A DNA stretch of 45,657 bases from an uncultured Actinomycetes bacterium (GCA_903847495.1 CAINDT010000349.1:1-45657), one strand, 5' to 3'. Positions 1 through 45,657 are shown, numbered from the stretch's first letter. The notes: generated by a model from the sequence alone, not told the origin. Program-made: numbers and translations.

Positions 1-141
1 CGCTCTCTCGACTCTCTGCGGGGTTCTCGTTGGCCGAGGTAATGCTACGTCGGCACCTCTGCGGAATTCCATCGAACAAGTGCCGACGGAGCAAAGAAAC
101 AACCCGCGCGGGGCTCGCGCGGGTTGGGTTTCTCTTCCTCC
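1..141. repeat. Terminal direct repeat, left copy (141 bp)
   Basis: Read directly: 1-141 equals 45517-45657 base for base. Confidence 0.97.
101..135. terminator. Bidirectional rho-independent terminator hairpin
   Basis: Stem AACCCGCGCG (101-110), loop GGGCT, stem CGCGCGGGTT (116-125). Followed by GGGTTTCTCTT on the plus strand and GTTTCTTTGC on the complement. Lies 37 nt downstream of the minus-strand gene ending at 162. A second copy sits at 45617-45641 inside the right repeat. Confidence 0.7.
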
Positions 142-142
142 A

Positions 143-161
143 TCGAACAACCGTCGAACGG
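143..161. repeat. 19-bp direct repeat TCGAACAACCGTCGAACGG, copy 1
   Basis: Exact second copy at 45036-45054. A related copy, TCGAACAAGTGCCGACGG, is at 72-89. Confidence 0.9.
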
Positions 162-1151
162 CTAGCGTCGGATACGTGGATCACTCGGCATGACCGCGAA
201 GCCGTGCCGATTCGCCTGGGCGAGTCTGCTAGCGTCGCGAGTCGCTAGCGGTCCCTTTCCGCGAAGGGCGACGACGCAACCGGGCGGGTCGGTCGTACGG
301 TCGTCGGTCGCGTCGCCATCGATGCACGTCCATGCGGTGCCGTCGATCACGAACGCGCGCGGCATCGGGTCCGCATAGGCGCCGATGCCGAGTCCTGCAA
401 ACACGACGGCAACCGTTCCGCCCGCGCGAAGGTAGTCGACCGCGAGGCGCGGCGATGCATCCTCCGACCACGAGTAGACGATACGCGTAGCGTTCGCCCA
501 TCCTCCCGTGCGCATCGCGAGACGAACCGCGTGAGGGCGCTTCGTGTACGCGTAGCCTTCGACCTTGAACCGCGCGAAAGCGGCGCCGATCTCGGGCATC
601 TGCTCCCAAGGTAGGTCGGTGCCGACGTTCAGCCGCGCGACTGCGCGCACGTCGTAGCGGTCGGCCATGCGCGCGGCGCGCGCGATGCATCGGGCGAGCT
701 CGGCGCCCGCTGCTACGGGGTGTTCCCGTAGTGCGATGACTCGGCGCGCGCGCGCGGCCATGATCGTACCGACTCCTCCCGCGCGGCGCTCAATCGCTGC
801 GTACCCACACGCATCCGAGAGAACGCATAGCGCGCGGCATCCCGCAGTAGATGCGGGGCAAGTGTCGTAGCGTCCCGACGACGCATCGGGCGCGCCAGTG
901 AACGCGAGGGTGGCAACGGCGTTCTTCGCGAGTTTCCCGTTGCTGCTCTGGTGCGGCGCTGCGACTTCAAAGAGGTCCGACGGGCCGAGAGTGCTGCGCA
1001 TCGCGGCGAGCGCACGCACGAGATAGGCGGGTCGCGTCCCTGCCGCACTGAATGCGGCGCGCATCCCGCGCGCGAAGTCGCGGCGCCATTCGGGCGAGTC
1101 GAATGCGGGAAGCGCGTGGCCGGCGGTGGGTTGAATCGTTGCGAGTTTCAT
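162..1151 (-). CDS. Hypothetical protein, 329 aa, last gene of the leftward operon
   Basis: ATG at 1151 forms an ATGA overlap with the upstream stop. The upstream part of the 422-aa track ORF is Arg/Pro-rich shadow. Contains a Cys cluster CPASTAGCRALCVLSDACGYA. No family recognised with certainty. Confidence 0.7.
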   Translation of the reverse strand: MKLATIQPTAGHALPAFDSPEWRRDFARGMRAAFSAAGTRPAYLVRALAAMRSTLGPSDLFEVAAPHQSSNGKLAKNAVATLAFTGAPDASSGRYDTCPASTAGCRALCVLSDACGYAAIERRAGGVGTIMAARARRVIALREHPVAAGAELARCIARAARMADRYDVRAVARLNVGTDLPWEQMPEIGAAFARFKVEGYAYTKRPHAVRLAMRTGGWANATRIVYSWSEDASPRLAVDYLRAGGTVAVVFAGLGIGAYADPMPRAFVIDGTAWTCIDGDATDDRTTDPPGCVVALRGKGPLATRDASRLAQANRHGFAVMPSDPRIRR

Positions 1152-1411
1152 GGTTCGTTGTCGATCCCTTCTCCGTTGCCGCCACGGTCGGGGCCGCAGA
1201 CGCAAGCGCCGAGCGTGTCGACGTTGTCCCAATTGTGGTCGGCTCGGTAGAAGCCGACATACGAGACTTCGCGAGACAAGCCGAGTTCCTCGAGGACCTC
1301 GGTTAAGCGCGCATCGAATCGCACCAATGCGGCGTGGTGTTCGGCATCTCCAAGCGGCGGGAACGAAATGCGGAGGTGTTGGACGTTGTGGGTGTGGTCG
1401 GGGTGGTTCAC
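1148..1411 (-). CDS. Hypothetical protein, 87 aa
   Basis: GTG at 1411 forms a GTGA overlap with the upstream stop and is preceded by AGGAGCCGAACCA. Product starts VNHPDHTHNVQHLRISFPPLG. It is the C-terminal part of track ORF 1148..1864. Confidence 0.6.
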   Translation of the reverse strand: MNHPDHTHNVQHLRISFPPLGDAEHHAALVRFDARLTEVLEELGLSREVSYVGFYRADHNWDNVDTLGACVCGPDRGGNGEGIDNEP

Positions 1412-1427
1412 TGGTTCGGCTCCTGCG
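1406..1427. repeat. 22-bp junction cassette GTTCACTGGTTCGGCTCCTGCG, copy 1
   Basis: Exact copy at 1813-1834. On the coding strand it reads CGCAGGAGCCGAACCAGTGAAC, which is an RBS, a stop and a GTG start together. Confidence 0.95.
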
Positions 1428-1818
1428 CAAGCGCGATTAGGTTCGCGAGTCGGGCGAGTGCGTCGGCTTCGGCGCGTCGACGGGTTCCGCCGTCGTCCGA
1501 GTCCCGCGCGAAGTGGTGGGCGTCGTCCATCGCGGTTTCCAGTGCCTCCGAGAATGCCTGCAGGGTGTCGGCGCGGTAGGTGTTCGCCATTGCGACCGCG
1601 AGTCCCTCTACGGGATCGGCCTTCGGGAGATTCCGGTTTTCCCGTTCCGTCCGCGCGGCGGCGTTCATCGCGTCGACGGTCTCGGCGAGTCGCTGCAGTT
1701 CTGCGGTAGCGGCGGCGCGTCCCTGCGGCGTGCCGTTCTGGATCACTGCGAGAATTGCGGGGAGAATCCTGACCCATGTCGGGGTGATATCGATAGTCTC
1801 GGTGGTGTCGTTGTTCAC
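1408..1818 (-). CDS. Hypothetical protein, 136 aa
   Basis: Track ORF. GTG start at 1818 in a GTGA overlap, with AGGAG 8 nt upstream. Ends in ...LAQEPNQ. Confidence 0.7.
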   Translation of the reverse strand: MNNDTTETIDITPTWVRILPAILAVIQNGTPQGRAAATAELQRLAETVDAMNAAARTERENRNLPKADPVEGLAVAMANTYRADTLQAFSEALETAMDDAHHFARDSDDGGTRRRAEADALARLANLIALAQEPNQ

Positions 1819-1834
1819 TGGTTCGGCTCCTGCG
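1813..1834. repeat. 22-bp junction cassette, copy 2
   Basis: Identical to 1406-1427. Partial copies at 2006-2019 and 2180-2191. Variants GTGTCGGCTCCTG at 1985-1997 and 2574-2586. Confidence 0.95.
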
Positions 1835-1982
1835 TGGTTGCGGTGGCGGTGGCGGCGCGGTCAAACGATCCCGCGACGTATCCCGCGATTCCCGCGATGG
1901 CGAATACTGCGGCCATGATGCCGATCGCGATCGCGGTCGCGCGGTCGGTCTGCTGACGGGTGAAGGTGCGATGGTTCGTCAT
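1815..1982 (-). CDS. Small membrane protein, 55 aa
   Basis: ATG at 1982 preceded by AGGAGCCGACACA. One hydrophobic helix, AIAIGIMAAVFAIAGIAGYVAG. Ends in ...TTQEPNQ. Confidence 0.6.
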   Translation of the reverse strand: MTNHRTFTRQQTDRATAIAIGIMAAVFAIAGIAGYVAGSFDRAATATATTQEPNQ

Positions 1983-2007
1983 TGTGTCGGCTCCTGTGGT
2001 TCGTGGT

Positions 2008-2178
2008 TCACTGGTTCGGGGTGAGGCGGCAAGCGCCGCGCGTCGATTCGATCGCGAGCGCCGCGTAGCGGTTCGCGTGTGCAAGTTGCGCATTCGCGTG
2101 GTCGGTCATGCCGAGCACCGCGAGGGCGAGCGCATCGCGGTAGGCTCCGCAGGCGAGTTCAACGTAGTTCGGTTCCAT
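2008..2178 (-). CDS. Hypothetical protein, 56 aa, first gene of the leftward operon
   Basis: Hand translation: MEPNYVELACGAYRDALALAVLGMTDHANAQLAHANRYAALAIESTRGACRLTPNQ. ATG at 2178 preceded by AGGAGCCGAACCC. Too short to appear in the ORF track. Confidence 0.55.
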   Translation of the reverse strand: MEPNYVELACGAYRDALALAVLGMTDHANAQLAHANRYAALAIESTRGACRLTPNQ

Positions 2179-2394
2179 GGGTTCGGCTCCTATCGGGTTC
2201 TGGTCGCTGCCGCGCGCGCTGCGCGGTCGGTACGATTGTACTCTATGTTCGGCGCGCGGGATGCGTTTGCTGCACTATTTCCCGCGATTCCATGCAATTC
2301 CCGCGATGCGCGGTGGGGTGCATTCCGACTACCGTCGGGCGCGACTCGGCGCGACTCGGTCGGTCGGTCGGTTGGTTATCGGACCCGAACATCC

Positions 2395-2422
2395 GTTAGG
2401 GTCGGTGTCTGTTAGGGTCGGT
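2395..2422. repeat. Direct repeat GTTAGGGTCGGT x2 (16-bp period) in the divergent control region
   Basis: Copies at 2395-2406 and 2411-2422. Flanked by GCGACTCGG x2 (about 2340-2358) and a (TCGG)n run. Confidence 0.8.
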
Positions 2423-2544
2423 CGGGGCGCGGCTGCGCGCGGCGGGCGGCGCCGAGTCGGCGCGGGGCGCGGCGGACGCATCGCGCAGCGCGCGCGTGCA
2501 GAAGCTCGCGCCGCGGAGAGCGCCAGTGCGACCGGGCGGGGCGG

Positions 2545-2556
2545 CTGCAATTGCAG
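2545..2556. promoter_or_regulatory. Perfect 12-bp palindrome CTGCAATTGCAG
   Basis: Read directly. Lies in a stretch of the divergent region with no credible ORF. Confidence 0.4.
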
Positions 2557-2644
2557 TCGGCGCGCGTGAGGTTGTGTCGGCTCCTGCATCTGGCGCACGA
2601 CATTTCTTCACGCGCGCAAGTGTCTGCGCAGCGCGCATATGCGC

Positions 2645-2661
2645 GAATACGGACCGTATTC
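2645..2661. promoter_or_regulatory. Candidate operator: 17-bp palindrome GAATACGG-A-CCGTATTC
   Basis: Perfect 8+1+8 inverted repeat about 26 bp upstream of the -35 element. The 12-mer AATACGGACCGT recurs at 3649-3660. Confidence 0.5.
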
Positions 2662-2662
2662 G

Positions 2663-2684
2663 CTACACATTTCCTCAAGTGTAG
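2663..2684. promoter_or_regulatory. Inverted repeat CTACAC-N10-GTGTAG abutting the -35 element
   Basis: Read directly. Ends 2 nt before TTGACG. Confidence 0.35.
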
Positions 2685-2686
2685 TG

Positions 2687-2715
2687 TTGACGCACGCCGA
2701 TGCATGGTGTACGAT
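2687..2715 (+). promoter_or_regulatory. Sigma70-like promoter of the rightward operon
   Basis: TTGACG (2687-2692), 17-nt spacer, TACGAT (2710-2715). Lies about 40 nt upstream of the ATG at 2756. Confidence 0.55.
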
Positions 2716-2755
2716 CCCACAACCGCGGCGCGTTGCCGCGCATAGGAGCCACACA

Positions 2756-3589
2756 ATGCACAACGACACTTGCGAGACCGTCATCGGGAAGAACTGGCAC
2801 GACATTGGCAGCATCGACTGGGAGGGGAACTACCCGGTCCTCGACGCGAAGCTTCGCGTCGTCCGAGTCGAGTTCATCGACAACATCGAAGCGGACGAGG
2901 ACTACATGCCCGTCGAGATCCACAATGGGCATGCGCTGCGAACATCGCGCTGCGAGACCGAGTCGTCCGTCATCGATGCGTACATGACTCCGTTCGACTT
3001 CGGACAAAGTCACGGTTCTCTCGTCGCGATGTTCGATCTCTGCGAGAACCCCGGCACCGAGGAGAAGATCGACCAGAACTTCCCGCTCTACGCGGAGTCC
3101 GGTTGCATCGTCTCGCATTTCGCGATCATCGACCGTGACTTCTACTTCGCCAATCGCGCCGCCATCGACCGAGAGTTGATGGAATCGGCGACCGATCAGG
3201 CGGACCGCGAGTACTTCGCCGCCGCCGACGACTGCGAGACCATCGGCATCGCCCTTGTCGAGGGCAAGGGACTGGTCGCCACTTTCGAATGGAACGGCGA
3301 GAAGGTGCAGTCGTTGGTCGGCATGATCGACCGGGAGCCCGGGGAGGGCGACGACTTCGACCCGCTCACGGACCGCCCCTTCGTGCGCCCCGAGCCGAGC
3401 CGGGATGTTTGCATCCTCATGGACCGTGATCTGGTCGCCGACTTGAAGCGCGCCGCCAAGTGGGCGCAGGAGGAGTGCGACCGACTCGCGGAGGAGTCGC
3501 GATGCCGCCCGGATGACGCCCGCGCATTCGAGGCGCACGCGAGCGCCTTCGACCGTCTGGTTTCGATCCTCTGCAACGCGACCAAGTGA
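2756..3589 (+). CDS. Very acidic hypothetical protein, 277 aa, first gene of the rightward operon
   Basis: ATG at 2756 preceded by GGAG (2745-2748). The track ORF start at 2639 lies over the promoter. Rich in D/E (EADEDYMPVE, REPGEGDDFDPLTD). No family recognised. Confidence 0.75.
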   Translation: MHNDTCETVIGKNWHDIGSIDWEGNYPVLDAKLRVVRVEFIDNIEADEDYMPVEIHNGHALRTSRCETESSVIDAYMTPFDFGQSHGSLVAMFDLCENPGTEEKIDQNFPLYAESGCIVSHFAIIDRDFYFANRAAIDRELMESATDQADREYFAAADDCETIGIALVEGKGLVATFEWNGEKVQSLVGMIDREPGEGDDFDPLTDRPFVRPEPSRDVCILMDRDLVADLKRAAKWAQEECDRLAEESRCRPDDARAFEAHASAFDRLVSILCNATK

Positions 3590-3648
3590 CCGCCGATCCT
3601 CCGCTACGCGCCCGATGCGACCGGGCGCGGTGCGGGCGACCGTCGCCC

Positions 3649-3660
3649 AATACGGACCGT
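3649..3660. promoter_or_regulatory. Second copy of the operator core AATACGGACCGT
   Basis: Exact 12-mer shared with 2646-2657. Lies 16 nt upstream of the ATG at 3676. Confidence 0.35.
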
Positions 3661-3675
3661 TTACAGGAGCCAAGC

Positions 3676-3870
3676 ATGACGATCAAGTTCGACATTCCCG
3701 CAGACCGCATTCCCGCGCTGCTGTCCGCACTGGGCAGCGCCGCCGACAATGCGACCGCCAACCGGCACGACGCCGAGCGCAACGACGACGACGAGCTCGT
3801 CGCCGCGTGGACCAGTGACGAGAACATCCTCGAATGGATGCACGCCGAAGTGGAGAGGCAGACCAAGTGA
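3676..3870 (+). CDS. Hypothetical protein, 64 aa
   Basis: AGGAG (3665-3669) then ATG at 3676. Product MTIKFDIPADRIPALLSALGSAADNATANRHD... Confidence 0.65.
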   Translation: MTIKFDIPADRIPALLSALGSAADNATANRHDAERNDDDELVAAWTSDENILEWMHAEVERQTK

Positions 3871-3976
3871 CCCGGATCATCATCATCATCGCCATCGTCG
3901 GGGCGGGGCTATTGCTCCCGCCCCGCATTCGCATCACGACAAGCATTCCCAAGACCGCGATTTGCAGGAGCACCCA

Positions 3977-4243
3977 ATGACGACCAAGACGAGAAAGCGC
4001 CAGACCTCTCCATCCAAGCGGGCCAATCTCGCGCGCTATCAGGACCGCGCGCACGCCATCGTGGAAGGCCGTCTGGCCGAGATGGGGCGAACATGGAACT
4101 GGCTTTCGGTGACCGCCGCCGCCGAGGGGCTGTGCTCCAGGGCCGTCGTCATGCAGTGGAAGCGAGGGCGCAACCGCGGCGTGAATGTCGGGGTCTACCT
4201 CGGCTGCATCGATATCCTCGACTTCCACGGAGGTGCCAAGTGA
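3977..4243 (+). CDS. Putative DNA-binding protein, 88 aa
   Basis: AGGAG (3966-3970) then ATG at 3977. Basic N terminus and an HTH-like segment, LSVTAAAEGLCSRAVVMQWKRG. Confidence 0.6.
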   Translation: MTTKTRKRQTSPSKRANLARYQDRAHAIVEGRLAEMGRTWNWLSVTAAAEGLCSRAVVMQWKRGRNRGVNVGVYLGCIDILDFHGGAK

Positions 4244-4551
4244 GGCCATTCACCGGGATGAAGCTGCACACGGTGTTCGCGACAATCGACCCGTCCTGTC
4301 GGTTCACCATGCCAGATGGCAAGGTTCGCACCGCCAAGTGCCTGACGCACGGAGACCCGGTACCGGGCGACTGCGGCGGCGCGATCTACACCGCGTACGA
4401 GGACGAGGACGGGTTCGTCTACATCGGCATCGCGCCGGGTGACCAGAACGAGAACATCTCGGCGTGGATCAACGACCAGCTCGACCATCCGCTCTTCAAG
4501 TCCATCGATAAGGTGGACATCCTCGGCAATGTGATCGGAGACCTCTCGTGA
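4240..4551 (+). CDS. Hypothetical protein, 103 aa
   Basis: GTG at 4240 in a GTGA overlap with the upstream stop (alternative ATG at 4258). The N-terminal part of the 152-aa track ORF is Arg-rich shadow. Confidence 0.55.
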   Translation: MRPFTGMKLHTVFATIDPSCRFTMPDGKVRTAKCLTHGDPVPGDCGGAIYTAYEDEDGFVYIGIAPGDQNENISAWINDQLDHPLFKSIDKVDILGNVIGDLS

Positions 4552-5276
4552 GGGCTGCGGTCTATATCCGGGTATCGACCGAGGATCAGGCGGCGAGCGG
4601 GCTCGGCCTGGAGGCGCAGCGCGCGGCGTGCCTGGAGCGCGCACAAGCCATCGGCGCGACCGAGGTCTCCGTATTCGCCGACGAGGGAGTCTCGGGCGCT
4701 ACGCCAGTCGAGGACCGCGTGGGGCTCGTCGCCGCCCTCGACTATGTCCGCCGGGGCGATGTGCTCATCGTCGCCAAGACGGACCGCATCGGGCGCGAGG
4801 GCAGCGTGTTCATCGATGTGGACGCCGCCCTGCGCATCCGGAAGGCGTCGATGGTCTCGGTGGCAGGCGAGGGGACCGACGCCGCCGGAGCGGCTGCGTT
4901 CCTCATGCGCGGCATGATGCGACTCCTCGCGGAGTACGAGCGCGAGCTCATCCGGGAGCGCACGGCGAACGCGCTTAAGGCCAAGCGGAGCCGCGGGGAG
5001 AAGACTGGGGGCGCCGTGCCATTCGGATGGCGCATCGCCTTCACGGAGATCGTGGACGGCAGGGAGCGCAAGCGCCTCGTCGAGGACGCCGGGGAGCAGG
5101 GCGCCATCCGGCGGATCCACGAGATGCACGCCGAGGGACTGGGCGTGCGGCGCATCTCCGACGCCCTGCGGGCCGAGGGGATCCGGGGGCGCGGCTGTTC
5201 GCAGCTGTCCCCCGCGACGATCCACCGGATCCTACAGCGTGATCTTGCGCCCGCAGTCGGGGCAGCGGATGTATGA
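4548..5276 (+). CDS. Serine recombinase (resolvase/invertase catalytic domain plus short recombinase-type domain), 242 aa
   Basis: N-terminal AVYIRVSTEDQ with the catalytic Ser, then GLEAQ, DEGVSG, LIVAKTDRIGR and ERELIRERT. GTG start in a GTGA overlap. Confidence 0.85.
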   Translation: MRAAVYIRVSTEDQAASGLGLEAQRAACLERAQAIGATEVSVFADEGVSGATPVEDRVGLVAALDYVRRGDVLIVAKTDRIGREGSVFIDVDAALRIRKASMVSVAGEGTDAAGAAAFLMRGMMRLLAEYERELIRERTANALKAKRSRGEKTGGAVPFGWRIAFTEIVDGRERKRLVEDAGEQGAIRRIHEMHAEGLGVRRISDALRAEGIRGRGCSQLSPATIHRILQRDLAPAVGAADV

Positions 5277-5510
5277 GCGAGCACTGGTCGGGCGGCGTTC
5301 GAGCGCCGCCCGACCGCTCTCCGTGATCACATACCGCCCGTGCGCGACCTTCTCGACATACCCAAGGTCGAGGAGGCGCGTTGCATGGCTGTGGATCGTC
5401 GATCGATTGCGCCCGAGCTCCGACGCCACATCCGAGAGCGTCACGTCGAGCCCGTTGGTGCGGGCGAACCGATGCAGGATCTGCCGAAGTTGTTCCGTGA
5501 ACCTAGCCAT
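5232..5510 (-). CDS. Winged-helix DNA-binding protein with C-terminal CPDC motif, 92 aa
   Basis: ATG at 5510 (MARFTEQLRQILHRF...). wHTH-like TLSDVASELGRNRSTIHSHATRLLDLGYVEK. The 3' end overlaps the recombinase 3' end convergently (5232-5276). Confidence 0.65.
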   Translation of the reverse strand: MARFTEQLRQILHRFARTNGLDVTLSDVASELGRNRSTIHSHATRLLDLGYVEKVAHGRYVITESGRAALERRPTSARSYIRCPDCGRKITL

Positions 5511-5952
5511 GCTTCTCCGTATCCGTATTCGCCTCAAGCGTGAATTCCGCACGGGCCGTTCCATCCGGCTCGGCGTAGAACTTCGCGCAGTTGATCATGT
5601 ACAGCGGCGCGTCGTCGTGGACGATGCCGGAGTCCACCAGTGCGTCCACCGCCGCCTTGACGAGGTTGTCGAGGTCCGGGCGGGCCGTGTGCGGGATCAT
5701 CTCCTTGGCGCCGCCCTTGCGCCCCATGAGGCGCTGCGGGCGCGGCAGGTAGAAGACCGCCGTCAGGGTCCATCCGTGCCGGATGGGCCAACGCTCGGGC
5801 TCCACCGCATCGCGCGCGGCGAGGGCCACCGCCGACTTGAATCCGTCAGCCGTCGATGGAGTCCAGACGCGCGCCCGTCCACCGAACGCCGTCGCCCTCA
5901 CCCGCGGCTGGCCCTTCGGAACCGCCTGTGCCGTGAATGTCCACGCGCTCAT
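5503..5952 (-). CDS. rusA: RusA-family Holliday junction resolvase, 149 aa
   Basis: Motifs AQAVPKGQPRVRA and RPDLDNLVKAAVDALVDSGIVHDD. AGGAG lies 9 nt upstream of the ATG at 5952. Confidence 0.85.
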   Translation of the reverse strand: MSAWTFTAQAVPKGQPRVRATAFGGRARVWTPSTADGFKSAVALAARDAVEPERWPIRHGWTLTAVFYLPRPQRLMGRKGGAKEMIPHTARPDLDNLVKAAVDALVDSGIVHDDAPLYMINCAKFYAEPDGTARAEFTLEANTDTEKHG

Positions 5953-6121
5953 GCTTGGTCAGCTCCTTGTTCCCCTTGCGTGCCTCCCGCTCGAGCATCC
6001 TCCGCAGCCTGCCGATCTCGTCCAGCAGGATCCGCACCGTGTGCGGGGAGAGAGCCCTGCCCGAGTCCACCGCCGACTGCGCCGCGAGTATCGCGCGCAC
6101 GATCCGCATCGTGTCCGACAT
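5846..6121 (-). CDS. Hypothetical coiled-coil protein, 91 aa (3' end overlaps rusA out of frame)
   Basis: GGAGG lies 6 nt upstream of the ATG at 6121. Hand count of third-codon positions over 6001-6060 gives 19/20 G or C in this frame against 10/20 in the competing frame. Confidence 0.55.
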   Translation of the reverse strand: MSDTMRIVRAILAAQSAVDSGRALSPHTVRILLDEIGRLRRMLEREARKGNKELTKHERVDIHGTGGSEGPAAGEGDGVRWTGARLDSIDG

Positions 6122-6479
6122 CGTTCGCCTCCGTATTCGTCCGAGCCCTCTGCACCGAGACGATCCTCTTGATGCGGTCCTGCACCTCGGGCGCCATCTG
6201 CCCGTGGATCTGCGTCGGCCTGCCGGCGTCCAACCGGTCGAGCCGGTCGATCTCGAGCGCCATCGTGCGGTTATCGGATGCGAGCATGCGCAGGATCTCC
6301 GCCGCCTTCATCGCGTCCCGCAGCCGGCCAGATTCCTGCGCCATGTGCATCATCCGCATCACGTCGTCGGCGAGCTTCTCGATCCCCTCCGGCATCTCGA
6401 AGGGACGGATGGCGCCCTGCATGAGCATGCGCTTGTAGATGCCGAGGTCTCCGGATGTCTCCACGGGGAACAGCTTCAC
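5949..6479 (-). CDS. Hypothetical protein, up to 176 aa (true C terminus uncertain)
   Basis: GTG at 6479 in a GTGA overlap. Plausible sequence VKLFPVETSGDLGIYKRMLMQGAIRPFEMPEGIEKLADDV... down to about 6121. Downstream of that the frame looks non-coding, yet its stop forms an ATGA overlap with rusA. Confidence 0.5.
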   Translation of the reverse strand: MKLFPVETSGDLGIYKRMLMQGAIRPFEMPEGIEKLADDVMRMMHMAQESGRLRDAMKAAEILRMLASDNRTMALEIDRLDRLDAGRPTQIHGQMAPEVQDRIKRIVSVQRARTNTEANDVGHDADRARDTRGAVGGGLGQGSLPAHGADPAGRDRQAAEDARAGGTQGEQGADQA

Positions 6480-6691
6480 AGCCTTGGGATCCACTGGTAC
6501 CGCCAGGGGTTTGGCCACTTCGCTTGGCGCTCCATCCGTATTGGATGGCCCATCCTGATGAGGGTGTTGATCGCCACGCGGCATCCCTTCCCGAACTTGT
6601 GCCGGGAGACCACGTCGTCGAGTTCTCCGACCGTCGCGAGGTGGTACAGGATCTCGAGATCCCTCGGCCCCTCGTGTCCCGTCAGCTTCAC
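6476..6691 (-). CDS. Small winged-helix-like protein, 71 aa
   Basis: GTG at 6691 in a GTGA overlap with the primase stop. Product VKLTGHEGPRDLEILYHLATVGELDDVVSRHKFGKGCRVAINTLIRMGHPI... Confidence 0.55.
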   Translation of the reverse strand: MKLTGHEGPRDLEILYHLATVGELDDVVSRHKFGKGCRVAINTLIRMGHPIRMERQAKWPNPWRYQWIPRL

Positions 6692-7557
6692 CGTGTCGGG
6701 CCATTGGTACTCCTCCGGCTTTCGGAAACGTCGATCAGTTCCCTCCACTCGTCGCTCGATATACCGTGGTTCAAAGCTTCCCTCGCGTCCTTCATCCCCC
6801 TGGGGGGCAGGATCATCTCGACTCGCCGGACCGATCCACGAAGCGTCTGGATCAAACTCTCCGCGCCGGCCACCCCGACCTCGTCCGCGTCCGCGACCAC
6901 GATCACTCGCATGCCAATGCACCATCGCTTGATCTCCTTCTCGCTGCCCCTGCACGATGGGCGACCGATGGCATTGAGCCCGATGTCGAGCATCGCGGCA
7001 ACGTCGGTCGGACCCTCCACGATCCACACTTCCTCATCCAGGCCACGGCGCCTGCCTTCGGGGACGAACAACCCGGCTCGCGATCCCTTGATCGCGAGCT
7101 TGCGACCGTCGGACGTTCGCGTGCGGAACCCGCAGATCTGCTCGCGGTGATTGCGCATCGGGAACGTCCAGAGCCCGTTCCATCCGCAGCCTAGGCGCTC
7201 GAGGGAACGGACCGACAGCCCCAGGTCGAAAGCGAGGATCGCCACGCGGTCGTCGCATCTCGAGGTGAACTTCTCCTGCATCGCCATCGCGCCCTCGAGG
7301 GGCATGACCTCGTCCGGAGGACGCTGGAAGCTCGCTTGCCACTTCGGAACCTCGCCTCCAACCATGTCGTGCAGCCAGCCGGCATCGCCGATCTTCCTGC
7401 CACCCTGCGTCCGTGGGCAGATCGCGAGACCGCGGACGCCGTCGAACAGGCACCATGTGTCGTGCTTGCAGATGGGACACGGCGTCCCCCGGTTGACGCG
7501 AATGCCGTCGAAGCACACTTCTCCAGTGCGCGTGTCGGCGAGAACGAACTGGCTCAT
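6688..7557 (-). CDS. Zinc-finger/Toprim DNA primase-like protein, 289 aa
   Basis: Zn motif CPICKHDTWC...CPR. Toprim motifs IVEGPTDVAAM and VVADADEVG. ATG at 7557 in an ATGA overlap. Confidence 0.8.
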   Translation of the reverse strand: MSQFVLADTRTGEVCFDGIRVNRGTPCPICKHDTWCLFDGVRGLAICPRTQGGRKIGDAGWLHDMVGGEVPKWQASFQRPPDEVMPLEGAMAMQEKFTSRCDDRVAILAFDLGLSVRSLERLGCGWNGLWTFPMRNHREQICGFRTRTSDGRKLAIKGSRAGLFVPEGRRRGLDEEVWIVEGPTDVAAMLDIGLNAIGRPSCRGSEKEIKRWCIGMRVIVVADADEVGVAGAESLIQTLRGSVRRVEMILPPRGMKDAREALNHGISSDEWRELIDVSESRRSTNGPTR

Positions 7558-7820
7558 TCGTCCTCCTCGTCGTCGCGGTCGGCGATGACCAGCGGACCGT
7601 TCTTGATGCCTGCGCCGGCGACGTTGAAGTCGACCCACTCGCAGGCTTCCTCGTGCGTCATGCCCTGGCCGACGAACACGTCGACGAGCTTGGCGTACGA
7701 GTAGACAACCTGCCCGGTCGAGTTGGTGCAGTTGGTCACGCCGATGATGGCGTCGTCGCAGCCATCGAACAGGATCGTGTCCTCGCCGAACGAATCGGCA
7801 ATGCGTTCCCTGACCGTCAT
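7554..7820 (-). CDS. Hypothetical protein, 88 aa
   Basis: ATG at 7820 in a TGATG junction. Product MTVRERIADSFGEDTILFDGCDDAIIG... with an acidic tail. Confidence 0.65.
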   Translation of the reverse strand: MTVRERIADSFGEDTILFDGCDDAIIGVTNCTNSTGQVVYSYAKLVDVFVGQGMTHEEACEWVDFNVAGAGIKNGPLVIADRDDEEDE

Positions 7821-8068
7821 CACGATTTCTCCATGCGGTTGCAGATGTCGAGAACGCACTGGAGATCCGTCTTGAGCAGTTCGATCTCGGAGAGCACCTG
7901 CCAGTCGGTTCCGATCAAGACCTCGACCGTCATGGTCGGGTGGACGACTTCACCGTGATCGGGAAACTCGAAGCACACGCGGGTGGTCAGCCGTTCCTTC
8001 GACTTGACCACCGACTTCGCCGTGCCTTGCCGGATCGATACGTCGCTGTTGCAAGTGAGAACCATCAT
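7820..8068 (-). CDS. Hypothetical protein, 82 aa
   Basis: ATG at 8068 in an ATGA overlap. Product MMVLTCNSDVSIRQGTAKS... Confidence 0.6.
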   Translation of the reverse strand: MMVLTCNSDVSIRQGTAKSVVKSKERLTTRVCFEFPDHGEVVHPTMTVEVLIGTDWQVLSEIELLKTDLQCVLDICNRMEKS

Positions 8069-8280
8069 GCTTCCCTCCTGATCTTCTTCATCTTGCGCAC
8101 GATGCGGATGCGCTCCTGGTAGTCGCAGTACTCCTCTGCCCATCTGATGGCCCTGCCCTCCATCGCGCACGACGGGTTGACCCGGCGCATGATGGAAAGG
8201 AGCCCGCGCCTGACCATGAGGCTGAAGGCCGGTTTGCGCAGCTTGCCCTGCGGCGTGTTGCGTGGTGGATTCCTATTCAC
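8065..8280 (-). CDS. Basic hypothetical protein, 71 aa
   Basis: GTG at 8280 in a GTGA overlap. Product VNRNPPRNTPQGKLRKPAFSLMVRRG... Confidence 0.5.
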   Translation of the reverse strand: MNRNPPRNTPQGKLRKPAFSLMVRRGLLSIMRRVNPSCAMEGRAIRWAEEYCDYQERIRIVRKMKKIRREA

Positions 8281-8462
8281 TTGCGCACCGCCTTCTTCAT
8301 GTCCTCGAGCGACACCAGCCACTCGATGGGTATCCAGAACGGCCAAGCATCCTCGATCAGCTTGCCTGCCTTCGTGACCGGCTCGCAGAGCACGACCTGC
8401 CTTCCGACAACCTCGCGACTCTCATCCATTGCCCTGACGCGCAGGTAGAAGATGTCATCCAT
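8277..8462 (-). CDS. Hypothetical protein, 61 aa
   Basis: Track ORF. The ATG at 8462 overlaps the upstream stop by 8 nt (ATGGATGA). Confidence 0.6.
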   Translation of the reverse strand: MDDIFYLRVRAMDESREVVGRQVVLCEPVTKAGKLIEDAWPFWIPIEWLVSLEDMKKAVRK

Positions 8463-8631
8463 TTGGAGTTCCCGGAGATTGCAATCCGAACAAACTGGTT
8501 GGCATTGATGTGCCTAGTTCCGCGCGCAGCTGGCGTATCTCCTCGATTGCGCGATCGATTTTCCCGTGGACTTCAGCGGGAGGATCATTGAACACGCTGA
8601 TCGACTCGAGTTCTTCGATGATGTCCTTCAC
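8455..8631 (-). CDS. Hypothetical protein, 58 aa, carrying an EEIRQLRAEL motif
   Basis: Hand translation from GTG at 8631 (GTGA overlap): VKDIIEELESISVFNDPPAEVHGKIDRAIEEIRQLRAELGTSMPTSLFGLQSPGTPNG. Too short for the ORF track. Confidence 0.5.
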   Translation of the reverse strand: MKDIIEELESISVFNDPPAEVHGKIDRAIEEIRQLRAELGTSMPTSLFGLQSPGTPNG

Positions 8632-9017
8632 TGCGACTCCCTTGCCTCGAACTCCTGCAACTGGTGCAGCAGACGATTGCAGCGATCGCGCAGCCGCTCG
8701 GCCTCCGCGCAGAACTGCGTAGTGGTCTGATCGCGGGCGCAGCCGCCGGCGCGCAGCCGAGTGACCTCACCGCGCAGCCTAGCGCGGTCGTTGACGAGCC
8801 TTTGCAGAGCGCGGTGAGATTCCATGTCGTTGAACTCGCACCAGTTCAGAAGGCTGTCGAGATGCGCAGCATCGGCGTTGGAAACCCATGAGTCTGCATC
8901 GCTGACCTGACCGAGTTCACGCCGCAGCCGTTCGATCTCGTCGGCGGCTTCGCGGCATAGTTCGCCATGCGGAACGCAAGTGCAATCACGCAGCCGCGCC
9001 ACGATGGCATTGGTCAT
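8628..9017 (-). CDS. Hypothetical protein, 129 aa, carrying an ADEIERLRREL motif
   Basis: ATG at 9017 in an ATGA overlap. Product MTNAIVARLRDCTCVPHGELCREAADEIERLRRELGQV... Confidence 0.65.
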   Translation of the reverse strand: MTNAIVARLRDCTCVPHGELCREAADEIERLRRELGQVSDADSWVSNADAAHLDSLLNWCEFNDMESHRALQRLVNDRARLRGEVTRLRAGGCARDQTTTQFCAEAERLRDRCNRLLHQLQEFEARESQ

Positions 9018-9298
9018 CTTTCCTCCTTGAAGCAGTCCCAGCCAAGCCGTTCCGCAATGCCAGCCGCGCCGCGAGCGCCATTCCATCCGAAAGGATGCCC
9101 CTCCACTTCAAACAACTCTACACACAGCCTTCGTCTCGCCTCGTCGCGTTCACGGCGCAGCCGCTCGATCTCGTCGGCGGCGATGAGGTTGAACGATGTC
9201 AACTCAAATCCCATCTGCGGCATACCGAACGAGTTGAGCCTGCTGGTGGGGCGATAGAAGGATTCGCGGCGCAGCGTGGTCACGATGTCATCGGTCAT
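9014..9298 (-). CDS. Hypothetical protein, 94 aa, carrying an ADEIERLRRE motif
   Basis: ATG at 9298 (MTDDIVTTLRRESFYRP...). Shares a 31-bp DNA repeat with the next gene (9150-9180 vs 8917-8947, 2 mismatches). Confidence 0.6.
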   Translation of the reverse strand: MTDDIVTTLRRESFYRPTSRLNSFGMPQMGFELTSFNLIAADEIERLRRERDEARRRLCVELFEVEGHPFGWNGARGAAGIAERLGWDCFKEER

Positions 9299-9416
9299 CG
9301 TCGTCTCTCCCAAGTTCCCGCAAAGTGTTCCATGTGCCGACGAGGTATCCGAACGCAAACAGGACGAATGCCTGAAAGAAACAGAACGCCAGCCACGCGA
9401 TTGGTGTGTCACTCAT
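9288..9416 (-). CDS. Candidate 42-aa single-pass membrane micro-protein
   Basis: Hand translation: MSDTPIAWLAFCFFQAFVLFAFGYLVGTWNTLRELGRDDDDR. Overlaps both neighbouring genes. Confidence 0.4.
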   Translation of the reverse strand: MSDTPIAWLAFCFFQAFVLFAFGYLVGTWNTLRELGRDDDDR

Positions 9417-9501
9417 ATTGAGCCCTCGCGCAGAGGTAGCAGTCGCCGTGAGCGTTGACGTTCTCGTCGTGCTCGCATCCGCAGAGACTGCACTTGTTCA
9501 C
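9409..9501 (-). CDS. Candidate 30-aa Cys-rich micro-protein
   Basis: GTG at 9501 in a GTGA overlap. Product VNKCSLCGCEHDENVNAHGDCYLCARAQYE (CxxCxC...CxxC). Confidence 0.4.
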   Translation of the reverse strand: MNKCSLCGCEHDENVNAHGDCYLCARAQYE

Positions 9502-10007
9502 TGGACCCCCACGAGACACGGGACGATCTTGGTGAACCCGAGGTCGCCGACGAGGTTGAGCCCCGGAACATCGCCCGCGTACACCGCGGTCTCGAGAGTC
9601 CACGTCGCCGTGATCTCATCGACGGCGCGGATCTCGCTCGCGAGATCGGAGTGGACCTCGAACACCAGCGTGCCGATGATGTCGTCGTCGACAAGCGTCG
9701 GGTTGGTGGCGCCCGTCAGTGGACCGAGCCACATGAAGTAGCCCGTGCCATCGTCGAGAGGGCTGTTGATGTGGTAGAAGTCCCACGGCTGCGCAGGGAG
9801 CGGCGGGATGCCAGGCACGCCGGCGACCGTGCGACCGACGGTCATGCGCGACAGGTCGCAGTCCACGAGCGTCAATCTCTTCGGATGCCAGGTGAACGCG
9901 ATGTCGGCTGCGTGGACCCAGATGGGATCCTCGGAGCGCAGCACGATGTCGACGGCCACGGTGCGAGTGAAGCAGTCGTAGTTCGGCACGAATGCGATGT
10001 CGATCAC
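9498..10007 (-). CDS. Hypothetical beta-rich protein, 169 aa
   Basis: Track ORF. GTG start in a GTGA overlap. The pattern VAVDIVLRSEDPIWVHAADIAFTWHPKRLTLVDCD loosely recalls cohesin-type beta sandwiches (weak impression only). Confidence 0.65.
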   Translation of the reverse strand: MIDIAFVPNYDCFTRTVAVDIVLRSEDPIWVHAADIAFTWHPKRLTLVDCDLSRMTVGRTVAGVPGIPPLPAQPWDFYHINSPLDDGTGYFMWLGPLTGATNPTLVDDDIIGTLVFEVHSDLASEIRAVDEITATWTLETAVYAGDVPGLNLVGDLGFTKIVPCLVGVQ

Positions 10008-10228
10008 TTGTCAACCTCCGTTCCATTCGGTCCCCACTTCTCGATGGCGACCTCGTTGAGCATGCAAAGCGCGGCAGAACCGCAGACGATCTGCTGAAGC
10101 GTGCCGAGTGGATCGATCTCCACATTGAGCATGATCTCCTCCAAGCTGCGACCGGCATTGATCTCCTTCTCGCGGATGATGCGCATCGCGAGATGATGAT
10201 GAGTGTGCTTGTCTAGCTTGCGGATCAT
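10004..10228 (-). CDS. Hypothetical protein, 74 aa
   Basis: ATG at 10228 preceded by GGAGGTGAAGG. This is preferred to the track start at 10306, which would overlap the RHH gene by 53 nt. Confidence 0.6.
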   Translation of the reverse strand: MIRKLDKHTHHHLAMRIIREKEINAGRSLEEIMLNVEIDPLGTLQQIVCGSAALCMLNEVAIEKWGPNGTEVDK

Positions 10229-10253
10229 GTCCTTCACCTCCGCGATGAACTGA

Positions 10254-10493
10254 TCATTGCGCGCCACCGCCGCTGGGCTCGTTACCCATGTCACCCTGTC
10301 TTGCATTTCGTGGCTCCTTCTGCGCCGCGGGATAGTGCGTGAGGAGCGCAGTGATACCCATGCGGACCACGTCGGTCCTGCTGATCGTCGTCCCGAGTTT
10401 CCTCGAGAAGATCGCGGCTATCCGCTCGATTTCCGCATACGACTCGCGATCGATGGTCACCGCCGTGTGGGTGCGCTTCCGCTTCAATCCCAT
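10254..10493 (-). CDS. Ribbon-helix-helix (CopG/Arc-like) DNA-binding protein, 79 aa
   Basis: Pattern KRTHTAVTIDRESYAEIERIAAIFSRKLGTTISRTDVVRMGITALL. AGGAG lies before the ATG at 10493. Confidence 0.6.
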   Translation of the reverse strand: MGLKRKRTHTAVTIDRESYAEIERIAAIFSRKLGTTISRTDVVRMGITALLTHYPAAQKEPRNARQGDMGNEPSGGGAQ

Positions 10494-10515
10494 TGGCGAC
10501 TCCTATGTCCTGATG

Positions 10516-12192
10516 CTACGAGGGTTGCCGCATACTGTCAAGTACAGCACTCACCTGATCCATGCGGTTTGACTTCACCATGTCGATGACGGTCGACGCC
10601 GCGCGGCGGTCGAGCCGGCTGGGATCGATTCCGTGACGGCGCAGGAAGAACGCCTGCTTGTCGCTCGGCTTCGACATGAGCGCCTCGATGAGCTGCGATG
10701 CCCGACCGGTGTCAAGATCCATCGGAAGCCGCAGGCCGTTGCGCTCGAGCATGGACCGCTGCTTGTCGCTCGCGGGAATGCGGCGCTGCCACGCGGGGAT
10801 CGAGCGCGGCACGATGCCGAGAGCCTCGAACGGGTCGATCTCCTGCGACGTGAACCGGGCGCGACCGACGATGTGCGCGCGCCTCTTGGCCTCGAGCGCC
10901 TTGGCCTCGTCGGCCTCGGCCTTGTCGATCTCGGCGAGCACGTCGATCTCCTCATCGACGGCGTCCTTCTCTGCCTTGCGCGCGTATCGCTTGGCGACCT
11001 TCTCGTCCATGTCGCCGCCGAGGATGTCGCCGGCGTGGACGAGCGTGTGCCGTCCGCAGTTGCCGAGGAAGTCGAGTGCGAGGACGTGTCCCTTGTTGCT
11101 CATCTCGATCGCCGCCCTGCGCTCCGCGGAATCGTCGATGCCGTCGATGGTCCCCGGAAGCGTGCGCGTGCCGCGACCGAGCATCTGGCAGTACAGCGCG
11201 CGCGACTTGGTCGGACGCATCATGGCGATCACCTGCACGCCTCGACCGTCCATCGCGGGGTCGTCCCAGCCCTCGGTGGCGACGGCGACGTTGACTAGGT
11301 ACTGGAGCTTGCCCTCGCCGAACTCGCGGAACACGCGGGCGCGCTGCTCCTCCGGCGTTTTGCCACACACGATCTCCGCCCTGCCGGTCTGCATGCCGGG
11401 GCGGTTGATGATCTCGGCGATGCGCTCGGCGTGATGCACGGTCGCCGCGAACACCAGGGTGCGCCGGTCGCCGACGATGCGCACCATCGGAACCACCATC
11501 TCCTGCAACGACTTCTCGAGCGCCTCCTCGAGGTCGTTCAGCTGGAAGTCGCCGCCGCTCGTGCGCGCGCTCGAGAGATCGAGATGGTCGCAGGTGACGA
11601 AACGCTGCTTGATCGGCACGAGCCATCCGTCGCGGATGCCGTCGGCCACGTCGTACTCGAAGGCGACCGTTTCAAACACCCTGCCGAGCGCCTTGTTGTC
11701 GAGCCTGTCCGGAGTGGCGGTCACGCCGAGCAGGCGCGACTGCGGGTTCTTCATGTAGTGATCGATCACCCGTATGTACGAAGTGCTCACGGCATGGTGG
11801 CACTCGTCGACGACCACCATCCACGGGTGGTCGTTGCGAAAGCGGTGCATGCGGCGGTGCTCGCCGCGCCCTGCGTTCTGCGTCTGGATGCTCGAGACGA
11901 GCACGGGCGACCTGGTGAATCCATCCTCGACGGCGCGGTAGTCGCCCATCTCGATGTCCGGCTTGATGCCGGTCACGGCCTCGACCTTCGCCGCAGCCTG
12001 GTGGATGAGCTCCTCGCGATGCGCCAGAACGATCGCACGCCTCCCCGGCATGCGCAGCCCGAGCTCAATCGCCTTCGCAAAGATGACGGTCTTGCCTAGA
12101 CCAGTCGCCAGAACAGCGACGGTCGACCTGTTGGACGACAGCTTCTCGGCGATCCCCTCGACCGCCTTCTCCTGATAGGGTCTCAATTTCAT
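10516..12192 (-). CDS. SF2 DEAD/DEAH-box helicase, 558 aa
   Basis: Motifs LRPYQEKAV, ATGLGKT (Walker A), VVDECHH (motif II), GVTATPDR and QMLGRGTR. Two tandem C-terminal SDKQ repeats. Confidence 0.9.
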   Translation of the reverse strand: MKLRPYQEKAVEGIAEKLSSNRSTVAVLATGLGKTVIFAKAIELGLRMPGRRAIVLAHREELIHQAAAKVEAVTGIKPDIEMGDYRAVEDGFTRSPVLVSSIQTQNAGRGEHRRMHRFRNDHPWMVVVDECHHAVSTSYIRVIDHYMKNPQSRLLGVTATPDRLDNKALGRVFETVAFEYDVADGIRDGWLVPIKQRFVTCDHLDLSSARTSGGDFQLNDLEEALEKSLQEMVVPMVRIVGDRRTLVFAATVHHAERIAEIINRPGMQTGRAEIVCGKTPEEQRARVFREFGEGKLQYLVNVAVATEGWDDPAMDGRGVQVIAMMRPTKSRALYCQMLGRGTRTLPGTIDGIDDSAERRAAIEMSNKGHVLALDFLGNCGRHTLVHAGDILGGDMDEKVAKRYARKAEKDAVDEEIDVLAEIDKAEADEAKALEAKRRAHIVGRARFTSQEIDPFEALGIVPRSIPAWQRRIPASDKQRSMLERNGLRLPMDLDTGRASQLIEALMSKPSDKQAFFLRRHGIDPSRLDRRAASTVIDMVKSNRMDQVSAVLDSMRQPS

Positions 12193-12204
12193 GGGTGGCT
12201 CCGT

Positions 12205-12462
12205 TCATGGTTCCCCTGCTACTTCTCTCCAGTGCTCGCGGATCGTCTCGTCCAGCCTGTTCCACTTCTCCTCGAGCCTCGCCACGTCCTCCGGCGTCTC
12301 GCAAGTGACGGCGGAGATCATGCTGACGCTCGCGTCGGTGAAGTCCCTGCACAGACCGACCACGACGAGCCGCTTGACGTAGGCGGTGTTCTCGTCGAAC
12401 GGCAGTCCGCGCGTTTCGCACAGATACCGGTGGATGCGCCCGAGGATCGTCAGTGTCGTCAC
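12205..12462 (-). CDS. Hypothetical protein, about 85 aa (start uncertain)
   Basis: GTG at 12462 in a GTGA overlap (alternative ATG at 12504). The upstream part of the 185-aa track ORF is shadow. Confidence 0.45.
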   Translation of the reverse strand: MTTLTILGRIHRYLCETRGLPFDENTAYVKRLVVVGLCRDFTDASVSMISAVTCETPEDVARLEEKWNRLDETIREHWREVAGEP

Positions 12463-13193
12463 CTTGATGGCCTGTAGTGGTGGAGGCGGGTACCGTTCAT
12501 CCATCCGGTGTCGAAGCATTTGGCGCACCTCGCTCCAGAGCAGAGCGGGCAGACGCCCGCCGGCCTCGCGGCGTTGACATGGTCGCGGGCATCGCGGATG
12601 TGCTTCTGGAGGCTCGAGCCGCCCGTCAGCATCCACTGCTTCGCGCTGGTCCTCGAGAGCGCGTCGGCAATGTCCGACGCCCTTCGCAGGAGATCCCCGA
12701 GCTCGCGGAACATGGGCTTGACCTCGGTCATGTTCCGCTCGCCGTCGGTGAACTCGTTCCATTCCTCGTTGCCGTCATCGTCGCCGAACACATCGCCGAC
12801 CTCGATGTCGATCTCGCCAATTTCCCGTGCAGTCGGCATCCGCCCCTCGGCGGTCGCGCGCTGCACTGCGATGGTCCAGACCTCGGACCTGCGCGACTCG
12901 TCGGCGATGCGCGCGAGAGCCTCGGCCTGTGCGGCGTTCGCGGGCTTCGGCAGCTCGGCGGGGAGCGAGGCGAGAGCCCCGACTGCCCCGACGAGTTGCC
13001 GACCACGCGAGGCGCTGAACTGCCACCGTTCCTGGCAGTATTCCTCGAACGTCTCGTACTGCGCCCGGTAGAGACGGTTGGACTGGATCTCGGCGAGAGC
13101 CAGCCCTACCTCGACGAACGACCGCATGCCCTTGGAGACGATCTCCTCGAGCCGCTCGAGTCGGTTGATCTCGATCGTGGTCAGTTCGGTCAT
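12459..13193 (-). CDS. DNA-binding protein (DUF3102-like N-terminal region) with C-terminal zinc ribbon, 244 aa
   Basis: Contains EVGLALAEIQSNRLYRAQYETFEEYCQERWQFS and a C-terminal CPLCSGARCAKC. Confidence 0.65.
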   Translation of the reverse strand: MTELTTIEINRLERLEEIVSKGMRSFVEVGLALAEIQSNRLYRAQYETFEEYCQERWQFSASRGRQLVGAVGALASLPAELPKPANAAQAEALARIADESRRSEVWTIAVQRATAEGRMPTAREIGEIDIEVGDVFGDDDGNEEWNEFTDGERNMTEVKPMFRELGDLLRRASDIADALSRTSAKQWMLTGGSSLQKHIRDARDHVNAARPAGVCPLCSGARCAKCFDTGWMNGTRLHHYRPSR

Positions 13194-13197
13194 GGGA

Positions 13198-13231
13198 GGG
13201 AAAAACCCAGCCGCGCGACAAGCGCGGTGGG
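13198..13231 (-). terminator. Rho-independent terminator after the wHTH regulator gene
   Basis: On the minus strand: CCCACCGCGC, loop ttgtc, GCGCGGCTGGG, followed by TTTTTCCC. Confidence 0.6.
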
Positions 13232-13245
13232 TCGAGTGGAAAAGA

Positions 13246-13665
13246 TCACGAGGAAAGCTTCAGATTGGTCACGGCCTGCCGGTGGTTCTTGGCAGACCCC
13301 TTCCATCCGAAGTGTGGGTTCAGTCTATACATCTTGATCCCCTGATCAACCCGCCTGGTGATGATGCCAAAGTCAATCAGCCGCTTCAGACTGCGGTTGA
13401 AGTGACTTGCGGCGATGCCGATGTCGCGAGACATCTCCGACTGATTGATGGGGATCCCGTTGTCCCAGTCCATCTTGGCGAGGCAGATCAGCAACACCTT
13501 GAGGTCGGTACCCCGAAGGTCGCTGGCAGCAAGCTGAAGAAGAGCGGTCTGTGCCATCGCAAGCCATCCATTGAATGCATTGTGTCGCTTGGGAGTGATG
13601 AACGCCACGAGCCCGTCCATCACTTCGCCTGTTTCGACATCTACGTTCGCGATCCGTCGCTGCAT
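13246..13665 (-). CDS. Winged-helix transcriptional regulator, 139 aa
   Basis: AAGGAGGAAGG RBS before the ATG at 13665. HTH-like INQSEMSRDIGIAASHFNRSLKRLIDFGII. Flanked by operator-like repeats upstream and a terminator downstream. Confidence 0.7.
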   Translation of the reverse strand: MQRRIANVDVETGEVMDGLVAFITPKRHNAFNGWLAMAQTALLQLAASDLRGTDLKVLLICLAKMDWDNGIPINQSEMSRDIGIAASHFNRSLKRLIDFGIITRRVDQGIKMYRLNPHFGWKGSAKNHRQAVTNLKLSS

Positions 13666-13678
13666 ACAGCCTTCCTCC

Positions 13679-13716
13679 TTACCACTAATGGTAAGCGAAA
13701 TACCACTAATGGTAAG
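13679..13716. promoter_or_regulatory. Two palindromic operator-like sites TACCACTAATGGTA, 21 bp apart
   Basis: TACCACTAATGGTAAG at 13680-13695 and 13701-13716. Each contains TACCA-N4-TGGTA. They lie immediately upstream of the wHTH gene start. Confidence 0.5.
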
Positions 13717-13827
13717 TCGGGCTATCGCAAATGCCTATTTTTCCGCTGATTCCGAACGTCCCTTCTATATCTTGTAACGCCCTTATCGCGGAAACCTGCC
13801 CGACTACGGCTCATGGAAATCTCGGAA

Positions 13828-13877
13828 GACTACAGCAGTGTAGTCTGGGGACTACACCATGTAGTCTGGGGACTACA
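13828..13877. promoter_or_regulatory. Tandem palindromes GACTACA-N3/4-TGTAGTC x2 plus a third half-site, separated by TGGG
   Basis: Sites at 13828-13845, 13850-13866 and 13871-13877. The last overlaps the recT stop codon. Confidence 0.45.
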
Positions 13878-14757
13878 TCCTCGCCGGCTGCTTGGTCAGC
13901 CAGCCTCGGATGCGGTCCTTCCACGACTTCTCCCAGACGCTCATGTCCTCGGGCGCGTGGATCGGCGGATTCGCCCTCGCCATCGCCGCGATGAGATCCT
14001 GCAACGGGATGTTCTTCGCCGACAGAGCCTTCAGCAGAGCCGCCGACTCGGCCTTGGACAGGTACTCGGTCTTCGGGAGGGCGTCGGGATTGGCCTCTGC
14101 GGCCTCCGCGCGAATCGCCTCCTCCTCGGCCTGGTCGATGGCGGGATCGCCTTGGCGAGGCTCCTCCGCCGCCGGCAGGGCGTGGAAGGATGGCGCAGGC
14201 ACGTCCGAAGCCTGCGCCATCTCTTCCGCGCTGTACAACCCCGACAACTCGGCGGGGAAGGCTTTCCGCAAAGCGAGCATTTCGGCACACTTCGCGAGCA
14301 TCAAGGAGGGCATCCTCGGCCACTGGCCGGTGGGCTGGCCCTCCTTGTTGCGTGGGCAGTACTCGCTCCAGAGGGCGACCGCGTAGAGCGGGGCGACGAA
14401 CCCTCGGCGGCTGACGCCGACCTTGGCGGCGACGGGCGGCTTGTTCGACAGCCACACGTCCCTCCACTGGCCGTCCTCGCCGCACCACCACGGGCCGTCC
14501 TGACCGGCATACTCGCTCGACCGCTGCGCGACGAGGCGCGCGCCGTCGATCGAGACCTGGATCTGGCGGACCTCGCAGCGGAGACGGGTGTCCCAGCGCG
14601 GAACCGAGTAGATCTGCCGGGTGAACGGGTCGAGCCCAGTCTTCTCGGAGACGGCGATGAACAGCGCCAGCTCGTCGGGAGTGGCGCCCTTGGCGATGGT
14701 GCGCGCGATCAGCTGCACCTGTTCCGGTCCGAACTTGCGGATGGCGAGCGCGCTCAT
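13873..14757 (-). CDS. recT: RecT-family single-strand annealing protein, 294 aa
   Basis: Motifs GLDPFTRQIY, QVSIDGARLVAQRS and MLAKCAEMLALRKAFP. ATGA overlap with the upstream gene. Confidence 0.88.
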   Translation of the reverse strand: MSALAIRKFGPEQVQLIARTIAKGATPDELALFIAVSEKTGLDPFTRQIYSVPRWDTRLRCEVRQIQVSIDGARLVAQRSSEYAGQDGPWWCGEDGQWRDVWLSNKPPVAAKVGVSRRGFVAPLYAVALWSEYCPRNKEGQPTGQWPRMPSLMLAKCAEMLALRKAFPAELSGLYSAEEMAQASDVPAPSFHALPAAEEPRQGDPAIDQAEEEAIRAEAAEANPDALPKTEYLSKAESAALLKALSAKNIPLQDLIAAMARANPPIHAPEDMSVWEKSWKDRIRGWLTKQPARM

Positions 14758-14978
14758 GCCTTCCTCCCCGTCGGCTTGAGGTCGACGTTCGCGCAGAACT
14801 CGGCGAGGATCTCGAGGTTCGGGTAGATCAGGTCGTTGCAGATGAGATCGTTGGCGTCATTCTCCTCCAACGACTTGACGGTGGCCTCGAGAGCCTTGAT
14901 CCGCGTCACAACGTCATTGGTGAGCTCGTTCCAATCGGCTTTCTTCAGCGTGGTCACGTTGGTCTTCAGAGTGCTCAT
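14754..14978 (-). CDS. Hypothetical protein, 74 aa
   Basis: ATG at 14978 in an ATGA overlap. Product MSTLKTNVTTLKKADWNELTNDVVTRIKALEATVKSLEEN... Confidence 0.55.
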   Translation of the reverse strand: MSTLKTNVTTLKKADWNELTNDVVTRIKALEATVKSLEENDANDLICNDLIYPNLEILAEFCANVDLKPTGRKA

Positions 14979-15244
14979 TCGTCGGTTCCTTCCTGATTGT
15001 TCTTCTCGCGCAACTTGCGGATGCTTGAACGGAGCTTGCGGTTCTCCTCCACCAGACGGCAGGCGTACCGTCGCTCCTCCTCGATATGGCGCGCGGCATC
15101 CATCAGCACGCGCATCGCCTCCTCCTTCAGTTCTCCGAAGGGCCGGTCCATCGCGATCTCCATCGCGATCTTCCGAATCCTCTCCGAGTTGCTGTCGCTG
15201 AACGTACCCACCTTGTCGATGGCGTCGATCGGAAGCGTGCTCAC
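14975..15244 (-). CDS. Hypothetical coiled-coil protein, 89 aa
   Basis: Track ORF. GTG start in a GTGA overlap with the exonuclease stop. Confidence 0.6.
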   Translation of the reverse strand: MSTLPIDAIDKVGTFSDSNSERIRKIAMEIAMDRPFGELKEEAMRVLMDAARHIEEERRYACRLVEENRKLRSSIRKLREKNNQEGTDE

Positions 15245-16047
15245 AGCGACACCTCCTCATTGCGGACCGCCCACCGGGGAAGCCCGATCGTCTGGATGGT
15301 CGGGTCGTAGCCGTGCCAGTTGTTCGTCTTCATGCAGTTCGACAGCATCGGCAGGAGCCGAGCGATCTCGCGCTCGCCCTCGGCGATGGCGCGGTCGTCG
15401 AGCGTGTAGCACGCGATGCCGTACGGCATGGTCTTCTCGACGGCGATGAACACCATCGTCTCGACCTCGAAGCCGGCCATGCGCATCGCGCGCAGGTACC
15501 ACGCGGCCTGGATGTGGTAGGCGAACTTCGCGACCGAGCGCGGGAACTCCTCGGGAGAGGCGTCCTGCGTGCTCTTGAGGTCGACGATGCACCGCTGGTC
15601 GAGGTTGTAGGCGTCGATGCGCGCCTTGCAGGGAATCCCCAGCTCCTCCCAGAACAGGCTGATCTCGGTCTCGGTGCGCCCCAGCAGCAGGTCCGACGCG
15701 ACGGGATGCTCGCCCACGGCCTTGCCTATGCCGGTGACCGACAGCCACTCGTCCTCCGACAGCACCTTCTCGCCACGGAGCGAGTCGAGCCACGTCTGGT
15801 ACGCAGCCTTGCCGGCGACCGTGCGGCGGTCGAAGCTCGGCGCACAGGCGAACTGCTCGGTGAACTTGTACGGCTCGAGAACCAGCGTGTGGAACGCCTC
15901 GCCGACGACAAGCGCGCTCGCCTTGAGCGGCTCCTCGTCCATCATGCGCAGGTGTGCCGGTGAGCGACGGATGGCCTTGAGCCTCGACGCGCTCGCGCCA
16001 CGGAATGCGTGATACGCATCCGCAGGCATGTTCCTCTCCACTTTCAT
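15241..16047 (-). CDS. PD-(D/E)XK recombination exonuclease (RecE/exonuclease VIII C-terminal type), 268 aa
   Basis: Motifs PADAYHAFRGASASRLKAIRRSPAHL, IVDLKST and AYHIQAAWY. Paired with recT. ATG at 16047 (alternative 16029), each preceded by a GGAG-type RBS. Confidence 0.8.
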   Translation of the reverse strand: MKVERNMPADAYHAFRGASASRLKAIRRSPAHLRMMDEEPLKASALVVGEAFHTLVLEPYKFTEQFACAPSFDRRTVAGKAAYQTWLDSLRGEKVLSEDEWLSVTGIGKAVGEHPVASDLLLGRTETEISLFWEELGIPCKARIDAYNLDQRCIVDLKSTQDASPEEFPRSVAKFAYHIQAAWYLRAMRMAGFEVETMVFIAVEKTMPYGIACYTLDDRAIAEGEREIARLLPMLSNCMKTNNWHGYDPTIQTIGLPRWAVRNEEVSL

Positions 16048-16067
16048 GTTCCTACTCCGATCGAAAG

Positions 16068-16137
16068 ACCCACTGCCCGCGCGTGGGGAACGCGGAGGAG
16101 CCACCTGGCGTAAGGAGGTACGCGGCGGGCAGTGGGT
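16068..16137. promoter_or_regulatory. Long GC-rich stem-loop between the accessory and recombination modules
   Basis: ACCCACTGCCCGC (16068-16080) pairs with GCGGGCAGTGGGT (16125-16137). GCGT (16081-16084) pairs with ACGC (16120-16123). Confidence 0.45.
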
Positions 16138-16179
16138 AGGGGTGTTCGGACGTTCCGTTCACAGGTGGCTGCGCGGATG

Positions 16180-16617
16180 TTAGACGGTCTTGTCCGCGCT
16201 GTCAACACCAAGAACCTTGCGCGCCACCCAGGATTTCGCGCGGTCGATAACCGAGCGGTGCCGGCCATGCGACCTGCCCCACTTGTTCTGCGGGCAGCTC
16301 GTGTCGGGCATGGTCAACTTCACCGTCAGCTTCGCGCGCTCGCTCACGCCGCATCCGCACGAGCGGCAGTAGCCGATCTCGTCGGGGAGCTTGTCCGACA
16401 GCACGCGCGACGGACATGCGACGCAGAGCGCCTTGCGCGCCTCGAAGACCTCGTCAGGCACTGGGCCTGTCAGCATGAGGCTCGCCTCCGCCGACAGGTA
16501 CTTGCCGACGTTCGACACCGTCACCTCGGCGACGGGCTCCGCCGGCTTGGGATCGCGCTCGTCCTTGAGCGTGTCCGCATCGCTGTACTTGCGTCCGACT
16601 CTGTAGTACTCGGGCAT
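16180..16617 (-). CDS. Zinc-finger protein, 145 aa
   Basis: GGAGAGAGAG RBS before the ATG at 16617. Motif CVAC-x17-CRSCGCG-x19-CPQNKW. Confidence 0.75.
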   Translation of the reverse strand: MPEYYRVGRKYSDADTLKDERDPKPAEPVAEVTVSNVGKYLSAEASLMLTGPVPDEVFEARKALCVACPSRVLSDKLPDEIGYCRSCGCGVSERAKLTVKLTMPDTSCPQNKWGRSHGRHRSVIDRAKSWVARKVLGVDSADKTV

Positions 16618-16626
16618 CTCTCTCTC

Positions 16627-18579
16627 CTAGAACTCGACGCACGGTGCATTGCCGCCCATGCACGCGATCTGCGCCGGTGTGTCGTGTGGCGGGCAATCGA
16701 TGACTGGCAGGCAGTTGAACTTCTCGCCCTCGAGCTTCCAGCACGGCGGCGATGCCGTGTAGCAGATACCGCCGCAGCATAGGTCGTCCGCACCGTACTT
16801 GGTGAAGTCGCCGTTGGATAGCGGGTTGCAGATCGTGAAGTGGCCGACGTGGATTCCCTCGACCTCGGGCCAGTTCTTGAACGTGCCGAGAGCGGGAACC
16901 TCGTCGCGGCATCGGAACGGAACCGAGTCGGACCACGAGTCGGTGCTGCGCTTCATCTCGACGAGATACGAATTCACCGAGTAGTGGCAGACCGTCCTGG
17001 TATCGCTCTCGAATCCGTCGACGGGGTTGCCCGTGAAGCTGTTTCGGAATGCGTAGACGCTGTAGATGAACCTGATGCCCTCGCAGAGCGGGAGCACCGA
17101 CAGGTTGTTGCATTTCGTCGGGATCGGGAACGCGCCATCCGCGCACGACTGGACCGCGCCGGGGCCGCAGTTGTTCTCGCAGTCGCTGGTGCAGGAGTCG
17201 CAGCAGTTGTACGCGGGGTTGATGCACGCGCACGGCGTGCATTGCGTCGGGCCTCTTGGGTTGCCCTTGATGCCCTCGACGCAGCTCGGGTCTCCTCGAC
17301 CGCATCCGCGCAGCAGCGCCTCCTCCTCGGTCAGGCCGAGGCCGAAGCACGCAGGGTCGGAAGCGGGATTCCATCCGGCCCACTGCCAGCCCCCAGGCAC
17401 GCCGCGGAAGTAGACCCACTGGCGCTCGGCCCAGAAGTTGTACGCTGCCTGGTCGTCGAGATCGCCCTGATAGTTGATGAAGCAATCGGCCTGCAATCCC
17501 GCGGACTCGGGTATCACGTTGCCCTTGCGCAGCAGCGGAGTGTTGCTCGTTCCGACGAACGGCTCGCACAGGCGCTTGCGGTACGGGCCGAGCGTGTGCA
17601 TGTTCTCGACGTTCTGGATGCACGCGCCGTAGCCGGCGGTCGGGTAGAGCGCGTGCAGGTCGACGTACGCCTGCCGCTGCTCTCCGCGCCAGTCGCCGGC
17701 GCGCAGGTATCCCGCGTCCGCCAGCTTCTCGAGGATGAACTGCGGAGGCGTGATCTTGTCCTGGATGTTGTTCAGCAGCGACTCGGCCTCGTCGCCGGTG
17801 ATCACGCCGCGGACGACGGCCTCGTCGACCTCGAAGCGGTAGAGCGGGATCCCGCTGCAAGCGTATATCCACCACTTCGGAACGAGCTGGCTCTCGACGA
17901 ACGGGACTCCGCCGCAGTTCGACGTGGGCGGGTTCCCGACGTTCTGGTTGCAGCCGGGAACGTAGACGCGCACGCTTCCGTCGCAGTCGAGCGCGATGCG
18001 CCACCAACGCTCGGGGTAGACGAGACAGAGCATCTGCGTGTACAGGCTACCGACGCCGAGAGATCCGCCGAGCGTCTGCCCCTGCTTGAAGCAGCGCATC
18101 TCGATGTACCACTTGGTGGCGTCGTCAGCCATCATCTCGCTGCGGCGGTAGGTGTTGATGCCGCCTAGTCCGGTGAGGAACGAGTTGCACTGGCAGTTGC
18201 CGTCGTCGAACGAGGTCGAGCAGCAGTCGGTGTAGATCGGATCACCGGGGCAGTTCGGGCAGGGCGGCGGGAAGTCGACGAGCTGCGCCGGCTCGAGCGC
18301 GAAGAACACGCAGCGGTAGAAGCTCTTGTAGAACTTGTAGATCGCCTGCACCGGCGGAAGCTCGAAGTTCACGACCGTGTAGCAGGTCTCGCATGGGACC
18401 GTGCCGGGGATCTGCCCGCCGTACGCCGTGTGCTGCGTGAGTGCCGTCTGCGGCCTCTCGCACCAGAGGAGCAGGTGGTCGCATGCGTGGCAGCATCCGT
18501 CCTCGACCTCGGAGCCGTGGAGGCAGTCGCCGTACTTGCATCTTTCGCCGCCGCAGCAGCATCCTCGTGACGCGCTCAA
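16627..18579 (-). CDS. Cysteine-rich protein of unknown function, 650 aa
   Basis: Track ORF. TTG start in a TTGA overlap. About 52 Cys by hand count, in clusters (GCCCGGERC, PCPNCPGD, QCTPCAC, NCCDSCTSDCENNCGPG, LCCGGICY). The overlapping alternative-frame ORFs are Arg-rich shadows. Confidence 0.8.
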   Translation of the reverse strand: MSASRGCCCGGERCKYGDCLHGSEVEDGCCHACDHLLLWCERPQTALTQHTAYGGQIPGTVPCETCYTVVNFELPPVQAIYKFYKSFYRCVFFALEPAQLVDFPPPCPNCPGDPIYTDCCSTSFDDGNCQCNSFLTGLGGINTYRRSEMMADDATKWYIEMRCFKQGQTLGGSLGVGSLYTQMLCLVYPERWWRIALDCDGSVRVYVPGCNQNVGNPPTSNCGGVPFVESQLVPKWWIYACSGIPLYRFEVDEAVVRGVITGDEAESLLNNIQDKITPPQFILEKLADAGYLRAGDWRGEQRQAYVDLHALYPTAGYGACIQNVENMHTLGPYRKRLCEPFVGTSNTPLLRKGNVIPESAGLQADCFINYQGDLDDQAAYNFWAERQWVYFRGVPGGWQWAGWNPASDPACFGLGLTEEEALLRGCGRGDPSCVEGIKGNPRGPTQCTPCACINPAYNCCDSCTSDCENNCGPGAVQSCADGAFPIPTKCNNLSVLPLCEGIRFIYSVYAFRNSFTGNPVDGFESDTRTVCHYSVNSYLVEMKRSTDSWSDSVPFRCRDEVPALGTFKNWPEVEGIHVGHFTICNPLSNGDFTKYGADDLCCGGICYTASPPCWKLEGEKFNCLPVIDCPPHDTPAQIACMGGNAPCVEF

Positions 18580-18860
18580 TCGTCATCCTCCTCTTGCTCC
18601 TGCTCCGAAGCCTGCTCCTCCTGCTGCTCGGCGGTCTTCTCGACGAGAGCGTTGCAGAGCATCGCGTTGCCGATCTGGTGGCGCCAGTACCGCGTGGAAC
18701 GCCTGTTCTGCGTCGTCCACACGATCACGACGGCGTCGGCGCCGACGACCTCGACGAACTCGCGCGCCGCGCGCTCCGCGTGGTAGAGCGGAGTGATGTC
18801 GTCTTCCTGCGACTCGTCCTTCTTCCGCTTCGCCACGGTATCCCCCTTATCGCTGCACAT
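18576..18860 (-). CDS. Hypothetical protein with acidic tail, 94 aa
   Basis: Track ORF, ATG at 18860. C terminus EQQEEQASEQEQEEDDD. Confidence 0.6.
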   Translation of the reverse strand: MCSDKGDTVAKRKKDESQEDDITPLYHAERAAREFVEVVGADAVVIVWTTQNRRSTRYWRHQIGNAMLCNALVEKTAEQQEEQASEQEQEEDDD

Positions 18861-19605
18861 ACTGGTCGAAGAGCATGTAGTCGATGCCCATCCTGTTGGC
18901 TCCAGCCGACGCGCTGTTGTGCGAGAGGAACGATCCCGCGTACATCGATCCTAAAGACGCGCTCGTCGCCGTCGGGATGTTCGTCGTCGACGTGTACACC
19001 ACGCTGCCGTTGTTCCTGAACACGACGCTGGTCGCCGCGGCGTTCACCTCGACGGAGAGCACTCTCGGAGTGGCGACGGGAAGTCCGGTGTCGAAGTTGG
19101 TCGCCACGCCGTCCCTGATGGTCGTGCAGTACCAGTTGGTCGAGGTGGTGAGACCCGTGAAGGTTCCGCACCGGAAGTACGCCGCGTCCGATGCAGCAGC
19201 TCCCTGCGAGATGTAGAATCCGAATCCCGACCTGATGAACGCGACATCGCCGACATTCGACAGGCCGAGGTAGAGCTTGGAGGAGATCCTCATCTCCTCG
19301 GATCCGAGCACGATCGACTGGGTCAAGGGGCTCGACCTGATCGCTGCTGATGATCCGGATGTCCCGTTCAGAGGGGTGAGAACCGCGACCCCGTTCTTCG
19401 AGGGCAGGTCGGACGTGATGTTGTACTGGACGATACCGCTGCTCGCGAGCGCCTCCGCGAAGTCACCGACGTTGTTGTGGAAGTCACCGAACTGCCGCAC
19501 GAGCAGCCTCGGGTCGTACGTCCGCGTGAGCATCGCGTCCGATGCGAGGATCCCCGAGTCGGCGATGCTGACGCTGTTGCTTGCCGTTGAGACAGTGACG
19601 TTCAT
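18847..19605 (-). CDS. Lectin/jelly-roll-like protein, paralogue B, 252 aa
   Basis: GAGGTAA RBS. Paralogous to 19609..20484 (MNVTVS.. vs MNLTVT..; ..VEVNAAATSVVFRNNGSVVYTSTTNIPT vs ..VRVNAAGTQALFYIDGVLVATITTNIPT). Confidence 0.8.
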   Translation of the reverse strand: MNVTVSTASNSVSIADSGILASDAMLTRTYDPRLLVRQFGDFHNNVGDFAEALASSGIVQYNITSDLPSKNGVAVLTPLNGTSGSSAAIRSSPLTQSIVLGSEEMRISSKLYLGLSNVGDVAFIRSGFGFYISQGAAASDAAYFRCGTFTGLTTSTNWYCTTIRDGVATNFDTGLPVATPRVLSVEVNAAATSVVFRNNGSVVYTSTTNIPTATSASLGSMYAGSFLSHNSASAGANRMGIDYMLFDQYVQR

Positions 19606-19608
19606 GGG

Positions 19609-20484
19609 TTACCTCGCTCGCTTGTACTCGTATGACTGCCAGTCGATGTCGAAGGGAGCCAATGCGGTGATTCCAGCTGGATCGCCGGCGCGAACGGAGC
19701 ATCCTGCCATGCACCAATTCCCGTTTGCCTGTGCATCGGCGGTCGCGACAGTGGGGATGTTCGTCGTGATGGTCGCGACGAGAACGCCGTCGATGTAGAA
19801 CAGCGCCTGTGTACCCGCTGCGTTCACGCGGACCTCGAGGACGTGCCAGTCGTTCACCGCGATTCCGGTGTCGATCTCGGTCGCGTCTCCAGTGTTGTAT
19901 GCGGGATCGATTGGATCCCTGACGTAGTTCGCAGCCGCAAGCGCATGCCATGTCGTCTTGCTTCCGTAGCACAGGAAGCAGCAGGCGTTCACCTGTCCGT
20001 CGCCCACCATGCCGGCCTGTCCGATGATCGGCGGCGCATGCCCTTGGCTGAATCCGACTCGATATGTGATGTTCGTCTGCGCGCCCTTGTCCACCCGGAC
20101 CCTCGCCGCGAAGTTCGCTGCCGCGTACCCGACTCCGAACACCATCTGCGGCTGGACGGAAACGCTGGGTCGGTCGCTGATCCATCCTCGGGATCCGGCG
20201 GTGTTGATTGCCGGTGAGATCGTGATGTAGTTGACCGTGTCTCCGCTGTAGATGTGCGTGTACGTCGCCGTCGCGCCATTGGCCGTAAACACGTTCCAGG
20301 GAGATGCGTTGTGGCTGAAGTCGCTGAAGAGCCGGTACGAGCTACGGTCCATCGCGACATGGTCGACCGATCCGTAGTTCAGCGTCGGGCTCGGGAAGTT
20401 TCCCGCGAGCACGCCGGAGGCGGTTCCTGCGGGATTCTCGCTCACGAGCACGCTGGTACCCGTCTCCGTGACGGTCAGGTTCAT
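19609..20484 (-). CDS. Lectin/jelly-roll-like protein, paralogue A, 291 aa
   Basis: Track ORF with an ATGA overlap. Concanavalin-like signature WHVLEVRVNAAGTQALFYIDGVLV. Confidence 0.8.
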   Translation of the reverse strand: MNLTVTETGTSVLVSENPAGTASGVLAGNFPSPTLNYGSVDHVAMDRSSYRLFSDFSHNASPWNVFTANGATATYTHIYSGDTVNYITISPAINTAGSRGWISDRPSVSVQPQMVFGVGYAAANFAARVRVDKGAQTNITYRVGFSQGHAPPIIGQAGMVGDGQVNACCFLCYGSKTTWHALAAANYVRDPIDPAYNTGDATEIDTGIAVNDWHVLEVRVNAAGTQALFYIDGVLVATITTNIPTVATADAQANGNWCMAGCSVRAGDPAGITALAPFDIDWQSYEYKRAR

Positions 20485-20831
20485 CGCGTCACCTCGCCCG
20501 ACAGCGTGACGAGACCCTGGAGCAGGCGCGTCACCACGCCCGACGGGCTCACGATCTCGAGGTCGTAGACGCCGTCGCAGGGCAGCGCCGCGGTCTGCGC
20601 GTCGGTCAGCGTCAGCACGATGGTGCCGTTCGCCGGCGTCGGGATCGTCAGGCCGGATGTCGCGGTGGACACGCTGAACAGGGTCGCCGAGCTCTGGTAC
20701 GCGGCGCGCGCCATCATGCGGGCGCTGTAGCCCGAGAGGTTGACGGCGGTACCCGCGTCGTCGGTGTAGGTGAAGCTGCGGGTGTGCGTGGCACCCTGCT
20801 CGATGATCATGTTGTAGATGCCTGCGGCCAT
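20481..20831 (-). CDS. Ig-like beta-sandwich protein, 116 aa
   Basis: ATG at 20831 in a TGATG junction. Product MAAGIYNMIIEQGATHTRSFTYTDDAGTAVNLSGY...VYDLEIVSPSGVVTRLLQGLVTLSGEVTR. Confidence 0.65.
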   Translation of the reverse strand: MAAGIYNMIIEQGATHTRSFTYTDDAGTAVNLSGYSARMMARAAYQSSATLFSVSTATSGLTIPTPANGTIVLTLTDAQTAALPCDGVYDLEIVSPSGVVTRLLQGLVTLSGEVTR

Positions 20832-21703
20832 CAGCGTGCCTCCGTGAATTCGTACTCGACCTTGTGCTTCCTGTTCATCCAGACCCGCATCCAGAGGGCT
20901 CCACGGGGCTTCGGCGGACCGCCGCGCTCGGTGTGCCACCCATCCTGCGGGCTGAACTCGTCCTTGTATCCGGGCGTCCGGATGTGCGTCTGCCTGTCGA
21001 GATAGGGTACGTCGGCGCTCGTCACGCGGTACCTCTCGATGGGCAGAATCCACTGGTCGTGCGTGTGGCCCGTCCAGACCACGTCCGCGTCGGGCAGATA
21101 GACCGCCATGCGCGAGGTCTGGATGGTTCCGCGCGTCACGGGACCGCCTCCGCCGTAGCCGTGGTGCCTGTACATCCACAGGCTGACCGACCTGCGGTCG
21201 CCCTTCGGACAGATCATCAGGCGCACCCACCCGGCGTAGCCCGTGCAGTGCAGGTTCACCGCGCCCTTGAGCTTCAGCCGCTCGACGGTCCTCTCGGTGA
21301 GGTTCGTCTCGTGGTGCTTGAGGATCGCGGTCTCGTGGTTGCCAAGCCCCATCATGCACCAGTTGGGCGCATATGGAGCGTAGAACTCGACCGCTTCGTC
21401 CACCAGACGATCGAGGTAGTTCCCGAACTGGTATTCGGGTCGGAGCGCCGAGCGGTCTGCCCGCCGGTCCCAACGGCCCTGCATTGCGCAATGCAGGTCG
21501 CCGTTGTCGAGGATCAATGCGCCGCGGCGCTTGGCCTCCTCGAGATGACGGCGCTCCATGTCTATTTCGGTGTGCGCATTGTCGTGATGCGCGTCCGAAC
21601 GAAGCAGGAACCAGATCGGATCGGTCGTCCGAGTCGGCCTGTAGTCGATGCGCAGGACGGCTTTGTCAGTCCTGCGCACCGTGATGTTCTCGAGATCAGA
21701 CAT
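20831..21703 (-). CDS. Calcineurin-like metallophosphoesterase, 290 aa
   Basis: Motifs SDAHHDN, NGDLH, GNHE and GHTHD in canonical order. Confidence 0.8.
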   Translation of the reverse strand: MSDLENITVRRTDKAVLRIDYRPTRTTDPIWFLLRSDAHHDNAHTEIDMERRHLEEAKRRGALILDNGDLHCAMQGRWDRRADRSALRPEYQFGNYLDRLVDEAVEFYAPYAPNWCMMGLGNHETAILKHHETNLTERTVERLKLKGAVNLHCTGYAGWVRLMICPKGDRRSVSLWMYRHHGYGGGGPVTRGTIQTSRMAVYLPDADVVWTGHTHDQWILPIERYRVTSADVPYLDRQTHIRTPGYKDEFSPQDGWHTERGGPPKPRGALWMRVWMNRKHKVEYEFTEAR

Positions 21704-21721
21704 GGCACCCCTTTGTCCAGC

Positions 21722-22072
21722 CTAGTTCCCGTCGACGTATGAGGGTGGCACCATGTACCACCCCTCCGGTATCGGCACGGCGTTCTGCGACAGAACCCAT
21801 TCGCCGTCAACCCTGTGGTACACGCGGCTCTTCATCATTGGACCGACCCGCATCGGGGTCGACTCGTCGACGAACACCGTCCTGCCGCAGCCACTCGCGA
21901 ATGCGATCACCAGCGCGGCCAAGAGCATCGCGGTCAACGCCGGCATCCACAGCAGATTGACCAGACGAAATTCGGCGATCCAGCCACGAGACAAGGGACA
22001 GGACAACCTGCGCGACGATTCGCTCGAGCATGGAGCGTTCTCCGAATACCAGTCGTCGTATCCCTGCGTCAC
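21722..22072 (-). CDS. Putative lipoprotein (o-spanin-like), 116 aa or 74 aa from the internal ATG at 21946
   Basis: GTG at 22072 in a GTGA overlap. Internal MPALTAMLLAALVIAFASGC looks like a signal peptide with a lipobox. Confidence 0.55.
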   Translation of the reverse strand: MTQGYDDWYSENAPCSSESSRRLSCPLSRGWIAEFRLVNLLWMPALTAMLLAALVIAFASGCGRTVFVDESTPMRVGPMMKSRVYHRVDGEWVLSQNAVPIPEGWYMVPPSYVDGN

Positions 22073-22269
22073 CTGGCTCCCGCGGCCTCGCTCGAGACGT
22101 TGTTGTCGCGTGCCGCAAGCAGTCCGATGCCGGCGATCACGGCGGCGACGACCGCACCCCAGTCGGGGATGGTCGCGGGGTCTGCATCGAACATGGCGGT
22201 GAGCGCGCTGCCGACAGCGACGAGGATGGCTCCGATGCCCGCCGCGCTGGTCTTCCAGGATCCGTTCAC
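22069..22269 (-). CDS. Putative holin, 66 aa, two TM helices
   Basis: Hydrophobic segments AAGIGAILVAVGSALTAMF and WGAVVAAVIAGIGLLAA, then a charged tail RDNNVSSE. GTGA overlap. Confidence 0.65.
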   Translation of the reverse strand: MNGSWKTSAAGIGAILVAVGSALTAMFDADPATIPDWGAVVAAVIAGIGLLAARDNNVSSEAAGAR

Positions 22270-22535
22270 TTGATGGTCCTTTCGAGGTTCTCGAGACGAC
22301 GCTGGATGTCCTCGAGCGTCTTCGTGTGCAGGGCGTCCGCCACAGCAGTGGATGCCTGGGCTCTCGCCAGATCGTTCACGACGACAGCGAGCTTGTCGAG
22401 ATCGGTGCGCGTCTGATTCAGCTGCTCGGTCTTGCCACCGAATGCGAACAGGAGCGTGGCGATGCCGACGAGCATGGTCACGATCTGGAGGATTCCGACG
22501 ACGTTGACTGGTTTCGCTTCAGACATGTCATTCAC
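22266..22535 (-). CDS. N-terminally anchored coiled-coil membrane protein (i-spanin-like or second holin), 89 aa
   Basis: TM segment VVGILQIVTMLVGIATLLFAFGG followed by a coiled-coil-like region. GTG at 22535 (GTGA overlap) or ATG at 22526. Confidence 0.55.
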   Translation of the reverse strand: MNDMSEAKPVNVVGILQIVTMLVGIATLLFAFGGKTEQLNQTRTDLDKLAVVVNDLARAQASTAVADALHTKTLEDIQRRLENLERTIK

Positions 22536-22996
22536 CCATTGAGGATCTCGTCGCGGCGCGCCTGCGTCAGCAGCCCCTGCGACACGAGGTAGTCCATGCC
22601 GGCCACCGTCATCGGGTCATCCGAGACGATCTCCTGCGCAGCCTGTGCGAGCTGCTGGAAGTCGGCGACGTTCGCGTTGGTAAGCGAGGCTGCGCGGAAT
22701 GCGGCGCGCTCCTCCGCCGTGAACCGAAGGAGGAACTGATAGGCAGTCCACTTCTTGCGCATTTCTTTTTCCGTCTTTGCGCGCACCGTCCAGACCTGCG
22801 TAACGGAATCGGGATTGACCTGCCAGGAATATTCGGCGATCTCCGACTCCGAGACATCCGGAGCGTCTTCGTAGTTGACCGGAAGGAACGAATCCTTCTT
22901 GGGATTCCCCGTGAGAACCCAGTTCGCGTGGAGCTCGTCGGGAACATCTCTGAACTCCACCAACGAGCCATTCAGAACGTAGGCGAACAAGCTCAT
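22532..22996 (-). CDS. Hypothetical protein, 154 aa (possible fibre assembly or accessory protein)
   Basis: Track ORF with an ATGA overlap to the LamG-like gene. No catalytic motif recognised. Confidence 0.7.
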   Translation of the reverse strand: MSLFAYVLNGSLVEFRDVPDELHANWVLTGNPKKDSFLPVNYEDAPDVSESEIAEYSWQVNPDSVTQVWTVRAKTEKEMRKKWTAYQFLLRFTAEERAAFRAASLTNANVADFQQLAQAAQEIVSDDPMTVAGMDYLVSQGLLTQARRDEILNG

Positions 22997-23634
22997 CCAA
23001 TTCTCCGTACATGGGTAGATGCGTTGGTCGTTCCGTTGACCGTCGAGGAGATCAATGCTCGCTCGCTATTGAAGTTGTTGATCATCGGGATGTAGTACCT
23101 CATCGCGCCAGGGCGGACCATATTTGCCTTCGCCCCGGTGTATAGCGCATTTATTTCAGCCTGCGTGAGCGTGACGCTCCAGAGCGCCAGCTCCGCGATG
23201 TCCCCGTTCCACTGCGGAGTCGTGACATTGTTGTCGAAATATGCGCCTGTCAGTATTCGCGTAAGGATCATGACTGACTGTTCCTGCTCGTCGAAAGACA
23301 TCACGGAGTTCAGGCCAATCCTGCGATCGACATTGTTGTTGACTATTGCGGTGACCATGTTCCACGACCCCTGGATCAGGATGTCGGTGGTTTCCCAATA
23401 GGTGCTGAAACCCGTGGATGCCGTGTCGATGAACACGCGATTCGTCGCGCCGTCGATTCCCACCGCCACGCGATTGACCACCGAACCGCCGCGCATGGTT
23501 ACCGCACTGGCGAAACCGGGGATGCCCGTTGGCCGAATCCAGAAGTTGATCGTGAAGCGACCAAATCCCGTCGGCATGACGGCATCGACGTACTGGTTAG
23601 GCGTACCGCTGATGTTGGTGAACGACATCGCCAT
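22993..23634 (-). CDS. LamG/concanavalin-like lectin-domain protein, 213 aa
   Basis: Motifs FTINFWIRP..., SWNMVTAIV and GDIAELALWSVTLTQAEINALYTG, typical of Laminin-G-3-type domains. TGATG junction. Confidence 0.7.
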   Translation of the reverse strand: MAMSFTNISGTPNQYVDAVMPTGFGRFTINFWIRPTGIPGFASAVTMRGGSVVNRVAVGIDGATNRVFIDTASTGFSTYWETTDILIQGSWNMVTAIVNNNVDRRIGLNSVMSFDEQEQSVMILTRILTGAYFDNNVTTPQWNGDIAELALWSVTLTQAEINALYTGAKANMVRPGAMRYYIPMINNFNSERALISSTVNGTTNASTHVRRIG

Positions 23635-24395
23635 CAGGATGCGCTCCGCACCTCAACCGCAATGAGTCGTGCGTCTCCCCCCATTGTGTCCGAACCAGAG
23701 CTGGCGTCACGGTAGATCGCCAATCGGTATGCGTCTCCCGCCGTAATGCCGTCAATGGCCGTGATGGTGATTTCCGCCGTTACAGGAACAGCCGCAGTTC
23801 CGTTGACGGTGGAAATCACCGTTGCCGTTGCTGCGCTGAATGAATTGATTTGAGTGCTTGTGTTGCCGCGTTCAACCTGTACACCCCAGACGCAGTTTCC
23901 CGTAGTTACACCGAGTGAACACCAATGGACCCTCACCTTGAGTCCACTGGTGAGGTCTGCCGCCTCTGGCATGACCGACTGGAAGTATGCATATTCAAGG
24001 TTCGCAGGGTCAAACTCAAGGACAGCGGTTCCGTTTCCCGTGACATTGACTGTCGCGAATTGTCCCGCTGGCGGCATATTGTCGAGCGTAGTAAATACGG
24101 CGTAGGTCTTGGTTCCCCCACCCCCGCCGACACTCACAGGTTCCCACTGCCCGTCTCCACGAAGGAACTTCGTGCTATCAGCGGTACCCGTTCCAAGTCG
24201 TGCGGTATTGAACGTCCCCGAGGTAATTGCAGACGCATCGTGGTCGTGCGTAGCCGGCACGATTCCGACGCCGCCGGCGGTCGTGCCATCGCCGATGTAG
24301 AGAATCTTCGTGTCGGTGGCGAAAACAGGCTCTCCCACAAGGGGGATCGTGCTCACCCGATCAGAGTTCGGACCTCGTTTGATCTGTAGAGGCAT
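23634..24395 (-). CDS. Tail fibre / receptor-binding protein, 253 aa
   Basis: N-terminal anchor module MPLQIKRGPNSDRVSTIPLVGEPVFATDTKILYIGDG. Fibre motif HDHDASAITSGTFNTARLGTGTADSTKFLRGDGQW. Confidence 0.75.
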   Translation of the reverse strand: MPLQIKRGPNSDRVSTIPLVGEPVFATDTKILYIGDGTTAGGVGIVPATHDHDASAITSGTFNTARLGTGTADSTKFLRGDGQWEPVSVGGGGGTKTYAVFTTLDNMPPAGQFATVNVTGNGTAVLEFDPANLEYAYFQSVMPEAADLTSGLKVRVHWCSLGVTTGNCVWGVQVERGNTSTQINSFSAATATVISTVNGTAAVPVTAEITITAIDGITAGDAYRLAIYRDASSGSDTMGGDARLIAVEVRSAS

Positions 24396-24427
24396 GGATT
24401 TACCTGGAGAAATTTCTTACGGGAGTA

Positions 24428-24703
24428 TCACGATTCACCGCCACCGCCACTAGGAGGGAAAAGTCCAAAGTCGGCATTCACGATAGTCCATACCGACCCG
24501 CTGGAGGAGACGGTGATGTCACCCTTGCTTCCATCGGTGACGCCAGCTCCGCCTCCACCGATCTCGACGACGGTCCCGTTGTCCTTCTTCGTGAAGAGCT
24601 TGCCGTCGGCGGTGTTCACCGCGAGCTCGCCTGTCACGAGGGTTCCAGCCGCTGGAGTGGCTCCAGTCGTGCTGTTGCGCTTGTGCCGAAGGGTGATCGC
24701 CAT
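24428..24703 (-). CDS. Anchor-module mini-protein, 91 aa
   Basis: MAITLRHKRNSTTGATPAAGTLVTGELAVNTADGKLFTKKDNGTVVEIGGGG plus about 40 aa. TGATG junction. Confidence 0.65.
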   Translation of the reverse strand: MAITLRHKRNSTTGATPAAGTLVTGELAVNTADGKLFTKKDNGTVVEIGGGGAGVTDGSKGDITVSSSGSVWTIVNADFGLFPPSGGGGES

Positions 24704-25788
24704 CAGAAGGTTCCGCCATCAAGGGTAATGTTGTCGATCGTGCCGCCCGTGATCGCGACGTTGCTCGCGGCCTGGGTGGACATCGTGCCGAGACCGAGGT
24801 TCGACCGCGCCGTAGCGGCATCGGTCGCTCCAGTTCCGCCGTTCGCAATGGCGACCGTGCCGGTCACGTTTGCCGCAGTACCCGTCACGCTGCCCGAGAT
24901 CGCGTTCGTGCAGGTGATGTCGTCGGTGACGACGGCGTGAGCCAAAAGGAACGACTGGCTCGCCGTCGAGTAGAAGCCCTTCGTGCCGTTGAGCAGGAAG
25001 AAGCCCTTCTGCGGATTGAGGCGAATGGACTCGCTCGAGTTCCATGCGCCGTTGGCATTGACCCAGTTGAACGTCTTGTCCGTCGCGCCGCGCAGCGTGA
25101 TGCCGCCGCCGTCCGCCGTCGTGTTCGTCGGCGAGGCGACGTTTCCGAGCGTGATGTTCTTGTCGGCCACGTCGACGGTCGTCGAGTTGACCGTCGTCGT
25201 CGTGCCGTTCACCGTGAGGTTGCCCGTCACGGTCAGGTTGGACGAGATCGTGCCGCCAGTCAGCGGAAGGTACGTTCCGGAAAGATCGGGGATGTCCGCG
25301 GCGGCGAGCATGCGGAACGTCGGGGCTCCGCTCGAGCCATTCGGGGCGGCGAACACGGTGTTGGTCGTCTGGGACGCGAGCGTACCCGTCAGGGTTCCGC
25401 TCGTCGTCACCGGCGATCCGGAGACCGTGATGAACGACGGCAGCGACAGGCCGACGCTCGAGACCGCGCTCGCCAGGTAGCCCTGGCCGTTGACCCATGC
25501 GGTCGTCGCGACGTTCGTGGAGCTGTCGCCGTTCGACACCGTCGGCGCAGTGAGGGCGCCGATGAACGCCTTCGTGCCGGAGATGGTCTGGTTGCCCGTG
25601 AGCGCCATGAAGGCGCCCTTGCCGGCAATCGCCTCGATCGTGGTCGCAGAGCCACCGATGCCGCCACTACCTTTGCCGTAGTACAGCGTGTCGTCGACCT
25701 CGTTGAAGGCGACCTCTGCGTTAGCAAGGCTAGACGGTGCGCCAGTGGCACCAGATGCACGACGCCTGATCCGAAGTGTGTTTGCCAT
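24703..25788 (-). CDS. Tail fibre protein, 361 aa
   Basis: Anchor module MANTLRIRRRASGATGAPSSLANAEVAFNEVDDTLYYGKG. Gly/Thr/Ser-rich shaft. Motif IANGGTGATDAATARSNLGLG. Ends LDGGTF. Confidence 0.8.
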   Translation of the reverse strand: MANTLRIRRRASGATGAPSSLANAEVAFNEVDDTLYYGKGSGGIGGSATTIEAIAGKGAFMALTGNQTISGTKAFIGALTAPTVSNGDSSTNVATTAWVNGQGYLASAVSSVGLSLPSFITVSGSPVTTSGTLTGTLASQTTNTVFAAPNGSSGAPTFRMLAAADIPDLSGTYLPLTGGTISSNLTVTGNLTVNGTTTTVNSTTVDVADKNITLGNVASPTNTTADGGGITLRGATDKTFNWVNANGAWNSSESIRLNPQKGFFLLNGTKGFYSTASQSFLLAHAVVTDDITCTNAISGSVTGTAANVTGTVAIANGGTGATDAATARSNLGLGTMSTQAASNVAITGGTIDNITLDGGTF

Positions 25789-25796
25789 GTGACATC

Positions 25797-26942
25797 CTAG
25801 AAGTCACCGCCGTCCACGAGGTCGGTCTGCGGGACATTCACCCACTTACCCGTGGCGGCAGAGTATGAGAAAACGTTCTTGTCTCCAACGGACGTGACCG
25901 TGAAATCCGTCAGATTTGCGATTGCATGGGTGTGTGCGGTCGGCGTGCGAGCGTCCGACAGGCGGGCGTCGTCTGCCCGGACGGCCTTGGTCGAGCTGAC
26001 CGTGCCGCTGGCGACGAAATCGACCGCGAAAGTACGGCTGGCCGACAGGTCGCCGCCGCCCGTCAGGCCAGTGCCAGCCGACATCAGGGTGTTCACGTCG
26101 GCCTTGGTCGAGTCCGAGACCGTCGCGACGGACAGCTGGGGCTTGCCACCTACGGTTCCCCAGACGAACTGGGTCGAGAGCTTGACCTCCTGTGCAGTAC
26201 CCTCGATGCCTCCAGGCTGGCGCCCAATGAGTGAGGAGGACCCCACCGGCTGGATGCTCGGGTAGGAGATCTTCTCGTTGCGCCAGACACCGGCTGCGGC
26301 ATCCCAGACGAGCGCGTCGTTGTCGACTGGCGTGGGAGCCAGAACGTCATGCAGCTCGTTGAGCTCGGGGTAGTTGATGATCTTGACGTAGATCGACCCC
26401 GCGCCGCCGCCAGCCTTCTTGATCAGCCACCCCAGGAACACGCCGTGCTTCGGCTGCACGGGCTTGTCCGAGGTGAACTGGCCGGCCACGTCCGACAGCC
26501 AGATCGGGGATCCAGACGCGCCAGTGAGCGTGTTCGTGGTGACTCCCGTCAGCAGACCTTCGGTGAGGATGATTCCAGTCGCGTTGTTGGCGATGTCCTC
26601 GTAGGCGACTCCGATGGTCTTTGAGCTGGTCGATTCCGAGTCGGCGTCCGCAAGGGCGATCGAGATCTCGGATTCTCCGTGAGCGCCATTGACGTAGACC
26701 ACCGAGCCCTTGGGGATCGTCGCTCCCGTCGAGTTGCGCGCGATCTCGCGAATTCCCGATGTCGAGATGGAATGTGCCTTGTAGCCGTTCTGCGTGGTCC
26801 TGCCGAGAACCCACATGCGTCCGGTCCGCTTGCAGACGAATATCTCGCCATCCTCAAAATTTGAAAAGTAGATTCCATTTGGATCCGGAGCGAACTGCGT
26901 TTCCTGCGAATATGCCTTTGGAATGATTGGTCCAGTGATCAT
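25797..26942 (-). CDS. Tail fibre protein, 381 aa
   Basis: Track ORF with an ATGA overlap. Motif RLSDARTPTAHTHAIANLTDF. Ends VDGGDF. Confidence 0.75.
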   Translation of the reverse strand: MITGPIIPKAYSQETQFAPDPNGIYFSNFEDGEIFVCKRTGRMWVLGRTTQNGYKAHSISTSGIREIARNSTGATIPKGSVVYVNGAHGESEISIALADADSESTSSKTIGVAYEDIANNATGIILTEGLLTGVTTNTLTGASGSPIWLSDVAGQFTSDKPVQPKHGVFLGWLIKKAGGGAGSIYVKIINYPELNELHDVLAPTPVDNDALVWDAAAGVWRNEKISYPSIQPVGSSSLIGRQPGGIEGTAQEVKLSTQFVWGTVGGKPQLSVATVSDSTKADVNTLMSAGTGLTGGGDLSASRTFAVDFVASGTVSSTKAVRADDARLSDARTPTAHTHAIANLTDFTVTSVGDKNVFSYSAATGKWVNVPQTDLVDGGDF

Positions 26943-28033
26943 GCGAGCAGTCCTTCCATCGTTGCGAGGATCTGTGCGTCCACGGATTGCAGTGCGAGAG
27001 CGGTCGTCCTTCTCGCACTCCTCATGGGTAGAAGCGGACTACCCCTGCCGGCGCAGTAGGAGAAAACGTTCGTGGGAAGCAGCGTGCCTGCGATGTTTCC
27101 TGATGCCTGGAAATCTCCGTAGCCCGCTCGCTGGGATCCATACCACGAGTCCACGAAATTCGTCGCAAAGTAAGCATGCACCGGGACGACCCCGAGGACA
27201 CCGTCTCCAGCCTCCGGGGATGAAGGAGGGGATATCTCCGCAAGGAGCAGGGATCCCGAGTCGTGAAGGAACAGTTGTCCATTCTTCGGAACCTCGGTGC
27301 CATCCGGTTTGAGAAGCTGGGATCTGTATTGATCTCGACCGCTCTTCACCGCAGCCGAAACCATTCGCAATCGTCCGATCTTGTGGTTCGAGTCTAGGAT
27401 CCACAGTGTCTGCCCGACGCCCATATTCCTTGCGTCTACAGCCTGCATCGGAGGAACCGACACGGTTCCGATGAACTCGAGGATCGAAAGATCGCACTGC
27501 GACAGATTGCAATCCAGATTTGTCGGAGGATCGGATGAATAACCAAGCATGACGTTCGTCGGAGACACGCTCGCGATGACGCTGTTGTCGTGGTCAAGCC
27601 ATCGGAACTGCATCGATGATTCAAAAAAAGTTCCCGGCGTGTAGCCTCCGGTACCGACAAATCGATAGTTCGGATTCCGAGCTCCCAGCATGTTGAAGCA
27701 GTGACCGCACGCCCACATGAACTTCTCGCTCATCACGAGAAATTGCATCGGGTACGAGTTGTAGTAGACCGGCTTGTTTGCCTCGAGTGCTGGGTTGTTG
27801 TATTCCGCATAGATTGCAGCAACAGGATCGCTGCAAACTGTGCTGAATGTGCGGAACCTAGCGGAGATCCCCCGCAATGAACGACGATATCCGTACAACG
27901 GACTGTTGGGATTCCAGCCAATCGGCCTCTTGACCGTGGAGCTGGACGGCTCTGGAAGGGTCCAGGAAATCTGATGGTCCTCGTAGATCCACAGATCCTG
28001 TGTCGCGGGGTTGTACGGGTACGGGATCAGCAT
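26939..28033 (-). CDS. Tail-associated hypothetical protein, 364 aa, lower-GC segment
   Basis: ATG at 28033 in a TGATG junction (MLIPYPYNPATQDLW...). The N-terminal 77 aa of the track ORF are Arg-rich shadow. Confidence 0.7.
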   Translation of the reverse strand: MLIPYPYNPATQDLWIYEDHQISWTLPEPSSSTVKRPIGWNPNSPLYGYRRSLRGISARFRTFSTVCSDPVAAIYAEYNNPALEANKPVYYNSYPMQFLVMSEKFMWACGHCFNMLGARNPNYRFVGTGGYTPGTFFESSMQFRWLDHDNSVIASVSPTNVMLGYSSDPPTNLDCNLSQCDLSILEFIGTVSVPPMQAVDARNMGVGQTLWILDSNHKIGRLRMVSAAVKSGRDQYRSQLLKPDGTEVPKNGQLFLHDSGSLLLAEISPPSSPEAGDGVLGVVPVHAYFATNFVDSWYGSQRAGYGDFQASGNIAGTLLPTNVFSYCAGRGSPLLPMRSARRTTALALQSVDAQILATMEGLLA

Positions 28034-28488
28034 CACGGTCCCCAGGTCAGTCCATAAACCCCGCCCACCGCGATCTCGTTGGTGATCTGGTCGAGCGTGG
28101 CGAGGATCTGCTGCTGCGTCGTCGCCGACGCCACGTCGTTGTTCTGCGATGCGGCGGTGACTCGACCGAACTGGTCGACCGTGATCGATGGCACGAGGTA
28201 CGAGCCGGCGGGAGAAGGGACGATCGGCGTCAGTCCGCCGCCTCCGGTCGCGAGCTCGATCCATGTGCTCGGAGCCGTCGCAAGCGTGTAGTACTTCGAC
28301 GCCGCCGTGACGTAGACGAGCATGCCGACGGTCTTACGGCTCAATGGAAGCGCGTCACGCGCGGCGATGGTCGCCACGGTCATCAGACCGCCTCGACCAT
28401 ACTCCGCGATGTGCGTCGGGTTGAGGTCGTTCGGCTCCGTCGGCGCGATGGGGATCCCGAGCGGGAAGACTGATTCAGAGTGCGGCAT
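28033..28488 (-). CDS. Tail fibre-associated protein, 151 aa
   Basis: Track ORF with TGATG junctions at both ends. Confidence 0.7.
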   Translation of the reverse strand: MPHSESVFPLGIPIAPTEPNDLNPTHIAEYGRGGLMTVATIAARDALPLSRKTVGMLVYVTAASKYYTLATAPSTWIELATGGGGLTPIVPSPAGSYLVPSITVDQFGRVTAASQNNDVASATTQQQILATLDQITNEIAVGGVYGLTWGP

Positions 28489-28679
28489 CAGAAGTTTCCT
28501 CCGTCAATCTGGTCCCCGTCCTGCAAGCCGCCTCCGACCTGCACGACGGTACCGTTCGACTTCTTGACGTACACCTTCCCGTCGGCGGTGTTCATCGCCA
28601 TCTCGCCGAGCTGCAACTGCACTGGCTGCGGAACCGCGCCAGGAGTCGAGCTGCGCTTGAGCAGGAAGGTGTCTGCCAT
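28488..28679 (-). CDS. Anchor-module-only mini-protein, 63 aa
   Basis: ATG at 28679 in a TGATG junction. Product MADTFLLKRSSTPGAVPQPVQLQLGEMAMNTADGKVYVKKSNGTVVQVGGGLQDGDQIDGGNF. Confidence 0.6.
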   Translation of the reverse strand: MADTFLLKRSSTPGAVPQPVQLQLGEMAMNTADGKVYVKKSNGTVVQVGGGLQDGDQIDGGNF

Positions 28680-31021
28680 CAGTAGACCCCTCCGTCGTAG
28701 GTGTTGTCCGTGAGCGGCGTCGGGCAGTCGCCGTCGATCGCGTTGGTCAGGCAGAAGTAGGCGACCGGAGTGTCCGCGGCACGATCCACGTCTTCGGTAT
28801 TCTCGAAGCGGACGGACATGTAGAGCGTGGCCTGCACGATGACCTCGTGCTGCTCGCCGAGACGATCCAGTCCGATGGGCAGGATGTCGAAGCCGCTCTG
28901 CGCCAGCGGGAGCTTGTAGCCCGGTCCCGCGAACGTCGAGGTGTTCGCGAGCTCCGCGAGGTTGTAGGCGAGGATCGTCTGGTCCGCCCACGTCGTGTCG
29001 AGCTTCGAGAAGTCCTTCAGCTGACCGGGCCATGATGCAAGCGGGTTGTTCGGCGGAGGCGGGTAATGGCCGGACGAGTTGTCGAACACCATTCCCTTGT
29101 AGATCAGCTTCGCCCGGTAGCTCCAAGCCTTCACGCCGGCGTTGAAGGGACCGTCGTTGCCCGTGATCTTGATCAGGCAGGGTATGCCGAAGGGCCACTC
29201 GACGCTGATGTGGTTCTTGCCGCGCGCATCGCGCCACGACTTGGCGAGTCCGCTCGTCGAGACCTCGAGTGGCCGGTCGTCGGCCTGCGGCACGAATAGC
29301 GGGTCGTAGTAGTCGCTGTAGATGCGCGTCGTCGGAAATCCGAAGCCGCTCGAGTCGGTCTGCAACCGGTACTCGATCCACGCCGCTCCCATCCACGTTT
29401 CCTCGGGAGGAGGAACCTCGATCCATCCACGGAACCAGAGATCGCAGACCCCGTGGCGCCGCCGAAGATTGACGGCGTTCATGTAGTACCAGCTGATTTC
29501 CTCAAAGTCTCTCGAAGTCAGCTTTGGGGTGGTTATCAGTGATGGTGTAGTAAGGTCGTAGAACAGATCCTTACTTCTGTTTACTTTTTCTTTGATAGCT
29601 GATGTTTGAGCGACTGCCAGCGGCTCATCAGCAAATATCGCTGAATTAGATCTGTTGCCGGCATCACCAGAGAAGTACCCGTTGTAGATGCCGGGGATGT
29701 TCTGCGAGAAGGGTTCCGGAAGATAATTGCTCGTCAGCGCACTCGCCGTGCGGTTGTAGTGATCTACCTTGAACACATCCGGAGGACGGCCATCTGGAAT
29801 GTTCGCGTGTCTGACGACAACGTCTACATTTTCCTTGGATGTCTCCACGAATGGCGCGTAGCTGATGATCCTGTTCACCCACTTGAAGTTCTGTCCCTGA
29901 CTTGGGTTTCCACCAGTGACGAACGAACTCATTTCCCCGAACACCGAGCCGGCGATCAGGTCGTCTCCGTACCTCTCCATGTATTCACGGAACGGGTAGA
30001 TCGTGTAGTCTGAATTTCCCTGGATCGACCTGCTGTATCCAAGTGGGGTGAACTCGTACTGACCAAGAGGTTCCTCAAGCCCACGCGGACGAACATGCAT
30101 CGCCACACCGCATTTGGTCATCAGGTAGTCGCAATACTCGACAAGCGGCCTGCTCGTGATGCTGTCCATTCCCGGGAAACCAGTGAACCACTCTTCGCTC
30201 GGCGATATTCCGTATAACTGTGAATAGCTTTGATATACGGTGTTGTGGAAATCGATGTTTCCGCTGCCAGAACCGAGGTTAAAGATCCCATTGTTTGGAT
30301 CGGTGTCCAGCATCCCAAGCTGGACTGTCAATGCGTAATAGACAAGTACCTTGGGACTTCGACGGCCATCTGCCAGATCGAAGTTCTGGAGGACAAGATC
30401 GTTACGCCATGACCTGGGAGCTATTGTCTTGTTCGGTTCATCATCCAAAATCGCTTTATTCAGCCTTGTTCCACGATGCAGCCATCGGCTGTCGTGGAAC
30501 GACAGGATGTACAGGGCTTCTCCCTCATTGGTGACGAGTACCTGCTGTTCACCCGTAACCGGGTCGATGACAGGATCTCCATTCTCGTCCGTGATTGGCT
30601 TCCGAAGGACGATTCCACTCGCAGTAACCGCAAGAGGCGTGATGTTCGCAAGCCACATCCGATTGAAGCAAGTCGTTTGCGCGCCCGGAGGAAGAGTGCC
30701 TCCGCTCTTGAGCCAGATGCGAAATGGTCTATCTTTGTTTAAAGTATCTTGTGGCTCGAGAGCCTGCCAGTTGTCCTCTTCCTTCATCAACAAGCGGAAC
30801 AGGTCGCTGCGCAAAACCAGGATCTTCGCCGTCGCGTACCTCGAGAGGCCGAAGATCGGCCACTTCAGACTGTTGATGTCCGCGGTGTCGATGTTCTGCC
30901 GGCGGCAGATAGCCTCGATCTCCGGCGTGAGAAGGCGCGCATAGATGCTGCGCAAAGAAGGTGTCTCACCGGGAAAATCCCGAGAGATCTCGATCTCGAC
31001 TCCGCCGACGCTTGCACTCAT
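28679..31021 (-). CDS. Large distal-tail / hub-like structural protein, 780 aa
   Basis: Track ORF with an ATGA overlap. Placement follows the tape measure protein and the 673-aa protein. Compositionally mosaic. Confidence 0.7.
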   Translation of the reverse strand: MSASVGGVEIEISRDFPGETPSLRSIYARLLTPEIEAICRRQNIDTADINSLKWPIFGLSRYATAKILVLRSDLFRLLMKEEDNWQALEPQDTLNKDRPFRIWLKSGGTLPPGAQTTCFNRMWLANITPLAVTASGIVLRKPITDENGDPVIDPVTGEQQVLVTNEGEALYILSFHDSRWLHRGTRLNKAILDDEPNKTIAPRSWRNDLVLQNFDLADGRRSPKVLVYYALTVQLGMLDTDPNNGIFNLGSGSGNIDFHNTVYQSYSQLYGISPSEEWFTGFPGMDSITSRPLVEYCDYLMTKCGVAMHVRPRGLEEPLGQYEFTPLGYSRSIQGNSDYTIYPFREYMERYGDDLIAGSVFGEMSSFVTGGNPSQGQNFKWVNRIISYAPFVETSKENVDVVVRHANIPDGRPPDVFKVDHYNRTASALTSNYLPEPFSQNIPGIYNGYFSGDAGNRSNSAIFADEPLAVAQTSAIKEKVNRSKDLFYDLTTPSLITTPKLTSRDFEEISWYYMNAVNLRRRHGVCDLWFRGWIEVPPPEETWMGAAWIEYRLQTDSSGFGFPTTRIYSDYYDPLFVPQADDRPLEVSTSGLAKSWRDARGKNHISVEWPFGIPCLIKITGNDGPFNAGVKAWSYRAKLIYKGMVFDNSSGHYPPPPNNPLASWPGQLKDFSKLDTTWADQTILAYNLAELANTSTFAGPGYKLPLAQSGFDILPIGLDRLGEQHEVIVQATLYMSVRFENTEDVDRAADTPVAYFCLTNAIDGDCPTPLTDNTYDGGVY

Positions 31022-33039
31022 GCCAGCACCTCTGGCGCGCCGAGGCCACCGGTGTACGAGGGACGGCTGTCCGGATCGATTCCCTGTGTCTCGTCGTACG
31101 GAAGATCGAACTTGTTCGGGTAGTAGCGGATGAGGCTGTACGACCTGCCGTTCATCGACGCCGTCACGCGCTGGAACGTCGGATTAGACGGCGATGCGCC
31201 GCTCGAGGAAGGCACGTCCGCTGGGCAGGTCTGGATGGACGTGCGGTCGAACTTGGCCGTGAGGATGCGGTTGCCGTTGAGATCAGGCGCACCGCTCGAG
31301 CCACCGAACGAGTAGCTCGTAAGGAACGATCCAGTGTTCGAGCGGCGCTCCTCGATGACGCGCTGCGGAGCTTCGTTCATGGTCGCGCTGTTCTGCGTCT
31401 CGACGACCTCGACGTACGGGGGAGTCAGCTGGAAGATCACATCGCCTCCGCTGCCGGAGACGGAGGGAACGCGGATGCAGCCCGTGTGAACGACCTCGCG
31501 CCGGTTTCCGTTCGACTGGAGAACTTGAGGAGCCGCGACGACCTTCTTGGCAAGGTCGCCCTTGTTCGGACCCGTCACGACCTGGGTGTTCGACGCAGGG
31601 ATGTAGTTGTTGATCTGGTCGCTTTGCTGCTGCTGGTTGAATGCGTCGAATGTTCCGCGCGGGAACTGATAGACGACGGGATTCTGACCGTCCAGCTGGA
31701 ACGTCGTCGGAAGCAGCATGTCCGGCGAGTTCGGATTGACTATGTTCGCATGGTCGTACGCGGACGGAGTCATGCGTACGATGAGCGCGGATCCGTATGC
31801 GTCAGGCTGGAACGCGGGAACGAAATCGAAGTTCCCGACCTCGGTCTTGATCGAGCCCAGGATGTTCTTGAGGAACAGACTCGAGGAGATGAGCGTGCTC
31901 GTGCCTGCGGGCGTCGGCGTGTCGTCGTCGGTGTCCGATGCCCCAGCCGTGAACACCTGCGTCGATGTGGCCTTTGCCGCCACCTCGAAGGTAATCGCGT
32001 TCTCGGTGAGCATGTTCTGCTCGGTGACGCGGATCGAGGTGATGAGGTCGTTCTTGTAGTCGATCCTGTTCTGCGACAGTCGGATGCAGAGCGTAAGCAG
32101 GGCTCCCGGCGTGACGTTGCGGTCGCCCTTCACGCTGGCGATGAAGTGCTTCACGCCGATGACGTGGGTGTCCTGCAACGAACGCTCGAACGTGTAGGAA
32201 CAGTCGCCGACGCGGGCGGGAGCCGGCAAGCCGCGCGCGAACTCCTGATCGGTGATGTCGAACAGCAGGCGGGTGCGGCTCTCGTCGACAGCGTACTCCT
32301 GCCGCACGCGGCGGAATCCGCGGTACAGGTTCCCCGAGACGAAGCGGCGGTAGAAGTCCGCGCCATCTCCGCCGATGCCGCTCGACGTGATGAAGTCGAC
32401 GACCACGTCCGTCCGGTAGGCGTCTCCGCCGGGATACGGGTTCTGGAATGTCGCAGTGTTCGGGGAGCCCGCCCTGTCGAGGGCGGTACCGGCGATGACA
32501 GGAGCCACTGCTCCAGGCGTCGAGACGATATGGAGGGAACCCGTCTTCCTGATCGTCGTGTGTCCCATCTCGTCGATCGAGAAGTCGGCTCGGCAGTAGA
32601 AGTTCTTGATCTTGTTGGCGGAGGACGACGCAAGGGCGAACTCCGCCGTGAAGTTCACGACGACCGCGTTGGTACCCGTGATCTGCACCATTGCGGCGCG
32701 GAAGAACGGACCGCCCATCTCGTCCTGCACCCTGGGGTTTAGGTTTCCCGGTCCAGGAATGGTGTTGACGATGTCGAACGCCTTGTTCGTCTCGTCGACG
32801 ATCCTGATCCGAAGCTCCTTGCGGGGCTGATTGAGCCTCTGAATCATCTGCTGCGCGAAGTTCTGGTTGCTTGTGTTGTAGTCGCCGGTTTCCGCGAACA
32901 CGAGCGCCTCTCCGGTCACCGTGTGCATCAGCATCGACGACGATGGATTGCCGTGGTCGGCTGCGCTGTCGATGCGGTACTCGACGATGCGGACCTGGCG
33001 CAGGTTGACGCCGTTGTATCGGATGGTTGTCTCGCTCAT
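31018..33039 (-). CDS. Distal tail protein-like structural protein, 673 aa
   Basis: ATG at 33039 in an ATGA overlap with the tape measure stop. N terminus MSETTIRYNGVNLRQVRIVEYRID... Confidence 0.7.
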   Translation of the reverse strand: MSETTIRYNGVNLRQVRIVEYRIDSAADHGNPSSSMLMHTVTGEALVFAETGDYNTSNQNFAQQMIQRLNQPRKELRIRIVDETNKAFDIVNTIPGPGNLNPRVQDEMGGPFFRAAMVQITGTNAVVVNFTAEFALASSSANKIKNFYCRADFSIDEMGHTTIRKTGSLHIVSTPGAVAPVIAGTALDRAGSPNTATFQNPYPGGDAYRTDVVVDFITSSGIGGDGADFYRRFVSGNLYRGFRRVRQEYAVDESRTRLLFDITDQEFARGLPAPARVGDCSYTFERSLQDTHVIGVKHFIASVKGDRNVTPGALLTLCIRLSQNRIDYKNDLITSIRVTEQNMLTENAITFEVAAKATSTQVFTAGASDTDDDTPTPAGTSTLISSSLFLKNILGSIKTEVGNFDFVPAFQPDAYGSALIVRMTPSAYDHANIVNPNSPDMLLPTTFQLDGQNPVVYQFPRGTFDAFNQQQQSDQINNYIPASNTQVVTGPNKGDLAKKVVAAPQVLQSNGNRREVVHTGCIRVPSVSGSGGDVIFQLTPPYVEVVETQNSATMNEAPQRVIEERRSNTGSFLTSYSFGGSSGAPDLNGNRILTAKFDRTSIQTCPADVPSSSGASPSNPTFQRVTASMNGRSYSLIRYYPNKFDLPYDETQGIDPDSRPSYTGGLGAPEVLA

Positions 33040-34535
33040 GGACGGAACTCCCACCAGTTGTTCGCGGTCGCGAGCGGCCTGCGGTTCCCGCCGCGCATGC
33101 TCGGATACGCGCGGTCAGGATCGAACCTGCCGGCGGTCATCTCGGAAAGGTCGTCGATGAACACGCCGTTCACCGTGGCGCGGGCCTGATTGATCCTGCC
33201 GTTGATGTATGCATTGTAAGCCGCGTCGATCTGCGGGAAAAGAGACTTCACGAGCGACCCGATGGGGGTATATCCCATCATTCCGACCATTCCGGCGGCG
33301 AACGCCTGTCCGTTGCCTGCGAGACCTTCGGACAGGAGTCCGAGGTTGGATCCGACGCGGAGCAGGCCCGCACCGATGACCGAAGTCGCCGAGCTGCCGA
33401 GGTACCTCGCGAACCGAGTCGTCTCGATGTTCAGCAGCTCCTCGCGGGTGAACCCAGCCGAGGTGTTCCGCGATGCACGGGCCAGGATGATGTTGTCCCG
33501 AATCTGGGCGATCTGAACCTGTGCCTGCATCATGGCGGTCGGGGCGTCGACCATCGCATAAGCGGCCCTTGTCGCCCGAGCCGAATCGACGATGCGCTTC
33601 AGCATCTCGCCGATGCGGCGGACAATGTTGACGAGCATCTGCCCGATGGCGAGAACCCGCCCGAACACCCGAAGGAACCCGCCGGCTCGCTCCATGAACG
33701 TCGGTGCCGCAGGCTGCGCCCCAGGAGCCGCGGGAGGTCGGGCGATGTCCCGAACCTGACGGGCATAGGCCCGTGTTCCCGGCAGACCCGACGGGGAGAC
33801 CTGCCCGGACAGGATGGCGCGCTCCTCGTCATTGAACGCGGGAGTCGCGCCAGACTCGCGCTGTCGGCGCAGAACGTCGATGCGCTCCTGCATGGCGCTC
33901 GACATCCGGTTCCTTGCCGCACGCAGTCCGGCCATATGGTCCGTGCGGGCGTTGCGCATGGCATCGCGCTGGGCAGCGGCCTCTCGCCTGTAGATCTCCC
34001 GTGCGGTCTCCGCGCTGATCCTTCCCTGCTGGGATTCGCCAAACAGCTCGACGCGACGGAGGGAAAGCGCCTCGCGCATCTCGTTCCGCGTCATGGACGC
34101 GCGCTGCGCCTCGTCGTGGTACCGCGCGAGAAGACCGCGATGGGCCTCGGAACCGATGTCGCTGAACCGGAGACCCGGCGTGCGGGTCATCCTGTTGCGG
34201 TACTCGAGCACCGAGGCGGCAAAGCCACTGGCAGGCTCGTCTCCTGCCCTTGGACGGCCTCCGCGACCTCCGCCCCCACCACCACCGCCTCCGCCACCGC
34301 CACCGCCTCCTGCGCCTCCACCGCCTCCGCCACCAGCTGCCCGACCGCTGCGCGCGAGAACGCGGAGGGTCTCGAGTATCGCGCGCACGTTGCCATTGAT
34401 GGCGCCTACGTTCACCTGGATGTGACGCAGGGTCTCGAGCACGGACTGCATCGTGGTGTCGGAGCCGCCGCGCGCGGGGTCACCGTCACCCGTGATGTTC
34501 ACGTTGATGCTTGCTACGGACGCCAGATCGGACAT
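33036..34535 (-). CDS. Tape measure protein-like, 499 aa, with poly-Gly tract
   Basis: ATG at 34535 in a TGATG junction. Long helical, Arg/Ala/Gln-rich sequence with hydrophobic segments (GGFLRVFGRVLAIGQMLVNIV, AAGMVGMMGY). Positioned after the chaperone-like genes. Confidence 0.65.
   Translation of the reverse strand: MSDLASVASINVNITGDGDPARGGSDTTMQSVLETLRHIQVNVGAINGNVRAILETLRVLARSGRAAGGGGGGGAGGGGGGGGGGGGGGGRGGRPRAGDEPASGFAASVLEYRNRMTRTPGLRFSDIGSEAHRGLLARYHDEAQRASMTRNEMREALSLRRVELFGESQQGRISAETAREIYRREAAAQRDAMRNARTDHMAGLRAARNRMSSAMQERIDVLRRQRESGATPAFNDEERAILSGQVSPSGLPGTRAYARQVRDIARPPAAPGAQPAAPTFMERAGGFLRVFGRVLAIGQMLVNIVRRIGEMLKRIVDSARATRAAYAMVDAPTAMMQAQVQIAQIRDNIILARASRNTSAGFTREELLNIETTRFARYLGSSATSVIGAGLLRVGSNLGLLSEGLAGNGQAFAAGMVGMMGYTPIGSLVKSLFPQIDAAYNAYINGRINQARATVNGVFIDDLSEMTAGRFDPDRAYPSMRGGNRRPLATANNWWEFRP
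34257..34334. repeat. GGN-codon low-complexity tract encoding G7-A-G15-RGG
   Basis: Tape measure residues 68-93. The plus strand reads CCGCC/CCACC repeats. Confidence 0.9.
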
Positions 34536-35335
34536 CAGCCCACCTCGATCGAATAGGAGAGGCTCGTCGCCGTGGTCGTGTACGCACGGCGATACCACTG
34601 GTACGTCACACCGTCCTGCACGAACGAACCGACGGCTGGACCGTCAGGAGGCGGGAATCCCGTCCTGTAGAACGGCTCGAGTCCCTGCGCGGTGCGGATG
34701 GTCACTCCCATCGCGTGCAGATCGGCGGGGATCGCGAACCACAGGTATGTGGGAGTCGTGGCCTGTCGGTTGACCGTTGCGACGTACTTCACGGAATTCG
34801 AGAAGTTGACCTCTTCGGTCAAACCCGCCCACGTCGGCTGCGTGGCGCTGAACCCATAGCGGAAGATTCCAGCCACGGGCCAGGGCAGCGCGTACGAGCA
34901 GACGAAGATGTCCGTCGCCGCCATGTAGTTGGACGACCTCGGCTCGGTGCGGACGGGACCACTCGAGACGAGGCGGATGGCGACCTGGAGCAGTCCGTCG
35001 AGCGTGTCCTGGATCAGGGCTCGCCTCACGTCGGCCTGACGGGCCATGACGCCCTTGTCGATGCCGGCGATCATGCGGCTCTGCTTGATGTCGTTGTCCG
35101 ACGCATGGCGGACATACGTCGTGACCGCGAACCGCTCGGTGATGAAGCCGAGTCCGGAGCGGTTGAACTCGTTCGTCGCGCCGGCGGCGACGGGCGACAG
35201 CTGCACCGCGAAGTCCATCGCCTCCGCGAAAGCAGGCTCGCCGATCAGGTAGACGCGGCTTGCCGGGATCCCGAGCGTCGTGATCAGGCGCTGGCGGAGA
35301 GCGCGATGCACTGCATCCTGCGTTGCGAGGATCAT
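34535..35335 (-). CDS. Virion structural protein, 266 aa (tail-terminator-like N-terminal half plus extra domain)
   Basis: Track ORF with an ATGA overlap. Placement only; the family impression is weak. Confidence 0.6.
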   Translation of the reverse strand: MILATQDAVHRALRQRLITTLGIPASRVYLIGEPAFAEAMDFAVQLSPVAAGATNEFNRSGLGFITERFAVTTYVRHASDNDIKQSRMIAGIDKGVMARQADVRRALIQDTLDGLLQVAIRLVSSGPVRTEPRSSNYMAATDIFVCSYALPWPVAGIFRYGFSATQPTWAGLTEEVNFSNSVKYVATVNRQATTPTYLWFAIPADLHAMGVTIRTAQGLEPFYRTGFPPPDGPAVGSFVQDGVTYQWYRRAYTTTATSLSYSIEVG

Positions 35336-35523
35336 CGCGCGCCTCCCTGGCTGGCGCGCTGGCGCATGGCCTCGAGCTTCATGCGGGCGATGTCCTTCGG
35401 CGGTGCGCCGCAGTCCTTCATCAGGTCGCTGTTGGCTTCGGCGGAAAGACAGGCCGCGATTCCACGGGCGAACATCGCGCTCTTGAGAGCCATCGCCGTA
35501 CGGATGTTGTGGAACAGGCCCAT
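35332..35523 (-). CDS. Small hypothetical protein, 63 aa
   Basis: GAGGAGGAAG RBS before the ATG at 35523. Confidence 0.6.
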   Translation of the reverse strand: MGLFHNIRTAMALKSAMFARGIAACLSAEANSDLMKDCGAPPKDIARMKLEAMRQRASQGGAR

Positions 35524-35591
35524 CGCTTCCTCCTCATCACGGCACGCGGATGGCGGGAACCCGTAGGCGGCGGCGAACAGCGCAGCCGCCT

Positions 35592-35852
35592 TTAGGCGTT
35601 TCCCGCCTTGCCCATCACTTTCGCCAGACGAACCGACATGCCCCAGAGCTCGTGATCGGTCAGGCCGTCATGCGAGTCGAGAGCCTGCTTCATCGCGTCC
35701 ACGATGACCTCCTTGGGAGGGTTCTCATCACCCTTCGACTTCTCGAGCAGGATGCTCGTGTACACGAGGGAGTCGATGCGGTACGACCGCCCGTCCTTCG
35801 TGAAGGTGATGTTCCATTCGTCGTCTCCGAGGTCAATCGTCTGCTTTGCCAT
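35592..35852 (-). CDS. Tail assembly chaperone-like protein, 86 aa
   Basis: AGGAGAGAGA RBS. Small acidic protein directly after the putative tube gene. Confidence 0.55.
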   Translation of the reverse strand: MAKQTIDLGDDEWNITFTKDGRSYRIDSLVYTSILLEKSKGDENPPKEVIVDAMKQALDSHDGLTDHELWGMSVRLAKVMGKAGNA

Positions 35853-35873
35853 TCGTCTCTCTCCTGTTCGTGA

Positions 35874-36440
35874 TTAGGCGCCGCTCGTCTTGGCGGCTGT
35901 CGTCGAGAACACCGACAGGTTGCCGACAGGCACGCTCGTGAACGAGAGTGCGATGCGCTTGAGCGTGTTGCCGAAGTCGATGTATTCCGGTCCGGCGGAC
36001 AGCATGACGGCGCCGAACTCGTAGACGGTCTCTCCGACGGTCGTCGGCTCGATGTACAGCTTGACGAGTCGCGCTCCACCGGTGACGGTCGAGCCGCCGA
36101 CGGTCGCGTACTTGCCCTCGTCCTCCGCCTGCTGCGTGGTGACGAGACCCTGGCGGACCTTGCGGAGCAACTTGAGGAGCTCGTCCTGGTTCCACGAAAC
36201 GAGCGTCATGTCGATGGTCGCGGTCGAGCCGGCGGTCACCGATTCCGCGATCATGTCGCCAAGGTCGTTTCGCGTGAACGTGCGGTAGTGGTCGCGCACG
36301 GTGATGCGGATCAGATCCTCGTTGTCGGTCTTGCCGAGCTCGACCAGCGTGTTGTTCGCAGGGGCATTTCCGTTCGCCAGCCATGCGCCCCACTTGATCG
36401 TCGTCGGTCCGTTCACATGGAAGTCAGTTGCTGCCGGCAT
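35874..36440 (-). CDS. Putative major tail (tube) protein, 188 aa
   Basis: Position between the connector genes and the chaperone and tape measure genes. Beta-rich sequence. Confidence 0.55.
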   Translation of the reverse strand: MPAATDFHVNGPTTIKWGAWLANGNAPANNTLVELGKTDNEDLIRITVRDHYRTFTRNDLGDMIAESVTAGSTATIDMTLVSWNQDELLKLLRKVRQGLVTTQQAEDEGKYATVGGSTVTGGARLVKLYIEPTTVGETVYEFGAVMLSAGPEYIDFGNTLKRIALSFTSVPVGNLSVFSTTAAKTSGA

Positions 36441-36441
36441 G

Positions 36442-36996
36442 TCAAGCTCCCAGTCTCTGCACCGCCGCGAGGGCGATGCGGTTCAAGTGCGTGGTTGAGA
36501 ATGCGTTCCAAGGGCGACCAGGCACGGTCAGCTGCTCCTTGATGACGTAGTCGTACTGATTCCGAAGTCCGTCGAAGTTCCTCGAGCGCCGCCGGGACTG
36601 ATCTCGCGCGAGGATGACGTTGTGGAACGTCTTCTCGCGAACATAGTCGAGACCGTAGCCCTGTGCGACGATCTTGATGGTATACGAGGTTCCGCTCCTG
36701 TCACCCGTCCTCGACGGACTCGGAGGAGATATCTCGCCCACGGCGATGCTGTCGTGCAGCCTGCGCGTGTCGACGAGCGGAACGTCGCTGTTGGTTCGGT
36801 CGCCCTCGACCCGACGACGGCCATCGGAACGGTCGCGGAACAGGGAGCGCCACGCCATGAGCGGTGCTCCGATGACGTTCTCGCCGTTCTCCGCGTACCG
36901 CTGCTCCGTCAGATTTCCGCGCATCTCGTCGACAACCGTGTCCGCGATGGAGCGGACGATCAGGTTCTCGAGGGATCGGCGGACTTCGGGGCTCAC
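36442..36996 (-). CDS. Head-tail joining / tail completion protein, 184 aa
   Basis: GTG at 36996 in a GTGA overlap (VSPEVRRSLENLIVRSIADTVVDEMRGNL...). The rest of the 360-aa track ORF is shadow over the neighbouring gene. Confidence 0.6.
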   Translation of the reverse strand: MSPEVRRSLENLIVRSIADTVVDEMRGNLTEQRYAENGENVIGAPLMAWRSLFRDRSDGRRRVEGDRTNSDVPLVDTRRLHDSIAVGEISPPSPSRTGDRSGTSYTIKIVAQGYGLDYVREKTFHNVILARDQSRRRSRNFDGLRNQYDYVIKEQLTVPGRPWNAFSTTHLNRIALAAVQRLGA

Positions 36997-37484
36997 GATG
37001 CGGTGTACTTCCTGCGGGGGAAGAACTCCGTGTCGGCGACCATGCCGAGGTTTCCCCGCTGAACCTGGGTGATGATGGACAGCGCGGGCTTCGATGCGTC
37101 GATGTTCGTCTGGACCGGGAACACCCTCGAGCCGTCGCGAAGGTCGAGCAGCAGCGCGTTCGCCTTGTCCATGCGGTCGCGCACGGCCTCGCCGAATGGA
37201 CCGCCACGGCGAGCCAGCAGGATGCCGAGCGCGAGGTCGCAGACGACTCCGATGAGCATCCAGTTCAAGTTGCTCTGGAGATCGTCGAGATCGTCCGTCG
37301 TGTAGATCCCACCGCGGAGCGCGAACGTCTGGACCTCGTGGGACGCCCGGGTGAGCGCCGCCATGATGATCATGTTGTTCGAGTCGACGACGCCATCGGC
37401 CTCCGCGTCGATGCCCAGCTCCGCAAGGAGCCGCTCGTCGACGGAGAGGACGAACTGCTGGACCGTGGCGTAGGGGACGGGCAT
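36993..37484 (-). CDS. Head-tail connector protein (DUF1320/Mu gp36-like impression), 163 aa
   Basis: ATG at 37484 preceded by GGAG. Product MPVPYATVQQFVLSVDERLLAELG... Confidence 0.6.
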   Translation of the reverse strand: MPVPYATVQQFVLSVDERLLAELGIDAEADGVVDSNNMIIMAALTRASHEVQTFALRGGIYTTDDLDDLQSNLNWMLIGVVCDLALGILLARRGGPFGEAVRDRMDKANALLLDLRDGSRVFPVQTNIDASKPALSIITQVQRGNLGMVADTEFFPRRKYTAS

Positions 37485-37494
37485 GGAATCTCCG

Positions 37495-37529
37495 TAAAGG
37501 GGGGTGGATGCTTCCTGCACCCACCCCCC
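37495..37529 (-). terminator. Hairpin just downstream of the capsid gene (possible partial terminator)
   Basis: GGGGGGTGG (37499-37507) pairs with CCACCCCCC (37521-37529). On the minus strand it is followed only by TTTAC. Confidence 0.4.
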
Positions 37530-37551
37530 CACGAAAGAGAGAAGACCTCGA

Positions 37552-38598
37552 TCAGCCGAAGATGTTCGCGACGTAGATGCCGGCGAGCGGAGCGGTCAGC
37601 TCGGGGACGCTGTTGTCCACGATGCTGCCGACCGTGCGGCGGTTCTTCGGATCGTCGAAGGTCTCGACCGTCATGTCCTCGTACACGAAGTTGGTGATGG
37701 TCGCGAAGTTCGCGCCACCCTCGACTCCGACGAGACCTTGCGGACGGGACACGAAGAGGACACGGCCCTCGCCGAGGATGTAGTCCGCCGCGCGGGTCGC
37801 GCCCTTCTGGGTCGAGACCTTGACGGCGTCCTCGATGACGATGTCGCCGATGCCGAACAGTCCGGGAGCGAGTCCGTAGCGGGAGAAGTTGCCTTCGCCC
37901 TTCATCAGGTCAACGCCCTGCGTGTACTTGATGAGGTCCTTCATTTCCTCGGTGCGAGACATGCGGAACGCCGTCTTTGGCGACATGACGGCGATGATGT
38001 CGCTCATCTGGATCGCGCCACCGGTGTTGACCATCAGCTTCTCGGTCGCGGTCTGGAAGAGACGCGCGGCATAGGGCTGGCTGGTCGCATTGCCATCGGC
38101 AACGCCGTTCGTGGTGGTGAGTCCGGTGAGCGCGTCGAAGTCGGCGAAGTAGTTCGTTCCGGCGGTCCAGTTGCCCGCAGTGGTCAGCACGTTGAGCGCC
38201 CGCTGCGTGCGGAGCGTCATCAGCTGGGCCGCACGGCTGCGGGCGTGCTGGGCCACGATGTCCCATGCGGCGACCTTGGCGGTCTCGTAGGGGATGTAGA
38301 AGCCGCGCTCGAAACGCTTGGTGGCGAACTGCGCGAACTCGAAGTCGTTGTTGATGCCGGTCGGGCGATCCTCGCCGTACGCCCAGCGGAAGTCATTCTC
38401 ATCGACCACGCGGACGGCCTCGTCCGAGTTGATCTTGAGGTAGTAGCCGCTGACGGTCGAGACGGGGACGAGCTTGGTGTAGCGGTTCAGCGCGAACGAC
38501 TTGACGTTCCGCGTGAACTCGGTCTGGATGAGGCCGGTCGCCTCGGAGAAGGTGGGAACGAACGTGTTCAGTCCGCCACCGATGTTTGCATCTGCCAT
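37552..38598 (-). CDS. Major capsid protein, 348 aa
   Basis: Size and position after the scaffold and decoration genes. Track ORF with an ATG start. Confidence 0.8.
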   Translation of the reverse strand: MADANIGGGLNTFVPTFSEATGLIQTEFTRNVKSFALNRYTKLVPVSTVSGYYLKINSDEAVRVVDENDFRWAYGEDRPTGINNDFEFAQFATKRFERGFYIPYETAKVAAWDIVAQHARSRAAQLMTLRTQRALNVLTTAGNWTAGTNYFADFDALTGLTTTNGVADGNATSQPYAARLFQTATEKLMVNTGGAIQMSDIIAVMSPKTAFRMSRTEEMKDLIKYTQGVDLMKGEGNFSRYGLAPGLFGIGDIVIEDAVKVSTQKGATRAADYILGEGRVLFVSRPQGLVGVEGGANFATITNFVYEDMTVETFDDPKNRRTVGSIVDNSVPELTAPLAGIYVANIFG

Positions 38599-38632
38599 GT
38601 GTGTTTACCTCGTTGGTTGGTGTGCGGACGAA

Positions 38633-39031
38633 TCAGGCGAAGACCGTGTTGGTCTGCTTGAAGACGCGGATGATCTCGCCTGCACCTGCGGCGGGCTCGA
38701 GAGCGATGCCGAAGGGGAACTGCGTGCCGACAGCGACCTGCGCGCGGCCATTGGCGGACGGGGCAACGCGCGCGCCGGCGGTGATCGCGGCAGCTGCCTC
38801 GACCAGGACGACATTGCCACCCTGGAGGTTGATCGGATCGCCGGCGGCGGCGTGGACGTTGGTCACGCCCACGGCGGGGAACGACTTGCTGGAGCCATCG
38901 GCCACGCCAACGGCGATCTGGGTGATGGCGTCACAGGTGACGCCCAGGTTGCGACCGCTGACACGGACGAAACGGTAGGCGGTCGTGGTGTCGCTCGCGA
39001 CGAGCGATGGAGTGTCGGAGTATGCGCTCAT
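38633..39031 (-). CDS. Head decoration protein (DUF2190-like), 132 aa
   Basis: Gly/Ala/Val-rich beta protein immediately upstream of the capsid gene. Pattern ...AAGDPINLQGGNVVLVEAAAAITAGARVAPSANGRAQ... Confidence 0.7.
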   Translation of the reverse strand: MSAYSDTPSLVASDTTTAYRFVRVSGRNLGVTCDAITQIAVGVADGSSKSFPAVGVTNVHAAAGDPINLQGGNVVLVEAAAAITAGARVAPSANGRAQVAVGTQFPFGIALEPAAGAGEIIRVFKQTNTVFA

Positions 39032-39052
39032 GTCTGGAGCCTTCCTTGTTGA

Positions 39053-40225
39053 TTAGACGCCGCTCTTCGCGCGCGCCATGAGGGTCTTGAACTTCTCGGG
39101 ATCGCCAGCGGCCTCGGCCACGATCTTGGCGACGGTGTCACGGTCAAGGGACGACGACGCATCGGGCTTCGCGCCCGAGCGGGGGGTTGCGGTCACGCGC
39201 ACGCCGACGGGGTCGCGGCGGAAGTTCTCGCGCCAGAACGCGAGCTTCTTGGACGGGTTGGACGAGGAGACGAGCTCCTCGATCATCTCGTCGCGGCAGC
39301 AGTCGACGGCGAAGCCGTCCGATGCCATCGAGTCGATCTCGCGGCTGAACCGCTCCTTCGCCAGCTCGGTCTCGAGGGCGGCGATGCGGCGCTCGAACTT
39401 CTCCTTCATGCGGGCGAACTCGACCTTGTCGCCGGACTTGGAGTGCTTGGACTTCATGGCCTTCGCCTTGTCGTCCTCCTTCTCCTCCTCCTCGTCCTCG
39501 TCGTCGTCTCCCTCGTGGGAGTCGATGTCGACGTGGGTCTGGTTGTACATCTTGCGGTTCTCTTCCTTGAGGCGCGCGATCTCCGCGTCCTTCTCGGCGA
39601 TGAGCTTGCACATCTCGTCCTTCTCGTCCTTCTTCTCTGACTTGGCATCGTCTGCCATGTTGGACTCCTTCTTCTTCACGGCTGCGCCGGGTACGAACAC
39701 GTTGCCCACCCCGGGCGCAGCCTCGAAGCAGGAGGAGCATTCCATTGCGAACACGATCTTGTCGCCCTGCTTGCTGAAGCGCGTGTCAGGCAGCGGCCTG
39801 CGAGGCGTGTCCCTTCCAAGCAGGGCGATCTCGCTCATGTGGTCGTCCTGCCAGATCTCCGCGCTGCGGCGCGGGAACCGGTTGGAAGCGACGTACGTGG
39901 CGAAGTCGTCTCGGGACATCTCTACGTCGCCCACCACGAAGGGGACGCCGTTGCGCTCCTCGAGCTGAACGTCGAGCACTGCACCCACCGCCTCCTTGGG
40001 CTCGCTGTGGTCCTCCTGCGAATGGAGGATCACGATGCGCGGGTGCTGCCTGCGGCTGATGAACTGCCGCGTGCGGTCGACGATGCGGGCCACCTTGCGG
40101 CGATCGAACTTCTTGATCTCCTCGTCCGAGCCATCATCGATGGTCGGATCGAAGCCGGAGAACAGCTCGAGCCGCTTGATGACGACCTTGTCATCATCCT
40201 CGATGATGTCGTGGGAACCCTGCAT
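39053..40225 (-). CDS. Scaffolding protein with N-terminal protease-like domain, 390 aa
   Basis: Central coiled-coil and acidic low-complexity region (DDDEDEEEEKEDDKAKAMK). Lies between the MuF-like and capsid genes. Confidence 0.7.
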   Translation of the reverse strand: MQGSHDIIEDDDKVVIKRLELFSGFDPTIDDGSDEEIKKFDRRKVARIVDRTRQFISRRQHPRIVILHSQEDHSEPKEAVGAVLDVQLEERNGVPFVVGDVEMSRDDFATYVASNRFPRRSAEIWQDDHMSEIALLGRDTPRRPLPDTRFSKQGDKIVFAMECSSCFEAAPGVGNVFVPGAAVKKKESNMADDAKSEKKDEKDEMCKLIAEKDAEIARLKEENRKMYNQTHVDIDSHEGDDDEDEEEEKEDDKAKAMKSKHSKSGDKVEFARMKEKFERRIAALETELAKERFSREIDSMASDGFAVDCCRDEMIEELVSSSNPSKKLAFWRENFRRDPVGVRVTATPRSGAKPDASSSLDRDTVAKIVAEAAGDPEKFKTLMARAKSGV

Positions 40226-40281
40226 CGGCTCACATAACGCACGCTAGTGCTGATAAAATCAATGGCGAAATGACCAAACAG

Positions 40282-40318
40282 CCATAAAACGTCTATAAGC
40301 ATCCATAGACGCTTATGG
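40282..40318. promoter_or_regulatory. Hairpin inside a 105-bp AT-rich intergenic island
   Basis: CCATAA-AA-CGTCTAT, loop aagcatcc, ATAGACG-C-TTATGG. A hand count of 40241-40300 gives 24/60 G+C. Confidence 0.45.
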
Positions 40319-40330
40319 AATCATCAAACA

Positions 40331-41230
40331 TCACCGAAACATAGGATCGGGGTACTGGCCCCTGTCGATGAAGCCCTGCCGCTCGCCGTTGTAGGCCCGC
40401 ACGGCTGCATGATCGACCCTTCCGGACGAGTCGAGCAGCCCGAGCGTCTGTGCTCGGCGATCCGACACGGGGAACAGGCTGGCTCGGCAGTTGATGCCGC
40501 ACGGAGGCACGCAGCCCTGGCGGACGATCTCGGCCATCGTGTTGATGTACCCCGAGACCTGCCAGTGGAAGCCGTCGTGGGGATAGAGGCCAGTGGGGTT
40601 GCCGCGGGTGCGGCTGTCCATCTGCTCCCTGATCTCCCAGAGCGGGAACCGCAGGCCGTCGTCGCCCTCGCTGGTCTCGCCGCGACCGTAGGCGAGGCCG
40701 GCGGTCATTCCCGCCTCGGCGATGCCGAGGTTGACCGCGCGGCGGACGGCATCCTGCGCCCGGATCACCGACCTGCGGGGGATGGTCCTGACGAGCGACC
40801 GCGCGTCGTCGTCCTCGGACACGATCTCGAGCGCCCTTCGGGCGGACGCCATCGGGATGTCGAACCGGGTGGCTCGGCGGGAGATGGCGGCTGGGATCCC
40901 GCGCGGGATGAACCGCATGTTGCCGTCGTCCTCGTCGAAGAACAGCAGGTAGAGGATCGCGGTCATGTCGTCGCCGTGCCGGCGCTCGACGTTCTGGTAG
41001 GTGCTCTCGACGGTCGTCAGCGCCTGCGACACGAGCTGGCGCGCCTTCTCGTGGTAGGCGGAGATGTCGGCGAGGGTCGCGCCCTCGCGGAGGTACATGC
41101 GCCTTCCGCGCACATGCGACTCCGCGAGGACGTTCCCCACCTCCGCAGCCATGTCGGCCCATCTGCGGCGGGAGAGACCCCGCAGCCATGTCGCCTTCAT
41201 GCTTCTCTCGGCTGCGGACAGGCCGTTCAT
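40331..41230 (-). CDS. Head morphogenesis protein, SPP1 gp7 / Mu F family, 299 aa
   Basis: DSRTRGNPTGLYPHDG ... VPPCGINCRASLFPV matches the D-x-R-T-R ... PP-x-x-x-NCR signature. ATG at 41230 in an ATGA overlap with the portal stop. Confidence 0.8.
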   Translation of the reverse strand: MNGLSAAERSMKATWLRGLSRRRWADMAAEVGNVLAESHVRGRRMYLREGATLADISAYHEKARQLVSQALTTVESTYQNVERRHGDDMTAILYLLFFDEDDGNMRFIPRGIPAAISRRATRFDIPMASARRALEIVSEDDDARSLVRTIPRRSVIRAQDAVRRAVNLGIAEAGMTAGLAYGRGETSEGDDGLRFPLWEIREQMDSRTRGNPTGLYPHDGFHWQVSGYINTMAEIVRQGCVPPCGINCRASLFPVSDRRAQTLGLLDSSGRVDHAAVRAYNGERQGFIDRGQYPDPMFR

Positions 41231-43506
41231 TCGCCGTCCTCCTCGTCGTCGAGCGGACCCTTGAGTCCGTCGACCCTCGAGTGCTCCGACTTCTCGGCGT
41301 CGAGCCGCGAGACGATGCGGCGCGCCCACGTCCATCCGGCGTCACCGCCCCAGCCGTGCCACGCCTGCCAGCCCTTTCCCTGCTCGTCCCAGGTCTCGCC
41401 CTTCTTGTCCGACTGGTGGCGGTCGAAGTACCGCACCATCCGGCGCACCGTCTCCTCGGACAGCCTCGTGCGGCTCGCGAGGTCGTTCGCGCGCGCGAGA
41501 CCGACGGCGGTCATGCCGCGCTGGCTCTCCGGTTTCGACTCGCGGACCTCGAGCGCCTTGCGCGCGTTCGCGGCCACCTTCGGCGGCGGGACGAATCCCT
41601 CGTCGTCGAAGGTCTCCTTCTCGCCCTTCTTCTCCTCGCGCTCGAACAGCGCCGAGTCGTGGCGGCTTACGCCGTCGTCGCTTCGGATGCCCTCGCGCAC
41701 GGCGACCTGCACCGCCTGCTCGACGGAAAGTCCGCGGCGCACGAGCTCGCCGGCGCGGTCCTTCTGGACCTGGGTGTCCTGCGAGTGCTGCGGGCGTTTC
41801 CGGTTCTCCGTCTTCTCGCCGCACATCGAGTACGCGATGGCCCACGCCTGGTCGTCGGAGTAGCCCTCCTCGACGAGAATCCGGTGCTTGGCGATGACCT
41901 CGTCGCCGATCTCGCGCGCGTTCTTCGACTTGGACGGGGACTTCCGCGTCTTCGGGTAGTCGTGCTTGCCGCTCGCGCAGTTGTTCGTGTCGGTGAACCC
42001 GCCGAACCCGTTGCCGCAGTTCCCCTTCGGCTTGCCGCGCCGGCGCCGTCGGATCGCCTCGCGGCGGAGCTCCTTGTCCGACATCTTCGAGAACACCTGC
42101 TTGGCGTTGAGCATCGGCTCGCCCTCGTCGGTGTCGTCGCCGGGATCGAACTCCTCTCCATCCTCGCCGATCTCGGGGAGAACGTCGCGGGTCTTGCCGG
42201 TGAGCACGGGCTCGTCCTGCTCGGGGATCGCGAGACCGAGCATCTTCCTCGTGTCGGCCTCGGAGACGGTGCCGCCGAGCTCGTTGACGAAGATGCGGAT
42301 GGCCTCGAGCTTCTTCTCCATCTCGGGGCTCTCGACGCTGAACTCGAAGCGCGGGTACACGTCCTGCGGGCCGAAGTTCATGTCGACGATCTCGCGCACG
42401 AGCTGGTGCGTGATCGTCTCGGCTAGCCCGTCGGCGACGAACTTCATCTGCCGCGTGAAGGTCTTGCCGTGCTCCTTGCCGACGCTCGAGCCGAGCCCGG
42501 TGGACACCGCCTCGCTCGTCGCGGCCTGACCGACGATGAGCTCCTTGATGTTCTTCGAGAGCCACTCGCAGAGGTCGGCGAACACCTGCGCGCGCGCAGC
42601 CGCCGGCTCCTTGACCTCGATCTCGTAGTCCTTCTGGCCGGGAGTCATGCGCGGCAGCACCGCGCTCACGTCGCCGACGAGGTTCCGCAGGATGGACTCC
42701 ATCTCCTCCTTGCCGCCCTTCTGCGACATGGGGTAGTAGCCGAGCCTGATGCCCTGCGCGTAACGCTCGGCGAACGTGGCCCAGTTCTGGAGCACCGCCT
42801 GCTTGAGGTTCCAGTACCACCAGACCGTGTCGCGGACGCCCTTGCCCATGTAGGCGTACGCGGTCTCGTACGGGTCGTCGAAGTCAGGCCCGTTGACCAT
42901 GTAGCGGTGCCACACGACGGCGCGGCGCTCGATGGGCGTCAGCACATGCACCCTCGAGTCGAAGCCCTGCTGGGTCTCGCCGTTGGTGCCGTCCATGTCG
43001 CTGTAGTAGCGGGGACCGACGCGGATCGCCGGCTCTCCGTCGATGTTGACCGCGAGGGTGTCCGGGTGGAACGGGAGCCAGTCGGCGGGGACGATGATCC
43101 CGTTGCGGCGCTCGTACACCAGGTTGGCCGCGCTCGAGCCGTACCACACGGCGTCGAGCAGGTGCCTGACGAGGTCGCCGAGCCTCGGCATGCGCGCGAA
43201 GATCTCCTGCGTCCTCGCGGCGATCTCGTCCTGCGCCACGTCCCGCGAGTCGAACGGCTTGATCTGCCACTCGAGTCCCGCGATCGACACCTGGAGCTGC
43301 GTCAGCGGCCCCATGCAGTCGGGGTCGTTGCGCATCTGCTTCATCAGCACCTTGTCCTTGCGGTACGCAAGGGACGGGTTCCGGAGCATGCGCGCGACCG
43401 ACGCGAAGTATGTCCGCTGCATCTCGATGGGCAGCGCGACGGGTCTCATCATCTCGGGAGGGATTCCGGCGTCCTTCGCCTCGCCCTCGTTCAGAAGTTC
43501 ATCCAT
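41227..43506 (-). CDS. Portal protein (Mu gp29/DUF935-like) with long C-terminal extension, 759 aa
   Basis: Directly follows terL with an 8-nt ATGGATGA overlap. GGAGG lies before the ATG at 43506, which is preferred over the TTG at 43542. Followed by the MuF-like gene. Confidence 0.8.
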   Translation of the reverse strand: MDELLNEGEAKDAGIPPEMMRPVALPIEMQRTYFASVARMLRNPSLAYRKDKVLMKQMRNDPDCMGPLTQLQVSIAGLEWQIKPFDSRDVAQDEIAARTQEIFARMPRLGDLVRHLLDAVWYGSSAANLVYERRNGIIVPADWLPFHPDTLAVNIDGEPAIRVGPRYYSDMDGTNGETQQGFDSRVHVLTPIERRAVVWHRYMVNGPDFDDPYETAYAYMGKGVRDTVWWYWNLKQAVLQNWATFAERYAQGIRLGYYPMSQKGGKEEMESILRNLVGDVSAVLPRMTPGQKDYEIEVKEPAAARAQVFADLCEWLSKNIKELIVGQAATSEAVSTGLGSSVGKEHGKTFTRQMKFVADGLAETITHQLVREIVDMNFGPQDVYPRFEFSVESPEMEKKLEAIRIFVNELGGTVSEADTRKMLGLAIPEQDEPVLTGKTRDVLPEIGEDGEEFDPGDDTDEGEPMLNAKQVFSKMSDKELRREAIRRRRRGKPKGNCGNGFGGFTDTNNCASGKHDYPKTRKSPSKSKNAREIGDEVIAKHRILVEEGYSDDQAWAIAYSMCGEKTENRKRPQHSQDTQVQKDRAGELVRRGLSVEQAVQVAVREGIRSDDGVSRHDSALFEREEKKGEKETFDDEGFVPPPKVAANARKALEVRESKPESQRGMTAVGLARANDLASRTRLSEETVRRMVRYFDRHQSDKKGETWDEQGKGWQAWHGWGGDAGWTWARRIVSRLDAEKSEHSRVDGLKGPLDDEEDGE

Positions 43507-44947
43507 ATAGCCTCCAGTACCTCGCCCTTCCGCTCTCCGCAAGCACGGGCTTGGCCGTCAGGCCGTAGCCGGCGCGCATGCACGCCTCCATCAGGTCGAC
43601 GACCGCGTCGACCGTGTCGTCGTGATCCCCGGCGGGGAACGTCGTCATCTCCTCGTAGAGGACCGCGTGGTCCCTCGAGACCTTGCCGCGGTCGCCGCGC
43701 AGGCGCAGGCGTCCCTGCTCCACGAAGGGCTGCTTCTCGCTCGCCCTCGAGAGCTTGTCCTTCGTCCTGACCTGCGGGACCACCGACGTGTTCTCGCACG
43801 CCACGGCCAGCTGCTGCGTCAGGCCGATCTGCGGGCCATTGCCCTCGGCCATCAGGACGGACACCCCGTGCGCCCTGCATTCCCTCGCGCAGATCCGCAG
43901 CCACTCGGGGAACGGACACCGCTGGCGGATCACCCTGTCCACATAGCAGTAGCCGTCCATCGACCGGTGCGCGATCACGAGCACCGAGTAGTCGGGGTCG
44001 CCCTTCTTCACCGTCTTGTCCGTGAACGCGAAGTCGGTCGCCGCGACGACCTGCCCGGTCGCCCGCACGAACTCCGGGATCTCGCCCTCGTAGAGCGCCC
44101 TGTCGAGCCACCAGTGGTCGAACACCAGCTGGTCGCTCGAGACCGGCGACAGCTCGTACGCCCTCGAGTACGCGACCGGCCCGTACTGGACCCGGAGATC
44201 CTCCATCATCGGCGGCGTGTAGACCTCGGTCCACGGGCTCAAGTACCCGCGGACCGGCCTGCGGAACAGCCCGCCGTTCTCGTCGTGGTACTTCCGCCAG
44301 TCCGCCGTGATGTCCGCGACGTGGTACGGCGTGCCGAACTTCCAGATCCTCGGGTTCGGCCTCGAGCGGTCGAGCGTCGGCAACCAGATCGTCCGCCACG
44401 CCTCCTTCACCTGCTCGCGCATCGCTGGCTGCTGGACCGCGTTCCGGAGGTCGCAGATGTCGTCCGCGATCAGGATGTCCGAGCGGCCACCGGCGCGACC
44501 GAACACGCTCACCGACTCCACCGTCGGGTCGCGCATGAACTTCGACCGCTTCACCGTGAACGACGTGTTGCCCCAGGTCGAGTCGTTGTCCGGCTCGATC
44601 TCTGGGAACACCTTCCGGTACTCCTCCGACTGGATCAGCTTCCTGATCAAGGTCACCGTCTTCGTCGCCTCGTCGTCCGACGAGCCCACGATCTTGACGC
44701 GGATCAACGGGTTCCGACCGATCTCCCACGCCACCCGGCCAGCCATCTGGTTGGTCTTCCCATGTCCGCGCGGCAGCTCGACATACGCATTCAGCGACCC
44801 GTCCAGATGGAACTGGAGCTCGTCGTGCATCCGCCCGTTGTCGAACCCGAGCACATACGGCACGAACCAATGCGCGCTCTCGCGGCACCCGTACCAGAAC
44901 TCCTCGAGCGTGAGACCTTCGACATCCACGATGTGGAAGATAAACAT
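43499..44947 (-). CDS. terL: Terminase large subunit, 482 aa
   Basis: Walker A-like PRGHGKTN, Walker B-like SDILIADD, C-terminal nuclease-type GDHDDTVDAVV. RBS AGGAGAAGGTGG before the ATG at 44947. Confidence 0.9.
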   Translation of the reverse strand: MFIFHIVDVEGLTLEEFWYGCRESAHWFVPYVLGFDNGRMHDELQFHLDGSLNAYVELPRGHGKTNQMAGRVAWEIGRNPLIRVKIVGSSDDEATKTVTLIRKLIQSEEYRKVFPEIEPDNDSTWGNTSFTVKRSKFMRDPTVESVSVFGRAGGRSDILIADDICDLRNAVQQPAMREQVKEAWRTIWLPTLDRSRPNPRIWKFGTPYHVADITADWRKYHDENGGLFRRPVRGYLSPWTEVYTPPMMEDLRVQYGPVAYSRAYELSPVSSDQLVFDHWWLDRALYEGEIPEFVRATGQVVAATDFAFTDKTVKKGDPDYSVLVIAHRSMDGYCYVDRVIRQRCPFPEWLRICARECRAHGVSVLMAEGNGPQIGLTQQLAVACENTSVVPQVRTKDKLSRASEKQPFVEQGRLRLRGDRGKVSRDHAVLYEEMTTFPAGDHDDTVDAVVDLMEACMRAGYGLTAKPVLAESGRARYWRLYG

Positions 44948-45035
44948 CCACCTTCTCCTTACAACGAGGGATGTTCGATAAACGCGATGTGCCGAGTGTT
45001 GTTAGAGCCTGATCGCAAGAACGCTTGCCATCTGC

Positions 45036-45054
45036 TCGAACAACCGTCGAACGG
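45036..45054. repeat. 19-bp direct repeat TCGAACAACCGTCGAACGG, copy 2
   Basis: Identical to 143-161. Confidence 0.9.
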
Positions 45055-45152
45055 GAAGTTCCAGGCGAACTCCACGCACATACCGGGGGGTCTGCGTTTG
45101 GCGCCCGTATCACCTCCACTGACGGAATGTTTGAGTGTTTGGGCCACCGTCT

Positions 45153-45168
45153 AACGGAAGGTTCCGTT
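45153..45168. promoter_or_regulatory. Palindrome AACGGAA-GG-TTCCGTT upstream of terL
   Basis: Read directly. Confidence 0.35.
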
Positions 45169-45499
45169 GGGTAGGCTCGCGAGGAGGAGGGTTAGTAAGC
45201 ACCCCCTACCCCTGTCGCTACGTGTGTCGGTCGCGTCGGCGCGGCGCCGCGCGTCTCGCATCGGTCGATCCGAGACGGTTGCAGCGTCCGCGCAAGCGAT
45301 CGGTTGCGCCAGTGAGCACGCGCGCGCATCGTCCGACGGGTTAGCTCGCGAGCATCTCGGCGCGAGCCCCTCGGCGCGTCGGCTCCTGCCTGCCTGCCTG
45401 CGTGGGGCGAGTCGGTGGCCGGCCATGCCATCGCGGGCGCCAGTGCGGCGCCTAGGTCGATCCCCGCGGGCTCGGTTGTGGTTCCCCGTTCGTCGGCTC

Positions 45500-45519
45500 G
45501 CGTACCCTCTCGGGTACGC
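45500..45519. promoter_or_regulatory. Perfect hairpin GCGTACCC-tctc-GGGTACGC at the repeat boundary
   Basis: Read directly. Followed by a C/T-rich tract. Confidence 0.4.
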
Positions 45520-45657
45520 TCTCTCGACTCTCTGCGGGGTTCTCGTTGGCCGAGGTAATGCTACGTCGGCACCTCTGCGGAATTCCATCGAACAAGTGCC
45601 GACGGAGCAAAGAAACAACCCGCGCGGGGCTCGCGCGGGTTGGGTTTCTCTTCCTCC
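45517..45657. repeat. Terminal direct repeat, right copy (141 bp)
   Basis: Identical to 1-141. Confidence 0.97.

What the first reader, a model, noticed from the sequence alone, without database searches (positions are those of the whole stretch)
16180..18860. Unassigned three-gene module built around a 650-aa protein with about 52 cysteines
ORF 16627..18579 starts at a TTG in a TTGA overlap. It encodes 650 aa, about 8% of them Cys by hand count, in dense clusters: GCCCGGERC, GCCHAC, PCETC, PCPNCPGD, DCCSTS, NCQC, QCTPCAC, NCCDSCTSDCENNCGPG, LCCGGICY. It is also rich in Trp, Tyr and Gly, and I see no N-terminal signal peptide or TM helix. I cannot place it in any family.

It is translationally coupled to an upstream 94-aa protein with an EQQEEQASEQEQEEDDD tail. 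Nine nt downstream lies a 145-aa protein with a CVAC...CRSCGCG...CPQNKW zinc-finger pattern. The trio sits between the lectin block and the recombination genes, and a 70-nt stem-loop closes it off.

This Cys density is atypical for cytoplasmic phage proteins. It points to either a disulfide-knotted extracellular or virion protein, or a multi-metal protein.
Basis: partly seen in the sequence, partly recalled or inferred. Interest (0 to 1): 0.8.

Follow-up and report, generated by a model that had tools for sequence, protein, structure and literature searches.

The report
Cysteine-packed phage protein, new fold
A complete 45.5-kb phage genome from an uncultured source encodes a 650-residue protein that is 8% cysteine, has a confidently predicted fold matching nothing known, and is almost always followed by a small six-cysteine partner; it is most likely a disulfide-stapled tail-associated or extracellular protein, but its function is unproven.

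Summary
Three co-directional minus-strand genes are present: p94 (18576-18860), p650 (16627-18579) and p145 (16180-16617). p650 has exactly 52 Cys in 650 residues, against 1.12% in the rest of the genome.

p650 is real and under selection. About 100 full-length homologues at 35-82% identity exist, all from metagenomes. None has a Pfam or PHROG domain, except one member with a C-terminal RCC1-like propeller. GenBank phages give no hit. The AlphaFold2 model is confident (pLDDT 90.5, pTM 0.89) but matches nothing in PDB or BFVD.

Cysteines are twice as conserved as other residues. They are gained and lost in strict sequence-distant pairs, not quartets, which points to disulfides rather than Zn(Cys)4 sites.

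The conserved unit is two genes. p145 follows p650 in 23 of 24 loci that hold downstream DNA. p94 occurs only in the RecE/RecT clade.

Across divergent phages the pair sits among late genes: after tape-measure and two further unassigned genes, after fibre or lectin-like genes, after a holin/spanin cassette, or before giant proteins.

Best reading (about 0.45): a disulfide-stapled, tail-associated or extracellular late protein with a dedicated Cys6 partner. The "70-nt stem-loop" is a conserved inverted repeat downstream of a conserved promoter for the recombination operon.

The parts
16627..18579 (-). p650: a 650-aa protein with 52 Cys; founding member of an unannotated, metagenome-only family with a confidently predicted but unmatched fold
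   Evidence: ORF, Cys count and GC3 0.89. 79 homologues. 71 clusters at 50% identity among 1.84e9 representatives. AF2 pLDDT 90.5 and pTM 0.89. No Foldseek hit with E < 0.1 in PDB or BFVD. No Pfam or PHROG hit.
16180..16617 (-). p145: a small basic partner protein with six invariant Cys (C65-x2-C68 ... C84-x2-C87-x-C89 ... C108-P); encoded directly downstream of p650 in nearly all relatives
   Evidence: Alignments A2 and A5. tblastn synteny. Also present after the L029 fusion. Weak DUF6171 hit (E 0.009, below cut-off) and phrog_13558 of unknown function. AF2 model poor, pLDDT 64.8. No PDB match.
18576..18860 (-). p94: a small acidic protein (pI 4.6, poly-E/Q/D tail), translationally coupled to p650 by a TTGA overlap; clade-specific accessory
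   Evidence: Homologues only in RecE/RecT-clade loci. No Pfam or PHROG hit.
16177..16205 (-). sigma-70-like promoter TTGACA-N17-TAACAT overlapping the p145 stop codon and pointing into the RecE/RecT operon; marks the 3' boundary of the p650 transcription unit
   Evidence: 10 of 12 matches. The same TTGACA-N17-TAnnnT element sits at the same place in L002, L006, L010, L011, L016 and L017.
   Evidence: Fold -36.4 kcal/mol, z -3.2. Arms invariant in 8 relatives, with only one covarying pair. No Rfam family.
18847..20484 (-). context: two lectin or fibre-like paralogues (252 aa at 18847-19605, 291 aa at 19609-20484) immediately upstream; by single-linkage BLASTP they fall in one family with the window's tail-fibre proteins
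   Evidence: Family 0 links them to 24428-24703 and 25797-26942. The latter hits tail PHROGs. The two paralogues hit each other at 51% over 51 aa, E 2e-8.

Best explanation
p650 is a late-expressed protein that works outside the reducing cytoplasm. Most likely it is attached to the tail tip or fibre apparatus of the virion. Its compact, novel fold is probably stapled by about 20-26 intrachain disulfide bonds.

A conserved Trp/Arg-rich core (residues about 176-400) would carry the conserved activity or docking surface. Length-hypervariable, Cys-knotted surface loops (about 107-129, 428-479 and 584-629) would diversify.

p145, a Cys6 zinc-ribbon-like protein encoded directly downstream, would be its dedicated partner. 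It could be an assembly or folding chaperone, like the small genes that follow tail-fibre genes, or a stably bound subunit. p94 would be a clade-specific accessory.

Shown: gene reality, family conservation, pairwise Cys coupling, p650-p145 synteny, late or tail gene neighbourhoods, and absence of any known fold or family.

Inferred: the disulfides themselves, virion location, and the roles of p145 and p94.
For: 1. Cysteines are selectively conserved. Mean column conservation is 0.81 for Cys against 0.40 for other residues. 31 of 52 Cys columns are at least 90% conserved, against 91 of 598 others. All 59 aligned members have 6.7-9.7% Cys.

2. Cysteines behave as isolated, sequence-distant pairs.
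- C531-C601: 96 sequences have both, 7 have lost both, none has one alone.
- C584-C606: 100 have both, 3 have lost both, none has one alone.
- C131-C163: 96 have both, 6 have lost both.
- C199-C640: 93 have both, 7 have lost both.
- C320-C366 was co-lost six independent times with no discordance in the 59-sequence set.
- C66-C450 and C63-C471 are lost independently of each other, although C63 and C66 form a CxxC motif.
- A pair at positions 324/553 was gained as Cys-Cys in 31 sequences, in place of Val/Ile-Val/Ile.

3. Late or tail context recurs in divergent phages.
- L012/L030, a temperate phage with a weak major-tail (Phage_tail_2) hit: tape measure (phrog_8462, 1e-40), then 266 aa, 304 aa, p650, p145 and a metallophosphoesterase, shortly before the divergent repressor gene.
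- L001, L004, L018-L020 and L031: 262 aa, 159/181 aa, p650, p145, then a 758-1011-aa protein and a giant protein of up to 4200 aa.
- Window clade: fibre or lectin-like paralogues precede it.
- L007, L008, L009 and L027: it directly follows a holin/spanin cassette.

4. The protein just upstream of p650 in four clades shares a domain of about 100 aa. That domain also matches, weakly, the C-terminus of tail-module proteins of 774-780 aa.

5. L029 carries a natural C-terminal fusion of p650 to an RCC1-like beta-propeller, and p145 is still downstream.

6. p145 follows p650 in 23 of 24 loci that hold downstream DNA.

7. Rhodobacteraceae phage LS06-2018-MD07 has the same fibre, lysis, metallophosphoesterase and RecE/RecT layout but lacks the block of about 110 aa, 291 aa, 252 aa, p94, p650 and p145. 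In the window p650 therefore belongs to an inserted block that also carries the fibre-like genes.

8. A conserved promoter directly after p145 separates the unit from the recombination genes.

9. p650 is acidic and has no transmembrane segment.

10. Disulfide networks in phage tails have precedent in Agrobacterium phage Milano (PMC10811340) and freshwater cyanophage Pam3 (PMC9942802).
Against: - There is no experimental or proteomic evidence of virion location, and no cultured relative exists.
- The other structural proteins of this phage are Cys-poor (0-1.7%). The virion is therefore not generally disulfide-built.
- p650 is far more conserved (35-40% identity across hosts of 51-65% GC) than receptor-binding proteins usually are.
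- It must fold in a reducing cytoplasm and has no signal peptide.
- In the window clade it abuts recombination genes.
- Positional arguments are weak in mosaic phage genomes, and most neighbouring genes are themselves unannotated.
Confidence: 0.45

Rival explanations
1. p650 is a lysis-associated or envelope-degrading enzyme of a new fold, such as a muralytic enzyme or polysaccharide depolymerase. It would act in the oxidising periplasm or be released at lysis as a free, disulfide-stabilised enzyme rather than as a virion part.
For: - In L007, L008, L009 and L027, p650 directly follows a cassette of a TM/coiled-coil protein, a 2-TM holin-like protein, an i-spanin-like ORF and an overlapping lipoprotein o-spanin.
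- The window has the same cassette at 21722-22535, with a weak Rz hit.
- No recognisable endolysin was found among the 47 window ORFs scanned.
- No homologue of the M15 endolysin of the similarly organised phage LS06 was found in the window or the fetched loci.
- Glu190 (ERWW motif) and Asp296 (DWR motif) are invariant in the 59-member alignment. The same motifs recur, nearly invariant, in the consensus of the most distant relatives, amid 12 nearly invariant Trp. This composition is seen in carbohydrate-active sites.
Against: - At 650-1235 aa the family is much larger than endolysins of Gram-negative hosts.
- There is no SAR or signal sequence.
- In other clades p650 is several genes away from the lysis genes and follows a tape-measure gene or precedes giant proteins.
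- No similarity to any glycosidase, amidase or peptidase fold was found.
- The constant Cys6 partner is not a feature of lysis cassettes.
Confidence: 0.17
2. p650 is a cytoplasmic multi-metal (Zn or Fe-S) protein that works with the adjacent recombination and replication genes or in host takeover. p145 would be a zinc-finger nucleic-acid-binding partner or regulator.
For: - p650 has five CxxC and six CC motifs.
- p145 looks like a zinc ribbon.
- In the window clade the pair abuts a RecE-like exonuclease and RecT.
- There is no export signal.
- The N-terminal seven-Cys cluster is poorly modelled (pLDDT 40-63), as expected for a site that needs a cofactor.
- Fe-S proteins exist in phage tails (lambda gpL, PMC10721106) and in viral nucleic-acid enzymes.
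Against: - Cys gain and loss occurs in pairs, never in co-varying quartets.
- C63 and C66 of one CxxC motif have different, independently lost partners.
- A Cys pair replaces a Val/Ile-Val/Ile contact.
- Replacements of lost Cys are mostly hydrophobic or small residues or Gly, not consistently His or Asp.
- p650 is strongly acidic at -26.
- Adjacency to recombination genes is clade-specific, and a conserved promoter separates them.
- In LS06 the recombination module exists without p650.
Confidence: 0.13
3. p650 is a non-structural late protein. It could be an assembly factor for the tail or fibres, or a superinfection-exclusion or host-surface-modifying factor. It would be neither in the virion nor enzymatic.
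For: It sits beside fibre genes and a lipoprotein gene. This arrangement is reminiscent, from general knowledge, of receptor-blocking lipoproteins encoded next to receptor-binding genes in T5. No direct evidence places p650 in virions.
Against: The size, the compact and confident fold, and strong conservation across phages of hosts with 51-65% GC argue for a core machine part rather than a host-specific accessory. The disulfide signature argues against a purely cytoplasmic role.
Confidence: 0.1

Closest known systems
Disulfide-crosslinked phage tail and baseplate proteins (Agrobacterium phage Milano, PMC10811340; cyanophage Pam3, PMC9942802)
   Same: These are phages of environmental Gram-negative hosts whose tail, baseplate and fibre proteins are covalently stabilised by disulfides after assembly. 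In Pam3, Cys-rich regions anchor the fibres. p650 has a conserved seven-Cys N-terminal cluster and lies in tail or fibre gene neighbourhoods.
   Different: Those proteins have ordinary folds and a few, mostly inter-subunit, disulfides. p650 has 52 Cys (8%), apparently mostly intrachain pairs, and a fold with no match. The other structural proteins of this phage are Cys-poor. No sequence or fold similarity was found.
Tail-fibre gene followed by a small dedicated chaperone or adhesin (lambda Stf/Tfa, Mu S/U, T4 gp37/gp38; general knowledge)
   Same: A large late protein is invariably followed by a small co-directional partner gene. In p650 the variable regions sit in surface loops and the core is conserved.
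   Different: p145 is a Cys6 zinc-ribbon-like protein with no similarity to Tfa or gp38 families. p650 is predicted to be globular (pTM 0.89), not fibrous. The resemblance is positional only.
Lambda gpL-type tail-tip proteins with a Cys4 [4Fe-4S] cluster (PMC10721106)
   Same: A small Cys-bearing protein is encoded a few genes after the tape measure. In L012/L030 the order is tape measure, 266 aa, 304 aa, p650, p145.
   Different: p145 gave no Pfam hit other than a weak DUF6171 match, so it does not match the gpL family. It has six, not four, invariant Cys with different spacing. No metal data exist.
Pfam DUF6171 and PHROG 13558 (both of unknown function)
   Same: p145 residues 48-113 align weakly to both (E 0.009 and 2e-6).
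   Different: The DUF6171 score of 16.8 bits is below the gathering cut-off of 27. Neither family has a known function, and no paper in the library mentions DUF6171.
Cytoplasmic disulfide-formation pathways of poxviruses and other large DNA viruses (Erv1-type oxidase plus small CxxC partners; general knowledge)
   Same: A virus must make disulfide-rich virion proteins in a reducing cytoplasm and encodes small Cys-motif partners to do so.
   Different: No Erv/ALR, thioredoxin or DsbA-like domain was detected in p145, p94 or anywhere in the window. This is an analogy only.

Membership tests
Any curated protein family (Pfam-A, PHROGs) for p650 | Significant profile match | tested here: not met
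   No family at E <= 1 for p650. None for the 59 close members or the 34 distant members. The profile search against PDB sequences gave a best E of 0.41.
Any known fold (PDB, BFVD) for p650 | Foldseek match with E < 1e-3 or meaningful TM-score for a confident model | tested here: not met
   The model has pLDDT 90.5 and pTM 0.89. The best PDB hit has E 0.26 and TM 0.07; the best BFVD hit has E 0.37.
Structural Zn(Cys)4 or metallothionein-like multi-metal proteins | Ligand cysteines conserved and lost as sets of four (or clusters); lost ligands replaced by His or Asp | tested here: not met
   Co-variation is strictly pairwise, and no third or fourth column shares any loss pattern. The partners of C63 and C66 are lost independently. 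A Cys pair interchanges with a Val/Ile pair. Metal content itself was not tested.
Disulfide-rich extracellular proteins | Cys conserved above background; gained and lost in pairs; even number of core Cys; 3-D pairs at about 2 Å; oxidising location | tested here: inconclusive
   Conservation and pairwise coupling are met. By hand count from the and column tables, 32 columns are Cys in at least 90% of members. Location is untested, and there is no signal peptide.
Phage tail or fibre structural proteins | Encoded in the tail module; present in virions; homology to known tail components | tested here: inconclusive
   Module position is met in several clades. There is no homology to any tail PHROG. 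Virion presence cannot be tested with these tools.
Endolysins and virion-associated lysins | Recognisable muralytic domain; position in the lysis cassette; SAR or signal sequence, or holin dependence | tested here: not met
   No catalytic domain or fold match was found. There is no SAR or TM segment. p650 is adjacent to a holin/spanin cassette in only 4 loci. Enzymatic activity was not tested.
DUF6171 (for p145) | Score at or above the Pfam gathering threshold (27 bits) | tested here: not met
   16.8 bits, E 0.0093.
Zinc-ribbon or treble-clef fingers (for p145) | Two CxxC knuckles on beta-hairpins that bind one Zn | tested here: inconclusive
   C65-x2-C68 and C84-x2-C87 are invariant, together with C89 and C108. 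The AF2 model is poor (pLDDT 64.8). Fold hits are to RBR and PHD fingers only at E > 1.
Rho-independent terminator (for the stem-loop) | GC-rich hairpin with a short loop followed by a U-tract | tested here: not met
   The terminator scan found nothing at 16099-16170. The stem has 9 bp, the loop about 55 nt, and there is no U-run.

The most novel reading that the evidence does not exclude
p650 and p145 form a self-contained phage system for making an extremely disulfide-rich protein (about 26 bonds) of a new fold inside a bacterial cytoplasm. The Cys6 protein p145, and in one clade the acidic p94, would act as a dedicated redox or zinc-dependent folding partner. The seven-Cys N-terminus would covalently anchor the product to the tail. 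This would be a bacterial-virus counterpart of the cytoplasmic disulfide pathways of poxviruses and giant viruses.
Probability: 0.1. Interest if true: 0.8.

Novelty: new variant of a known kind. Interest (0 to 1): 0.58.

Why it matters
If the pairwise Cys signal reflects real disulfides, this would be by far the most disulfide-dense phage protein I know of. It would sit on a confidently predicted fold absent from PDB and from predicted viral structures.

It would raise a concrete question: how does a tailed phage fold and oxidise such a protein when it is made in a reducing cytoplasm without an export signal? The invariably linked Cys6 partner is an obvious candidate to test.

It would also define a hallmark gene pair for a largely dark lineage of environmental phages. 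Their host GC ranges from 51 to 65%, and they include temperate members and members with 4200-aa proteins. In the stretches compared, this pair is among the few genes still detectable between the most divergent members.

Practically, a compact, hyper-stable, loop-variable scaffold could interest protein engineers.

If instead it binds metals or is a new lysin, it is still a new family that needs a biochemical assignment.

Tried and rejected
- Not a gene or wrong frame: rejected. GC3 is 0.89, a Shine-Dalgarno sequence is present, and there are about 100 homologues with conserved length and residues.
- Known family by sequence: nothing. This covers Pfam, PHROGs and PDB sequence profiles, for close and distant members alike.
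- Known fold: nothing in PDB or BFVD.
- Cultured relatives: tblastn of p650 and p145 against 50,697 GenBank phage records gave no match, and megablast of 8 kb gave none.
- Prophage or host assignment: the only hit in 185,579 species genomes is a 6.4-kb contig of a pond alphaproteobacterial MAG. This is too weak to name a host.
- p145 structure: the AF2 model was poor and its fold search meaningless. The PDB profile search gave only spurious LRR-kinase hits.
- Annotating neighbours in divergent clades: the 262, 181, 378, 878, 1011, giant, 266, 304, 780, 678, 520 and 441-aa proteins gave nothing in Pfam, PHROGs or PDB, apart from the L012 tape measure.
- The window's 154-aa ORF (22532-22996) as the missing endolysin: no similarity to the LS06 M15 endolysin or to PDB.
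- The stem-loop as a known RNA: no Rfam hit. Covariation is too thin to claim a structure.
- A literature search for DUF6171 or for Cys-rich phage virion proteins found no description of this family.
- I could not read model coordinates, so the decisive Cys-Cys distance check was not possible.
Full report
**1. What is there**

The window is a complete phage genome. Its first 141 nt equal its last 141 nt, giving about 45.5 kb of unique sequence.

Almost all genes lie on the minus strand. In order they are:
- large terminase (43499-44947), Mu-like portal (41227-43542), scaffold, major head protein (37552-38598) and adaptor;
- several large unassigned proteins;
- tail and fibre proteins (22993-26942, including a LamG-type lectin);
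- a lysis-like cassette (21722-22535);
- a metallophosphoesterase (20831-21703);
- two lectin or fibre-like paralogues (291 and 252 aa);
- the three genes of the finding;
- a RecE-like exonuclease, RecT, a helicase, a primase-like protein and RusA.

A serine recombinase lies on the plus strand.

- p94 is 18576-18860.
- p650 is 16627-18579. Its TTG start lies in a TTGA overlap with the p94 stop, 7 nt after AGGAGG.
- p145 is 16180-16617. Its ATG lies 9 nt after the p650 stop.

p650 has 52 Cys in 650 residues (8.0%) and GC3 of 0.89. The remaining 47 ORFs of the genome average 1.12% Cys, so the excess has a binomial probability of about 1e-27. None of the three proteins has a transmembrane-grade hydrophobic stretch. 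p650 is acidic (pI 4.8, net charge -26), p94 is acidic and p145 is mildly basic.

**2. It is a real, conserved, unannotated family**

- The word-indexed search of 5.8 billion proteins found 79 homologues. Nearly all are full length (590-736 aa, 35-82% identity), and all are 'hypothetical' proteins from metagenomes. None has a Pfam domain apart from one member with a C-terminal RCC1-like propeller.
- An exhaustive profile search of 1.84 billion cluster representatives found only 71 clusters. These include distant members of 550-1235 aa.
- Neither the 59 close members nor the 34 distant members hit any Pfam family. PHROGs gave nothing for p650. The family profile hits nothing meaningful in PDB sequences.
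- tblastn against 50,697 GenBank phage records found no homologue of p650 or p145.
- Among 185,579 species-representative genomes, the only hit is a 6.4-kb contig of a pond alphaproteobacterial MAG.
- IMG/VR holds 23 loci. The GC content of the 11 loci profiled ranges from 51% to 65%, so the family spans phages of different hosts.

**3. Fold**

With the 59-sequence alignment, AlphaFold2 gives a confident, compact mixed alpha/beta model. Mean pLDDT is 90.5 and pTM is 0.89. Only residues 1-11 fall below pLDDT 50.

Foldseek finds nothing. The best PDB hit has E 0.26 and TM-score 0.07. The best BFVD hit has E 0.37. As far as these libraries show, the fold is new, including at the domain level.

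**4. The cysteines**

In the 59-sequence alignment, Cys columns are twice as conserved as the rest (0.81 against 0.40). 31 of 52 Cys columns are at least 90% conserved, against 91 of 598 other columns. Only Trp is more conserved, at 0.91. Every member has 45-70 Cys (6.7-9.7%).

The informative signal is how cysteines are gained and lost. In a 103-sequence alignment:

| Pair | Both Cys | Both lost | One alone |
|---|---|---|---|
| C531 / C601 | 96 | 7 | 0 |
| C584 / C606 | 100 | 3 | 0 |
| C131 / C163 | 96 | 6 (to Tyr/Trp + Gly) | 0; one gapped at 131 |
| C199 / C640 | 93 | 7 | 0; three gapped at 640 |

Further observations:
- A pair at positions 324/553 is Cys-Cys in 31 sequences and mostly Val/Ile/Leu-Val/Ile elsewhere.
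- In the 59-sequence set, C320/C366 were co-lost six independent times on the tree with no discordant sequence. C66/C450 were co-lost three times.
- C63 and C66 of one CxxC motif have different partners (C471 and C450). Those partners are lost in different clades while the other pair stays conserved.

No third or fourth column shares any of these patterns. This is what disulfide pairs predict. It is not what Zn(Cys)4 sites predict.

Length-hypervariable segments coincide with the Cys-dense loops. Residues 107-129 range from 0 to 122 residues, and 428-479 and 584-629 also vary widely. By contrast, 234-254 and 539-584 are nearly fixed in length.

I could not read model coordinates, so the geometry remains unverified.

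**5. The module is a pair, not a trio**

tblastn of the window's proteins against all fetched loci shows a p145 homologue immediately downstream of p650 in every locus with enough downstream DNA. This includes the most distant loci, at 34-38% p650 identity, and L029, where p650 is fused to an RCC1-like propeller. The one exception is L009, where even an unfiltered HMM search finds none.

p145 has six invariant Cys: C65-x2-C68, C84-x2-C87-x-C89 and C108-Pro. It also has a conserved N-terminal helix. It matches only DUF6171 below threshold and an unannotated PHROG. Its AF2 model is poor.

p94 is found only in the clade that also has RecE/RecT directly downstream.

**6. Where the pair sits**

- In L012/L030, a temperate phage with a weak major-tail (Phage_tail_2) hit and an S24 repressor, the order is lysis-like small genes, a clear tape-measure protein (phrog_8462, 1e-40), 266 aa, 304 aa, p650, p145 and the metallophosphoesterase. 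One further small gene follows before the divergent repressor gene.
- In L001, L004, L018-L020 and L031 the order is 262 aa, 159/181 aa, p650, p145, a 758-1011-aa protein, and then a giant protein of up to 4200 aa.
- In L007, L008, L009 and L027 the pair directly follows a cassette of a TM/coiled-coil protein, a 2-TM holin-like protein, an i-spanin-like ORF and an overlapping lipoprotein.
- In the window clade it follows an ORF of about 110 aa (about 20481-20822), two fibre or lectin-like paralogues, and p94.
- The protein just upstream of p650 in L019, L004, L029 and L012 shares a domain of about 100 aa. The links among these four are solid. The links to the C-terminus of the window's 780-aa protein and the L027 774-aa protein are weak.
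- Rhodobacteraceae phage LS06-2018-MD07 has the same overall layout: fibre, M15 endolysin, lysis genes, metallophosphoesterase, early genes and RecE/RecT. It has no p650 or p145. In the window, the block running from the 110-aa ORF to p145 therefore looks like an insertion that travels with fibre-like genes.

**7. The 3' boundary**

Overlapping the p145 stop codon is TTGACA-N17-TAACAT (16205-16177). The same promoter-like element occurs at the same place in L002, L006, L010, L011, L016 and L017.

It is followed by an invariant inverted repeat, GCCACC ... GAACACCC ... GGTGGCTCC. It has no U-tract and no Rfam match. Only one pair covaries.

I read it as a conserved leader or operator of the recombination operon, not as a terminator of the module. 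It does support a transcriptional boundary between p145 and the recombination genes.

**8. Interpretation**

The best-supported reading is that p650 is a late protein that functions in an oxidising milieu. Most probably it is associated with the tail tip or fibre apparatus and stabilised by many intrachain disulfides. It would have a conserved Trp/Arg-rich core and variable Cys-knotted loops. p145 would be its dedicated partner, analogous in position to fibre chaperones.

Disulfide networks in phage tails have precedents in Milano (PMC10811340) and Pam3 (PMC9942802). Those cases involve a few bonds in ordinary folds.

The rival readings are:
- A new lysin or depolymerase. In favour: adjacency to holin/spanin genes in four loci; no recognisable endolysin in this genome; invariant E190 and D296 among conserved Trp.
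- A cytoplasmic multi-metal protein. The pairwise Cys pattern, the acidity and the clade-specific adjacency to recombination genes argue against it.
- A non-structural late factor.

None is excluded. Function is inferred from context only.

**9. Novelty**

The family, the fold and the Cys density are new, and nothing in the literature library describes them.

The likely kind of thing is familiar: a late, tail-region phage protein followed by a small partner gene. I therefore rate it a new variant of a known kind. A minority reading, a dedicated phage disulfide-folding system, would be categorically new.

Noticed in passing
window 1-141 and 45517-45657: A perfect 141-bp direct terminal repeat. 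The window is a complete, circularly assembled phage genome of about 45.5 kb.
   Followed up: partly
window 16099-16205 (minus strand); L002, L006, L010, L011, L016, L017, L021: A conserved sigma-70-like promoter (TTGACA-N17-TAnnnT) is followed by an invariant inverted repeat GCCACC...GAACACCC...GGTGGCTCC upstream of the RecE/RecT operon. In several relatives a second long GC hairpin encloses GGTGGCTCC, which may be an alternative structure. No Rfam family matches.
   Followed up: partly
window 21722-22535 (minus strand): A lysis-like cassette. It comprises an 89-aa TM plus coiled-coil protein (weak Rz hit), a 66-aa 2-TM holin-like protein (22069-22269), and an i-spanin-like ORF (21807-22118) that overlaps a lipoprotein with lipobox FASGC (21722-22072). 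No recognisable endolysin was found among the 47 window ORFs scanned.
   Followed up: partly
L004 10912-14163 and L031 15551-22184: Related phages of 45-47 kb encode a single 4168-4200-aa protein, about 27% of the genome. It lies two genes downstream of p650/p145 and has no Pfam or PHROG match apart from a faint DUF7178 hit.
   Followed up: partly
L029 7001-9607: A natural fusion of a p650 homologue to a C-terminal RCC1-like beta-propeller of about 280 aa. The gene call misses the N-terminal Cys cluster, which is present in frame upstream. A p145 homologue follows, uncalled, at about 9650-9950.
   Followed up: yes
L009 6430-6792: This is the only locus without p145. The ORF after p650 instead encodes a small protein with a GDTVAKVLE...NCGCKKRQEALN motif. 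That type of small phage protein seems common to me but is of unknown function.
   Followed up: partly
window about 20481-20822 (minus strand): A small ORF of about 113 aa (MAAGIYNMIIEQGATHTRSF...GEVTR) is hidden under a longer spurious ORF. It is conserved in 11 loci directly upstream of the fibre or lectin-like genes.
   Followed up: no
window 22993-24703 and 26939-31021: Dips in GC and GC3 (0.54-0.57) occur over tail-fibre and adjacent large genes. These include a LamG-type lectin (22993-23634) and fibres that share an N-terminal motif, which suggests recently exchanged host-range genes.
   Followed up: no
window 4548-5276 (+); L030 13786-14481: A serine recombinase or integrase lies on the opposite strand in the window, and an S24 repressor is present in a relative. 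These phages are probably temperate, yet p650 was found in only one of 185,579 species genomes.
   Followed up: no
L032 (OP947163.1, Rhodobacteraceae phage LS06-2018-MD07): This is the only GenBank phage with a homologue of the window's metallophosphoesterase (39% identity). It shares the fibre, lysis, metallophosphoesterase and RecE/RecT layout but lacks p650 and p145 and has an M15-type endolysin.
   Followed up: yes

Follow-up and report, generated by a model that had tools for sequence, protein, structure and literature searches.

We read this locus, with moderate confidence, as a series of joined fibre segments (p780→p63 and p381→p361→p91→p253) with a swappable tip, and not as four rivals for one socket. 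The window, that is, the whole stretch of 45,657 nucleotides that was analysed (a 45.5-kb genome), had been described in an earlier note as carrying four genes that begin with the same anchor module, and several proteins competing for one docking site had been proposed. All four ORFs with the quoted N-termini are present, on the minus strand. No sheath, tube or tape-measure match was found among the ORFs scanned in the window, and the phage is therefore probably podovirus-like. The features of the locus are as follows.

p780, 28679..31021, minus strand: conserved; a virion or tail protein that ends in ...NTYDGGVY-stop, proposed as donor tail to the p63 anchor
p63, 28488..28679, minus strand: joint-only mini-protein; gp37-N/p91-type anchor at residues 1-50 (28530-28679), then GGG and the donor tail LQDGDQIDGGNF-stop
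p151, 28033..28488, minus strand: fibre-like; N-domain, GGGG, then a repeat of the PSITVDQFGRVT kind
p365, 26939..28036, minus strand: conserved, between the two fibre groups; real start MLIPYPYN...
p381, 25797..26942, minus strand: first-tier protein; cement/decoration-like N-half and fibre-like C-half ending ...PQTDLVDGGDF-stop
p361, 24703..25788, minus strand: conserved middle fibre segment; p361-type anchor at residues 1-45 (25654-25788); ends ...NITLDGGTF-stop, the proposed donor tail for the p91-type anchor
p91, 24428..24703, minus strand: short occupant of the variable distal slot; gp37-N-type anchor at residues 1-50 (24554-24703), DGSKGDITVSSSGSVWTI repeat, ADFGLF, then PPSGGGGES-stop
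p253, 23634..24395, minus strand: proposed terminal receptor-binding fibre; Mtd_N anchor at residues 4-39 (24279-24386), short shaft, GGGGG tract and putative receptor-binding domain
p213, 22993-23634: inside the hypervariable cassette; Laminin_G_3 at E 1.5e-11 (Pfam)
Hypervariable cassette, 22751..24555, minus strand: from where the p91 anchor ends to midway through p154, including p253 and p213
p154, 22532..22996, minus strand: chaperone-like, after every cassette variant; variable N-half, conserved C-half; right recombination arm

Neither p780 nor p365 matched a family in Pfam or PHROG. The p365 homologues are called as 364 aa in relatives, and the p365 start overlaps the p151 stop as ATGA. 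Residues 29-84 of p151 match phrog_23630 and phrog_25379, and some relatives have a p151 homologue without p63. Although p63 has a donor tail, the next gene, p151, is without a detectable anchor; hhalign of p151 against the anchor profiles gave E 0.18 and 0.71, values at which an anchor is not demonstrable. For p381, Pfam gave Phage_cement_2 at E 0.003, and its residues 265-346 match PHROG tail proteins.

Homology of the N-terminal modules

An HMM built solely from p91 homologues outside the window was searched against all 738 six-frame ORFs of the window. It found p91 (E 1e-31), p63 (E 5e-23) and p361 (E 1.5e-7, residues 1-43), and none of the remaining ORFs scored better than E 0.026. Identity between p63 and p91 was 53-59% (E 1e-18), and p91 aligned with p361 over 60 aa at 38% identity (E 1e-6); the comparison of the p91-type alignment with the p361 N-terminus by hhalign reached 96.6% (E 7e-10). 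Against the other anchors p253 was undetected by BLAST or by HMM. The common module claimed earlier is thus clearly homologous in p63, p91 and p361 over about 45-50 aa, but p253 is linked to it at the profile level only, via the p361 type: the p361-type profile aligned in register with Mtd_N-type profiles at 78-90% probability (E 2e-5 to 1.5e-6), whereas the p91-type profile reached only 17-28% (E about 1e-3). Because of these pairwise, HMM and profile-level similarities, which include the outlier p253, the four anchors make up one superfamily with three subtypes. The 16-nt DNA identity between the p63 and p91 genes is real, but its second copy is at 28579-28594 and not near 28572 (the first is at 24603-24618). 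No such identity is expected by chance; it codes for NTADG and lies within an 81-nt stretch of the two anchors at 77% identity. In the AlphaFold model of p91, residues 1-50 form four strands at pLDDT 88-96, and a Foldseek search with this model returned nothing significant.

The likeness to the attachment module of the Bordetella phage BPP-1 Mtd, also suggested earlier, was borne out. p253 passes Pfam Mtd_N (PF18454) with 36.8 bits against a gathering threshold of 26.3 bits, its residues 4-39 covering profile positions 2-37 of 37, and the other three anchors are linked at the profile level. Full-length p63, p91 and p361 gave no Mtd_N match at E<=1 in Pfam. The 52-aa N-terminus of p91 alone gave a sub-threshold 14.8 bits (E 0.028), and sub-threshold matches were seen in 13 of 32 p91-type N-termini (best 1.3e-4). 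By profile comparison p63, p91 and p361 are remote relatives of Mtd_N and not members under Pfam's rule. The remainder of p253 is without any Pfam match, so that, in contrast to Mtd, no C-type-lectin variable domain was detected in it. With regard to diversity-generating retroelements, a direct-repeat scan of the whole window found no template/variable repeat pair (about 100-130 nt near a fibre gene 3' end); the only long repeats were a terminal overlap of 141 nt and the p63/p91 anchor pair of 81 nt. In the 20 large ORFs that were scanned, no reverse transcriptase was found.

The module was already known: it is the N-terminal stretch of T4 gp37 to which gp36 binds. By tblastn, 937 phage records hold a T4-type gp37 whose first ~50 residues are matched by the p91 anchor, and 21,188 protein clusters (50% identity) contain the module, always at residue 1. 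PHROG 1699, 35830 and 19966 are annotated as long tail fiber distal subunit, and membership was taken as a match confined to the first ~50-60 residues. On this definition both p63 and p91 belong with the gp37-type distal fibre N-termini: p91 matches phrog_1699 at E 5e-11 (residues 8-52 against profile 10-54), and for p63 the value is E 8.5e-7, with PHROG tail-fibre N-termini matched at E 2e-9. p361 joins the family through profile comparison only (E 7e-10; 2e-13). In T4, trimeric gp36 binds the N-terminal region of gp37, a joint between neighbouring fibre proteins and not an attachment to the baseplate (PMC3004832).

C-terminal tails upstream of the anchors

A C-terminal D-G-G-x-[F/Y]-stop is common to p780, p63, p381 and p361. 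Ends of the form GG-x-[FY] occur in just five of the 738 window ORFs, four of which are these. Three of the four genes lie directly upstream of an anchor gene, with DGGVY of p780 before p63, DGGDF of p381 before p361 and DGGTF of p361 before p91. A partner directly upstream with a D-x-G-x-aromatic end was accordingly found for p63, p361 and p91. For p253 it was not; the upstream p91 ends in GGGGES, and its DFGLF is internal, 9 residues before the C-terminus.

The same adjacency was seen in IMG/VR. In 73 of 79 evaluable loci with a p91-type anchor, the stop of an ORF ending in D[GA]G.[FY] lies no more than 150 nt upstream of it (50 distinct anchor/tail pairs, spacing -1 to 64 nt), and 37 of 40 distinct p361-type anchors follow a ...DGGNF-type tail; neither these locus counts nor those below are phylogenetically independent. 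Mtd_N-type anchors are preceded by D-x-G-x-hydrophobic C-termini in 35 of 80 loci, with a background of about 10 in 3000 ORFs. Over dozens of contigs unrelated to one another, x goes with the subtype of the anchor. Of 28 distinct tails ahead of p361-type anchors, 25 have N or D at x, against 0 of 31 ahead of p91-type anchors (p = 1e-13), where T, S or A is found. The tail of p381 is of the class found before p361-type anchors, and its final ~35 aa share homology with mini-proteins of 70 aa which, in another lineage, stand before p361 homologues. IMG/VR contains at least 40 distinct N-termini homologous to that of p361, and almost all of them lie immediately upstream of a p91-type gene. The p780 tail is kept in relatives as DAGVY or DGGTY, and the p780 homologues without the tail (L195, L196) are also without p63. 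The tiered arrangement recurs in Vibrio phage 172P1 and in L019-L023, L087, L093 and L067, and short anchor-only proteins stand directly before Mtd_N fibres in L067 (83 aa) and L015 (84 aa).

Within p780 and p63 of the window, the codons for DGG double as the ribosome-binding site (GGAGG) of the gene that follows; this GGAGG stands 8-9 nt ahead of the p63 and p151 start codons (ATG), where stop and start overlap by 1 nt. The motif might on this account be a nucleotide-level artefact, with GAC GGA GGN acting as the Shine-Dalgarno of a translationally coupled downstream gene. We give this explanation very little credence. It is largely refuted by the distance from the motif stop to the ATG, which varies from -1 to 64 nt across loci and is commonly 48-51 nt. 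There is no ribosome-binding role for the terminal aromatic or the subtype-specific x residue, and p381 and the p63 of relatives keep the motif with gaps of 8-15 nt that hold a Shine-Dalgarno of their own.

The tails bear likewise on the competition proposed in the earlier note, in which all four anchors would dock to one common tail site (p780/p678) to give mixed or competing fibres in the virion. The four modules are all homologous, their genes lie just downstream of two large conserved structural proteins, and phages are known in which several RBPs share N-terminal anchors or docking peptides (PMC6872550). Yet the anchors fall into three divergent subtypes, from 53-59% identity for p63 and p91, through about 38% for p361, to profile level only for p253; p63, p361 and the p91-type gene co-occur stably, with their anchors unchanged, in every relative; each non-Mtd_N anchor comes directly after a D-G-G-x-[FY] product with x matched to its subtype; and the characterised homologue binds another fibre protein. 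A single site leaves the upstream-tail rule and the subtype code unexplained, and p63 and p91 (63 and 91 aa) lack any receptor-binding portion with which they could compete. Serial, cognate joints fit better than competition because of the subtypes, the co-occurrence, the upstream tails, the tracking of x and the gp36-gp37 homologue, and we regard the one-site arrangement as distinctly improbable.

The exchangeable cassette and the joint-only proteins

The suggestion of an exchangeable receptor-binding apparatus, made in the same note, held up. In relatives, the gene with the p91-type anchor encodes 72, 91, 127, 265, 369 or 511 aa and is followed by differing downstream genes. By blastn, homology to relatives ends at 24555 or 24504 and resumes at 22751, and the break in DNA homology between relatives falls exactly at the anchor end. 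The receptor-binding domain of p253 has a homologue in the C-terminus of the L009 slot protein (369 aa). These observations support the view that p91 opens a hypervariable cassette slot and that the distal end is exchangeable.

The proximal genes are conserved. p63 is a conserved protein made of the joint alone: its homologues are always 63 aa (four clusters, 81-95% identity), with an invariant tail and dN/dS of 0.17-0.22 at dS 0.65-0.77. For the anchors overall dN/dS is 0.05-0.14, for the p361 anchor 0.05-0.10 and for the 70-aa donor mini-protein 0.07. The 91-aa p91 allele recurs in L017 and L018 with six synonymous and two non-synonymous changes.

That the cassette breakpoints coincide with the anchor end could also mean that the module does no more than nucleate trimerisation or folding and offer a handle for recombination. 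Both the DGGx[FY] ends and their adjacency would then be co-inherited in mobile cassettes without any contact, and p63 and p91 would be leftover 5' stubs of replaced fibre genes. Cassettes do move between unrelated phages, p91 is far shorter than the 265-511-aa alleles and resembles a truncation at the poly-Gly junction, and the weak Foldseek matches of the p91 model include the trimerisation domains of collagen XV/XVIII. Stubs would nonetheless be hard to reconcile with a p63 that stays at exactly 63 aa under purifying selection at dS ~0.7, with the selection on the 70-aa donor mini-proteins, with short anchor-only proteins that recur before full fibres in independent lineages, and with the co-variation of tail and anchor subtypes. 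The T4 gp36-gp37 precedent also speaks against this explanation, which we judge unlikely.

Proposed wiring and comparison with known systems

In the serial reading, the four N-termini would be acceptor modules of head-to-tail fibre joints, in a superfamily that includes the T4 gp37 N-terminal region and Pfam Mtd_N. The donor would be the extreme C-terminus, (I/L/V/T)-D-G-G-x-(F/Y)-COOH, of another trimeric fibre-like protein, usually encoded immediately upstream. p780 (...DGGVY) would hold p63; p381 (...DGGDF) would hold p361, as may p63 (...DGGNF); and p361 (...DGGTF) would hold the variable-slot protein, here the 91-aa p91. As a candidate adaptor, p91 would probably hand on to the laterally acquired Mtd_N fibre p253, the putative bearer of the receptor-binding domain. 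The anchor and the C-half of p154, both of them conserved, may act also as recombination arms, with the distal cassette swapped between phages. Adjacency and co-variation could stem as well from linkage in mobile cassettes and shared ancestry, and the profile link from p91 to Mtd_N is weak (17-28%).

The host range of tailed phages is set by fibres, often made of several polypeptides, and which fibre protein plugs into which is usually found by cryo-EM, phage by phage. We advance tentatively a previously unstated sequence grammar, in which a DGGx(F/Y) tail would be the socket for the gp37-N/Mtd_N-type anchor of the next trimer and x would pick the subtype (N/D for the p361 type, T/S/A/V for the p91/p63 type). 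Joint-only mini-proteins of 60-130 aa, of which p63 would be the purest, would be extension pieces or type converters. Were this grammar true, the p63 tail DGGNF would allow the p361→p91→p253 fibre to sit on p780 in addition to p381, giving a single fibre two places of attachment, which is the inverse of competing anchors. If the tail-anchor rule does encode a real interaction, gene sequence alone would suffice to predict how fibre segments are ordered in very many, mostly uncultured phages; fibre wiring would be readable in more than 20,000 protein clusters and re-wirable by design; orphan mini-ORFs (60-130 aa) of fibre loci would find an explanation as connectors; and chimeric fibres could be spliced at short, defined points, namely where the anchor ends, at the poly-Gly junction and at the C-terminal tail. 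Under the rule, the apparent puzzle of this genome, four fibres for one socket, would turn into a segmented fibre with an exchangeable tip, ordinary in kind but resolved unusually well.

The T4 gp36-gp37 joint is the closest in kind, with p91/p63-type anchors homologous to the first ~50 residues of gp37. In T4, too, the anchor-bearing distal protein is the variable, receptor-binding one, and gp36 is encoded immediately upstream of gp37 and ends in D-F-G-Y-Y, a D-x-G-x-aromatic pattern; in phage PP01, gp36, again upstream of gp37, ends in ...QDFGYY. T4 has one such joint, whereas the window has three to four tiers, two of them mini-proteins (63 and 91 aa) that are scarcely more than the joint, and is without gp34/gp35 homologues. 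The window donor motif, DGGx[FY], also differs from the gp36 end; because T4 gp36 ends in DFGYY and not DGGxF, the tail code is not universal.

In the K1-5/SP6 gp37 adaptor, the KP32-group "anchor with truncated protein" and G7C gp66/gp63.1, a small or truncated anchor protein holds a separately encoded RBP (PMC6872550), as p63 and p91 would. In these podovirus adaptor systems, as in the window, RBPs are exchanged horizontally beside conserved structural genes (PMC6872550). They use a T7 gp17-N-like anchor and, as the docking platform for an N-terminal peptide, a T4 gp10-like branching domain; the window has a gp37-N/Mtd_N-like anchor and a proposed C-terminal pentapeptide platform, serial and not branched. 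No T4gp10-like domain turned up among the window proteins scanned with Pfam. Assignment of p63 and p91 to a K1-5 gp37-type anchor-branch system was rejected, p63 being without a Pfam family, p91 having a weak Mtd_N match only, and the PHROG matches being gp37-type fibres. The likeness to K1-5 gp37 and the anchor-branch systems would thus be functional only.

The best cultured-phage match to the p91 anchor, at 59% identity, is in Vibrio phage 172P1 (Zobellviridae). Its genes 0018-0021 are all annotated as hypothetical and it differs from the window in having no 63-aa or Mtd_N tiers, but it has the same kind of chain: 0018 ends in ...LIDGGVY and 0019 in ...TIDGGAY, followed by 0020 (anchor ... 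TIDGGSY) and 0021 (anchor ... RBD).

Gene order and the shared anchor module

The window spans a complete phage genome (45,516 bp); a direct-repeat scan shows that bases 1-141 recur exactly at 45517-45657. This 141-nt end repeat reflects either the overlap of a circular assembly or terminal direct repeats. The G+C content is 57-69%, and the minus strand holds almost all genes. The structural module is placed at 33-45 kb by a weak major-head match and by a portal of the Mu type (Pfam Portal_Mu, E 7e-55). At 34257-34340 (in ORF 33036-34598), a GGN-rich tract with a tandem 9-nt period encodes a Gly-rich stretch of a conserved structural protein of ~490-520 aa without a family match. No close cultured phage was found by DNA comparison, which returned short fibre-motif matches only. 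The fibre region is listed below, each product (p) being named by its length in residues.

Genes of the fibre region
p678/673: 31018-33054, minus strand, first gene downstream of the structural module
p780: 28679-31021, minus strand, follows p678/673
p63: 28488-28679, minus strand, follows p780
p151: 28033-28488, minus strand, follows p63
p365: 26939-28036, minus strand, follows p151
p381: 25797-26942, minus strand, follows p365
p361: 24703-25788, minus strand, follows p381
p91: 24428-24703, minus strand, follows p361
p253: 23634-24395, minus strand, follows p91
p213: 22993-23634, minus strand, Laminin_G_3, follows p253
p154: 22532-22996, minus strand, follows p213; lysis-like small genes come next

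An earlier note had aligned the N-termini of p63, p91, p361 and p253 as one fibre-anchor module. The sequences are as quoted there and are homologous, forming one superfamily with three subtypes: the p91 type (p63 and p91), the p361 type and the Mtd_N type (p253). The 16-nt DNA identity that the note reported between two copies is likewise real; it lies at 24603-24618 and 28579-28594 and codes for NTADG. p63 and p91 are 53-59% identical (E 1e-18), and p91 and p361 share 38% identity over 60 residues. An HMM of the p91 type, built from non-window homologues only and run against all 738 six-frame window ORFs of at least 30 aa, matched p91 (1e-31), p63 (5e-23) and p361 (1.5e-7, residues 1-43), the next match being noise (0.026). 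The same three anchors were recovered with a broader HMM of 198 sequences, and in a profile-profile search the p91-type alignment matched the p361 N-terminus at 96.6% (E 7e-10).

The p253 anchor went undetected in pairwise comparison and in the p91-type HMM searches of the window ORFs, and it scores above the Pfam Mtd_N cut-off (36.8 bits vs 26.3). A p361-type profile of 40 distinct N-termini from related loci aligned in register with Mtd_N-type alignments (78-90% probability, E 2e-5 to 1.5e-6) and matched the p91 type (98%, E 2e-13); the p91-type profile reached only 17-28% against the Mtd_N type. The p361 type is, judging from these alignments, the bridge between p253 and the other anchors. 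Sub-threshold Pfam Mtd_N matches were present in 13 of 32 p91-type sequences. The p253 N-terminus, used as a homologue query, returned only two proteins. An independent argument for the equivalence of Mtd_N and p91-type anchors comes from one of these two, P0065, in which an Mtd_N anchor is joined to the post-anchor segment of p91 (GVSDGSKGAISVASNGTVWTITDTDFGV vs GVTDGSKGDITVSSSGSVWTIVNADFGL). By family membership, p253 alone belongs to Pfam Mtd_N; p63 and p91 belong to the gp37-N family, as does p361 at the profile level. A DGR/Mtd system was rejected on the repeat criterion, no TR/VR repeat pair being present in the window. Some database proteins (P0067, P0070, P0072, P0085 and P0169) carry two or three separate anchor-profile matches per chain, which suggests fused multi-tier fibres or internal module repeats.

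Residues 1-50 of p91 were modeled by AlphaFold as a confident four-stranded unit (pLDDT 88-96). Foldseek found no PDB match to this model at E<=0.001. Its weak matches were enriched in phage fibre and spike N-termini and in collagen XV/XVIII trimerisation domains, and included GVE2 ORF18 (E 0.07), CBA120 TSP3/4, HylP and Mtd 1yu1 (E 2.5); this likeness of the predicted fold is suggestive only. A PDB sequence search with the anchor profile and with p253 gave nothing meaningful. The p91-type profile matched 21,188 clusters (50% identity representatives, E<=1e-3), and in all 150 of the 150 best hits the match began at residue 1-5, in proteins of 65 to 1,605 aa. PHROGs for the matching families are tail fibre or "long tail fiber distal subunit". 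By tblastn, 937 phage records, most of them T4-like, match the p91 anchor in the first ~50 codons of gene 37; in phage PP01 the counterpart of this anchor is the start of gp37. The N-terminal region of gp37 is bound by trimeric gp36 to give the distal half-fibre (PMC3004832), and the best-characterised member of the family is thus a fibre-to-fibre joint and not a baseplate socket. The module is very common as a fibre N-terminus, and at face value the finding is ordinary.

C-terminal tails preceding the anchors

Four products end in a D-G-G-x-[F/Y] tail: p780 (YDGGVY), p63 (IDGGNF), p381 (VDGGDF) and p361 (LDGGTF). Ends of the form GG-x-[FY] occur in 5 of the 738 window ORFs, and F or Y is the last residue in 12. 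The tails are kept in relatives. Three of the four genes lie directly upstream of an anchor gene (p780 before p63, p381 before p361, p361 before p91), and p780 homologues without the DGG-x-Y tail, in comparison loci L195 and L196, also lack p63. In PP01 the C-terminus of gp36 is DFGYY. The fifth GG-x-[FY] ORF (45195-45560, minus strand, ...GVGGAY) sits beside the terminal repeat at the far genome end.

The D-G-G codons (GAC GGA GGN) at the p780 and p63 ends double as the GGAGG Shine-Dalgarno sequence of the next gene (28679-28700; 28488-28510), so that one set of bases serves both as protein motif and as translation signal. The p780/p63 and p63/p151 junctions are 1-nt stop-start overlaps (TGATG). 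A Shine-Dalgarno artefact was rejected as the main cause of the motif: across the IMG/VR loci described next, stop and ATG are anywhere from -1 to 64 nt apart, and the tail is therefore not simply a ribosome-binding site.

The adjacency of tail and anchor holds widely. The sample comprised 80 IMG/VR loci with a p91-type anchor (55-94% identity to the query, contigs of 4-205 kb, fibres of 72 to >1,050 aa). An ORF ending in D[GA]G.[FY] stopped at most 150 nt upstream of the anchor ATG in 73 of the 79 evaluable loci. These 73 represent 50 distinct pairings of anchor and tail, and in two of the six exceptions the motif is present but 4-5 residues short of the C-terminus. The background in these loci was 132 of 4,030 ORFs, the remaining occurrences being mostly other tiers of the same chains. 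Proteins upstream of p91-type anchors usually start with a p361-type anchor, and an ORF ending ...(T/V)DGGNF precedes 37 of 40 distinct p361-type anchors. The residue x follows the acceptor subtype. N or D occupies this position in 25 of the 28 distinct tails that precede p361-type anchors and in none of the 31 ahead of p91-type anchors, where T, S, A or E is found (Fisher p = 1e-13, the cases not being phylogenetically independent). Related tails (TDYGTY, LDMGAI, VDFGSL, IDGGGF and others) precede Mtd_N-type anchors in 35 of 80 loci, against a background of ~0.3%.

Proposed serial joints and joint mini-proteins

We infer from these sequence patterns that the D-G-G-x-aromatic C-terminus of one trimer docks the anchor of the next. 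The serial fibres of the locus would then run from p780 to p63 and from p381 through p361 and p91 to p253, p213 and p154 being candidates for an accessory or chaperone role. The earlier note had several proteins competing for one docking site, hence a multivalent or exchangeable receptor-binding apparatus. The attachment module and the exchangeability stand; the single shared site, its central inference, does not. Segmented fibres are already known as a kind (T4 gp34-37), as are adaptors or anchors on which a separately encoded receptor-binding protein is mounted, namely K1-5 gp37 and the "anchor with truncated protein" of the KP32 group (PMC6872550). As far as we found in the literature searched, the explicit C-terminal donor motif, the subtype code and joint-only mini-proteins as regular components, all three drawn from comparative evidence, would be new. 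This grammar of serial joints is of moderate interest and directly testable.

Several observations speak against serial joints. The gene after p63 encodes p151, which has no detectable anchor and occurs without p63 elsewhere; the DFGLF of p91 is not terminal (ADFGLF lies nine residues from the end); and T4 uses DFGYY. The proposal that p151 is a fifth, cryptic anchor was not supported (hhalign E 0.18 and 0.71); its residues 52-73, GMLVYVTAASKYYT, are similar to GELAVNTADGKLFT. Fusion of p63 and p151 by programmed frameshift or read-through was rejected because the geometry is not conserved: the two starts are offset by 191 nt (mod 3 = 2) here and by 202 nt (mod 3 = 1), with a 10-nt gap, in the related locus L003.

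p63 is 63 aa long throughout. It occurs in four clusters only (81-95% identity), and it overlaps the p780 stop in every case. The protein is under purifying selection (dN/dS 0.17-0.22 at dS 0.65-0.77), and its QDGDQIDGGNF end is invariant. Composed of an anchor, GGG and a donor tail, p63 is by its sequence a joint and nothing else. The tail is of the N class, which precedes p361-type anchors; by this class p63 may also accept p361, and the same fibre would then be mounted at two places. In contig L087, a comparable mini-protein of ~105 aa (anchor ... SIDGGNF) lies directly before a p361-type fibre.

Residues 70-188 of p381 (25797-26942) have a weak head-decoration or cement likeness (Pfam Phage_cement_2, E 0.003; phrog_122), and p381 might be a fibre mount on the capsid, not the tail. 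A separate small cement-like gene adjoins the capsid gene in relatives. Other loci encode mini-proteins of 70-95 aa whose C-terminus matches the last ~35 aa of p381, directly before p361-type fibres. They are under strong purifying selection (dN/dS 0.07) and appear to be the donor-only counterpart of p63.

Donor-only mini-proteins (C-terminus ...LVDGGNF or ...LTDGGNF)
L019: 6487-6699
L021: 6491-6703
L067: 1795-2082
L093: 1554-1835

The variable slot and its boundaries

p361 is a conserved middle segment with the same two ends in the unrelated genomes L019-L023, where a 70-aa protein ending TELVDGGNF (dN/dS 0.07) comes before it and a p91-type protein of 72 or 127 aa after it. The slot held by p91 is hypervariable. 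Relatives carry a gene of 265, 369, 511 or 127 aa there, with differing downstream partners. DNA homology to them stops at 24555 (the anchor end) or 24504, and picks up again at 22751, inside the conserved C-half of p154. The anchor and this C-half would serve as homologous arms for cassette exchange, which would explain the exchangeability sensed in the earlier note.

p91 ends soon after a poly-Gly tract, the junction ahead of the receptor-binding part in variant alleles. Glycine runs of 4-9 occur in p91 (~24434-24450), p253 (~24110-24125), p151 (~28230-28245) and the slot proteins of L009, L010 and L014. In variant alleles the run sits at the junction that precedes the receptor-binding or terminal part, and in short forms it comes directly after the anchor. 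It has the look of a favoured point for swapping modules, and recalls the recombination at conserved motifs described for gene 37 of T-even phages.

The 91-aa allele is also found in L017 and L018, where it differs by 6 synonymous and 2 non-synonymous changes. Read-through from p91 into p253 was rejected, the p253 ATG being out of frame (308 nt, mod 3 = 2). p253 is a complete fibre that has an Mtd_N anchor of its own, and its receptor-binding domain has a homologue in the C-terminal domain of the 369-aa L009 allele. A short anchor-only protein followed by an Mtd_N fibre and a p154-like gene recurs in a different phage, L015 (84, 300 and 132 aa), and the L067 group has an 83-aa protein ending LDGGAA before an Mtd_N fibre of 615-669 aa. 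Because this layout recurs, it is plausible that p91 works as an adaptor rather than being a dead stub, with a chance that we put at about even.

A p154-like gene follows every fibre-cassette variant, unrelated phages included. Its N-half is variable and its C-half is conserved (WTAYQFLLRFTAEERAAFRAA...DPMTVAGMDYLVSQGLLT..R..EILG). It had no match in Pfam and is a candidate fibre chaperone and right recombination arm.

p154-like genes (132-154 aa)
Window: 22532-22996
L009: 15742-16203
L010: 15533-15937
L015: 11166-11564
L019: 9540-9962

Two or more unrelated phage lineages share a mobile four-gene cassette, which encodes an anchor-only protein ending SPITIISAYQQGII, a protein of 137 aa and a Gly_rich_2 protein of 267-311 aa and includes a p154-like gene.

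Mobile four-gene cassette
L014: 5106-6436
L019: 8219-9549
L021: 8384-9729
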